A stretch of DNA of 63,055 nt, counting the filler, from Nemertoderma westbladi (Eukaryota > Animalia > Xenacoelomorpha): assembly GCA_032718475.1 (NCBI GenBank). It is 3 parts of 3 records of this genome, joined end to end, with 100 filler letters (N's around TTAATTAATTAA, not from the genome) between each part and the next. Parts side by side here need not be neighbours in the genome. Positions count along the whole stretch, not along the records: positions 30,541 to 52,855 come from JAUCBJ010005715.1; 2 more parts are not named here. One strand, written 5' to 3'. Shown one piece after another: positions 1-63,055 of the stretch (positions are counted from its first letter, which is position 1; each line of letters opens with the position of its first letter). The notes beneath the pieces are model-generated. The model made no database searches and was not told the DNA's origin. It saw only the letters and a program-made list of their open reading frames with translations. The position numbers and the translations under genes are program-made.

Positions 1-162
1 TTGGCTTTGTTCTCTCTCTAGGACGATGCTGATTTAGAATTGGCTTTGTTCTCTCTCTCTAGGACGATGCTGATTTGGAATTGGCTTTGTTCTCTCTCTG
101 GGACGGTGCTTATTTAGAATTGGCTTTGTTCTCTCTCTCTCTAGGCCGGTGCTGATTTAGAA
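1..162 (+). repeat. ~40-bp tandem repeat (TTGGCTTTGTT(CT)nAGGACGATGCTGATTTAGAA), about 4 copies; the last copy is the BIRC6 splice acceptor and exon start
   Basis: Units start near 1, 41, 81 and 120; the array runs off the window start. Confidence 0.9.
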
Positions 163-322
163 TCTGTTCTCAAACTCGAACTACAACGGGAGAACTCAGT
201 GTTTGCAGCTGATTCCCAACACCCCGTCGACTCGAGACTCGCAAACAAACTTACCAAGTGGTTCACCGTCTTACTGGTTGTCCCGTTGGAATCACTACGC
301 GACGTTTGTCTAGATATCGCCG
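145..322 (+). CDS. BIRC6: BIRC6/Bruce internal exon (pre-BIR region)
   Basis: Polypyrimidine-AG at 143-144 and GTAAG donor at 323. NKLTKWFTVLLVVPLESLRDVC resembles BIRC6 HKVAKWATVTFHLPHHVLKSI (recalled). Phase 1 fits the next exon. Confidence 0.75.
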
Positions 323-576
323 GTAAGATTAACAATTTTGTATTAAAACTAATTACAACACACTTAAGTTGGTTATTGCTGAGTAATGTGCAATGTTGTA
401 AATGTAATGTAACAAACCAACACGGATTTATTTAGTAAAACTGTTACACACCTTATTAAGTGTGACGTACTTTATTTATTCTTACAATGGAAAATATGTC
501 ATCGTTTATTAATAATTATAAACCATTTTTTTAATATTTGCAGTGTCCTACAGGCCCTATTTATATTTTATTATAG

Positions 577-700
577 GCAATATTTCCAATATTTCGAACA
601 GCAATAGGAAATCAATGTCTACGTTTCTACCGACCATAGGGGCCCTTCTCAATCGCTTGTTGGAGTTGGACCAGAGTGCCAATGAGCCGGACGCACGGGG
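577..700 (+). CDS. BIRC6: BIRC6 internal exon
   Basis: TTATAG acceptor and GTTAGT donor at 701; FLPTIGALLNRL resembles ALPVASSVMDRL; phase 1 in, phase 2 out, compatible with both neighbours. Confidence 0.75.
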
Positions 701-1022
701 GTTAGTAGGTTGTGGTGCTTCAAATTCCGAGTCATGAGGAGTTCGGAAAGCGTCTCCTCTGGGGATCTGGCTGAACTCGTGGTTTTAGCCACTCTTACAT
801 CTGGATTCAGCTTGTAAAGATAGAATTTCCGGGTTTTATTTAATTTTTGTTTATTAATATAAATTTTCGGGTGCCTACTTAAATATATTTGATGTTGTCT
901 TGAGAAATTCTGTGAGTTAAAAACATGTCACAAACTGAACAAAACCAACCAGAGCTTCATCAAATTTAGATATTACTTTTTGTTAAATTGGTTGAATAGA
1001 TGATCATTGACTCCCTTTTTAG

Positions 1023-1217
1023 ATACCAGATGGGTAGTGAGTGGTGTAGGCGTGAGACGTTCACCTCGTGGCCCCACATGGGCTATAAGTGGGCCCTCCC
1101 TGACGCGATGGCCGCCGCTGGCTTCTACCATCACCCCACCCACCCGGGCGAGGACAGGGCTCTCTGTTTCTGTTGCCACGTCAGTTTAATTACTTGGGAA
1201 GCATCGGATGAACCTTG
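1023..1217 (+). CDS. BIRC6: BIRC6 exon, N-terminal part of the BIR domain
   Basis: RRETFTSWPHMGYKWALPDAMAAAGFYH...DRALCFCC..WE..DEPW is the BIRC6-type BIR; AG at 1021-1022, GTTAGT at 1218. Confidence 0.95.
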
Positions 1218-1267
1218 GTTAGTATTCATTTGGTTAGATAAAATATAGAAAATGTTTGATAGAAAAA

Positions 1268-1390
1268 GGTGGGGCTAGCTCAGTTGGTCGATACAATGAG
1301 TACCTAGTTGAGTTACTGGGAGCAAATCTTTGGATTGGAGAGCAGATATCGAACGAGGAGACTTTGGGTCGCCTCTTGCTTGATTATAAC
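1268..1390 (+). mobile_element. Possible degenerate tRNA-derived SINE remnant
   Basis: GGGGCTAGCTCAGTTGGT A-box-like head followed by an AATGAGTACC motif; no B box seen. Confidence 0.3.
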
Positions 1391-2445
1391 TAGGGATGTG
1401 CCGGATTGACTATTTTCAAACCGGCCAGGCCGGAGCCGGAGCGGATCCGGCCGGAATTCCGATCAAAGCCGGATTTTTAATATATTACCACCTTTTTCCT
1501 TGAATCAGCTATATGGTACCTTTGTGCATGAACAGAACTGGATGGAGGGAGGGTACCACGTCGTTTGGTCCTTTGGGCGTTAGGTCGTTAGGGCGTTGGG
1601 CTGCGTCGATAGATAACGTGCTGGATCATTATCTATCAGCAAGGTCATGATAAGGAATTTGACTTTATTAACATTACTACTTTACAGAATGAATTCAGAA
1701 GTAGATAAGTATGTCAATTATCCCAAATAAACGGGACGAGAAGAGCGTTTCCTAATTTACAAATACTTGTACATGTATATTTAGTATCACCAGCGTCTTC
1801 AATTTATTCCGCGTATTTATTCCGCGCGAATATTTGTAGAGGCTGGTGATGTATTTGATGAGAAACGCTCTCGTCTACTTCCGGATCGTGGAGAGAAACT
1901 AATATTTTTGTACCATAACCTCTATTTGATACGACGATTTGAGTAAGATTATAACGACGATTTGATATTTGATATAATGGATTGATTCGATAAATAAATT
2001 GCAAATTGATTAATAGAACGAAGTAATACAGTAGCTGTAGTTTTTTTATACTCTCTGCCTCTGGGATAAAATGGATTTACTAGAATTTCTAAATTGCCTC
2101 TCGAATATATAAACTGGTCATTCGGCTTAATATCAATTTATATCAAACCTACCTAGACCAAAATTAACGCTTGCGCTCTGGGACAATATAATAATTATTG
2201 ACTAGTTATAATTAGTATATGGGTATACATGTACTATTTATTATATATATATTTAGTGTTATTGAGGCTGAGCTCAACCAAATACAAATATTCTTGGCAA
2301 AAAAAGTAGTCAGTCAGCTCAGCATGTAGATTGTCATAAAATTATAGCTCTGCTTTATAGACTTTATCATATTCATAATATTATGAATGAATATGATACA
2401 AATTATAAAAATAATTGTTTTGTATTGCATTGTATTTGCTTATGT

Positions 2446-5228
2446 TTAAATTTGTTTGAATATACCTACTACTACTACTAAGTCGAGCGAACTCGGACAG
2501 TGGAAATGAGATAGTAGTCTTGTGTAGCAACCATCAATTCGTTGTTCAAGTGATTTAGTCAGTGTCCAGGTCTCACCCCCGTATAAAAATACACTTTCCA
2601 CTGTGGCTCGAACGAACTTAGTCTTCAGGTGCCTGGGGAGATCTGATTTCCAGATGGTATCCATTTTTGATATAGCTACCCTAGCCTTTGCTTTCCTAAC
2701 TTCTATGTCCTTTTTGCTACTCTCTATCCATGATCCAAGGTACTGGAAGTCATCGACCTTCCTTAGTTGATTATTATCAATGGTTGTCAAGTTTCCATCA
2801 ACATTAAAGGTCATGAATTCGGTCTTGGTAGCATTTGCAATCCAACCTCCTTAGCAGCCCTCTCCACTTTATTTAGTAGAAGCTGTGCATCTGCTAGCGT
2901 ATTAGAGAGCAGGGCGATGTCATCCGCAAAGTCGGTGTCTGTGACTGTAGTTGCCGGATATCTACTACTTCTGCGTTCTCGAAGTGTGAATCCCAGGTCT
3001 TCACCCTTTGTGGCCGTCCTCATTGCGTAATCCAGCACAATTACAAATATTAATGGTGCTAATGTGTCACCTTGCAGTACGCCAGCCAGGATTGAGAAAA
3101 ACTCAGTTTCACCATCTGGTGAGAGTACCTGCGCTTCTGTGTCACAATATAACAATCCAATGCCAGCAACAATTACTTCTGGTATTCCATAAGCTCTTAT
3201 GATTTCAAGCATTTTACCTCTATGGATGGAGTCGAATGCCTTCTTGAAGTCCACAAAAGTCATGACTGCGGGGAGATTCTTTGACTTAATTCCTTCAATC
3301 AGTCTCCGTAGTGCAAGTATCTGAGCTATTGTTGATCTACTTGGTCGAAATCCGTTTTGGCTCTTACGCAGTAGTTTCTCTATGTGAGGCCTAATCCTAT
3401 ATAGAATCATTTTATTGTATATTTTGGCAGCTACCACAAGCAGACAGATCCCACGATAGTTTGTTGGTATGCCGAGGTCTCCTTTCTTGGGGAGAGGCTT
3501 TAGTTGACCTTTAGTCCAAATTGGTGGTGGCTTTTCCCCTTTTAACATCCGGTTGCAAACATTCAATAATGGTCTATTTAGCACTCCGGTTTTCCATACC
3601 TCCGCTGGGATTTCATCCAATCCGGTCGCTTTATTATTGGACATGCTTTTAATGCTTCTTTGGAGTTCGGCAGGTGTGAAGTCCCCTGTTTCTATAGGTA
3701 GTGTCTTGTCATATATTTTCCTTGTAGGGCTGACCTCAATGTTTGGCGGCTGCCCAAGCAAGTTGCTGAAGTGATTTTTCCACTTCCCAACACGTTCTTC
3801 AGGACTATCGGCTTTGAGGCGCCCCTTTGCACAACCTTTCCGACCAGATACCTCATTTACAGTTTGCCAGGTAAGTCTTGATTGTTGCTGTATGTGAGTA
3901 GTTGTAATTGCTTCAGTTTTATCCTGTATGTACTTTTCCTGGCTGATGTTGTAGGCTAATTTAAGATCGTCCTTAGCTTTCTCAACCTTGTTAATGTTTT
4001 CGGTTGTTGGTTGTTCGGTTTTAACTTTGTAGGCTATCTTAAGATCTTCTCTCTTACAAGTAACCTCAGAGTTTTGCCATGGCGCATACTGTTTTCGTTT
4101 AGGTTTCTGGGGGATATGCCTCTTAGCTGATTCCTTGTGGGCTGTTATTATATTCTGGTATATTGAATCGGTGGATTGGTTTTCATCCATTGACCGAAGT
4201 GCTTCAAAGTGGTTTTGAACTTCTACTGTATAAGCATCCTTTACAGCATTGTCAGTTCTGAGTTTCTCCCAGTCATAGTTGATTTGCTTGCTTGTCCTGG
4301 GTTTGCTGGCTCTCAAACTGAGTCTGATCTCTGCAGTCACAATTCTGTGGTCCGAACCAATTAGGTTGAACGAGCTGTATGCCTCGCAGTTGATCATGCT
4401 GTTTCTCCACTTTTTGTTTATAAGGATGTAATCCAGTTGTGCTTTGGTTCCATTAGAGTATTGAAAGGTCCATAGCTTCCCCTTACTCTTTTCAAATGTG
4501 TTGTTTGTTGGTATCAATTCACATTCTTCCATTAGGTCTAAAAGTAAGTACCCATTTCTGTTAGAACTGGTGTTATAGGTGTAACCCTTGATGTCTTCTG
4601 GGCCAATTTGCGCATTCAGGTCACCAGCAATGACTTTAACATTGTGTTTCGGGATGTCCTTAATAAGTCCAGTCAGTTCTTCATAAAACTTGACTGCTTG
4701 TTCTGGCTCTGGTGCATTGGTTGGACTGTAGCAACATATAACTGTTGTCTTGGGATTCCCATCAAATGTTGCGATCATAACCCTGGAATTTATAGATTCG
4801 ATGTTGTGTAGGGTCTTAAGTGCAAATGGGCTTAGCAGAATTCCTACTCCACCAATTGATGCATTGGCCGAGTTTCTTACTGCTGAGCTTGTTACTAACG
4901 TCCATCCATTTCCAATGTCATTGTACTTCATGGCAGTGTCTTCATGACAAATCCGATGTTCTTGGATGCAGATGATGTCGATGTTATATTCCATAGCCAG
5001 AGCGACCATGTCACCCTGTTTGCTCTGTGCTTTCAGCGTGCGTGCGTTCATTGTAGCAATCTTTAGTGTCTTTATCCATTTCAACAGGTTGGTTCTTCTT
5101 TCTTCTCTGTCTTCTGTTCCAGTAGCCAATTTATCGACCCCAGCATGGTGTACCACTGAGGGACGCGGTCCTTGTTGACCCGGGCGACGACCGAGCCGGT
5201 ATTTCTCCTGGATGGTTCTCATACTCAT
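2446..5228 (-). pseudogene. APE endonuclease-reverse transcriptase ORF (frameshift near 2815-2830, C-terminus deleted)
   Basis: Motifs ATMNARTL, IQEHR, GDLNA, LDYILI, SDH, DFKKAFDSI, GVLQGDTLAP, DFADD; continues in ORF 2446-2814 (FQYLGS). Confidence 0.92.
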
Positions 5229-5740
5229 ATCTTTCAGTTGCGGGAGTAAACCGCTTGTGGTCGCAACTCCTACAAGCGTCTACGCAGTAGGTCGCCGTTG
5301 GTTGATTACCTTCTGCCGACCTTGTCAGCATGTCTAGCCGTTGGTTGATTACCTTCCGCCTATCCATGGCCTACAGCCCTGCTGCCGACTGTAGGGGTCC
5401 ATTTGTTACACCCTGAACCAAGTGTGCCTCCTGGGTTAGGTTACCTAACACTGGTAGAGGAGCATCCAGTATAGACAGGGCGGGGCTTGTATCATCTCTA
5501 ATGCAGATGCGTATCAAGCCTTTGCCTTCAATGGAGCTCTAGGCGCTATAGCCCTCAATGACTTATTTAGTTGACGGGGCTGAACCAACCCACTCTTGAT
5601 CAACTAAATAATGAATAGGCTATGCTTATCGGGCCTGCCCTACTGGGCTGGCAGCTACAGGTAGTACCACATTACTGCCATAGTGGTAGCAGGATCTGGG
5701 GACCTGACCTGACCTTATCCACATTCACATTCCAAACATT
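2467..5740 (-). mobile_element. Near full-length RTE-type non-LTR retrotransposon in a BIRC6 intron
   Basis: Single APE+RT ORF, (TAG)n tail at 2467-2480, ~500-nt 5' UTR; the 5' boundary is approximate. Confidence 0.9.
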
Positions 5741-5852
5741 CAGTTATGTATTTCTTTATTTTAATCAAATAATTATAATATTAGCAATTTTACTATCCAT
5801 GAGGAAATAAAGCCAAGATTCAATAATATTTATTTATTTTGTTCACCTAAAG

Positions 5853-6057
5853 GTCGGAACACGAACGTCATCAACCGAATTGCCCGTTCGTCCGCGGCGA
5901 GCCAACAGTTAATGTGCCGTTGGATGTGGCCATGGCGACGGACCCAGCGTTACCCTGCGACCACAACATCCTCAGCACGTCTACCTACGACAGAGTGATA
6001 GCTACCGGCAGCGCTGATGGACATGTTACTGTGTGGGACACGAGAGTTTTATTCCAG
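5853..6057 (+). CDS. BIRC6: BIRC6 exon, C-terminal BIR plus start of the WD40-like region
   Basis: Reads (W)SEHERHQPNCPFVRGEPTVNVPL...GHVTVWD and completes the BIR C/C/H/C zinc ligands; AG at 5851-5852, GT at 6058. Not in the ORF track. Confidence 0.95.
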
Positions 6058-6759
6058 GTAGCTATTGTGCACTCACAGACCGAGCCTGAATAACGCAGAT
6101 AATAATTGTATTTGTCTTATAAAATTGGCAAACGCCACTTAAGGGGGGTGGGGGTTATTTCAAATATGAAAACCGTTTAGCAATATCGTTCTTACTTCTC
6201 GAGATATGGTTGTATGTCCTTTTGACTGTTGGTCTGTCGGTCTGTCCGTCAGTATGTCTCCATAACAATTTAAAGCATACCATCTGGCTACAAAATTTCT
6301 TATGAGGGTTTTCTTAGTGCGTTGTATGTGCGGGATACTGGGATAACTACCGGATGAAATGTAGCTCCTACTGCAGCTCCTAAATCTATAATACCGATAA
6401 CCGATACAACGAAACGGAGGTCGTCTCTTCTATATAGTTATAATAGGATGGCGGAAACATTCTCAATTCGATTCAATCCGAGATGGCCCGGTCCTTTATA
6501 TTAGGACATATCTGTGAATAATTTATAATAGATTTGCATCCCCACCTCTATTTGTATCTAATATGAACAGTTTGGTTACTGGGAGATATAATATGTGGGT
6601 TGCGCCTCCGTCTGGTTGCACTTAGCTGTAGCATAGCTAGTGTAGCTCACTACCGGGCGCTGAAGAATTAGCTATATACATTACTTAGAAACGGGAGGGG
6701 GGGGGGGGGGGGGTGCAGGGGTACTCAATAGTATCTATTGTAGAAGAGTAAGATAGTTT

Positions 6760-8582
6760 TAAAGGGTTTTTGATGAAACAATACGTATATTTTTCCCAGT
6801 ATGGGATCAGCTAGGACCTGTCGAGAAATGATTGTTTAATCAGTAATAGGGCCTATGGTGTAATTGTAATAGGTGTATAGAACTGGGAAGTGCTGGTGTA
6901 TAGAACTGGGAAGTGCTGGTGTATAGAACTGGGAAGTGCTGGTGTATATAACTGGGAAGTGCTGGTGTATAGAACTGGGAAGTGCTGGTGTATAGAACTG
7001 GGAAGTGCTGGTGTATAGAACTGGGAAGTGCTGGTGTATAGAACTGGGAAGTGCTGGTGTATAGAACTGGGAAGTGCTGGTGTATAGAACTGGGAAGTGC
7101 TGGTGTATAGAACTGGGAAGTGCTGGTGTATAGAACTGGGAAGTGCTGGTGTATAGAACTGGTAAGTGCTGGTGTTTAGAACTGGGAAGTGCTGGTGTAT
7201 AGAACTGGGAAGTGCTGGTGTATAGAACTGGGAAGTGCTGGTGTATAGAACTGGGAAGTGCTGGTGTATAGAACTGGGAAGTGCTGGTGTATAGAACTGG
7301 GAAGTGCTGGTGTATAGAACTGGGAAGTGCTGGTGTATAGAACTGGGAAGTGCTGGTGTATAGAACTGGGAAGTGCTGGTGTATAGAACTGGGAAGTGCT
7401 GGTGTATAGAACTGGGAAGTGCTGGTGTATAGAACTGGGAAGTGCTGGTGTATAGAACTGGGAAGTGCTGGTGTATAGAACTGGGAAGTGCTGGTGTATA
7501 GAACTGGGAAGTGCTGGTGTATAGAACTGGGAAGTGCTGGTGTATAGAACTGGGAAGTGCTGGTGTATAGAACTGGGAAGTGCTGGTGTATAGAACTGGG
7601 AAGTGCTGGTGTATAGAACTGGGAAGTGCTGGTGTATAGAACTGGGAAGTGCTGGTGTATAGAACTGGGAAGTGCTGGTGTATAGAACTGGGAAGTGCTG
7701 GTGTATAGAACTGGGAAGTGCTGGTGTATAGAACTGGGAAGTGCTGGTGTATAGAACTGGGAAGTGCTGGTGTATAGAACTGGGAAGTGCTGGTGTATAG
7801 AACTGGGAAGTGCTGGTGTATAGAACTGGGAAGTGCTGGTGTATAGAACTGGGAAGTGCTGGTGTATAGAACTGGGAAGTGCTGGTGTATAGAACTGGGA
7901 AGTGCTGGTGTATAGAACTGGGAAGTGCTGGTGTATAGAACTGGGAAGTGCTGGTGTATAGAACTGGGAAGTGCTGGTGTATAGAACTGGGAAGTGCTGG
8001 TGTATAGAACTGGGAAGTGCTGGTGTATAGAACTGGGAAGTGCTGGTGTATAGAACTGGGAAGTGCTGGTGTATAGAACTGGGAAGTGCTGGTGTATAGA
8101 ACTGGGAAGTGCTGGTGTATAGAACTGGGAAGTGCTGGTGTATAGAACTGGGAAGTGCTGGTGTATAGAACTGGGAAGTGCTGGTGAATAGAACTGGAAA
8201 GTGCTGGTGTATAGAACTGGGAAGTGCTGGTGTGTAGAACTGAAAGTGCTGGTGTATAGAACTGGGAAGTGCTGGTGTATAGAACTATGGGAAGTGCTGG
8301 TGTGTAGAACTGGTTGAACGGAATATTTCCTGGAGACCTTTTGTTTTGGTACATTTCTGTATAATCATACATGAATTTCGAAACTTCCAGTTCGAACAAT
8401 AATTGATCTAAAGGAAGGATTTTGAGGGATTTCTAAATAGGTGCAGCATGAGCTTAATGTGACTGAACGTTATTTATGGGTCTAATTATTTTATTTATTT
8501 TTATTTTTATTTTCTTGGACGTTGGAGTTGTAGCTGTTGCCCCATAAAATGATTCCATAGTGTATGTGAGGGTGTATTAAAG
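6760..8582 (-). mobile_element. Degenerate L2/Crack-like LINE ORF2 3' fragment, interrupted by a 23-bp satellite
   Basis: Minus strand reads LIHPHIHYGIILWG and HAAPI*KSLKILPL...LEVSKFMY, typical CR1/L2-group C-terminal motifs; the left boundary is uncertain. Confidence 0.55.
6872..8312. repeat. Highly homogeneous 23-bp minisatellite (GTGTATAGAACTGGGAAGTGCTG), about 62 copies
   Basis: Direct inspection; the 23-aa peptide period of ORF 7176-8399 equals 3x23 nt. Confidence 0.98.
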
Positions 8583-8947
8583 CCTAATAAAAAAAAAACA
8601 CCAAATAAAATAATATCACCCCAAATTCACACACCAAAATAAATTACTCAACACCAAAATAAAGAAATGCTCCCCAAAACCAATTTACACCAATATAAAT
8701 GACAAAAACCCCAAAATAACTACAAATTTTCCCAAATAAATACATAATCCCTCAAAATAAATAGATAATCCCCCAAACTAAATGCTTACTCCCCCAAAAT
8801 TAATACATTAAAATTATTCCCCCAGAATAATCACATATTCCACCAAAATAAACAGACAATCGTTTGATAGCCCCAATTCCGATCCCGCCCTATCATAACT
8901 ACAGTAGAGAACTGTATTAATTGTACGATCGTTTTGTAATATTTTAG

Positions 8948-9143
8948 AGTCACGCCGAGTTTGTTATTGAACCTGGTGTTCGATTGGATGCTTTATCTGT
9001 GGTCGCCGAGGAACCGCCAATGGCGTTGGTCGAGGATGCATCACGTGACACAACAACACCGGCTGTTGTCTGTGGCACAGTCACTGCAGAGGGGACCCCC
9101 CAGCTACTCGTTTATCAAGTTCCGTGTCTCAAACAATTTGCAG
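8948..9143 (+). CDS. BIRC6: BIRC6 internal exon (divergent)
   Basis: TTTTAG acceptor and CAG|GTAG donor; open frame SHAEFVIEPG...PQLLVYQV; phases 0 and 1 fit the flanking exons. Confidence 0.75.
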
Positions 9144-9751
9144 GTAGATATAATTACACCATGATCCGTAATATAGTGTCATTTTCTGATGACGCGAACT
9201 GCGAACTCCCCCCCCCCCCCCCCCCCCATATTTTTCTACAAATCTTTATCATATTGCTTGAAATTAGAAACACAATTATATAGTTCAACTCACCGTGGTT
9301 GTTACCATGAAGTCGGAATTTTCGATTTCGTCTGTAAATTTTATTTTTATATGATAATCGTTTTAAAAAATAGTATTTTTCGAAATTACACCCTCCGAAT
9401 CGCGGCCATTCTTCACATTAGTCATGATGTATTGATTTATTTATATCATTAGAAAGCTTTCGTTGCAAGGATTCCAAATATTATGTAACTTGTTTGAATT
9501 TTGTTGAGAAACAGCTGATATTATATTCATTCAAACAGTGCAAGAATTATTGTCCGCTATAGGATAAATTATTCCATTTAATAAATACTGACACTATCTA
9601 TAATATTAAGGGGCAGTTGTATGGCTTGAAGAATTACGGTATAGGAATATTAATTATCGTGCCATAATTGCGAATAAAGCCATGGGGATAAACTGTAAAC
9701 AGTTATTATAAATTATTATTATTGGTATTTTGGGTGAGTGAGTGGTTTCAT

Positions 9752-9836
9752 ATTATTATAACTTTTTGTTGGGCACAGCTTTTGCAAAGTCGGCAATGAG
9801 AGGGGATCGAACTGCTGACCTCCGGGTTGGAAGTCT
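9752..9836 (-). mobile_element. Partial tRNA-derived SINE, same family as 57148-57345
   Basis: Shares GGAAGTCT/GGGATCGAACT/GCAAAGTCGGC/TATAACTTTTTGTT with the 57 kb copies. Confidence 0.6.
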
Positions 9837-10343
9837 ATGTCCAATAAGTTATAATAAATAGTTTTCATTCCTAAATTGTAACATCGCAAAATTTCAATTA
9901 TAGTCGCTAATCAATTTAATTTGAAATTCATTCAATAAAATTCGTAGACCTTTTATCCCATTTATTTGGTGCAGAACGCAGCTAAATAGAATCAAATTTC
10001 GTTAAAAAAAGGTAGGAGTTACGTTAGTGAAATTTGTTTTATTATATTTTGAAATGGAAGACACATTTTGGCGCCAATACATACACGACACACCCATTAA
10101 TACCATTGTTGCTATTATAAAGTATTACGACCAATGTTTCCGCCATTCTAGTATAATAACTATATAGAAGATAATTGTGGCCCTCCACTCCGTTGTATTG
10201 GAATAGATTTATGAGCTGCAACAGTTAGTGTTAATAATAATTATATCTGGTAGATATCTCAGTATCCCACCCGTTACCACGGGCCACGGACGCGACGCTA
10301 AAAGTTGGCATTTTAACTAAAATTTAGTTTAAATTTATTTTTA

Positions 10344-11287
10344 GGGGCCATCCATAAATGACGTCACGCTGGACAGGGGGGGGGGGTTGGTATTTCGTGA
10401 CGATTTGTGACGAAGGGGGGGAGGGGGGGGGGGGGGTGTCCGCAATATCGGGACGTCACATTATAAGTTTCCGATAAAATTACTGCATATTATATACATA
10501 ATGTATATACTTGTATACTGTTAACGTGTTTACTATTAAACTATTACCTCTTCCAATGATATCCATTAAAATCTTACCTTACGACCTCTACTGCCCTTCC
10601 ACAATTGGTAAAATTAGAGAGCGTGTTTGTAAAGAATGTCATCTATACTTTGCATCGAAAGTTTTACTAAAAATCGTACATCCCTTCATGGTAGCGGTAG
10701 TTCCAAAACCCGTTTTGATTATAATCCCCTGCGACTACTACTAGGATCCGCATGCTGCATTGCAGCTGCATTTTTAAGAATGCTGTGCCTGTGCCGCCTT
10801 GTCGACAAAATTGCGCCTCCACAACTCCCTATCACCCATGACATTTGCTAGATCATCCGCATCTTCAAGGCCAGTGTCCTTTAAGATGCGTCTCAAGAAA
10901 GTTATGGGCTGTCCACCATTCTTATTCACTCCATGAGGCTGCCAAAGCACAAGATAATGCACTGGCTGGTCCTCACGGCGAAAGCAATGTCCTGCAAAGC
11001 GGAGGCCGATCCCCTGCGAACCCAGTAGCTGATGTCTCACCAATGGCCATTATAAGCATGACCGACCACCTGTCGTGCCCATGGGAGCATGTCTGAAAAA
11101 CTCGTATTACTGTAATTTGTAATGTTGGTTTATAGTTGACAAATTTAATCCAGATTTATTGTTCTAATAATATAATAGTAATAATTTAATTTTATATAGT
11201 GTGACGTAGCATTGAGGAGGGGGGGGGGGGGGGGGAGAGGGGTCAAAAATGTCTTTAAAAATCGTGACGTCATTTATGGATGGCCCC
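10344..11287. mobile_element. Non-autonomous DNA transposon with 25-bp TIRs and TTA TSD (Zator- or PIF/Harbinger-like)
   Basis: TIR GGGGCCATCCATAAATGACGTCACG at both ends; TTA at 10341-10343 and 11288-11290; internal remnant PYDLYCPS...RVCKECHLYFAS. Confidence 0.88.
10735..11008 (-). mobile_element. 5'-truncated RTE-type LINE 3' end nested in the DNA element
   Basis: RLRFAGHC..LWQP..KDTGL motifs, (TAG)n tail, 11-bp TSD ATCCCCTGCGA at 10724-10734 and 11009-11019. Confidence 0.92.
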
Positions 11288-11571
11288 TTAGACTATTAAT
11301 GCTCTATTAATATTTTTTATAACATTTAAATATTTAAAATAATGAAAAACACTGCGCACTTTTTTTTAACAACAAACGTTTCAAAACAGTGTTTTTCATT
11401 ATTCGTATAATGTACCTGTGTTATAATCCTTGGATAATTTTTTTCTTTAAAGTAACTCACTCACAGGTTGTATGTAAGTAGATATTCTTAAACTATCCGG
11501 AAGCAACCTTAAACACAATATTATTTTCATTATTATATTACCGTCAATTATTGGTTGAATTCTTTTTGCAG

Positions 11572-13364
11572 ATAAGCCGGATTCGCCGGGGGCCTATAAA
11601 GTTCACGAACCGGAAAGTAACCTGAAACAAATGTTCATGAAAGAACAAAAAAAGATCCTATTGGATCAGCACCTCTGGCATAATTCTTGTAAATTCGACG
11701 ATGACGTCATCCACGAGGGCCCCCACGATCCCTCGGATTTGATTGGCTGGGAGAGCTCCCCCGCCTCCCTACCGTGGCGCGCTCACGGTCGCTCCCTCGC
11801 CCGTCAACAAATCATATCTCCCGCGCAAACTGTCGATATCGGGAGTTGTCTACCAGCGCGCGGGGGGCTACTGATCGAGTCACTGACCCCGTTGAACTGC
11901 GGAACTCATTTACTAGTTACCTTAGTTGCCATGGAGACCACGACTCCATATAGTAATCTCATACTCTTCAAGATGGACTCTAGCAGTTCCCAAGTTCGTG
12001 TCTCTCCTCTCCCAGTACTTGTTTCTAACACAATAGAATTTCAACTTCGCGAGATTACACCACTGCCGCTTGTGAGCAATTCAAATTTTCCGCGAATTTC
12101 CGTGGAGTCGGCACTGTTGCCGTCTATGGCTGGACAGACGATGGGTTTGGCTTCCGCGGTGTGCTCAGCTACAGGGCGACTCTGTTTCATTAATCTGGAT
12201 ACGCTCAGTATCGAAAGGAGTTGTAGCGTGGACGATCTTGTCACCATGGGTGCTACTGTGCTCCCCATCATACTCCCTGCCACACCGCCACTGATTGGTC
12301 AACATCCTGACGAACTCCCTGCCACACCGCCACTGATTGGTCAACCTCCCGACGAACTCCCTACCACACCGCCACTGATTGGTCAACCTCCTGACGAACT
12401 CCCTGCCACACCGCCACTGATTGATCAACCTCCTGACGAACTCCCTCCCACACCGCCACTGATTGATCAACCTCCTGACGAACTCCCTGCCACTCCGCCA
12501 CTGATTGGTCAACCTCCACACGAACTCCCTGCCACACCGCCACTGATTAGTCAACCTCCTGACGAACTCCCTGCCACTCCGCCACTGATTGGTCAACCTC
12601 CACACGAACTCCCTGCCACACCGCCACTGATTGGTCAACCTCCTCACGAACTCCCTACCACACCGCCACTGATTGGTCAACCTCTTGACGAACTCCCTGC
12701 CACACCGCCACTGATTGCTCAACCTTCTGACGAACTCCCTACCACACCGCCACTGATTACTCAACCTTCTGACGTACTCCCTACCTCACCGCCACTGATT
12801 GGTCAACCTCCCGACGAACTCCCTACCACACCGCCACTGATTGGTCAACCTCCTGACGAACTCCCTGCCACACCGCCACTGATTGGTCATCCTCATGACG
12901 AACTCCCTGCCACTCCGCCACTGATTGGTCAACCTCCTGACGAACTCCCTGCCACACCGCCACTGATTGATCAACCTCCTGACGAACTCCCTACTACACC
13001 GCCACTGATTGGTCAACCTCCCGACGAACTCCCTGCCACACCGCCACTGATTGGTCAACCTCCTGACGAACTCCCTGCCATACCGCCTCTGATTGGTCAA
13101 CCGCCCGACGAACCCCCAGCCACATCTCCGCGCGTCCATTCATTGACCTGGTGTCCGAGCCTTGAATCACTCTGCGTGGTGGACAGTACCGCCCGTATAC
13201 TTGTCCTCCTCATGGACTCATCCTATTGGCTGTCACCATTGGAAACGGCTAAATGTCAGCAGTTGGTTGACGAGATCGCGACGGGCAAGGTGGTAGTAGA
13301 TATGACCCCTGACCCGACAGAAGATATTCCATATGAACCACTAACTCAACAATCACTCCAACAA
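11572..13364 (+). CDS. BIRC6: BIRC6 large exon (WD40-like region) containing a 14-aa tandem repeat
   Basis: TTTGCAG acceptor and CAA|GTAAGT donor; continuous frame with THLLV and SLTWCPSLESLCV blades; phases fit. Confidence 0.85.
12272..13125 (+). repeat. In-frame 42-bp coding minisatellite, 20 copies of LPATPPLIGQPPDE
   Basis: Counted in the translation of ORF 11631-13397. Confidence 0.97.
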
Positions 13365-13951
13365 GTAAGTTTATTTGATATCTTATATCACAGATGAAGA
13401 AATGTCAAACACACATTAAAATTAAATTATAACTATTTTTTGTTATAATAAATAGAAAAGGCCGTAATTGCCGCACATCGGAGTATATTTATTAAACGAA
13501 CAAGCAAAGCGATCGAGTAGATCATTTAGTAGCATCGTATTTCACGTTGGATCGGGTTGGGTATGGAGGTATTACGAATGAGTGAAAGCGATACGTGAGT
13601 AGGGAAATTCCGGTATTTATATATATTAAATTCTGTCGTTATATATTCAAGTTGATCACTTATAAAGTGGCATAATTTCTACTAACTGACAGTGTCCGAC
13701 TGCCCCAGTGCAGTGATGGTAGCCGTCGACTTATAATAACTACATAACTGAATTGTTCATTCGAGCAAAAGTAGGTTTCAGTGTCAGGCCGCCATACCCC
13801 GGAACCATAATATACTGAAGTGTATTTCTCTCTTAAATATCGTTTACCAGCCTTCAACTTTATTTCACACCGTAATCTCTGTCTATCTGAAAACCAACTT
13901 TATAATCAGTGCTCGTTACAAGGAAGTAACGCAATACGTTTTCCTTTGCAG

Positions 13952-14137
13952 TATAAGCATGTGCTCGGCGAGGAGGTGCTCACTCCAAGGTTTACCGCCA
14001 CAGTTCCCTCGTGCTGGCTGGAGGTAGACCAGGAACACCCACGTCGCCATCCTCAGTATATATCCAGTTTCCATAGCAACCCCAGGGAACACACTAGAAC
14101 TTGGAAGTTACAGCATCACCTCTGCACCGAGTACCAG
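13952..14137 (+). CDS. BIRC6: BIRC6 exon
   Basis: LTPRFTATVPSCWLEV...RRHPQ...HTRTWKLQ is a BIRC6 signature; TTTGCAG acceptor and CAG|GTAAGT donor. Confidence 0.95.
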
Positions 14138-14354
14138 GTAAGTCACAGATCAGTTTCATATCTGCGTTCTATAAATAAATCAAGTCTTATAGAATACCTC
14201 GTATTGATTGTAAGGAGTTTGGCTGACTTCAAATAAATACATTGAACGTGACCGGTAACTTATTTAATCACTTTTGAAATATTTATATTGGCGTTGTAGC
14301 CCCACCCAGGCTTTCACCCTTAACTGGTCGATAAATGGAACCAAGGTAACTTAT

Positions 14355-15518
14355 GGGAAACAGACTGAAAGGGTTTACTGTGGAAGATCGACCATGGTGG
14401 TGAACAGGCATTCCTTTAGGAAACAGAGTAAAATGGTTTACTGTGGAAGATCACCCATGGTGGTGAACAGGCATTCCTTTAGGAAACAGAGTGGACTGGT
14501 TTACTGTGGCAGATCACCCATGGTGGTGAAAAGGCATTCCTTTAGGAAACAGAGTGGACGGGTTTACTGTGGAAGATCGACCATGGTGGTGAACAGGCAT
14601 TCCTTTAGGAAACAGAGTGGACGGGTTTACTGTGGAAGGTCGACCATGGTGGTGAACAGGCATTCCTTTAGGAAACAGAGTGGACGGGTTTACTGTGGAA
14701 GGTCACCCATGGTGATGAACAGGCATTCCTTTAGGAAACAGAGTGGACGGGTTTACTGTGGAAGATCGACCATGGTGGTGAACAGGCATTCCTTTAGGAA
14801 ACAGAGTGGACGGGTTTACTGTGGAAGATCGACCATGGTGGTGAACAGGCATTCCTTTAGGAAACAGAGTGGACGGGTTTACTGTGGAAGGTCACCCATG
14901 GTGATGAACAGGCATTCCTTTAGGAAACAGAGTGGAAGGGTTTAGTGTGGAAGATCACCCATGGTGGTGAAGTGAACAGGCATTACTCTAGGAAACAGAG
15001 TAAAATGGTTTACTGTGGAAGATCACCCATGGTGGTGAACAGGCATTCCTTTAGGAAACAGAGTGGACGGGTTTACTGTGGAAGATCGACCATGGTGGTG
15101 AACAGGCATTCCTTTAGGAAACAGAGTGGACGGGTTTACTGTGGAAGGTCACCCATGGTGATGAACAGGCATTCCTTTAGGAAACAGAGTGGAAGGGTTT
15201 AGTGTGGAAGATCACCCATGGTGGTGAAGTGAACAGGCATTACTCTAGGAAACAGAGTAGAATGGTTTACTGTGGAAGATCACCCATGGTGGTGAACAGG
15301 CATTACTTTCGGAAACAGAGTGGAAGGGTTTACTGTGGAAGATCACCCATGGTGGTGAACAGGCATTCCTTTAGGAAACAGAGAGGAAGGGTTTACTGTG
15401 GAAGATCACCCATGGTGGTGAACAGGCATTACTTTCGGAAACAGAGTGGAAGGGTTTACTGTGGAAGATCACCCATGGTGGTGAACAGACATTACTTTAG
15501 GAAACAGAGTGGAAGGTT
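14355..15518. repeat. 63-bp intronic minisatellite, about 18 copies, with a 257-bp higher-order duplication
   Basis: 21-aa period RVYCGRSTMVVNRHSFRKQSG; identical variant blocks start at 14945 and 15202. Confidence 0.95.
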
Positions 15519-15668
15519 CACTGGCCTAGAAGATGCGGATGATCTAGCAAATGTCATGGGAGTTGTGGCGGCGCAATTTTGTCGACAAGCCGGCACAGCA
15601 TTCTTAATATATATGTAATATATATATATAATGCATCTGCAATGCAGCATGCCGATCGTAGTAGTAGT
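15519..15668 (+). mobile_element. RTE-type LINE extreme 3' end (same family as 10735, 19911 and 43053) with a (TA)n insertion
   Basis: TGLEDADDLANVMG, shared 3' UTR GCAATGCAGCATGCCGATC, (TAG)n tail. Confidence 0.88.
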
Positions 15669-15888
15669 CTGTCTACATTGTTTTATATATTTTACATATG
15701 TTGTATAATATGTTGTATTGGCTTATTGGGTTTAAAAATTCTCCCATTTAAATATTTTGATTACATTTTATAAATTTTTCATCATCTTTCGGGTATGTGT
15801 ATTAACTTTGTTAGCTTTCTCTCCAGTGCAACTAATTTCAGATTTCGTTCTTTCTCGTAATTTAGGTTTTTATTTTATCTTTCCATAG

Positions 15889-18800
15889 GACCACCTTATC
15901 GAGATTGTTCTCCCTCGAACCTCTTCCGTCGCCCACATCGATTTCAACTTCCGCGTTAAGTCTCCTTGCAGTTCCAACCTGCACGACGTTAAAGTCGCCG
16001 CTCTACGACTAAACAATCCGGGTCTAGCGAGTCATTACTCGACTCCCAAGAGCCGGACAAGTAGCCCCCTCCGCCACCCTAAACCGTCAGCCATCCCCCA
16101 CTCAACTTCCAGCCCTGACATCCTCACCGATACCAACTACGACCTTCTCGTTGGGCCGGTTTCTTTAGGGGCCTTCCTCGACGCTTCCGGAAATTCCGGC
16201 ACCGTTGCCCTTAGCAACGAGAGTATAATAACAAGTCGACATCGTTCATTCTTTCTATACCTCTATACATCCACGGAAGACGAGGGATTATCCTCAATCT
16301 ACACTAATTATAATTCCTTGACAAATCTTCGCAAACAGTTGGCGGGAAGTTCAAAATTGGAAGATGTTGAGTCATCCAGGAGTAAATACTCGTCGCAGTA
16401 TCGGAACGGAGGCCGTATGGAACGGATCCGTTCTGTGAGGCCAGTGCGACGGGGAGAGGCGGCGGCATCCCAAGCCGCGGTCCCGAGTCCGACGGCGCAC
16501 GGGTGCCACGCCCTGTCCGACATCAGCGTCACCGTCCGCAAGATGGCGGTCCCCTTCAACCCGCGCACCGCTGCCTTGTGGACCCGGCTGCTGGGCAACC
16601 CGCGACTCCATGGGGAGCTGTTGGGCGCGGTCGTTGACCCCCTGAGTCTGTCGCCGTCGACACAGCAACAACTCGCGTCGCTGCGACTCTCCGCTCTGGA
16701 TGTCATAAACTGGATCGCCGCGATGCATAGTTTTTCCTCGCGTTCCCAACTCGATGCCATCATTGATTTCGTCTCGCTCCATGCGGACCAACTAACAACC
16801 GCGTGTTTCCTGCAATCGGCCCGGTACGTTGCTCGCAGTTTCGTCTCTCTTATAATCCAACTTCTCGCGAGTAAAACCCTCTCGGATTCCCCTCAGAAGT
16901 TGAAACGTTTCGGATCACAACTCCTAGAATCTTCTCTTTGTCTTCTCTCACAACTACCTTCCTTTACCTATTCCGGATCGCTCCATTGGTACTTTGTGTT
17001 GCTAACAACTTTGAAGGATTTCGATAGCGTGGCTGTTGCTAGGCAGTCTTTTCTCGAGTTACTTAATGTGTCATGGTTGCTTAACAACGAGCAACAGGAG
17101 GACCACAGCGCCACCTATCGGCTACGGAGTGAATTTAATCTGCAAGATAACCCATTCGATGTGGATTTGTATGATATCGGAGACCTGATGCTCGATGGGA
17201 GTTCGTCTAGATCGACGAACGGCTCGTTGGACAACGTGGAAGCGTTACTGATTAGTGGGAGTTCCGCGTTGGATGGTTCGGTTTCCTCTCGGGACTACAT
17301 CGGTGGCGATATGAAGGGTTTACTCGAGGTGGAGCCGTTATCCTTCACTGTCTCGTCGATGTCCGACGGTATTAAAGTGGAATGCAGTGCTCCGCCGGAC
17401 GGGGGCACTAAGTTCCCCTTAACATCCTCGGTTACCTCGGCTTTGCTACCTTCCGGAGTTTCCTCGTTCCTCAGTTGCGTTCCGCAGTCTGACTACCCAC
17501 CGCTCCCGCCCCACTTCATGGACGATCTCACTTTCTTCGGGCCGTCCCATCCCAAGAAAGTTTACCCTAATACCTTGGTCAGTGGCGGCGTGAATACTAA
17601 CGGAATTCCGTATTACACAAATAAAACTAAAGATAAAGGCGACCATTCCGGCTCTAATGTGTCGGAACTGGAATTCTACGAAGTTCCAAACATTCTACCC
17701 GGCGCTGTAGTCTCCCTTGACGGACATCTGTCCACGGCCGACGGCGGAGAGACCATCGCCACGGCAACGGGTTTACAGGAAGAGCCCATCTTCTTGGAAC
17801 CCAGTAACGTCATCGCGGATTCCAACTCGTACGCGGTTTACACGAACTCTGCTACCGAACACACGGTCGCCACCAGTATGAAAGATTTAATGAAAGTGAT
17901 GACCATCGCAGCTGGAGGATGTACAACGTTTTCATCGGTTCCCGATGGAGATTCACATGTGATTCCCACCGGTTGGCAGCCCGTTGTGATTGAGAAACCG
18001 GTTACAGATCCTTGGCTGTCTTTTTCGGCTAACAGGGTATCCCCGCCCGCCGATCGTCTCCTTTTATCCGCTCCGCTCGCAGTCCCCGCGGCTTTGGCTC
18101 GTCTCCCTTTGGGTCCACAATGGATTGTAATCGACCGCCTGCACGGCGGGGCTCGTCGCTGCGCCGTTCTCCATCTCGGCCAACCCGTTCTCCTAACAGA
18201 CGTTTTCATACCGGCCTGCCCCGAACTCGCGTCTCTCTCCCTCGACACTTGGCTCACCGGCGAGGACTCCGACTCTCGCCAACTGGTAGTGAGCCCCGAT
18301 ATCGCCTCGAATAACATCGCCCTCTCCCAATTGAACCCGCCAATCCTCTGCCAGTATATCAAACTCACCATGATCGGACAACACGGGTTGGACAGCAGTA
18401 AAGTTCGCATCCCGATAGGCCGCTACTTCGGTCGCTCGTTATTCAATGAAACAGATCTCGCTCACGCGGACATACAGCCGTACCAGTTGGCCGTGTTCCG
18501 TAGTCTGCTTGTCCCGACTGAGGTTCAACTGGAGGCCGTGCGGTGTGTCCAGGAGGACCTGCGTTGTCGGTATGGACTCGTGTGCGAGCGTCTCCGTGAG
18601 CACTTGGTCTACGCGAGTGCGGATGAACCTATCGGAGACTCGGAGGTCATCCGAGAGTTGCACGACGAGTGCTGCCGTTGGCGATTACAGTTGAACATCG
18701 CGCGGTCGCTCGCCGGTAGGATTCTAGACTCTCAGCGCCCCCCTTCAGTCCAACCCGCCAACAGACCCTCCGATGAATCATCAAACCTCAATCATAAAGC

Positions 18801-19409
18801 CGTTACTTCCTCTCTGAATCGGCTGGAGACGATTACATCCTCGTTATATCAAATAATTTTCCTTACACTCGGTTCCCCGAACTGCCTATCGTCCATACAA
18901 TCCGTCGTCGATCAGTCGATCTGTCGCAACCTCTTCGACAACCTTTGCATCGCCTCCACATCCCAACTCCGTGTCGCCACCGGTTTGTTCCTCACCGAGT
19001 GTCTCTCAACGGTATCTTGGTGGGGCGATTTCATCATGAATTGCTTTAAATCCAATTTCGCGATAAATTCTTCTCATTCGGCGAGTAAAGATAAGCTGTT
19101 TGTCTTCTTGTTAATATTGTCCATCCGATCATTTAAGGAGGTGGAACCCTTTGTCGCTGTCATGGAGACGATCCGCTCCGTTTTGACTACTAACTCGGCT
19201 TGCGGTGTCGATATGGATCTTCTGGGTTGGTTGCTCTTGTTCCTTGGTGAACTCCTCGAGGGATCCAGATGGACTCCTGAAGGCTCATCCTGCAAGAAGT
19301 CGAGAGCAGCTGAGAGTCACAAGGTTTCCTCTAGGTGGGACTTCATGTCCACTGATATTCTACTCAACTCAAAGCCCAACACATCCTCGTCAAGCAGCTC
19401 GCGAAATAG
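15889..19409 (+). CDS. BIRC6: BIRC6 very large exon (~3.5 kb)
   Basis: CATAG acceptor; starts DHLIEIVLP..VAHIDF, in frame with ORF 16318-19422; motifs GSLHWYF, GLLEVEPLSFT, RLHGGARRCAVL, LLTDVFIPAC, WWGDF; phase-2 donor at 19410 matches the next exon. Confidence 0.93.
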
Positions 19410-22400
19410 GTTAGGTTACTGAAGGCCGAAATACGTGTGTGTCACTGAAGGCCAAAATTAGTGTGTGTCACTGTAGGCCGAAATAGGTTAGTTTCACTGT
19501 AGGCCGATATAGGTTAGTGTTACTGAAGGCCGAAATACGTGTGTGTCGCTGAAGGCCAAAATTGGTGTGTGTCACTGTAGGCCGAAATAGGTTAGTTTCA
19601 CTGTAGGCCGAAATAGGTTAGTGTTACTGAAGGCCGAAGTACGTGTGTGTCACTGAAGACCGTAATTGGTGTGTGTCACTGTAGGCTGAAATAGGTTAGT
19701 TTCGCTGTAGGCCGAAATAGGTTAGTGTTACTGAGGGCCGAAGTACGTGTGTGTCACTGAAGACCGTAATTGGTGTGTGTCACTGTAGGTCGAGGTAGGT
19801 TTGTGTCACTGAAGGCCGAAATACGTGTGTGTCACTGAAGACCGTAATCGGTGTGTGTCACTGTAGGCTGAAATAGGTTAGTTTCACTGTACACTGTCAC
19901 TTTCACTTAGATTCACAAGAATGCTACGCCGGGTTCATTGTGTCAAGTGCAATGCACACATCTCCAACCAGACACTATATAACATTGGAGGTGTCTCATT
20001 GGTTCCCCCAAGCTTGACACTAGAACAAAATCGCCTCCGCTTTGCAGGACATTGCTGACCAGCCAGTGCATAATCTTGTACTTTGGCAGCCTCATGGAGT
20101 GAATAAGCATGGTGGACAGCCCATGACTTTCTTGAGACGCATCTTAAAGGACACTGGCCTTGAAGCGGATGATCTAGCAAATGTCATGGGTGATAGGGAG
20201 TTGTGGAGGTGCAATTTTGTTGACAAGCCGGCACAGCATTCTTAAAAATGCAGCTGCAATGCAGCATGCCGATCCTAGTAGTAGTAGGTTTGTGTCACTG
20301 AAGGCAGAAATACGTGTGTGTCACTGTAGGCCGAAATACGTGTGTGTCACTGTAGGCCGAAATAGATTAGAGTTACTGAAAGCCGAAATACGAGTGTGTC
20401 ACTGAAGACCGTAATTGTTGTGTGTCACTGTAGGCCGGGATAGGTTTGTGTCACTGAAGGCCGAAATACGTGTGTGTCACTGTAGGCCGAAATATATTAG
20501 TGGTATTGAAGGCCGAAATACGTGTGTGTCATTGAAGACTGTAATTTGTGTGTGTCGCTGTAGGCCGAGAGAGGTTTGTGTCACTGAAGGCCGTAATTGG
20601 TGTGTGTCACTGTAGGCCGGGATAGGTTTGTGTCACTGAAGGCCGAAATACGTGTGTGTCACTGTAGGCCGAAATATATTAGTGGTATTGAAGGCCGAAA
20701 TACGTGTGTGTCATTGAAGACTGTAATTTGTGTGTGTCGCTGTAGGCCGAGAGAGGTTTGTGTCACTGACGGACGTAATTGGTGTGTGTCACTGTAGGAC
20801 GAAATAGGTTAGTGTTACTGAAGGCCGAAATACGTGTGTGTTACTGAAGGCCGTAATTGGTGTGTGTCACTGTAGGCCGATATAGGTTTGTGTCACTGTA
20901 GGCCGTAATTGGTGTGTGTCACTGTAGGCCGAAATAGGTTAGTGTTACTGAAGGGAAGGCCGAAATACGTGTCTGTCACTGAAGGCCGTAATTGGTGTGT
21001 GTCACTGTAGGCCGAAATAGGTTAGTTTCACTGTAGGTCGAAATAGGTTAGTGTTACTGAAGGTCGAAGTACGTGTGTGTCACTGAAGACCGTAATTGGT
21101 GTGTGTCACTGTAGGTCGAGATAGGTTTGTGTCACTGAATGCCGAAATACGTGTGTGTCACTGTAGGCCGAAATTTGTGTGTGTCACTGTAGGCCGAAAT
21201 AGGTTAGTTTCACTGTAGGTCGAAATAGTTTAGTGTTACTGAAGGTCGAAGTACGTGTGTCACTGAAGACCGTAATTGGTGTGTGTCACTGTAGGCTGAA
21301 ATACGTGTGTGTCACTGAAGACCGTAATTGGTGTGTGTCACTGTAGGCCGCAATAGGTTAGTTTCACTGTATCCCGAAATAGGTTAGTGTTACTGAAGGC
21401 CGAAATACGTGTGTGTCGCTGAAGGCCAAAATTGGTGTGTGTCACTGTAGGTCGAGATAGGTTTGTGTCACTGAAGGCCGAAATACGTGTGTGTCACTGT
21501 AGGCCAAAATACGTGTGTATCACTGAAGACCGTAATTGGTTTGTGTCACCTTTAGGCCGAGATAGGTTTGTGTCACTGAAGGCAGAAATACGTGTGTGTC
21601 ACTGTAGGCCGAAATAGATTAGTGTTACTGAAGGCCGAAATACGAGTGTGTCACTGAAGACCGTAATTGGTGTGTGTCGCTTTAGGCCGAGATAGCTTTG
21701 TGTCACTGAAGGCCGAAATACGTGTGTGTCACTGTAGGCCGAAATGGATTAGTGTTACTGAAAGCCGAAATACGAGTGTGTCACTGAAGACCGTAATTGT
21801 TGTGTGTCACTGAAGGCCGAGATAGGTTTGTGTCACTGAAGGCCGTAATTGGTGTGTGTCACTGTAGGCCGAAATACGTGTGTGTCACTGTAGGCCGAAA
21901 TAGATTAGTGGTATTGAAGGCCGAAATACGTGTGTGTCATTGAAGACTGTAATTTGTGTGTGTCGCTGTAGGCCGAGATAGGTTTGTGTCACTGAAGGCC
22001 GAAATAGGTTAGTGTTACTGAAGGCCGAAATACGTGTGTGTCACTGAAGGCCGTAATTGGTGTGTGTCACTGTAGGCCGAGATAGGTTTGTGTCACTGTA
22101 GGCCGTAATTGGTGTGTGTCGCTGTAGGCCGAAATAGGTTAGTGTTACTGAAGGGAAGGCCGAAATACGTGTGTGTCACTGAAGGCCGTAATTGGTGTGT
22201 GTCACTGTAGGCCGAAATAGGTTAGTTTCACTGTAGGTCGAAATAGGTTAGTGTTACTGAAGGTCGAAGTACGTGTGTGTCACTGAAGACCGTAATTGGT
22301 GTGTGTCACTGTCGGCCGAGATAGGTTTGTGTCACTGAAGGCCGAAATACGTGTGTCTCACTGTAGGCCGAATTTTGTGTGTGTCACTGTAGGCCGAAAT

Positions 22401-25300
22401 AGGTTAGTTTCACTGTAGGTCGAAATAGGTTAGTGTTACTGAAGGTCGAAGTACGTGTGTGTCACTGTAGACCGTAATTGGTGTGTGTCACTGTAGGCCG
22501 ATATAGGTTTGTGTCACGGAAGGCCGAAATACGTGTGTGTCACTGTACGCCGAAATTGATTAGAATTACTGAAGGCCAAAATACGTGTGTAGTGTATTAC
22601 TGAAAACCGTAATTGGTGTGTGTCACTGTAGGCCGAGATAGATTTGTGTCACTGAAGGCAGAAATTCTTGTGTGTCACTGTAGGCCGAAATAGATTGGTG
22701 TTACTGAAGGCCGAATTACGTTTGTGTCACTCAAGGTCGTGATAGGTTCGTGTCACTGAAGGCCGAAATACGTGTGTGTCACTGTAGGCCGAAATAGAAT
22801 AGTGTTACTGAAGGCCGAAATACAAGTGTGTCACTGAAGACCGTAACTGGTGTGTGTCGCTTTAGGCGCCGAAATACGTGTGTCACTAGGCCGAAATAGA
22901 TTAGTGTTACTGAAGGCCGAAATACGAGTGTGTCACTGAAGACCGTAATTGGTGTGTGTCACTGTAGGCCGAGATAGGTTTGTGTCACTGAAGGCCGTAA
23001 TTGGTGTGTGTCACTGTAGGCCGAGATAGGTTTGTGTCACTGAAGGCCGTAATTGGTGTGTGTCGCTGTAGGCCGAAATAGGTTAGTGTTACTGAAGGGA
23101 AGGCCGAAATACGTCTGTGTCACTGAAGGCCGTAATTGGTGTGTGTCACTGTAGGCCGAAATAGGTTAGTTTCACTGTAGGTCGAAATAGGTTAGTGTTA
23201 CTGAAGGTCGAAGTACGTGTGTGTCACTGAAGACCGTAATTGGTGTGTGTCACTGTCGGCCGAGATAGGTTTGTGTCACTGAAGGCCGAAATACGTGTGT
23301 CTCACTGTAGGCCGAATTTTGTGTGTGTCACTGTAGGCCGAAATAGGTTAGTTTCACTGTAGGTCGAAATAGGTTAGTGTTACTGAAGGTCGAAGTACGT
23401 GTATGTCACTGTAGACCGTAATTGGTGTGTGTCACTGTAGGCCGATATAGGTTTGTGTCACTGAAGGCCGAAATACGTGTGTGTCACTGTACGCCGAAAT
23501 TGATTAGAATTACGGAAGGCCAAAATACGTGTGTAGTGTATTACTGAAAACCGTAATTGGTGTGTGTCACTGTAGGCCGAGATAGATTTGTGTCACTGAA
23601 GGCAGAAATACTTGTGTGTCACTGTAGGCCGAAATAGATTGGTGTTACTGAAGGCCGAATTACGTTTGTGTCACTCAAGGTCGTGATAGGTTCGTGTCAC
23701 TGAAGGCCGAAATACGTGTGTGTCACTGTAGGCCGAAATAGAATAGTGTTACTGAAGGCCGAAATACAAGTGTGTCACTGAAGACCGTAACTGGTGTGTG
23801 TCGCTTTAGGCGCCGAAATACGTGTGTGTCACTAGGCCGAAATAGATTAGTGTTACTGAAGGCCGAAATACGAGTGTGTCACTGAAGACCGTAATTGGTG
23901 TGTGTCACTGTAGGCCGAGATAGGTTTGTGTCACTGAAGGCCGTAATTGGTGTATGTCACTGTAGGCCGAGATAGGTTTGTGTCACTGAAGGCCGTAATT
24001 GGTGTGTCTCAAAGTAGTGCCGGAATAGGTTTGTATCACTGAAGGCCTACGTGTGTGTCACTGTAGGCCGAAATAGATTCGTTTTATTGAAGGCCGAAAT
24101 ACGTGTGTGTAACTGAAGGCCGTAATTGGTGTGTGTCACTGTAGGCCGAGATAGGTTTGTGTCACTGAAGGCTGTAATAGGTGTGTGTCACTGTAGGCCG
24201 AGATAGGTTTGTGTCACTGAAGGCCTTAATTGGTGTGTGTCGCTGGAGGCCGAAATAGGTTAGGGTTACTGAAGGCCGAAATACGTGTGTGTCACTGAAG
24301 GCCGTAATTGGTGTGTGTCACTGTAGGCCGAGATAGATTATAGTGTCACTGAATGCCGAATTACGTGTGTGTCACTTTAGGCCGAAATAGATTGGTGTTA
24401 CTGAAGGCCGAAATACGTGTGTGTCACTAAAGGCCGTAATTGGTGTGTCTCAAAGTAGTGCCGGAATAGGTTTGTATCACTGAAGGCCTACGTGTGTGTC
24501 ACTGTAGGCCGAAATAGATTCGTTTTATTGAAGGCCGAAATACCTGTGTGTAACTGAAGGCCGTAATTGGTGTGTGTCACTGTAGGCCGAGATAGGTTTG
24601 TGTCACTGAAGGCTGTAATAGGTGTGTGTCACTGTAGGCCGAGATAGGTTTGTGTCACTGAAGGCCGTAATTGGTGTGTGTCGCTGGAGGCCGAAATAGG
24701 TTAGGGTTACTGAAGGCCGAAATACGTGTGTGTCACTGAAGGCCGTAATTGGTGTGTGTCACTGTAGGCCGAGATAGATTATAGTGTCACTGAAGGCCGA
24801 ATTACGTGTGTGTCACTGAAGGCCGTAATTGGTGTGTGTCACTGTAGGCCTGGATAGGTTTGTGTCACTGAAGACCGTAATTGGTGTGTGTCACTGTAGG
24901 CCGAAATATATTAGTGTTTCTGAAGGCCGAAATACGTGTGTGGCACTGAAGGCCGTAATTGGTGTGTGTCACTGTAGGCCGAGATAGATTAGTGTCACTG
25001 AATGCCGAAATACGTGTGTGTCACTTAAGGCCGAAATAGATTAGTAAATACGTTTTTGGCGAAATTTGTTAGTTAAGCCGAAATGTTCGGGCCGATTTAG
25101 GATAAAGCCGAAATAGGTTCTCATGTTGCTGATCAGTGTTGATTTTCCGACTGCAATAAATCAGTCTTACTATTTAGGTCGATATAGGTGTTTATGCTAA
25201 GCTGAAAAAAAGTGTTAATAAATTATAGGCCGAAATGTTTGTTTATGTATAGGCCAAAATAGTTTTTTTAGTGGTGTATGTTATTAAAAAGCCGAAATGG
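19402..25300. repeat. ~26-bp satellite (CACTG(A/T)AGGCCGAAATA...GTGT) filling nearly the whole 6-kb intron, with higher-order duplications
   Basis: Over 200 variant monomers; diagnostic variant blocks recur (e.g. AAGGGAAGGCC near 20951, 22151 and 23094); decays after ~25045. Confidence 0.97.
19911..20287 (+). mobile_element. RTE-type LINE 3' fragment inserted in the satellite
   Basis: Near-identical to 43494-43878; (TAG)n tail. Confidence 0.92.
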
Positions 25301-25362
25301 GGAGATGTTGCGGTGCAGTGCATGGTAGGTAGCTAAATAATTAACCAATTTTTGTTTATTAG

Positions 25363-27814
25363 ACCTGCGAAATCGAGGATTCCCAAGAGATTCGTAAAGA
25401 CCCACGTTCAGAAGCAACGAGAACAGCTGCAACAACTCCACGCGAGTCATAAGAAGCAACTCGAGACTAGAAAGTTGGCAGCGCAGGAGATTGCCAAGGG
25501 TCTGCCGCTGGATCAACAGGATAAGTACCTTAAAGATGTTGACACGCAGATCAATGAGGAGTTCCACAACATGTACAATAAAATATTTAAAGACATCATG
25601 AGGTTCAAGCGTTCTACGGATTCCAGGTTGATTGCAGACGTGGAGGATTCATCGAGCGAATGCGAACCGAACAACGAACAGCTTCCGTTGTTGCCTCGCG
25701 TTGTTTGTCTTTCATTGACTCGCAGTTTGGTGGATCTACTCCTCTCCATGGACTACTCGTGCCACTGCGATCTCGCGCTCACAGTCTGCAAAGTCACAGC
25801 CCGGCTGTGTGTCGCCACCCAGCCCAGCGTATCCCTCGCCGAGCTCATAGCCAACGACGAGAATCTTCCCGACTCCGGTAAACTCGCTCAGCTGCTGTCT
25901 GTAGTTACGGGGTCTCTGTTATCCGCACCATTGCCGTGGTTGCGGCACGCTACGGGTTGCCTTGTGTTAAGCGTGTTGGATGGAGAGATGGATGTCTGTA
26001 GAGGGAAGAGGGTGTCCACCGTGGACGCGGTTGGAGGGAAGCGACAGTGGCGGGTTAGGGATGTGCCCGCCGTTCCTCCAGTGGGCGACCTAAATCCTGC
26101 AGCGGAAGCTGACTTCCCCCATCTCGCATCAGACCCGCACCACTCCTCCCAGAATGTTTCAATGGCAGATCCACACCCCTTAACAGACACTGTCCCAGTT
26201 TCAGACACACATCCAGCACAGGACACACACCCTACCTCGAATACACAGCCATCAGCAGATCAGCATCTCTCATCGAACTCACTACCATTGGTAGACCCTT
26301 GTCCCTCTTCTGACACCAATACAACCGGATCAGCATCCCTCGTCGCACCTTTTGATGCCCCAACATCACCAACCCCAGGTCGAACCAGATTCCCATGCCT
26401 GGAGACAATGCCAACATCTGCGATGGGCCAGCATTCAGTATTAAACACCAATACATATCTTCCCGCATCTGACACCAGTACAAACAATGGACCATCATCA
26501 TCCCCCAGTAACCCGCGGGAGACACGCTTTCCGCCTTTGGTATCAATACTGCCATCGGCGAAGATCACAGATTCAGAGTTGGAGTGCGATCCGTCTCACC
26601 CCCTTACCGCGTACATTTCGCAAACAATCGACAAAATTGCACAGAAATCACAAATTGAGCCATTGAGTGTTGCTCCTTCTACAAGTGATGCCTCTCCAAT
26701 ATTCGACGTGGCTTCTTCTTCAACTGATGATGTGATCTCCCAAACTGATACTGTTTTCTCTCACACGATATCTCCATTCGAATACGGCTTTCCGTATTCG
26801 ATAGATGTATCTCGTGTTGACGATATGGCCTCTCCTTCTCCGGGTATAGGCAGTGTTGAAACATCTGGTGATGTAAGGTCGCCAACCGACGATGTTGTTT
26901 CTCAACCTGATGACGGTGTGTATGAAGCTGGTTGCGCAGGTTCTCCGAGCACTAACACCGCGGACATCTCATTAGGTCAACCGGCTCCTGATATTGACCG
27001 TGCCTCTGGCAGTGAGTCTGCCACCGCCGATGCACCAGATCATTCTGCCGACATCGTCTCCAATGACATCTACGATATTGTCAGCAGCATACTTGGCCTG
27101 GAAGACACTTCCGACAGTGCAGGTACGGACGCGGGGCCGGGGTTCGTGGAGCAGTGCGTCTGCGTGTCGACCGCGATGGACTACAGGGTAGAGATCGGTC
27201 TGCTCTATAGGGTGGAGAACCTGCTCCGTATGGAACAGATGTTGTACCACAGCGCTATGCTGCACCGCGCTAGCCAACCTACGACGCTACCCCAACTACA
27301 GACCCAAAACGCGTCCATACCAGGTTACGCATCCTCTACAGACTTTATACAAACTGCTTTCAAAGCTATTCTCCGAGACACAACCAATTTATCTTCCTCA
27401 AATTTTGAAAACTTACTTTCATTTTGGATCAAAGCGAACGGCTGCGTGGACTACAAGTTTAAGGAGCGTTACCCCGTGAGTCCCCCACCAATTAGCCTCG
27501 ACCTCACAGCTATCATCTCCATCATGAACTTCCTCTACACGCACTCTTCCCTCGAGCTTTCTCTTTGGACCACCGCCTTCATTGTGATCGGGTGCGTCTG
27601 TGGTAACAAACTATCCCCCGATAGCTCGTCCACTATCGCCCAAGCCGTGGTTCCTTTTCCCTGCTTCTCCCGTATGTTGATTCGCTTTCTGAGTCGCGGA
27701 GTTCCAGAGATTGGCCCCACAGCGGTGAGGGCCTTGGAAGACCTACTCGATCAATTATCCACCAACGTAGACCTCTCAGCAAAGTGTGACCCCTTCAGAG
27801 ACGCATTGCTCCAG
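25363..27814 (+). CDS. BIRC6: BIRC6 large exon with a Ser/Pro/Asp-rich insertion
   Basis: Phase-2 AG at 25361-25362; LVDLLLSMDYSCHCDLALTVCKVTARL resembles BIRC6; CAG|GTTAGT donor. The gene continues beyond this contig. Confidence 0.85.
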
Positions 27815-27989
27815 GTTAGTTTAGTGTACAACATACACCTTCCTTATGTATGACCCATTTACACCTTAACGGCATTTATGGGTCGCTTAAGCCCTTAAAT
27901 TTATCAGAATATAATGGTTGACTCTTGACTAAATCCCTTTATTTATAATCAATGGATACACTATACACTTTGAATTCTCCGATATGAGT

Positions 27990-28512
27990 GGAATAAGCAC
28001 AAAATACAATAAACTGGAATAAGCACAATAATACAGTAAACTGTAATAAGCACAATAATGCAATAAACTGGAATAAGCACAATAATACAATAAACTGGAA
28101 TAAGCACAATAATACAATCAACTGGAATAAGCACAATAATACAATCAACTGGAATAAGCACAATAATACAGTAAACTGGAATAAGCACAATAATACAATA
28201 AACTGGACTAAGCACAATAATAAAGTAACTGGAATAAGCACAATAATACAATAAACTGGACTAAGCAGTAAGCACAATAATACAATAAACTGGACTAAGC
28301 ACAATAATACAATAAACTGGACTAAGCACAATTACAATAAACTGGACTAAGCAGTAAGCACAATAATACAATAAACTGGACTAAGCACAATAATACAATA
28401 AACTGGACTAAGCAGTAAGCACAATAATACAATAATCTGGACTAAGCACAATAATACAATAAACTGGACTAAGCAGTAAGCACAATAATACAATAAACTG
28501 AGCTAAGCACAA
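27990..28512. repeat. 27-bp minisatellite (AAGCACAATAATACAATAAACTGGA(A/C)T) with 33-bp variants
   Basis: Direct inspection; 9-aa periodic ORFs. Confidence 0.95.
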
Positions 28513-28606
28513 TTGAGAAGGAAAGGGTGGAAATCACAGAAATCAGACAGAAAATATACCAACAGATGGAAAATGTAAGTAAATCAAAATTAGTTTCGGG
28601 CCAGTT

Positions 28607-30440
28607 GGAATAATCGGGGAGAATCGTTACAACTAAGCACATGGTAGCGGTCGGTACACGGAATAATCGGGGAAAATCGTTACAACTAAGCACATGGTAG
28701 CGGTCGGTACACGGAATAATCGGGGAAAATCGTTACAACTAAGCACGTGGTAGCGGTCGGTACACGGAATAATCGGGGAAAATTGTTACAACTAGGCACG
28801 TGGTAGCGGTCGGTACACGGAATAATCGGGGAGAATCGTTACAACTAAGCACGTGGTAGCGGTCGGTATACGGAATAATCGGGGAAAATTGTTACAACAG
28901 GCACGTGGTAGCGGTCGGTACAACTAAGCACATGGTAGCGGTCGGTACAACTAAGCACATGGTAGCGGTCGGTACAACTAAGCACGTGGTAGCGGTCGGT
29001 ACAACTAAGCACATGGTAGCGGTCGGTACAACTAAGAACATGGTAGCGGTCGGTACAACTAAGCACGTGGTAGCGGTCGGTACAACTAAGCACGTGGTAG
29101 CGGTCGGTACAACTAAGCACGTGGTAGCGGTCGGTACAACTAAGCACATGGTAGCGGTCGGTACAACTAAGCCCGTGGTAGCGGTCGGTACAACTAAGCA
29201 CGTGGTAGCGGTCGTTACAACTAAGCACATGGTAGCGGTCGGTACAACTAAGCACATGGTAGCGGTCGGTACAACTAAGCACATGGTAGCGGTCGGTACA
29301 ACTAAGCACATGGTAGCGGTCGGTACAACTAAGCACATGGTAGCGGTCGGTACAACTAAGCACATGGTAGCGGTCGGTACAACTAAGCACATGGTAGCGG
29401 TCGGTACAACTAAGCACGTGGTAGCGGTCGTTACAACTAAGCACGTGGTAGCGGTCGTTACAACTAAGCACATGGTAGCGGTCGGTACACGGAATAATCG
29501 GGAGAATCGTTACAACTAAGCACGTGGTAGCGGTCGGTACAACTAAGCACATGGTAGCGGTCGGTACAACTAAGCACATGGTAGCGGTCGGTACAACTAA
29601 GCACGTGGTAGCGGTCGGTACAACTAAGCACGTGGTAGCTGTCGGTACAACTAAGCACATGGTAGCGGTCGGTACAACTAAGCACGTGGTAGCGGTCGGT
29701 ACAACTAAGCACATGGTAGCGGTCGGTACAACTAAGCACATGGTAGCGGTCGTTTCAACTAAGCACGTGGTAGCGGTCGGTACAACTAAGCACGTGGTAG
29801 CGGTCGTTACAACTAAGAGCGTGGTAGCGGTCGTTACAACTAAGCACGTGGTAGCGGTCGTTACAACTAAGCACATGGTAGCGGTCGGTACAGCTAAGCA
29901 CATGGTAGCGGTCGGTACAACTAAGCACATGGTAGCGGTCGGTACAACTAAGCACATGGTAGCGGTCGGTACAACTAAGTACATGGTAGCGGTCGGTACA
30001 ACTAAGCACATGGTAGCGGTCGGTACAACTAAGCACGTGGTAGCGGTCGTTACAACTAAGCACATGGTAGCGGTCGGTACAACTAAGCACATGGTAGCGG
30101 TCGGTACAACTAAGCACATGGTAGCGGTCGGTACAACTAAGTACATGGTAGCGGTCGGTACAACTAAGCACATGGTAGCGGTCGGTACAACTAAGCACGT
30201 GGTAGCGGTCGTTACAACTAAGCACATGGTAGCGGTCGGTACAACTAAGCACATGGTAGCGGTCGGTACAACTAAGCACATGGTAGCGGTCGGTACAACT
30301 AAGCACATGGTAGCGCTCGTTACAACTAAGCACGTGGTAGCGGTCGTTACAACTAAGCACATGGTAGCGGTCGGTACAACTAAGCACGTGGTAGCGGTCG
30401 TTACAACTAAGCACGTGGTAGCGGTCGGTACAACTAAGCA
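28607..30440. repeat. Minisatellite: 53-bp units converting to a 27-bp subunit array (CAACTAAGCACATGGTAGCGGTCGGTA)
   Basis: 53-bp units at 28607-28895 and once near 29490; MVAVGTTKH period; runs into the gap. Confidence 0.97.
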
Positions 30441-30540
30441 NNNNNNNNNNNNNNNNNNNNNNNNNNNNNNNNNNNNNNNNNNNNTTAATTAATTAANNNN
30501 NNNNNNNNNNNNNNNNNNNNNNNNNNNNNNNNNNNNNNNN
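30441..30540. other. Artificial contig spacer (N44-TTAATTAATTAA-N44)
   Basis: Six-frame stop linker centred in exactly 100 bp; identical to the spacer at 52856. Confidence 0.97.
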
Positions 30541-33158
30541 GTAGTTCGAGAGTACTTCAGACAATTGAACATGGACAATAAGTACACATGGAACTTCGTT
30601 GCCATTTGCGATCGCATTACGAAGGGTGTATTTACGGAGACTAGAAAGGTGGTACGCGCGCGAGGAGATTGGAGGATGGCGGCTATACAGTACCGCAACG
30701 AATTCTTGTTGACTCATGTGCCAGTGGGTTCATTGACCGCTGAGAGGATGCAAGAGCAAAGGATCGCAGCGACCACAGCGACGACCGCTGGAGTGCGAGG
30801 CTCGCGGAAAGAACCAGGAGGAGAGGTCCGAGACAAGCGTCAAGTCAAGGACGACCACTACCATTCGATTATAGAAGCGCAGCGGTTGCAGCGCAAGGCG
30901 CAGGGGGCGTCTGAGAAAGCGCGTGTGCAACTGCAGAAGGAAGAGTTGGCGGAAGCGACCACGGGAGCGCGACAATTGGGACGAGGCCGAGGGAGAAGTT
31001 CGAGCCGAGAGTCTGTCGGGGCTCAGGGAACGTCGTCGTCGGTTCCGGGGAGTGACGCCTCACGGACGCCGTCAACAGAGTCGACTAGAGGACGACTGGT
31101 GTATCTGGGCAGAGGGCGAAAGAGAGGAGCGAGCCCGAAGAACCCAGGAGCGGGTTGTTAATGCATCGTATCACAGGGCGACAGACTCTAGATATATACA
31201 TCATCGTCGCTCTGATGTATATTGTAGCATTTTAGAAATATCCGACTAGACTCATATACACTAGTTGCATAATTATTTGAATTTATACCTAAAGAGGTGA
31301 GGTCTCTATAGGGGTGTAAATAACAGGCGGCGGCGGACTCGTGAGGGTCTGGGGGCACGCTAAATCTCAAATATAGTGCTAGGGAGTCACTGAAGGCCCT
31401 CGTGTCTAGCGAACCATGAATTGCCATGGTGCCGTGGTACCGTCTAGTCGGCATGTTGCCGTACTGCCAGTCCTGTACACAGTAGGGGTGGTGGCATGGC
31501 GTGATTTGTGGTTCATGTGGCGTGAACTATGTTTTGTATGTGAGCAACCAGTGGCAGTTTGCTTGGGGCTTGGATGGGTTCCTTTGGCCATCAGCTGTTC
31601 CGTTTTTTTGATACTATATGTTATTGTCTCCATGTTCAGCTGATTGGTCTTTGGGATTTGTTCGGGTCTTTGAGCTTTCTGTTGCTGTAGGTACGTGAGT
31701 ACACGTGATTGTATGTGTGGCCACTGCGAGTGGGTATGGGAACCCTTGCCAGTTGGACAAGACGCCGCTGGTATTAGTAGGACCATACTTTACTGCGCCC
31801 CAGCATACTTTGTGCACACAAAGTTATTTTGCCCTGACGGCAAAATAAGGTACTCTCGATTTGCCTCCGATCGATACAATTTTGTCCCTTCTGATTTTGA
31901 CCCCGATTTTGTCTTACCCGATTATGTCATCTGTGTGTGCATGGTATGTGTTCGATTTTGTGCTTACCGTTGTGTACTTGATTTCGTGAACATCTGTTGA
32001 GTACACGTGTACAGTGACTGGTAAGTGGTTACTTGTTCAGTAGCTTTTGAGCTACAGACAGTATTGTTTTTTAAATACTGCCGGCGAGGCAGGTGAAAAC
32101 GAGTCAAAATTCCATGTTGGGTAGCGCAAGCCCACATGGGACAAGACCGTCGGTTAGGCCCAAGGGCGACCTTGGTGCTCGATCGCTATCGACTGGTCCA
32201 CCTGCCGGTTGACTCTTTGTTATACTTTGAGTTGGCTCGATGTACAGTCAGGCCACAGTAAGTTGACAGTAGCCGACCATCTGGCTACACGTTCGACGAG
32301 CTGTGCTGGTGTGATCGGGGAATTGAAAATTGAACCCGGGAAGCATCAGGCCACCCTCCGGCCCGGTCTGATAATAACAAGCAGTCGGACTGGCCCCAGG
32401 GGTGGTGGAAAGGTGTCCGCCTCGTGGGTGCGCCTCGGGGAGGAGCCCAGAAGGACACAAGTGATTATGAGAGAGGCGAAGGAAGTGATTGGGGAGACAA
32501 ACCTGCGGGTTTGGCTTACTCCTTTCACTTGCCCCAGCAAATACTATATTTGATTTGTGTATATGACTTTATTTGCTCTAAAGTTTATTGAAAGAGGCGA
32601 AGGAAGTGATTGGGGAGACAAACCTGCGGGTTTGGCTTACTCCTTTCACTTGTCCTAGCAATCATCAAACCAAGATGATTTGCGTTTTTTATAAGAAATT
32701 AAGTAAAGTCCGAAAATGAAAGAAATTATTACGTATTTTATATTTAATTTGATTATCGGCCTTTAATGCAATTTAGTTAAAAATTTAGCCTCAAATACGT
32801 TTATATTTAGTTTATCTTGTTAATATTGCTTGTTAATTTGAGATGGGAAATGGGGGACATTGTCCTAGCCATGTTTCATTTCAATATGTAGATCGTCAAT
32901 TTGTAAGTAAATAAAGGAAGTAATATTTTGTAATTTAATTTTGTATGTAGTAATCATTATGTAGAACGAACGAGAAACAGTATTTTGTAATTTTAATTTG
33001 TATGTAAATTCATTATGCAATATCTATGGCAATATTTGTAAATAGTAGAATTATTATGTTATTTAGATTGGTTGGAAGAAATTTATTTTGTTTTGTATAC
33101 ATCACCTTATACTCTTCTACAATTGGAGGGAAACATTGTATGATTTCCCTTGGAGCGG
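30541..33158 (+). mobile_element. 3' internal region of LTR retrotransposon family B (unidentified ORFs, long 3' UTR, short purine tract)
   Basis: Lies directly upstream of GGAGCGG|TGTTACGG; no RT or integrase motif visible. Confidence 0.5.
30565..31161 (+). CDS. Unknown ORF (5' end likely in the gap), probable retroelement accessory protein with a basic low-complexity tail
   Basis: 198-aa open frame from the contig edge; no recognised domain. Confidence 0.4.
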   Translation: MNMDNKYTWNFVAICDRITKGVFTETRKVVRARGDWRMAAIQYRNEFLLTHVPVGSLTAERMQEQRIAATTATTAGVRGSRKEPGGEVRDKRQVKDDHYHSIIEAQRLQRKAQGASEKARVQLQKEELAEATTGARQLGRGRGRSSSRESVGAQGTSSSVPGSDASRTPSTESTRGRLVYLGRGRKRGASPKNPGAGC

Positions 33159-35334
33159 TGTTACGGTATATGGCGCTGTATCCATAATATTAGTCATCAT
33201 GCAGTATGCAATATTAGTCCGTTATGCAGTATGCAATATTAGTCCGTTATACTGTATGTAATATTAGTCCGTTGTGCAGCATGATATTTTAGATAAGGCA
33301 TAATAACGCAGTGGTATTTAGATAGGGAAATCGAAACACCCATATATTTGAATCCATCCATTTTGTATAGTATGTAGCCCTACCTACGTAATTTTGTATT
33401 AGGTTATATGTAGATAGTTCCAGGGTAAGTTTATTCGGACCCTGGATTCCGTGCTTGCTGATATTAGCTTTAGTAGGGCTAGCATATAGGGACGCTGTCC
33501 TGGCCATTCAGCAGCCAGAGACGTGAACCATTACCATATATGGTAATAATTCGAGGAAGGGGAGCAAATAGGGCTACAATCCGGCCTCCTTATTGGACTA
33601 GCTGCTTCCAGGTTGGTCTAGTGCTAGCACGGACTGGAGAGCCAATAAGAAAGCGATTGAGTCACCCTATTGCATCACCCCATCCGGATCACCTATAAAT
33701 TGGCGGTGTGCCGGTAGAGCCTCACAACTCATCACATGACACCTAGCCCTAGCACCTGTCTTGCTGTGTTTCTTGATTTGCTAATTTGATTAATTTCGTG
33801 AATGATTTGCTAGTGCGATTACTTGTTTGTGTTTCTCAATAATTCCTTCGATTACTGCTAATTACAACTGAACTATGATTTCTACCTTTTGATTAATGGT
33901 TCTATGTGATTCTTTTCTGCGCAATAATCCTAAGGGATTCCTGAGACTGTCAGACTTTGTGATTTGCATGCGCCGCTACGGTAGCTATTAGCGTAATGGA
34001 GGGCTAAGGCGCCAGCGGGCGGTGGGCACATCGGGGGGTTGGGCGACTAAGGGAGAGCGGAGGATTCAAAGCGAGCAACGCTGGCGTGGGGTCACCGTTG
34101 CGGTCGGGAAGTTAACGCTGTGGTACGCAGACCAATCGCCGGTACATTAGTTAGGGGGCTGATGATCCAGGTTTCGTCTCTATTTAGTATTAGGGGGGCG
34201 GGAATCAGGTTAGTTAGGAGTCCTATATGTACCCGGGAGAGGCCTGCACGTATCACAACGTTTCGAACGTTGAGCGTGTAGTACGAATAGTGAGTCGCAT
34301 AATTGTGGGCTATACAGTAGTTAACTGCATAATTGCGAACTGTGATTGCTGACGCTGATTGGTGTGTTACTGAAGTGTGCCTATGATTGTGAATGTTTAG
34401 GTAGGCGCTCTTTTCTCTTTGATTGATTTCTATTTCTTAGTTACAACAATTAGTTACTGATTAGGTCAAAGTAATACGGCAAATTTAGGCTATTACTAGC
34501 GAAACTTGTTGCGTAATAAATTAGAATTACGTATTCTGGAACTCTTAGTAATTAGTACGCTGTTAAATATTTGTGACTGTAATTGATTAGTAAAAAATTA
34601 AGAATTAGTACGCAGCATAGCGGAGAGTAGCTAAAGTAATAATTAGAGTACTGTAAACTATTCACGCTAAGCGGTTATTTGCATTAGCGGGCAATCAGCT
34701 AGAACACACTATTCGGTACGCACGAAACGCTAGTGATTTGCTGGCCTAAAGCCAGCTGCAGGCAATTTTAGACCCAGAGTGGTACTATCCACGAGAGACA
34801 ATTACTGTACCATTTTTGATATTTAAATATTCTCGCATTCACACATTACGTTAGAGAAACCCCAGTATTCGCGATTAGAAAGACGTAGGTAATAGCGTGC
34901 TTTAATAAGTGATAGAATTAGGCGTAAGAATACTCTGAGTGCAAGGCCTCTCGCACTCGTCTTAAGTAAGCTTAGGGAGCCGACTCAGGTTTATTGTTTT
35001 GGTTATTCCTGCGTGGCTCATAGATTCGAACAGTTAGCTCTCTATTGAGCAATCGGTAGAGAAAGGAACAAGCGATTTTGCAGGAGTTGTGTAAAATTAG
35101 TAAATATATTAGCGGACGGCAGATTAGCGCCATCTAACGGTAAGTAGCGGTTTTGTATTTAGCAACCCTTACAATTTAGTAATATCACGCTCCTGAGCCC
35201 CTTTACTTAACAGTAGAGCAGTCTTTGTGTCTTATTGGTTAGGCGAGAGCTCATTAGGTTGGCAGAAGAATATTAACGGGTATTGGTCTGTTCAACAGTT
35301 CTGCTGTTAGTATAGAGGTCGCGGTTGTTTATCA
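33159..35334 (+). mobile_element. Putative 3' LTR of family B (~2.18 kb, TG...CA), inserted into the leader of a family-A element
   Basis: Starts TGTTACGG after a purine run; CCAAT (~33643) and TATAAAT (~33694); ends TTATCA exactly where the family-A leader repeat (CTGCCCCTACTTCC) resumes. Confidence 0.6.
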
Positions 35335-36021
35335 CTGCCCCTACTTCCTAACCGTTCTTTATCGGACAGATGCTTTACACACACCGAAATTTCCTCAAAC
35401 CCAACAGCAGCCAGACAACTATCCAGCCTACAAATTATCTAAATAAAATTATACGCTACCCGTACAGACTACACAAACAAAGTACAGACTAAACGATGGC
35501 AGACTACTATCAAGCCTAAATAAACCACAGGACATGCAGACTCCGAAATGGTTAAGTAGTATGCGTTCTAACCCAGTAGTACGACTTATTCCTTAGATGG
35601 GGGTTTACCTTACAGCTATGGCTGCCCCTACTTCCTAACCGTTCTTTATCGGACATACACTCTACATGCACTGCAATCCGTTCAGACCTAATCAACAGTT
35701 AGCCAACAGTCAAGCCTACAAATTGTCTGTACAATCTGATCAGGCTTACACGCCTTCTGTTCAATATTGGCCTACAAATAAATAAAACTGACAGAAATAA
35801 GTAAAATCTCAATAAAAAACCAGGGCGGGCCCTCCCTGATTAATTATTAAGGCCTACTGGTATATAATAATCAAAATCGAATAATACTGCTATACCTGTA
35901 CTGGAAGTACCGGTTAGGACAGTTGAGCCTACAGACGTACCGCAGTACCGGTTCAGGTTTACCGGTTGACCGGTACTTTCAACTTTATTGCTTACTGCAA
36001 TAAAGAAGCTATATCCGTTAT
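35335..36021 (-). mobile_element. Family-A leader (copy 3), truncated by the family-B insertion
   Basis: Reverse complement of ~44810-45350 and ~49350-50200, including the ~290-bp internal duplication. Confidence 0.85.
36010..36021 (-). promoter_or_regulatory. Putative self-priming PBS of copy 3 (ATAACGGATATA), complementary to 36765-36776
   Basis: 12-nt perfect reverse complement inside its own LTR. Confidence 0.78.
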
Positions 36022-37241
36022 TGTTCGCGCTTTCAGACCTTTGGCAGTTTAACCCGCCAAATTAGGATGTCTTCTAGATAATAAATCGATTTTAGCCTCT
36101 GACAAGTATTTGATTCACTACACTAGTTGAAACCAATCTGTGCGCGATCATTCACCCGCTGGATATACCCGGGAGATTGACTTCGACGGCTTAATCTTAT
36201 TGCTATGTAAGCCTAATGTATTATTCGACTGACAGTATTATATAATCTCTGACAATATTATTCACCTTCGGGGAATATTAACAGTTCCTTTTGGACGTGG
36301 CGCTCTATCTATATAAACAGAGCTATGACTTAAACTACATGCAACGATATGGCTTAGTTACAATTCACATATATGGCGCATTCTTTAGGAAATGCTTCGT
36401 TATCAGTCTCACTCATACACAATGCTGCACAATACTGCACACTGATCTGCCGATCTTCACTGATTTTAGTCACATATAAAAGGAACACAGACCGACTCAT
36501 GTAGGGTCTATCAGATAACATTAGATTCACTTCAAACCACTTTAACATAAGTCACAATCGTTATATGTAACCTGTCTCTCTTACCTTCGGTATATCAAGA
36601 ATATTGGGTTTTCGGGGTTATTTCTCATTATTCCAAATATAATATTTCATCAACCATATAATGAATAACCGACAGTAAATAGCAGTATAACGTTATAAAA
36701 GTATGCACGACAAGACCAGCCAAGCATTGAGTAAGTTGTTAACCATTGAGTTACCCAGTGTGTGATAACGGATATATGTCCTTATAATTAAGCCTACTAG
36801 TGTTAGGCTAAAAGCAGAAAAAGCACAAATATTCCAAAAGCCGTTCTTTCTTGGCTCAGGACTGAATGATAACACTGCCCATAAAGCATTGCGTGATTTC
36901 TAGGAAATTTCTGTACAAGAACAGTAAAAACGCTCTGATTGGTTGACTGAACTGAGAGGCACCGTAGAACAAAGAAAATCGACACATATACAGCTCAGCT
37001 GTTAACCGTCGTCATAGTAACTACTGTTTCAAGAGGATCTAGCTATTTTGCGTCATAGAATTGCCATAGAATCACCAACCATGTCCCCCAAAGTACACAT
37101 ACGGAAGAAATAGCTCTTAGGTCCTCTAAAAAACACCGATACAGCAATAATACGGCCTCTTACGCCTACTAAACCAACTACAGAGTATTTTACGGGAAAA
37201 ATAAGGAAAAATAACCGGGCAATTCCGCAAAAGCTTTTACA
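36022..37241 (-). mobile_element. Family-A 5' LTR, copy 3 (1220 bp)
   Basis: Minus-strand termini TGTAAAAGCTTTTGCGG...AAAGCGCGAACA; homologous to the other copies. Confidence 0.85.
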
Positions 37242-37459
37242 CCACACTATAATACTACAGTGCAGCAGTGATATAATATTAGTCTGTAGTATACTACTGT
37301 AGGCCTATTTCTGTTTCAGTCCAACAAATTAGAATTAAAAGCAATAGGCTCGTACTTCATGTTCTTCTACAGTATGTATATACAGACTGCAGAATGCAGA
37401 CCGCAAATTGAGCCATGACCTAATACTGAGCGAAACAAAATTGGTACCCCTCGTAGACT

Positions 37460-39910
37460 GAGAGAGGGCTGTTGCGCTGTCAGTCAGAGAGGTATCAGCC
37501 CTTGGGGTAAGGATTTACCTCTGGGACCTGTATTAGGCAAAATAGCAGAAGCTGTGTAGGCCCACCAGTACTGTGCACGGTACAAGACCCAAAATTTAGC
37601 CTACATCTGTAAATAATACACGGTTTCGCGGTACAACACCATAAAAATTAGACCACCATCTGTAAAATGCTCGCCTGAGTTCAGGAGTTGCACAGATGTC
37701 AGGATGTGCTGATTCTATATCATCCACTAACGGATTCTGGTAGCCTGGAACTAGACTAGACCACTACAAAAACTGATGCGACAGAGCGAGGTGCCGTTAG
37801 CCTAACATTTCTCGGAGGCTGGTCCGATAACACTCAACTCATTGTTTGGTTGGACATTGATATTATTGCATTACAGTGTACATTATTACATACTGATTAG
37901 TATGGATTGAGAAATTGGATATATTTGGACGTCAATGGATGGATAGCTTTGGTTTGAGAAACTAATATCACGTAGGCCTACCTTATCATATCTTTGCGAT
38001 AATTATTACTAGATCCACTGGCCCCCAGCCACCTTCAACAAACCATCATTGCCGGGGGGCACTCAGCTGAGGGGGCTGGGGGCGGAGCGCATTAAAAACT
38101 CTAAGTATCGCGACCTAATGGACCGGGGCCATTTCTTTCACCCCGTTGCTTTGAGACCTTTGGCCGCCCTGGTCCAGAGACATCCACCTTCCCCCGGGAG
38201 ATCGGGGCTCGTCTCCACAGTGCCATCCACGAACCGCAGTCACGCCAGTTTCTGCTCCAGCGCCTGGAGATGGCAATTTTGGTTGGTAATGCAGCCTCAG
38301 TCATGAGGACAGCAACCACGCCGACCATCGGTCTATTCGGGGACTGAAGAGCCGAAACTGTCGAAATGGTTGCCAATGGAGTCACCAACGGGATGACGGC
38401 CGAAGATATTCAATACTCTATCTTATGCAATCTCAAATATTCAATTCGGTACTGTACCTTCAATTCAATCTTATTATTATTTCTGTGCTTCGTTATTTAA
38501 TAATGTGATTAGATAAAAAAAATAAATTAATGAAATATAATTCATCTGTTAATTATTACAAAAAAAATCCAAAATTTATTTTAACATTTATATAGTTTTG
38601 AATTAAATGTTTCGAAATCAATACAGCAGTGTCATATATCGCGTATCCCTTGGTTTAATCACTATTCTTTATTCAAGTAAAACTGAATCCTGGCCCGCCG
38701 CCTTCACCCTCCACTGATAATTTAAAATCGCAATTCATTCAATCTTTGACTAAATTATACCAAACTTGGTAAACATGTAATCTTGTCTATCGGCTAAAAT
38801 AAACAAAACTTGCTAAAATTTCCCCTATAATGTTTTTTCCTATAGAACAGGATGCAGTTTTATTTTAGTAGTAAACAATCTGTTATTTGCGTCGATTTTC
38901 ACCTGGAGAGGGAAGAATATTGATTGCCCCCCCCCCCCCCCCCCCCCTACCTGCAGTTAAGTGAAAATATTTCGGCACCATTTCATTTTATTATCACGGT
39001 CGCGCATCAAGTAGTCTGTCAAAAGATACAATTCATTATAAACATAACAAAATTAATTATAATAATTCTAAAAATATAAGGCCGATTATCCTAAAGTTAG
39101 CTCTTTAGTCTTTAGCAATCTTATACATTGACAAGACTTATAAAATAATTGATGTTGAATAATTATTATTAAGATTAAAATATATTATTAGGAATTCGAA
39201 GAAAGCAAATTGTATTGAGTTAGTATTGGCAAGTTATTCTCACAAACCAGTCTACGGTCTAGTGGTAGCCTTGTTCGCATTGTTCTAGGTTTAGTTAGGC
39301 TTGGAACACAGACTCCACCGTCTTCGTTCCAGGTTTAATACTGTAATAGACTGTTATCTATCTCGATCGCTTCGCTATGCACCATCTTACTGGGTTTAAT
39401 AAACTCCGTCGCCTTCCTGTCATTCTGTGTTTTGTAGATTACCTCGCCATCGTGTGATCGCTTTGGTTGCGTGTTTAATACTGTAATAGACTCCGTCGCC
39501 ATTGTATCGTTATGGATTGAATAGACATTCCGTTGTCCATCGCGATCATTTCATTGTTTACGTTTAATTGACTCCGTCGCCTCCTCGGATTAGGAATCCG
39601 GCCGGGTTTCGTAGATTCCGCCATCGTTCAGCAGTTCAGTGTTTTTAATCAAAGCCAGAATTCCGGTACGGGCACCACGATCAACGATTTCGGAAGTAAC
39701 AGACCAGCAGACTCCGTCAACAACACTCGAGGTTTAAAAAATACAACTGAGGGCAACTTGTAACTGCAGAACTGGGCGATCATCTATCTGATAGTTGAAA
39801 AAGACTGTCTGACAGTTGGTATCAGACTATCTGATAGTTAGCGCCCCATGGGTAAATCCTTACCCCATGGGCTGTTACCTCTCTGACTGACAGCGCAACA
39901 GCCCCTATAG
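37460..39910. mobile_element. Non-autonomous DNA transposon with ~65-bp TIRs and 8-bp TSD (P- or hAT-like)
   Basis: GGGCTGTTGCGCTGTCAGTCAGAGAGGT..CAGCCC.TGGGGTAAGGATTTACC inverted at both ends; TSD CGTAGACT at 37452-37459 and 39911-39918. Confidence 0.85.
38013..38347 (+). pseudogene. C-terminal restriction-like endonuclease fragment of a CRE-like non-LTR retrotransposon (frameshifted)
   Basis: AERIKNSKY..FHPVA/FETFGRPGP..FLLQRLEMAILVGNAASVM resembles the K.KY...P.A.E..G...QR.S.A...GNA pattern of REL elements. Confidence 0.7.
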
Positions 39911-40745
39911 CGTAGACTTGCCAATGTGTTCCTCAACAATTATCAGCTTTAAACATTCAATTACAGATATTTTCCACCCTGCTGAAGATGGTAAAGTTTA
40001 TTTAGCGAACTCTATGGTTGCAGGGTTATTAGTTAAAATAAGGTTGCAGCTTGCAGGATATAATTTAATTATATTGGTAAATATAATAAATTATTGTGTT
40101 TATAATAAATAATTGTGTTTATAATAAATAATTGTGTTTATAATAAATAAACACACAATTATATTCAGTGGACACAAATTCTCTACAATTTTATAATTTT
40201 CCCAAACGTCCTAGTTTTCTTAATAGTAAAATTTATTACAATAACTTTTTAATTTAAATTATATTAGACTGTACTATGTAGAAACCCACCTGTTCAGTAT
40301 AGTTAACTCAGTAGGCCTACTCGTCTTAATTTTCAAGCCTCGTTGCGCTCGTCCTGCTTTCTCTGAAAATATTTTATTCTAAATTATTTTATACCTATAC
40401 GAAGTCAAGAAATTGTGCGTGACGTGTGGTTTAGGACTATAGACAAGCATCACTCGTCTACATTACAAGCATCGTTGCACTCGTCCTGTTTTGTTGCAAA
40501 TATTTTATTCTAAATTATTCCTGAAGAACGTTTATAATTATGCAAATCTGAGTGAAAAACTGATGATTTATGGCAGATGGATACATACTACATAGATATC
40601 TATCTCTATACTGTAGTTGTCCTGTAATAATTAATATATTGAATTCAGTAATTATGTATTAATAGGTATTAATTATTTATGTATGTATTTTACAGTATAT
40701 CAATCAGTGCTGAATTAGTATCACATAGAACTTGGATTTAGGGTA

Positions 40746-41894
40746 TGTTCGCGCATTTAAACCTTTAGCAGTTTAACCTGCCAATTTTAGTTGTCCTCTT
40801 GTTTATAAATCGACTTTAGCCTATATCAATTACCTAGTGTCTTGAAGTTACATCAGCCGAAGCCAGTCTGTGCGCGACCTTTCACCCACAGTTAAGGGAG
40901 ACTGGATTCGGATGCTTTGATAGTGATTGCAGTGTAGACCTACTGTATTATTCGATTGATCGTTACTATATAATCTCTGTCAATATATTTACTTTCGGGG
41001 AAATATTAACAGTTACTTTAGGACGTGGCGCTTTAAGTATAAAAACAGAGTTATGACTTAAACTAATCACAACTAGATGGCCAAAGAGTTTCGTAAATAG
41101 CGCATTCTTTAGGAGATGCTTTATTAACCTTCACACGACTTCACACTACTTCACACTATTTCGCACTGATCTGCCCACCATCACTGAATTTGATCATATA
41201 TAAGGAGGATCGCAACTGACACATGTAGGGATTATGAAATAGCATTTAATTCACACAAAAACCACTATAATGTAAGTCGCAGTTGCTACCGGTAAACCTG
41301 TTCCTCTCACCTTCAGTAATCAAGAAGATTGGGGGTTTTATGATTATTTCTCGGTATTCTCCAAATATAACAGCAATATCCATTAACATAACAACAATTA
41401 ATGACAGAAGTAAAATAATGCGGTGAACAGTCAGTATGTGTTACATGCAGTTATGAAATGTGTATCCAAGTAAGGTAGTTGAATTGTTAATAGTTTTACG
41501 TTCTTCTAATCAAAGCCATCAGATGTTTAGGCCAAAGTCTGAAACTTCTACACAGAAGTACAGAAGAATTCCAAGCCGGTTCTGAGGCTCAGAAAGGTAA
41601 ACAAAGACCGTAATGCATTGCGCTGGTTTCCATAGGCCTCTGTAAGACAGAAGGGGAAAAATCGCTCTGATTGGCTGACTAGGCAGACCAAAGAAAAATT
41701 CCACATCCACAGAGAATCAGGTGATAGATTTCGTCATCGGGCTCTGATTCCTTCCCGTCACGGAGTTGAATACATTTAGGACTATTTTAGAGTATTCTGC
41801 GCATTGCGGCAAAAATGACTTGTTTTGTCCGCAAAAGCACCTACACTGCGCATTGCGGGAAAAATGACTTGTTATGTCAGCAAAAGCTTTTACA
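40746..41894 (-). mobile_element. Family-A 3' LTR, copy 4 (1149 bp)
   Basis: Same termini; preceded on the minus strand by the purine tract GGGAGTGG; homology to the leaders stops at GAACA. Confidence 0.85.
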
Positions 41895-42699
41895 CCACTC
41901 CCAGAAAATGGGATTTAAGTCTATAAAATATAAAAATCACAGTTTCTAAAATATAAAAATACTCTAAACGATTAGTCCTTCTTACGTGAACGGCGTTTAC
42001 GAAGTTTTTTGAGGCTAGCAAGAGTCCTTTTCTCTTTGGGGCGAGCCACTTTACTAGGAGGGCTATAACTCCTGGGTGAGGAGTGCAATACGATTGCATT
42101 GGAAGGTTTAGGGTTACGGTCGGTGTATCTGCCGGTCGAGGTACCTGGTTGATCGATATCAACCTCAGTGGAACGAGGTCGAACAACCTTTAGAGCGCGT
42201 TTCATGATAGCAGCTCTTACTGGTCCCTGACGAGTCGTCTGCACGAGAGCGGTAGGCGGACCGTGAGTAGTGAGAAATTTCCTCAGTTTGATGGTTCTTT
42301 CCAACTCGCGTTCTCGGGCTCTATATTCATAGGGTCGTCTATGAACTTGTAGCTCTGGATGCGAGTTTATGAACAAGTCACCATGAGATTTATCAATGGT
42401 AGAAACTTTAAACTGTATGTAGGATCTTATGGTTTCACCATATAATATTGAGTTAAATTGACATAATAAGGGTTGTCTTTGTTCCCATAAAATGAGTTCG
42501 GTAAAGGTCTAGCGCGTAGGTTGACCTCGTGTACCATACGACGGACAAGATCCGCTCGATTGTCCGGAGGTTCAACGAGTATACCGTCGACAAGAGCGGC
42601 CTCGATTGGCGGACGTTGTAACATAGGAGCGTCAGCGATAAGATCTCTAGATCTTAGGTTGATATCAACCGGTTGGGGTTGTACCGTGGCGAAGAGTTT
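41895..42699 (-). mobile_element. Family-A 3' internal region with a broken accessory ORF (42427-42699 and 41972-42376)
   Basis: Same strand as LTR copy 4; the ORF ends ~75 nt before the LTR; cut at 42700 by insertion of copy 1. Confidence 0.65.
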
Positions 42700-44675
42700 T
42701 GTAAAAGCTTTTGCGGACATAACAAGTCATTTTTCCCGCAATGCGCAGTGTAGGTGCTTTTGCGGACATAACAAGTCATTTTTGCCGCAATGCGCATAAT
42801 ACTCTAAAAGATTGGAGCTCAGATGACGAAATCTGTCAGCTGATTTCCTGTATACGTGGAACCTCTTTGTTCTGCCTAGTCAGCCAATCAGAGCGATTTT
42901 CCCCCATATGTCGAACAGAGACCTATGGAAACCCGCGCAATGCATTACGGTCTTTGTTTCTTTGTTTACCTTTTTCTGAGCCTAAGAACCGGCTTGGAAT
43001 TCTTCTGTACTTCTGTTGTAGAAGTTTCAGACTTTGGCCTAGAACATCAGATAAACATCTTCTAAAGTATGTTCAGCATACTTTCATTATATGGGATTCC
43101 TGATGAAATTATTGCAGCAATCAGATCAGTATACGATGGTTCGACAACATTTGTGTCTACTGTCGATGGTGACACAGAACCATTTGAAGTGTTATGGGGC
43201 GTCCTCCAAGGAGACACACTTGCACCATTCTTGTTCATTATTGTGGTTGACTATGTTCTACGCATGTCCTTAGATCATTATAATGATGATGGGGTGATGA
43301 TAACTCCACCTAGTGGCTCCAGAAGTCGAGGAAATCCTGCCAAGTACCTAACTGATCTAGACTTTGCTGATGACTTAGGAGTACTATCAGAATCCGAGGT
43401 CCGATTATTTAGAGCGGCAGTAGTTCCAGTACTCCTCTACGGGAGTCCATGCTGGGCTCTAACTGCTGAGGACACCAAATCTCTGCATGGCACATTCACA
43501 AGAATGCTACGCCGGGTTCATTGTGTCAAGTACAATGCACACATCTCCAACCAGACACTATATAACATTGGAGGTGTCTCATTGTTTCCCCCAAGCTTGA
43601 CACTAGAACAAAATCGCCTCCGCTTTGCAGGACATTACTTTCGCCGTGAGGACCAGCCAGTGCATAATCTTGTACTTTGGCAGCCTCATGGAGTGAATAA
43701 GCATGGTGGACAGCCCATGACTTTCTTGAGACGCATCTTAAAGGACACTGGCCTTAAAGATGCGGATGATCTAGCAAATGTCATGGGTAATAGGGAGTTG
43801 TGGCGGTGCAATTTTGTTGACAAGCCGGCACAGCATTCTTAAAAATGCAGCTGCAATGCAGCATGCCGATCATAGTAGTAGAACATCTGATGGCTTTGAT
43901 TACAAGAACGTAAAACTATTAACTGAATCATACTTCATATCTGAATCACTGAAACACATTGAACATTGCTGCACATGGAACACTGCATAAGTAACACATA
44001 CTGACTGTTCACCGCATTATTTTACTTCTATTATTAATTGTTGTTATATGGATGTATATTGCTGATATATTTGGATAATACCGATGAATAATCATCTTCT
44101 TGATTACTGAAGGTGAGAGGAACAGGTTACCGGTAGCAACTGCGACTTAAATTATAGTGGTTTTGTGTGAATTAAATGCTATTTCATAATCCCTACAAGT
44201 GTCAGTTGCGATCTTCCTTATATATGATCAAATTCAGTGACGGTCGGCAGATCAGTGTGAAGTAGTGTGAAGTCGTGTGAAGTAGTGTGAAGGTTAATAA
44301 AGCATCTCCTAAAGAATGCGCTATTTACGAAACTCAGTAGCCATCTAGTTGTGATTAGTATAAGTCATAACTCTGTTTTTATACTTAAAGCGCCACATCC
44401 TAAAGGAACTGTTAATATTTCCCCGAAAGTAAATATATTGTCAGAGATTATATATTAACGATCAATCGAATAATACAGTAGGTCTACACCGCAATCACAA
44501 TCAAAGCATCCGAATCCAGTCTCCCTTAACTGTGGGTGAATGGTCGCGCACAGACTGGCTTCGGCTGATGTAATTTCAGTACACTAAATAATTGATATAG
44601 GCTAAAGTCGATTTATAAACAAGAGGACAACTAAAATTGGCAGGTTAAACTGCTAAAGGTCTAAAAGCGTGAACA
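42700..44675 (+). mobile_element. Family-A 5' LTR, copy 1 (~1.14 kb plus an RTE insertion)
   Basis: TGTAAAAGCTTTTGCGG...AAAAGCGTGAACA; close reverse complement of copy 4; CCAAT at ~42884. Confidence 0.88.
43053..43878 (+). mobile_element. 5'-truncated, internally deleted RTE-type LINE inserted in LTR copy 1
   Basis: GVLQGDTLAP, DFADD, RLRFAGH; (TAG)n tail; ~13-bp TSD TAGAACATC(A/T)GAT at 43040-43052 and 43879-43891. Confidence 0.93.
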
Positions 44676-44690
44676 TTAATAGTTTTACGT
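44676..44690 (+). promoter_or_regulatory. Putative self-priming PBS of copy 1 (TTAATAGTTTTACGT), complementary to 43908-43922
   Basis: 15-nt perfect reverse complement inside its own LTR. Confidence 0.8.
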
Positions 44691-46566
44691 ACAAAATATA
44701 TTTGTCTAATGTTCTGTTAAGAACATTAATAGTTTTAAACTCTTGATTGCACAGTAGGCAATAAATATTTTGTCTATTGTTCTGGTAAGAACAATAATAG
44801 ATTTTTAAGTTCTTTATTGCACCGTAGGCAATAAAGTCGAATGTACCGGTCGAACGGTAAGCTGTAGGCCTAAATGCCCAACTACCCAAACCGGTACTTA
44901 CAGGTACAGCAGTATTATTCGATTTTGATAATTATATACCGGTAGGTCTTGATATTTAATCAGGGACTGCAGCCCTGGTTTTTTATTCGGATTTTACTTA
45001 TTTCTGTCAGTTTTATTTATCTGTAAGTGTAATATTGAGCAGAAGGCGTGTAAGCCTGCCCAGATTGTACAAATAATTTGTAGGCTGGATTGTTGTCTAG
45101 CTGTTGTTAGGTCTGAAGCGATTGCAGTGTTTGTAGAGTGTCTGTCCGATAAAGTGCTAGTTAGGAAGGTGGGGGCATCCAGTGTTGTAAGGTAAATCCC
45201 CCCGAAAGAATAAGTCGTACTACTTGGTTAGAACGCCTACTAACTAACCATTTCGGTGTCTGCATATACTGTAGTTTATTTAGGCTTGCCAGTAGTCTGC
45301 CAGAATTTGGTCTGTATTTTGTTTGTATAGTCAGCACGGGTAGAGTAATATTTATTATTCAGAGTCTATGCAAGTATTCGCAACCACCAACTCTCCAAGT
45401 TTATTCCTACAGTAATTGTGCTTGTTATACATACTGTTATAGTTAAATTAACCCCGGTACTACATCAGGGCTGCTTGGCGTAGGTAAAGACTGGTGATTT
45501 TGTGCTCCGGTCACTCCAGCAGATACCGTGGTTCTTTTGGCTGTTCAAGTATATTTAACTGCTGGTTATTTGTTGTATTAGTACTTGTACCTAATTTATG
45601 GTTTAGAGTACAGTGCTTTCCGAAAGTAATTTAGTGTGTAGGCAGTATATTTGTGTTGTAACGTGGTTAATAGGCACGTTAGCTCTGGTTGGCTTCGGTA
45701 ATTAACCTCTAGGTAAGGACACTCCGGGTACATAACATAGTACTTATAGAGCTAAGACTATAAGTCGTCAGACGGTGGTATTTCCTTATCTGGAAAACGC
45801 AATTTACTTACTACTGCTCTATTGTTTTCAAATACCGCAGTATCCTGTCAGTTTGTAAGAACCAGAAATTCTAACTCCTTGTTAGACTGGTTTGTAGAGT
45901 TCTTGTAACATTACCCTAACAAATTGTACGTGTAACTTTTAGTGTTTATTTAGAGATTGTAATTTCAAACTGAAATTGAAAGTTGTAATTTGTAGTGATA
46001 AGTAACTTAGTAAAGTATAATTATTCGTTTTAGTATCCAACAAGTAGCACTCCACTGAGAGCGTTCAGCTTCTGTGTAGTGACTCCTTACCCAGAAATAA
46101 TAACATTTGTTTCAAATATTGTCGAAAACCCTTGTACGGGTACATAATATATTATAAATCAACTTAAACAGATTTATAAAATAGTAGGCCTGTTATACAT
46201 CAATTAGGTCTTAATATCAGTTGGACTACTGCTTAATAACAGTAATAAGTAAAAGGGAATTAGCCCTAAAATTCAGAAATTCAGTTATTATCAATAATTG
46301 ACATTACCGGTATTTACGGTAGGCGTATTATATATATTTATATAAATTTAGGCTAAAATTATATACCGGTATTCTGTAACCAATCCTAGTCTATAATAAT
46401 ACTTATATATATACTATAAGTGTATACCGGTATTTTAATATATATATATCAAGTTACACTGAGTAACGGTATCGGTAATTAATTACTAGGCTTACAGTTT
46501 ATACTGAATTACTAGACTTGCTTTAACTGTCATTATAGTAGTAGGCATTCAACTGTAAAATAAATC

Positions 46567-48136
46567 ATGGCTGACACAAAGCAAACACTGTCAGATAGTC
46601 TCCTAGAAAGAACAGTCTGCGACTCAGATAAGAGTATAGAAAATCTGAGACCAAAGTTCAAGTCCCCTCCTACTGTAAGAAAGGTCATCCCTACAGTAGT
46701 AGTGTCAGACCTTAGGCTAGTAAAGCACCATAGGTCTATCATAGGCACTAGGTCTCAAGTCAAGCGGGACCAAGAGGCAGCTGTTAAACAGCAGCAGCAC
46801 CCGACCCGAGAACTTATTTCTCAGCGGCCCGATAACTCCAGTAGTTCAGACACTGTAAAGTTGACACCCGAGATCGGAGCAAGGATGACAGAAGCGGTTT
46901 ATCCAGATCCACTTCTAATTCTTCCTGGAGCCGTACTCACTAGAGTATTGATCGCGGTGGAAGAACATCAAATCGATTGGGCGAGAAGTAAGTGATCGAC
47001 CAGGGACAGTTATGCGGGATACACGATAGATGAATTAAAGTCTATTGTCGAGGCGCAATGGAACATCCCCAGACCCGGACTCCCGTTTAACTTATCGGAA
47101 GCTGCCTGGGAAGACTTATACAGGATGGGAGTAGTAAGGGACACTCGAGATCCAGCTGTGTGGAAGACGTCGGCAGCAGGATATGTCCAGGGATTCTTCA
47201 GCTCTTTGGAGCGCTTAGAGGAACACCTGTTTCAACAACATCAAGGACCTCAAGAGCAGGGAGAGCTGCTTTATCAAGTGTGAGAACGAATTTTACTGAT
47301 CAGACTAATCCTTTTGGCCTTTGAAGAAGCTTCGAAGAGAAGCCAAGACACGTCGTTGCAAGTGGCTGTAAAAACTTGGTTCCAACGGGTGAGTCTTTAA
47401 GTCCAGGGAACGACACAATGGAAAGCTCAGCTAACCGAGCGCATGACCCACTGAGAATCAACAGACGCTACCTTTTCTCAGGTGGAAGGCGAAGTTACAT
47501 CCGAGAAACCTCAGAAGAAGGATGCTATTGACATCTATCTGTCGGACTATCAACGATGTATAGGTGACAAAGAGTTAAGGAGACGGCTAGCTGGACTTCA
47601 CCCTAATAGTGAGGGAGCCAAATTTGTGTTTGACTCATTAGATGCGGAAATATTAGCCGCGGAGCAGGGTAAATTTGATGAAAGCATCCTCATCGCTATG
47701 GACCAAGAAGAGCAGCTAAAGAAAAAGCAAATAGAAGACCGAAGGTCAGCGGCCGCGGCAGAATCTGAAAGGAAAGCGGCAGCGGTCGCGGCGGAATCTG
47801 AAAGGAAAGCAGCAGCGGTCGCTGCAGAATCTGAAAGGAAAGCGGCAGAGGCTGAAAGAAAAGCGGCAGCGGTCGCGGCAGAATCTGAAAGGAAAGCGGC
47901 AGAGCCGAAAGAAAAGCGGCAGCGGCAGCAGCAGAATCTGAAAGAAAAGCGGCCGTGGCTGAAGCAGAAAGACGGGCATCTGAAGAGACAACCCAACTAG
48001 AGTTGGAAAATCTTCAAGCGAAGCGAGATTACTTAAATAAACAGCTACTCAGATGCAGCTGCTAAGTCGATCTACTCCCAGGAGACAGGGATTTACATCC
48101 TCTGATGAAGGCGATACAACAGATCCTGAATATAGA
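46567..48136 (+). pseudogene. Degenerate gag-position ORF1 of family-A copy 1 (stops and frameshift; truncated by copy 2)
   Basis: Colinear paralog of 51519-52855 (HHRSIIGTR.QVKRDQEA, DAIDIYLSDYQR, ERKAA repeats). Confidence 0.85.
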
Positions 48137-49348
48137 TGTAAAAGCTTTTGTGGGATAACTGATACGTTTGCCTTTGCTGGCCAGTTCCCCCCCAGTCGCT
48201 AGAATACTCTCAAAGGGATTTATAACTAAAATAGTGCAAGCTACCAGCTTATTGGCTGATGTGCTGTACGGAGATATCTGGGCTCAGTTTAATCGGCCAA
48301 CTAGCTTAGAGAGGTTGCCTTAGCCTTGCTGTTCGTGTCGGCCAATAGAATTTGCGTAGGCGTTGATTTCGACCTATCCCAGCGTTACTGAACTGAATTT
48401 CCTATCTCTATGCTCATCATCTGTGTTGAACGGGGCTTCGTGGAATAAGAGTTTTTGGTATACTCGTATAGTGGTAGTAGTCATATGATTTTATATGATT
48501 CTGTTGTTGTGTTCCCATTTTCGCCATAACACCGGCTTTTTGGGAAGAACTCTAGTAAAACTGCTTAAATTATCGAAAGTATAAACTGTTACCTAACCTA
48601 CCTACTCATGAATCAAACGAACTCACTAACTCACTTAATTTAACTGCATTAATCATATTGTTTGTACTGTTATTTACCGTCAGTTATTAATTGTACCTAT
48701 TTGTTGATGGAAATATTGCTCTTTGGATAATACGGATAAATCACCCAAATTTCCCAATTTTCTTGATACACTACAGGTTAGAGAGACCGGCTATACATAA
48801 CAATTGCGATTTATATTAATGTGGTGTGTATTGAATCTAATGTTATTTAGCAGACCCTACATGAGTCAATTGCTGCTCTCTTTATGTGTGATCAAATATA
48901 CTGACGGTCGGCAGAATAGTGTGCATGATTGTGATTGGTAACAAAGTATTTCCTAAAGAATACGCTTTATACTTTAATCATAAGCGGTATCGTTGCGTTT
49001 TGGTATAAGTCTTAGTTCTGTTTAAATAGATAGAGCGCCGCGTCCTAAAGGAACTGTTAATATTTCCCGAAAGCCAATAATATCTGTCAGAGATTAATTA
49101 TTAACGATCTATCGAATAATACAGTAAGTTTACGCTGCAACCTTACACTGCAATAATAAAATTTAAGCATCCGAATTCAGCCTCCCGGGTGTAGATCCAT
49201 CGGGTGAATGATCGCGCATGGGCTGACTTCGGCTAATGTTTTGTGTATTAGCATAAATTGTTGTCGTATGCTAAAGGTGTTTTAATTAACTAAAAGACAT
49301 ATAAATTTTGGCAGGTTAAACTGCTAAAGGTCTTCAAAAGCGCGAACA
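48137..49348 (+). mobile_element. Family-A 5' LTR, copy 2 (1212 bp)
   Basis: TGTAAAAGCTTTTGTGG...AAAAGCGCGAACA; the 3' two-thirds are homologous to the other copies, the U3-like part is divergent. Confidence 0.85.
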
Positions 49349-49361
49349 GTAACAGTTTATA
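49349..49361 (+). promoter_or_regulatory. Putative self-priming PBS of copy 2 (GTAACAGTTTATA), complementary to 48580-48592
   Basis: 13-nt perfect reverse complement inside its own LTR. Confidence 0.8.
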
Positions 49362-51518
49362 ATCTTATTGCAGTAGGCAATAAGGTTGCAAAATACCGTA
49401 GTGACTGGTAAAACTGAACCGGTACTTCTGTAGGTCAGTAGGCCTAACTGTCATCACCGGTACCGGTACTGCTGTATCAGTACATTAGTATTATTCGAAT
49501 TTGATTGGTGTATACCGGTAGGTCTTAGTACTTAATCAGGGACTGCAGCCCTGAATTTTTATTGAGATTTTACCTATTTCTGTCGGTTTTATTTCCTAGT
49601 AGGCTAATATTGAGCAGAAGGCGTGTGACCCTGCTCAGATTGTAGGCTGAACTGCTGTCTGACTGTTGTTGAGTTTGGAGAGATTACGGCGTGTGTAGAG
49701 TTTGTCTGATAAAGTGCCGTTAGTAAGTTGGGGCAGCCATATGCGGTAAGGTCAATCCCCTCTTAAAGAATAAGTCGTACTACCGTGTTAGAACGCATAC
49801 TAACTAACAGTTTCAGAGTCTGCATATACTGTAGTTTATTTAGGCTTGATCGTAGTCTGCCAGTGTTTTAGCCTGTGTTTGTTTGTGTGGTCTGTTCAGG
49901 TACCGTAATAGTTATTACTCAAATATTTGTAGGCTGGATTGTTGTCTAGCTATTTTTAGGTCTGAAGGGATTGCTGCGTGTGTAGAGTTGGTCTGATAAA
50001 GTGCCGTTAGTAAGTTGGGGCAGCCATAAGCTGTAAGGTCAATCCCCTCTTAAAGAGTAAGTCGTACTACCGTGTTAGATCGCATACTAACTAACAGTTT
50101 CAGAATCTGCACATACTGTAGTTTGTTTAGGCTTGATAGTAGTTTGCCAGCGTTTGGTTTGTATTTGTTTGAGTATTCTGTACGGGTAGCGTAATATTTA
50201 TTATTCAGAGTTTATGCGATTATTCGCAACATTCATGTCCCCAAGTTTATTCCTACAGTAATTGTGCTTGTTATACATACCGTTATAGTTAAACTAACCC
50301 CGGTACTACATCAGGGCTGCTCGGCGTAGGTAAAGACTGGAGATTTTGTGCTTCGGTCACTCCAGCAGATGCCGTGGTTCTTTTAACTGTTCAAGTATAT
50401 TTAACTACTGATTATTTGTTATACCGGTACTTGTACCTAATTTAGGGTTTAGTGTACAGTGCTTTCCGAAGTAATTAGTGTAGGCAGTATATTTGTGTTG
50501 TAAAGTGGTTGATAGGCACATTCGTTAGCTCTATTAGCTTCTGGGTAGGAACAATCCGTGATACATAACGTAGTACCTATAGCGATACGGTTATAGGTCG
50601 TCAGGCGGTGGTATTTTCCTATCTGGACAGTACAATATATTTACTACTTATTATTTCAAATACCGTAGTACCCTGTCCGTTGTAATAACCAGAATTCTAA
50701 CCCTTTGTTAGGCTGGTTTGTAGACTTCCTGTAAAATTACCCTAAAAATTTCGTACGTAATATTTTGTTGTGTTTAATTAGAGAATTAATCTCATCAGTA
50801 TCGTAAGTAATTTGTAGTATTAAGTAACTTAGGTAAATTAGAATTATCAGTTTTAGTGTCAAATAAATAGCACTTCACTGAGAGGCGTTCAGCTTCTGTG
50901 TAGTGACTCCCCCAGAAATAATAACATTTATTTCAAATATTGACAAAAACCCATATAAACGGGTATATAAATATTATAAATCAAATCAAACGATTTATAA
51001 ATAGTAGGCTTGTCATACAACAACTAGGTCTCACTACCAGTTGGACTACTACTTAAACAACGGTAATAAAGTAAGTTAAAGTAGCTAAGTAACCTTAAAA
51101 TATTCAGGAATTCAATTATTCTAAAAATAATTGACATACCGGTACTCACTATAGGCTTATTATATTTATCTCTATAAATTTGAGCTGAAATCATACCGGT
51201 ACTCTGTAATTAATTCTAGTTCATAATTATACTTATATACTATAAGTGTAAGCTGTATACCGGTATTCACTATAGGCCTACTATATATATATATATATTT
51301 GTGCTAAAATTATATACCGGTACTCTGTGACAAATCTAGTCTGTAATAATACTTATATATATATTATAAGCATACCGTTATTCTAATATATTGTATATAT
51401 ATCACGTTACACTGAGTAACGGTACCGGTAATAAATCGCTAGGCTTGCGGTCATACTGAATTACCAGACTTGCTTTAACTGAAACTATAGTAGTAGATAT
51501 TCAACTGTATAACTAAAC

Positions 51519-52855
51519 ATGTCTGACACTCAGCAAAACCTGTCAGACAGTCTGATCGATACAACTATCTGTGATTCAGATAGGAGTGTGGAGCGAATAA
51601 GAAAGGAGTTCGGCTCACCTCCTACTGCAAAAAGGGTCATCCCTCCAGTAGTATCAGACCCTAGGCTAGTCCACCATAGGTCCATCATAGGCACTCGGGC
51701 ACAGGTAAAACGGGACCAAGAGGCAGTTGTCCTATCGCAGCAACATCTTGGTCAAGAACCTACTTCCCAGCGACCCGATAGCTCCAGCAGTTCGGATACT
51801 GTAGAGTTGACTCCCGAACATGGAGTGCAGATGGCTGATACAGTCTACTCGGACCCCCTTCTTACTCTTCCTGCTGCAGTGCTAACTACTATATTCATTG
51901 CGGTGGAGGAACATCAAGCCGACTGGGCGAAGAATAAGCGAGCGACCCAAGATAATTACGCGGGATACGCCAGGGAAGAATTGATATCTATTGTTGAATC
52001 ACAATGGAACTTTCCCGGACTCGGACTTCCATTGGATCTGTCCGAGGCTACTTGGGAAGATATACACAGGATGGGAGTGGCTAAAGATACAATGGATCCA
52101 GCTGTTTGGAAGAGGTCGGCAGCAGGATATGTGCAGGGATTCTTCGGATCCTTGGATCGATTGGAAGAACAACTGTTTCGACAACCTCACGGACCTCAAG
52201 AGCAGGAAGAGTTACTATATCAAATACGCGAAAGAACCCTACGCATACGACTAATCCTCTCAGCCTTTGAGGAAACTTCCAAAAGAAGACAAGACACGTC
52301 GCTGCAGGTTGCTGTCAAAACTTGGTTACATCGGGTAGATCTCAAAGTCCAGGAAACGGCCCAGTGGAAATCCCAGCTGGCTGAGAGATCAACCTATGAA
52401 GAACCAACTGATGTCACCCTTTCTCAAGCAAAAAGCGAAGAGGCCGCCGAGGAACCGCGAACTAGAGACGCTATCGACATTTATTTGTCCGACTATCAGC
52501 GATTCCTAGGAGACGAAGAGTTGAGGAGACGGCTGTCTGGACTTTCCCCTAATAGTGAAGGAACCAAGCTTGTGTTGGACTCAATCGATGCCGAAATGTT
52601 AGCTGCAAACCAAGCTGAACGTGATGAAAAACTCCGCCTCACTAGAGTCCGAGAAGAACAAATAAAGAAAAGAAGGATAGAGGAACAAAAGGCGGCGGCT
52701 ATGGCAGATGCAGAAGCAGAAAGAAAAGCAGCAAAGGCGGCGGCTATAGCAGATGCAGAAGCAGAAAGAAAAGCAGCAAAGGCGGTGGCTATGGCAGATG
52801 CAGAAGCAGAAAGAAAGGCAGCAAAGGCAGTGGCAGAAGCAGAAAGGAGAGCATC
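51519..52855 (+). CDS. Intact gag-position ORF1 of family-A copy 2 (N-terminal ~445 aa, helical/coiled-coil, EAERKAA repeats), runs into the gap
   Basis: First long ORF after the LTR and 2.17-kb leader. Gag identity is inferred from position only; no zinc knuckle in the visible part. Confidence 0.7.
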
Positions 52856-52955
52856 NNNNNNNNNNNNNNNNNNNNNNNNNNNNNNNNNNNNNNNNNNNNT
52901 TAATTAATTAANNNNNNNNNNNNNNNNNNNNNNNNNNNNNNNNNNNNNNNNNNNN
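52856..52955. other. Artificial contig spacer (N44-TTAATTAATTAA-N44)
   Basis: Identical to 30441-30540. Confidence 0.97.
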
Positions 52956-54099
52956 CCTGCTGACCTGACTGCGTGACCAAAGTACTACTGTACTAGTCTA
53001 GACTTGGCTATGTCAATTGTCAACCAGTCAACGATGGCATTTTTACGTCAAGTGTCAAGGAGCAGCAGACCGGTAGGCCTACTACTTTATTCAGTTATAG
53101 TTCATATGCGTACCTCTGCTGCTCTGGTATTTTCGTATTGCAAAAATAAGACTATAAGTATGAAATACCCTACTGCCCTATGTTATTGAGATATTGTTTA
53201 TTGTTTTGGTTAGAAAAGCCCACCACTGTAACCTGCTCCTTTCCGTTAATTAAGTAATGGAGATTACAGGATTAGTTTATTGTTTTGGTTAGAAAACACC
53301 ACCACTATAACCTGCTTCTTTTGCCAGAGGTACGCATATGAACGATAACCCTTTATTCTGTTATTCTCATTATTGATCTGTTGACAGGTTGATAGCTATG
53401 CCCTTTATCTGTTTATACCGGCTGACCGGTACAAATTTTAACACTAAGCACTACTCTGCTACTGTGTACTGACTGCACTAAAAACAGAAATAGATAGAAA
53501 CAAGATGCTCTGCGAGACAACATGATGGTTTGCATACGGTACCGGTAATGGTTATCGTAAGAAATATAAAATGTATCGTAGTGAACATACCAGCATACTT
53601 CAGTACTTCTGTACTGACAACATATATTAGGCCTACTTACTGACTTACCGGTACAGTATTACTGTGTACTGTATTACCGTAGTACAGTCTGACAGTAGTA
53701 GGCCTACCTAGGTACCTGGGTACTGAGGTACGGCAGAACGGCCAGTCAGATAGTACAGCAGTACAGCTTACAGCAGTAGGCAGGCTTGGCTTCGTTACGC
53801 CATTCAGGCAGCAGGCACTCAACATACTACGGCGGCACTGTCAGACTGTATAATATTACTGCAGTACTGTATTCATTGTACTACAGTACTAATGCAGTAA
53901 TGTACATCCAAAGAACACACAGCCAGCCCAACCAGGCTTCCTTCCTTCTTATGGAGCACAATCCACCCAATAGAAGCAAAGCACAATGCGTCATTCTGTC
54001 ATACATATTAAACACTCCTCCCTCTGTCAGGGTATTAGTATTACTGTACTGTACTGTATTACAATCGTTCATCGTTCATCGTTCAGTTTCGTTGTCAAT

Positions 54100-56538
54100 G
54101 AAACTAGTGTCAGTGCAGAACCAGATACTGAAGTTTATTGCTTCCGGAAAATGAATGTGAATGGTATCAAAACCTATTTAGAAGAAGTTGATTGGTCTGC
54201 TCTTTTTAATAATTGTAATGATGTTCAGTCATGTCTCGATATTTTTAATTCTGAAATATCTTCTGCTTTTGATACCTTTGTGCCAAAATACATTCCTAAT
54301 ACCAAACCGCGCAGGTACCCACTGCATATTAGAAAAGCCCAAGCCAGGAAACGTCGTTATTGGAAACAGCGACATTCTGGACCCGATGGAATGCAAAAGT
54401 TCCGGCAAGAAAACGCCACATGCTCTGAACTCTTGCGTAACTTTCGCCGGAAACAAGAGCATAATATCTTACATAGCGGTGACCGGAATGCATTTTATAA
54501 ACATGTAAATAAGAAACGTAACACTTTTAATTCTGTTGCTCCACTGAAATATAACGGTACTCTAATTTATTCTGAAAATGATAAATGTAAATGTTTATTG
54601 GAGCAGTATTCTTCTGTAGGAGTTTCCGACAATGGTTTATGTCCATCTCTAGATAAGTTAACTGATTGCACCTTTTCTAATATTGAATTTAACACAAATA
54701 AGGTTTTGAAGGCAATGTGTAAATTACAACTTAAATATAGCCACTGTCCTAATGGTGTTCCTGTAGCTGTGCTAAAGATTTTAAGAAATGAACTTGCTAT
54801 GCCACTCGCACACATTTTTAAGTTATCTGTTACGACTGGTCAGGTACCTTCAATGTGGAAATGTGCTGACGTAATACCTTGCTATAAGAAAGGAGACCGT
54901 TCACTGGGTGAAAACTATAGACCTATATCACTTACTTCGTCAGTGTGTAGATTATTCGAACGTTTGTTAGTATCAGAAGTTATTGATTATCTGTGCAATA
55001 ATAAACTACTTTCCCCAGTTCAATACGGTTTTCTTAGTAAACGTAGTGCTGTTTCACAGTTGCTTGATTGTACTAGTAACTGGTCACGTGCAATTAACGA
55101 CCGGTTATTTACAGATATCGTTTATATAGATTATGCGAAAGCGTTTGATACTGTTGTTACTCAGAAATTATTGTCTAAACTACAATGTTTTGGTATTAGC
55201 GGAAATGTTTTGTTATGGTTAACTAATTTCCTTACAAATAGGCAGCAACGAGTAAAATTAGGAAATAGCTATTCATCCTACATGGCAGTTAAATCTGGTG
55301 TACCACAAGGTTCGTGTATCGGGCCACTTATGTTTATTTTATACATAAATGATATACCTGATATATTTTCTTCATATACTAATACCCGTTTGTATGCTGA
55401 TGACACTAAACTTTTTTCCAGTTTCGATTCACCTGGTGATCGATATAGATTACAGGCAGATTTAGACGCCTTTTCTGATTGGTCAGATGTATGGCAACTT
55501 AATGTGGCCAAGCATAAATGTAAAGTTCTTACTGTAGGAAGTTCTAATGTACCAGATGCAATGTATTCAATTAATAACTATGCACTTGAAAATGTGTCAT
55601 CTTTCCGTGATTTAGGAGTAGAAGTTGATAGTAAGTTATATTTTGCAAATCACATTGATTTAATAACTAAAAAGTGCTATAAAGTAATTAATTGTTTATT
55701 TAGGTGTTTTTCTACTAACGACTGTGAAGCTATTTTATTTGCCTATAAAGTGTATGCAAGGCCGATTTTAGAATATGGTAGTGCAATATGGAACCCTTTT
55801 TGTAATTCAAAACCTTTTCTTGGCCTAACAGACAAGCTTGAGTCGGTCCAAAGATATTTTACCCGTAGGTTATTCCACCGGTGCTATTTAGATACTGATG
55901 CTTGTTACCTAAGAAGGCTAAAAATTTTGAAATTACAATCACTAGAACTTAGACGAGTTCATATTGACCTAATTACTGTTTTTAAAATACTCAACGGTTT
56001 TATTTCATTAGAATCTAATAATTTATTTGTAAATGTAAACTCATCTTCAATAAGACTGAGGGGGCACCCTTACAAATTGCAGCAAGGACATTGCAGAACT
56101 GTTGCGGTGCAGAACTCATTTACAAATCGTGTTGTGCCTGTTTGGAACAATCTACCTTACGTTGCAGTGACTGCCCCCTCAGTTGAATTGTTCAAACGCC
56201 ATATTTATGTGTGCGATTTTAATAATTGGATTAAATTTGACCGCAATTTGTAACTATGCCAATTTCTAATTATTTTCTATTTTTCATATCATTAGTTCTA
56301 TCTGAGTTCAACTCTTTTTAGCGACCTACACTTTTATTTTAACATGTAATAATATTTTAGCGTATTTTAATTTCGTTTTTAATCTTATTTTAATATGGTG
56401 CCATAGTATAAGTCGTTTTGTTTTATTCTCTGTTCAACTTTCTCCTGTTTTATTTTATTATGTGCAGTTTTATTTGTACGCTTCTATGACAGCGGTGTCT
56501 CCACCCAAATAATATAATAATAATAATAATAATAATAA
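54100..56538 (+). mobile_element. 5'-truncated CR1-type LINE with an uninterrupted RT-containing ORF2 (to 56253), 3' UTR and (TAA)n tail
   Basis: NYRPISLTS, QYGF, DYAKAFD, GVPQGS, YADDTK, DLGV, RGHPYKL; TAA repeats at ~56512-56538; no APE domain; the 5' boundary is approximate. Confidence 0.93.
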
Positions 56539-56949
56539 CAATCTCATGAATCATCGATATTGATAATGGAAATATTTAAATACAGTACAATGTATGATGG
56601 CTGTGGTTATTTTTGTTGACACAAAGATTGACAGATCAAGATCAGATGTAAACTGCAGATTACATTACGATTACAGGATTGTATACTTGGTCTGATGAGA
56701 CAGACGTCTGCGGGAATAATGTGTGTACTACAACTAACAGTACACGTAGCAATAAGGATATGGGAAGTGTGGTTGTTGGGGGTTGTTGTGTCTGGAACTC
56801 AATGTTCTGCCTCACTGCCCAGGGCAATGCATGGCTGATTTTTTAATCGAAGTGGGGGGGGGGGGGGGGGGTGGTGTCTGCATATTATATTTTGTATTTT
56901 GGCCGTCTTTCAAATTACTGTTATATTTTATTTTTGGCTACTTATTGAT

Positions 56950-56990
56950 TGCACTGAAGACGGTAGTTGTTTTCTTCCGAAACGTTTGCA
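56950..56990 (+). ncRNA. Minimal type I hammerhead-like motif of the Penelope-element type (stem II degenerate)
   Basis: TGCA-CTGAAGA-cGGTAG..CTTCC-GAAA-CGTT-TGCA: stem I, conserved core boxes, palindromic AACGTT stem III. Confidence 0.6.
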
Positions 56991-57147
56991 TTTGACATTT
57001 GTACGTATTATAAATATAATATAATGAAATTAAAAACTTTATCGCTGTTCCTCATCTCTATTTTTCGTTTTTGATTCCCCAACTCTCAGCCCATTACAGA
57101 TTTACCAATTTATTATTGGTGTTATGGTTGAAAGAGTGTTTGCATAT

Positions 57148-57345
57148 TATTATAACTTTTTTGTTTGGTACAGCTTTTGCCAAGTCGGCAATGACGTCAA
57201 GGTGGGATCGATAACTGGGCCATCTTTACCTGAGCCACTATCTGAATGGTTATAGCGTCAGACTTCCAACCCGGGGGTCACCAGTTCGATCCCACCCGGA
57301 CGTCACGGCCGACTTTGCAAAAGGTGCCCAACAAAAAGTTATAAT
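57148..57345. mobile_element. tRNA-derived SINE (57232-57345, +) with an inverted partial copy directly upstream
   Basis: Head with TGAATGGTTATAGCG and GTTCGATCCC boxes; 57148-57215 is the reverse complement of ~57282-57345. Confidence 0.65.
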
Positions 57346-57794
57346 CTCCTAAGTTGTTATTGAAGGTGTACGTAGACATCGGACCAGGATGCCTTTATAC
57401 ACATATCAGCAACTGTAAAGTCATAATAATGTTTTCAATATGACATTTGTTAAAAATATGTCCAAAGTGTGAAAAACTTTAAGATCCTCTGGGATGAAAA
57501 AATATCTGCTTTAAAGTGACCCATTAATACAGTATGATTGTACAGTACTCAAACCAGCTGGCTGACATTCTTGAATGACAGTAGCCAGGTGAATAGTTGT
57601 AAGAAAATAAATGTGAATGTGTGAAAAATGAAATAGAAAATAAAATATGAATTAAAAATATGAAATAATATATGAATAATGAATATATAATATATGTATA
57701 TAATATATATATATATATATAATATATGAATAATATGAATATGAAATAAAAAATGAATGTGTAGAAAATGTGATGTTCCCATCTCGACTAATTA

Positions 57795-57990
57795 TTATAT
57801 CTCGCCCCATCCCAAATGTTAAAATTATAAATTAAATGGAAAGGAACATAGGTTTACAGTGGCGCGTTATCCTAGCCAAAACAATAAACTAAAAATGAAT
57901 AATGTTACAGTTTTTATTTTTGGGAGTAATCGGTTGTCATTTTCGTCGATTTTCCCCTGCAGAATCGATGTATTTTGATTGCGTCGATAG
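57795..57990. mobile_element. Diverged copy of the MITE family at 59076-59356 (opposite orientation)
   Basis: Shared CAAAACAATAAACTAAA, TTACAGTTTT and CGTCGATTTTC blocks; other fragments near 38843-38948 and 53195-53325. Confidence 0.6.
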
Positions 57991-58184
57991 CGAAAGTCAC
58001 TGAAAGCACACCACACCATTTACACTGTAGTAGGTAGTTACACTGTACTTCTACAAGATTAATGTATTATCTCTGTGATTATATTACTTACTTACTACTG
58101 CTGTACTGTTAGTACTTATAGTATACTGCAATACTGCAATAGCCTATCTGCCGTATTGCAATTAGGCGGTAGGCCTACTGAATT

Positions 58185-58652
58185 ATGGATAGGCCTACCG
58201 GTAATGAGGATGATGACATTACCCAACTCGCGAAGGATTACTCCAACTACCTAACATTCGACGTGGACTCAGAGATAGAAACTCTAGAGAACGACACGGA
58301 AGCTGTGCTATCCCGCCTGGATGAATTCCTCAGTGTTGTAGATAAAGTGAGAGGGGATACAACCGACGTACTCAACCTGGTTATACCGCAAGTCGCGGTA
58401 CAAACCGAACAACTCGATAACGCCTTCCGGAAGATCGATAAATTAGAGGAATTATTAGCAATAGTAAAGAGAAAAGTAGACATTGCAGAATCAGAGGTTA
58501 TTAAAGTCGAACAACACAACAATCGATTTAAGAAGGCGCTAAAGACTGCGACGTCTTTTCTTAAGCCGAGGACTCAGCAGTTTGTAGAAGAACCGTTGCA
58601 GGAACCTAGAGTAGAACTGTTCCAAACTAAGGGTTTATTTAGCAAGGAATAA
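58185..58652 (+). CDS. BLOC1S4: Biogenesis of lysosome-related organelles complex 1 subunit 4 (cappuccino), single exon
   Basis: LSRLDEFLSVVDKVRGD, FRKIDKLE, VE..V.K.E and the terminal LFQT..LF match the cappuccino family; ATG to TAA intact. Confidence 0.88.
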   Translation: MDRPTGNEDDDITQLAKDYSNYLTFDVDSEIETLENDTEAVLSRLDEFLSVVDKVRGDTTDVLNLVIPQVAVQTEQLDNAFRKIDKLEELLAIVKRKVDIAESEVIKVEQHNNRFKKALKTATSFLKPRTQQFVEEPLQEPRVELFQTKGLFSKE

Positions 58653-59075
58653 AAAAATTGTACTGTTCGTGTTAGTGGCACTCAATTCCAATGAATTTAT
58701 ATTATTTGTACTATTTTACAGTATTTATGTACAACGGTAAGTGAACCGGTAATTTTTAATTAAATATATTTCTAATTATTACTAAACTATACAATCTCAT
58801 CTAGCTTTCGACGAAGTCTAGCCTCTGCAGCTCTGTTTGTATGTTTTGCCTATACATAACAGCAGCATAGCATACCGGTACTAAGCTGACAAACTCCTTA
58901 TTACTGTATTATTCATGAACAAATTGCCTCCAAGTCAGCAATTCAGGCACCAAAGTGTTTTTCAGCCGGATTTAATATTCCACCCCCTAAAGGGTGTGTG
59001 GACTATAATTATTGTTCGCAATGTGTTTGTAATTATCATAAGACATAGACCTGTTTGTTATCTAGAACCAGATAG

Positions 59076-59298
59076 GGGGGGGGGGGGGGGGGGGGGGGGT
59101 GGGTACTGGACGCAATAAAAATTCATCCCTCTCCACTCCAGGTGAAATTCGACGCAAATAACAGCTGATTATTCTCAAAAATAAAACTGTAACCTGTTCT
59201 ATTGTGTTTAGTTTATTGTTTTGGTTAAAATAACGTGCCACTATAACCAGCTCCTTTCCCTAAATTGAGAATTTAACATTGAGGCGGGTTTTGCGTCC

Positions 59299-59355
<57 letters not shown>

Positions 59356-59356
59356 T
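59076..59356. mobile_element. MITE with poly-G/poly-C termini and TIR ACTGGACGCAA
   Basis: G-run-TACTGGACGCAA ... TTGCGTCCAGT-C-run. Confidence 0.75.
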
Positions 59357-59384
59357 TGTTTCTCTAGAACACAACACCTGAAAC

Positions 59385-59645
59385 GGAACTGTTAATACTA
59401 TCCTTGTACGCTGTATCAAAAAAACATGTGTACATAATTGTTAGGAATTATATAGTAAGGATCAATCGAATGATACCTAAACAGCCCATTTTGGTCAGCC
59501 GATATATTTCAGTCTCCCTTTGTGGGTCATACGCCGCGCTAGTTTGAATTGTATCTGATGTTAACACGTTTGGCAAAATTAAGCAAGATTTCTGTGATAA
59601 TAAAAATTGATGGCGAAAATTATCGAAGTCTTAAAAGCGCGAACA
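59385..59645 (+). mobile_element. Old remnant of a family-A LTR 3' portion (copy 5)
   Basis: GGAACTGTTAATA, GATCAATCGAAT, CAGTCTCCCTT..TGTGGGT and terminal AAAAGCGCGAACA in the same order as the other LTRs. Confidence 0.65.
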
Positions 59646-59936
59646 CCATTCACTCACATTACTAAATATATTCTGGGCACTATTTGCTTTTTGGTCAGTT
59701 GTGGAATGGTTGTTTGCTGATATCGAAATTAAAATGACTCGCTAATTATGTAACCTTTTTTGTAATACAGTATAACAAAGCGGTAATGAATAACGTCATA
59801 CATACAACGCTGTCGAACGGGATGATTGAATATTCTTCTGATTGTTGAACCGCCCATGAACAGTTTTAAAAACACAATATAATGATTACATATTTCTCTA
59901 ATTTAATAATTAACTAACTATTTACAAGTTTAGACT

Positions 59937-60277
59937 GAGTTTACGTGGTGATATTGAGTTTACGGGGTGATATTGAGTTTATGGCAGTATATTGAATTTT
60001 CGGGGTGATCTTGAGTTTATGGCGTTATATTAAGTTTATGGGGTGATATTGAGTTTATGGGGTGATATTGAGTTTACTGGGTGATATTGAGTTTACGGTG
60101 TTATATTAAGTTTACGGGGTGACTGAGTTTACGTGGTGATATTGAGTTTATGGCATTATATTGAATTTTCGGGGTGATCTTGAGTTTATGGCGTTATATT
60201 AAGTTTATGGGGTGATATTGAGTTTATGGGATGATATTGAGTTTATGGGGTGATATTGAGTTCACGGGGTGATACTT
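59937..60277. repeat. 19-bp minisatellite (GAGTTTATGGGGTGATATT), about 18 copies
   Basis: Direct inspection. Confidence 0.93.
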
Positions 60278-60589
60278 ACCCGTATTGTGCTAGCGTTTTT
60301 AATTTTAATCAGTTTAAAAAAAATAATCCCAATTCTGTCTATAACAGAGACTTAACTACAACTGTAAGTATATAGACTGCTCGTCATTCATTATACCTTT
60401 ATTTTTCAGAGAGATTGTTGTTTTTTGTGCATCATACACATTTCTACAGCGATCAAATTTAGAGTTTATTTGAACGAGAGCAAGTTTAAGAGTTTATGAA
60501 GTTTACTCCACTGGGTTATTTTGATAAGAGAAGATATATATAATAATTAATTTCTTAAATAAAAATTCTTAAATCGTAATTATCTTAAA

Positions 60590-61211
60590 CCCTTTGCGTA
60601 ACAGCACTAAAAAAAGGCGGCCTATTGCCGCCTTTTTCATTCTAAATAGTTCAGGACCATGCTTATAAAGGCTGCAGCGTGCTGCCTTTATATTTATTAT
60701 AACTTAACCCCCAGGGTGGCAGAGTGCCGCCATTACATATATTATCCTGGTTAGGGTGCCCCCTTTATTTAAAACCTCTTATAACTTTCTTTATACAGTA
60801 ACTATTGGGCGGAAAACGGAGTTCATATTCGTGTTGGACATAAAAAACTATTCTAGAAAAGTTAATTTAATATGAAGCTTGCAGTACCTTTTGGTGAAGG
60901 TATTTTCTATTAGTTTGAGGGTATTTTAAATTACATAATTTATGCATTTTAATTTCAATTTAGCCAATAATTTTGTTACAACAAAATAAGGCGGCTGTGT
61001 GCCGCCCATGGGGGTTCAAATAACAAATTTAAACAATGTTTAAAGGCGGCGGTGTGCCCCCTATGAGGTTAGGATAAGTAATAATATGGTTATACTCTTT
61101 ATATAAAAATCTCTGGTACGACAAGAAAATAAAACCTTGGTCCGATCAAATATATTTTTATTGGTCCTTGGAAGGAAAAATTTATGTAATTTATTTTTGG
61201 TACGCAAAGGG
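60590..61211. mobile_element. piggyBac-like MITE
   Basis: TIR CCCTTTGCGTA(A/C)CA; TTAA at 61212-61215, TTAAA on the left; internal GGCGGC/GCCGCC repeats. Confidence 0.8.
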
Positions 61212-61239
61212 TTAAATTTCATTTATATGGTTACATACA

Positions 61240-61441
61240 TCCTCAGCCACTTCATTAGGATGGTATCGCAGGCCGGCCCCAAAACGCAACACAGTTAGAG
61301 ATCAGCCATGTATATAGGCCTATATCCTCAATTCATCCGTATTCTACTGTAGTATCAAGACCGGTATCCTTCAGCAGTCGTTTCAGTAATGTCGATGTCT
61401 GACCAACAAGTTTCCTGTCGCCAGTCGGCTGCCATAGAACG
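61240..61441 (-). mobile_element. Diverged RTE-type LINE 3' fragment
   Basis: Minus strand reads VLWQPTGDRKLVGQTSTLLKRLLKDTGL. Confidence 0.7.
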
Positions 61442-62484
61442 GTTATTTATAGGAACATCTGTTCTACGACGGCAGTAGCTTGCAGGTATCATATGTTGTA
61501 CCTGCAGGGTTGTTCTGGGTTTTGGAAACTCTCGGTCCCAACACCGAGATTGTATAATTCCATTCGTTACCAGAAGTGCTCACATTCGTAACAGAGAGCA
61601 CAACTGAGCCAATATATTCGTTCGCAGATGCACGGATTTTTAAAAAGAACAAAAAGAGAGGAAACGGGAACTCAAATTTGTAATTGGGCACTCGACAGCC
61701 TATTATGATATTCCATATTACTACAGTATAATACGTCGGAAATAAAGGGCAGTTCCTTATCGGGGCGCTAGCTCCGTCATTACTACACTAGTAAAGATAT
61801 TAATTATTTTATTAGGAAATGTTGCAATGAATTGAACAGAACAGGATCATATGTTACAACATTGTGTGAGTGTTTGTTGCAAGTTGAAATAAGAAAATCA
61901 ATACCGGTATGATAATGTAGGAAGATAAAATGTAGGTAGATACCGTAGCAACTGCAAAACTAGAAATGTGTAAATCAATAGACGTATACAGTATTGTTTA
62001 ATGAGATACTGCCATCGCTCCTTCATAACATTACTGTAGCTATGTATATAGTACATGCCATGTGATGCACTACTAAGCCCACGGAATGTTATAGTATAAT
62101 ACAGTATTAAGCCAGTTTATTCTCTTATATTATTATACAGTATATATTATTTCTTATGAACTTGTTAAAACATATAATTAAAAAAGGTGGATCTTCGCAA
62201 TGCGAGATTTTAGGTTAACCAATGCTTTAAGCAAATGTACTGTAGGTGCTGTAGGTAGGTTGATCTCGATTGCTGCAAAGCTATACAATCAGCCCTCCCA
62301 GCCAAAAAAATCGATGAAAAAAAGGAAAAAAGGAATTTATATTTTCAAAAAAAAAAAGGATAGGATGCAGTTCAGAAAAAGGACAAAAAGGATCGGATAC
62401 GGTTCAAAAAAAGGGAAAAACTGAATTGATATTATCTTTAAAAAAGGATAGTAAACACGTTCGTGGGGACTTCGCGCAGCACGA

Positions 62485-62850
62485 GAGTGCATGCATACGT
62501 ACAAATTTTGGTTTAATTTAATCTGCAATTGCCCGACTTATTTCGGTTTTTATAAAAAGTCTGAACTGCAATTGCCCGACTTATTTCGGTTTTTATAAAA
62601 AGTCTGAAACCACCGGTACCGACTGACCTATTTTTAGTAACTTCAGATACTTTCCAAACTTTTAATGGACTGCATACGTACAAGTTTGGTTTAATTCATC
62701 ATTTGATTGAACGACTTATTTCAGTTTTTATCAAAAGTCTGAAACTACCGGTACCGAGTGTCCGACAGTCTTATTTTGATAAAAACTCAGATTATTTCTA
62801 AATTTCTAATAGACTGCATGCATAATGTAATAAAAGTTGGTTTAATTCTA
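62485..62850. repeat. Local tandem duplications (43-bp x2 within degenerate longer units)
   Basis: CTGCAATTGCCCGACTTATTTCGGTTTTTATAAAAAGTCTGAA twice; TGCATACGTACAA..TTTGGTTTAATT recurs. Confidence 0.7.
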
Positions 62851-62905
62851 GTAATTATTGTTGGCTTTAAAAAAATTTAATATAAAAAACGTGCAAAATA
62901 AGTTT

Positions 62906-62986
62906 CGCCAGAGATATGATTCGAACCAGCGCGAGAAGATCCATTGGATGGATAGTCCAACGCCTTATCCACTCAGCCAACACCGC
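62906..62986 (-). pseudogene. tRNA-Ser-like pseudogene or SINE head
   Basis: TGGCTGAGTGGATAAGGCG A box, TTGGA/TCCAA anticodon stem, long variable arm, GGTTCGAATC B box; acceptor and T stems are broken. Confidence 0.7.
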
Positions 62987-63055
62987 TCGAGGTAACGAGC
63001 TGGCCAATGAAGGTATTAAAGTTTTATACTGCAATTTCATAATCACTACTGATAA

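Follow-up and report, generated by a model that had tools for sequence, protein, structure and literature searches.

A putative LTR retrotransposon family of Nemertoderma westbladi with co-varying, self-complementary primer sites that point to self-priming

Introduction

To our knowledge, self-primed reverse transcription has been proven only in the Tf elements of fission yeast. It is predicted for fungal, vertebrate and moss relatives of Tf and for the plant TAR copia elements. The LTR of Tf1 is about 0.35 kb long. [quoted passage not shown] In plants, self-priming has been predicted for Tcn1 (gypsy) and TAR (copia; Houba, Osr-1) elements on the ground that the 5′ LTR is complementary, over at least 10 bp, to bases lying 0-5 nt beyond it (PMC6317226). 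The BEL/Pao elements (Belpaoviridae), as described by ICTV, have an 18-nt PBS for tRNA-Arg or tRNA-Gly and LTRs of 0.2-1.2 kb. Self-priming itself is already established (Tf1/sushi) and predicted (Tcn1, TAR); in the open-licence PMC and bioRxiv literature, we found no invertebrate case described. Here, we analyse a 63,055-nt stretch joined from three parts of the genome of the animal Nemertoderma westbladi (assembly GCA_032718475.1), hereafter the window.

Results

Four related repeats of 1.15-1.22 kb with TG...CA ends lie nested in the window (Table 1). Each starts with TGTAAAAGCTTTTG and ends with GCG(C/T)GAACA, and a distant fifth copy retains a 3′ fragment with the same terminal GCGCGAACA. 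A shared leader adjoins the 3′ end of three of the four repeats (copies 1, 2 and 3). All are different insertions, copy 2 sitting inside the open reading frame (ORF) of copy 1 and copy 1 lying inverted beside copy 4 with 805 nt between them; no two of the four pair as the ends of one element, and no target-site duplication was found in the window. The inverted copies 1 and 4 also account for 31 of the 57 CA sites in the window at which a complementary match of at least 11 nt is reached within 2.5 kb. Copy 4, which belongs to the subfamily of copy 1, is likely a 3′ LTR. Neither a PBS nor a target-site duplication was found at its flanks, and the purine-rich stretch directly before it (7 purines of 8, with a similar flank at copy 3) is a candidate polypurine tract. 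The family has a high copy number: in four sequencing runs, a span of 4,956 nt is matched by 40,991, 10,589, 382 and 248 contig records, respectively, and the match of one such contig ends at the first base of copy 2. Judged from termini, architecture and copy number, the repeats are likely LTRs.

Table 1. Coordinates of the repeats and of the sites, structures and coding regions associated with them.
Feature	Positions	Strand	Remarks
Copy 1, LTR-like repeat	42700..44675	+	about 1147 nt plus LINE insertion; from termini and alignment
LINE RT fragment	43053..43881	+	829 nt; separates the CCAAT box of copy 1 from its internal site
Copy 1 internal site, predicted self-primer	43908..43922	+	shared core 43911-43922
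Copy 1 predicted PBS	44676..44690	+	15 nt
Copy 1 tandem triplication	44671..44835	+	GAACA-PBS-hairpin unit
Copy 1 ORF	46567..48136	+	broken; split by copy 2
Copy 2, LTR-like repeat	48137..49348	+	1212 nt; then leader (5′ LTR position)
Copy 2 internal site, predicted self-primer	48580..48592	+	769 nt from repeat end
Copy 2 possible intron in R-U5	48777..49090	+	splice-like sequences
Copy 2 conserved U5 block	49112..49122	+	complementary to leader block 49488-49498
Predicted U5 terminal hairpin	49306..49329	+	in 4/4 copies; uses G-U
Copy 2 predicted PBS	49349..49361	+	13 nt
Copy 2 predicted hairpin just 3′ of PBS	49360..49388	+	z -5.3
Copy 2 ORF	51519..52855	+	gag position; 445 aa; open up to gap at 52856
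Copy 3, LTR-like repeat	36022..37241	-	1220 nt; then leader (5′ LTR position); from termini and alignments
Copy 3 internal site, predicted self-primer	36765..36776	-	755 nt from repeat end
Copy 3 predicted PBS	36010..36021	-	12 nt
Copy 3 leader	35329..36009	-	incomplete; with post-PBS hairpin and leader block 35877-35887
Copy 4, LTR-like repeat	40746..41894	-	1149 nt
Copy 4 internal site	41487..41501	-	identical to that of copy 1
Candidate polypurine tract	41895..41902	-	directly before copy 4
Coding remnant upstream of copy 4	41972..42699	-	two frames; basic C-terminal tail
Copy 5, 3′ fragment of related repeat	59370..59645	+	distant

No reverse transcriptase (RT), RNase H, integrase or Gag domain of the element was found in the window, in keeping with the initial annotation, which had noted the absence of pol from it, and the protein and fold searches were blank. 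The ORF of copy 1 is interrupted by four in-frame stops (46993-47454) and a frameshift near 47910. The product of the copy 2 ORF is modelled, at low confidence (pLDDT 57), as helical with an Ala/Glu/Lys coiled coil, and its three-helix region followed by this coiled coil presumably recalls the N-termini of BEL Gag proteins. The available N-terminal 445 residues gave no Pfam match, BEL domains included, no match at E up to 0.001 among 1.84 billion representative proteins, and none among near-length proteins or PDB sequences; a four-row alignment compared with longer proteins was also blank, as was a Foldseek search of the low-confidence model against viral and PDB structures (E up to 0.001). 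The 178-aa remnant before copy 4 (model pLDDT 46) was blank against longer proteins, with no Chromo match in Pfam at E up to 10. A chromodomain in this remnant or in an ORF at 30541-31161 was rejected after the Pfam search, and the likeness between the two is not significant (E 0.30). No related locus emerged when metagenome and viral contigs were searched by protein, or when metagenome, viral and genome contigs were searched by the repeat-end motif. A tRNA search of the window found none, and Rfam gave three matches there, all below the gathering score, with no hammerhead at that score.

In each of copies 1-3, the sequence that begins at +1, directly behind the terminal CA, is a perfect reverse complement to a stretch further upstream within that repeat, and the 3′ base of this internal site pairs with the first base after CA. 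The pairing extends over 15, 13 and 12 nt (copies 1, 2 and 3), with the partner located 755-769 nt upstream of the repeat end. There is no TGG in the first 8 nt past any of the three leader-bearing repeats, and the downstream flank of copy 4, which keeps the internal site, matches its own repeat over 4 nt only. These observations bear out an initial annotation of three 5′ LTRs devoid of a TGG-type PBS and followed by the reverse complement of a site in the same LTR, all coordinates and sequences being correct in the three copies, and of a fourth repeat that retains the site without a PBS. Order-1 Markov repeats contained the site in 11, 5 and 5 of 15,000 trials (copies 1, 2 and 3, scored over the 12-nt core, 13 nt and 12 nt, respectively), and the full-length match was reached in 0 of 2,000 trials for any copy. 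Among 300 start offsets per leader, +1 gave the longest match in all three copies. The copies have a duplex of 12-13 nt in common; the 3 extra paired nucleotides of copy 1 fall on a deletion junction within the tandem triplication and may be fortuitous. In this triplication, the unit adjoining the repeat end matches the internal site best, over 15 nt, the next one over 12 nt, and the farthest one with mismatches. A C directly follows the internal site in all four copies, as part of CA in two.

The changes among the PBS sequences are compensated in the partner, as had been claimed at the outset: of the 12 columns in the shared register, 7 are variable, and the three copies show Watson-Crick pairing in 36 of 36 pairs, with no G-U. 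The comparison covers three independent sites, whose PBS differ pairwise at 4, 5 and 6 positions, and each PBS matches the site of its own subfamily over 15, 13 or 12 nt versus 3-4 nt in the site regions of the others. In the alignments, the internal site occupies one and the same position in copies 2 and 3 and is offset by no more than 3 nt between copies 3 and 4, the alignment of copies 2 and 4 being ambiguous at this point. The PBS begins with ATAAC in copy 3, TTAAT in copy 1 and GTAAC in copy 2, giving an N-T-A-A-Y core. None of the 40 variants listed, of 704 in the sequencing runs, falls in a PBS or internal site, a count that is uninformative. Identity between repeats is 58-61% upstream of the internal site versus 71-74% downstream, a contrast that would be expected between U3 and R-U5 (PMC3601003).

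The initial annotation had also placed the internal site downstream of a CCAAT box. The distance is 166-173 nt in copies 3 and 4; the CCAAT of copy 2, 238 nt upstream, is a different, non-homologous site, and that of copy 1 is now about 1 kb away because the LINE fragment splits the repeat. A CCAAT box usually lies 60-100 nt upstream of the start. No TATA box was found upstream of the internal site. The site of copy 2 itself starts with TATAAA, and the internal site as a TATA box was rejected because it fits copy 2 only, copies 1, 3 and 4 being off the consensus. The possible intron has a donor-like AG/GT(A/G/T)AG in all four copies and an acceptor-like TGTCAG in three; it is unmatched among the 15 joints listed, of 56 in the sequencing runs.

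In these models, folding support for the primer helix depends on the length of RNA folded. From the internal site to 40 nt past the repeat, its inner pairs reach p 0.86-1.0 in all three copies; once the RNA is lengthened by 300 nt of leader, the helix no longer forms in nested folding of copies 2 and 3 and has p 0.49 in copy 1; for whole repeats, copy 2 has p 0.0 and copy 3 has p 0.82-0.94. The U5-leader helix crosses and competes with the primer helix, and crossing pairs are outside the model of ViennaRNA. The same complementarity occurs at 44466/44912 (copy 1) and 36228/35887 (copy 3). The U5 terminal hairpin is weak alone (z -1.3 to -2.0), and the post-PBS hairpin has z of -3.1 in copy 3 and -2.4 in unit 3 of copy 1. 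Both hairpins and the U5-leader duplex are conserved, in an arrangement unlike the three-duplex pretzel of Tf1.

Discussion

Based on sequence comparison, we propose that these repeats probably belong to a high-copy animal LTR retrotransposon family, with a co-varying site at +1 of its LTRs, and that the family is likely primed by the 5′ end of its own RNA instead of by a tRNA. Self-priming, already put forward in the initial annotation, is the best reading of the +1 register, the co-variation and the subfamily-specific pairing, and it draws no such support from the folding that loses the helix in two of three copies. Transcription would start at the internal site's 5′ end or no more than 1-3 nt away from it, where a pyrimidine-purine TA step would yield an 11-12-nt primer; overall, about the first 11-13 nt of the RNA itself would act in priming. 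Given this start, U3 would be 390-465 nt and R-U5 755-770 nt. By analogy with Tf1, the RNA 5′ end would fold back onto the PBS and RNase H would cut at the duplex end, before the C present in all four copies, leaving a 3′-OH beside U5. The primer would then be copied into plus-strand DNA, which would rewrite the daughter PBS. Such copying would explain the G-U-free co-variation and let subfamilies drift apart. The predicted U5 hairpin, post-PBS hairpin and U5-leader duplex may help to fold the long loop, like the multi-duplex structure of Tf1.

Alternatively, self-priming might use a 3′-OH supplied by the 3′ end of the RNA or by an internal cut, and not by its 5′ end. Were the internal site the poly(A) cleavage point, R would end there and U5 would be about 755 nt; CCAAT boxes 166-238 nt upstream would suit transcription starting some 100 nt ahead of the site, and the C or CA that follows it points the same way. 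We consider this unlikely, since neither AATAAA nor ATTAAA precedes the site in copies 2, 3 and 4 (only an AGTAAA at -26, in copy 2), the sole hexamer variant common to the four copies, AATACA, lies 538-564 nt downstream, and conservation climbs downstream of the site. The helix could also be an RNA structure selected for another job, such as PBS masking, packaging, dimerisation or 5′-3′ circularisation from U3, with a different primer in use. The U5-leader duplex is another long-range pairing of this kind, with which the helix competes in folding, and the TATA-like site of copy 2 would place it in U3. This explanation is decidedly unlikely: selection on structure usually tolerates G-U pairs, which the U5 hairpin has and the 36 primer pairs do not, the register is exactly +1 in every copy, no other primer site is visible, and the remaining sites depart from the TATA consensus.

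Could these be repeats of another class, Penelope-like, DIRS-like or Helentron, with internal inverted repeats used for DNA transposition or cDNA closure? The lack of any LTR-element protein domain and the inverted arrangement of copies 4 and 1 would agree with that, but the sharp TG...CA ends common to four copies, the leader and ORF that follow copies 1 and 2, the coding remnant and the run of purines that precede copy 4, the lack of a hammerhead or of any other Rfam match at gathering score, and coding DNA lying outside the inverted pair and not between its members make it very unlikely. Priming by a tRNA fragment of the anticodon-loop type, as in copia/Ty5, would make the internal site incidental or a regulatory copy; with wobble allowed, a GUU anticodon loop could pair with columns 2-7 of the PBS (T-A-A-Y-R-G). 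Adoption of tRNA-Asn-GTT occurred once, in fungal Helenus (PMC10886601). However, a host primer would reset the PBS at each cycle, yet the variable columns, which include 1, 8, 10, 11 and 12, are all mirrored in the repeat, so that we hold such priming to be highly improbable. Lastly, the 12-mers are AT-rich, and 57 of the 8,203 CA sites in the window reach at least 11 nt within 2.5 kb; chance or an assembly artefact nevertheless deserves almost no credence for three different sequences at homologous places, each expected 3-7 times in 10,000, whose changes are mirrored in their partner sites.

Taken as a self-priming element, the family resembles Tf1/Tf2, Tj1 and Tosmo1-3 (Tf1/sushi, Ty3/gypsy chromoviruses) in that it is without a tRNA site and its PBS adjoins CA and complements a site in the 5′ LTR, with about 11-13 nt of pairing and further pairings around the PBS. 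Unlike in Tf1, the predicted R-U5 loop of 755-769 nt exceeds the whole Tf1 LTR, the leader is about 2 kb, and the second duplex lies 135-150 nt into the leader and not beside the PBS. Unlike in the Tf1/sushi group, described from fungi, vertebrates and non-seed plants, the primer sequence here, in an animal genome, varies among subfamilies within one genome. The N-T-A-A-Y core resembles the ATAAC start of the Tf1 PBS (PMC11042837), a likeness noticed after the fact. As in plant Tcn1 and TAR, all three sites have at least 10 bp of complementarity; those elements have known polyproteins, whereas the animal element has a protein without assignable family. With BEL/Pao, the element shares a metazoan host and LTRs near the upper limit of 0.2-1.2 kb; unlike BEL/Pao, it has no 18-nt tRNA-Arg/Gly PBS, no TGG after any repeat and no detected BEL domain.

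A broader, joint reading, which we offer tentatively as possible rather than probable, is that the family belongs to a lineage of invertebrate LTR elements distinct from the chromoviruses, either BEL/Pao-like or unclassified, and self-primes over a 760-nt R-U5 loop. Just as tentatively, its Gag-position protein would be unlike any searched, its PBS would be rewritten at each cycle and its subfamilies would hold private primer keys; intron splicing in R might shorten the loop, and the U5-leader pairing might hide the 5′ poly(A) signal. Annotation of PBS from tRNAs misses such elements. If self-priming is true of this family, it would work over a loop several times longer than that of yeast, primer and PBS would drift together in one genome, free of the host tRNA supply, and the element would escape silencing by tRNA fragments.

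The repeat family and its setting

Self-BLAST and alignment define four related LTR-like repeats of the TG...CA type (copies 1-4), which have their first 14 bases and their end in common; a distant fifth repeat end is also present. Copies 1 and 4 form a single subfamily (89-95% identity), and pairwise likeness among copies 2, 3 and 4 is 66-69%. A homologous leader lies 3' of copies 1-3 and runs for 1.9-2.2 kb up to an ORF in copies 1 and 2. The copy 2 ORF is open for 445 aa, up to the assembly gap at 52856; that of copy 1 is broken, with copy 2 inserted within it. Copy 4 lacks the leader; on its 5' side lie a short purine tract and a coding remnant, a context that would be expected of a 3' LTR. 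Since the upstream flank of copy 3 (37242-37250, minus strand) ends in GTGG, resembling this purine tract, copy 3 may be an LTR that two elements in tandem have in common. The copies are nested and their cluster continues into the assembly gap, so that neither an LTR pair nor a target-site duplication can be seen. The family is abundant: 47900-52855 is covered by 40,991, 10,589, 382 and 248 contig records in four public runs, with 30 of 30 bins filled.

The match of exons at 15892-19419 (+) to human BIRC6 (E 2e-81) identifies the DNA of the window as animal; minisatellites and LINE fragments neighbour these exons. The initial annotation calls the host an invertebrate, which is plausible. The intronless ORF at the far end presumably resembles BLOC-1 subunit 4, for which a Pfam search gave no support. 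Every CA in the probable second LTR element was checked for a self-complementary site after it, and none was found.

Features of the window, with strand where assigned
Feature	Position	Strand	Remarks
Copy 1 repeat	42700-44675	+	interrupted by 829-nt LINE fragment, 43053-43881
Copy 2 repeat	48137-49348	+	
Copy 3 repeat	37241-36022	-	
Copy 4 repeat	41894-40746	-	
Copy 5, repeat end	59370-59645	+	upstream part lost at poly-C run
Tandem GAACA-PBS-hairpin units	44671-44835	+	three units; internal-site match falls with distance from repeat end
U5-leader duplex (predicted)	49112-49122/49488-49498; 44466/44912; 36228/35887		invariant, 11-13 bp
Candidate splice sites	48777-49090 and homologous sites		donor-like and acceptor-like motifs conserved in R-U5
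Host gene	11559-27853	+	large exons; long minisatellites in introns
LINE RT ORF	2446-5279	-	RVT_1, E 4e-28
LINE RT ORF	53974-56253	+	RVT_1, E 4e-29
MITE-like element	37466-39904		60-nt terminal inverted repeats, 93% complementary, spaced 2.3 kb
Intronless ORF	58185-58652	+	155 aa
Second LTR element, probable 3' end	30541-35330	+	ORF 30541-31161 with basic tail; purine tract and TGTTACGG at ~33159; CCAAT and TATAAA near 33640-33700, 3' of TGTTACGG

Pairing between the predicted primer-binding site and the repeat

The initial annotation had described, after the repeats, a predicted primer-binding site (PBS), the reverse complement of a segment within the same repeat (the partner), and these matches proved correct at all coordinates. 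In copies 1-3 the match begins at base +1 after the terminal CA, with the partner 768, 769 and 755 nt from the repeat end, respectively. Position +1 is the best of 300 offsets tested per leader in all three copies, and Markov controls gave 11, 5 and 5 matches per 15,000. When the pairs are anchored at the repeat end, seven of the 12 columns vary among copies and all 36 pairs are Watson-Crick. Each PBS matches 12-15 nt of its own subfamily's site vs 3-4 nt of those of other subfamilies. Retention of 12 pairs in three lineages under neutral drift (10-20% per lineage) has a probability of 6e-4 to 2e-7, computed without requiring double changes. The pairing is a real and statistically strong feature. 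The duplex common to the copies is 12-13 nt; the three extra bases of the copy 1 PBS sit at a deletion junction inside a triplicated unit and may be due to chance or copying. The tandem units themselves may preserve earlier versions of the primer.

Predicted RNA structures

Three predicted structures would support this arrangement: a U5 terminal hairpin, with z -1.3 to -2.0 across all four copies, a hairpin 3' of the PBS (z -5.3 in copy 2, -3.1 in copy 3 and -2.4 in unit 3 of copy 1) and the U5-leader duplex. The last covers AATACA, the only poly(A)-hexamer variant common to all four repeats, and we speculate that it could hide the poly(A) signal in the 5' LTR only. Folding from the partner to 40 nt past the repeat supports the PBS/partner helix. 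When the folded RNA takes in 300 nt of leader, the helix disappears from copies 2 and 3 and has p 0.49 in copy 1; whole-repeat folding loses it in copy 2. Because the U5-leader duplex crosses the PBS/partner helix, nested folding must pick one of them, which limits the folding test and does not rescue the helix claim.

Proposed origin of the primer

The best reading of the element, and a likely one, is Tf1-style self-priming in which the loop is unusually long and each subfamily has its own primer; self-priming of any type is more probable still. As in Tf1, transcription would start at the partner and the RNA 5' end would serve as primer. The geometry fits Tf1: the 3' base of the partner pairs with +1, the base 3' of the partner is C in all four copies, and no TGG tRNA site is present after the leader-bearing repeats. 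Identity rises from 58-61% upstream of the site to 71-74% downstream, which fits a U3/R border there (PMC3601003). The primer would then be cleaved and copied into the PBS every cycle; such copying would explain why the PBS/partner helix lacks G-U pairs, which the neighbouring U5 hairpin tolerates.

A primer from the RNA 3' end is a live rival, given that the CCAAT boxes lie a distant 166-238 nt upstream of the site, that no TATA box was found upstream of it and that the copy 2 site itself starts with TATAAA; against this, no standard poly(A) hexamer was found upstream of the site in copies 2-4. Anticodon-loop tRNA primers have been described in copia, Ty5 and the fungal element Helenus (PMC10886601), but a primer of this kind cannot explain seven variable columns that are mirrored in the repeat.

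Affinities and known self-priming systems

The copy 2 ORF gave no match in protein, Pfam, PDB-sequence, fold or metagenome/viral contig searches. Its low-confidence helical model (pLDDT 57) predicts three helices and, after them, an Ala/Glu/Lys coiled coil, an order that may echo BEL/Pao Gag N-termini. By the ICTV definition, BEL/Pao elements have a tRNA-Arg/Gly PBS (PMC8742986), which is absent here.

The Tf1 PBS begins with ATAAC, about half of the cDNAs carrying a copied PBS (PMC11042837), and the invariant T-A-A core of the PBS here corresponds to that start; at the level of sequence, the likeness points to Tf1/sushi over BEL/Pao. By analogy, the element resembles Tf1 in its predicted priming mode. 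In Tf1 the PBS pairs with the first 11 nt of the RNA, which RNase H cuts (PMC7175516). In Tf1 a central duplex is flanked by two further ones (bioRxiv 10.1101/2022.12.06.519325), and the Tf2 primer depends on the choice of start site (PMC5341516). Chromodomain-bearing gypsy clades are present in cnidarians, molluscs and annelids (PMC13524379); PMC11673190 makes no statement about primers in its first third and further passages. Skipper and bivalve TRIMs also have no tRNA site, but LTR complementarity is missing or the mechanism is unclear in these elements (PMC5006619, PMC6934838). Searches of the open-licence literature in PMC and bioRxiv found no invertebrate self-priming. Self-priming is reported in Tf1/sushi elements from fungi through vertebrates (PMC4600332); in plants it is a prediction, made for 12% of the elements surveyed, chiefly Tcn1 and TAR (PMC6317226).
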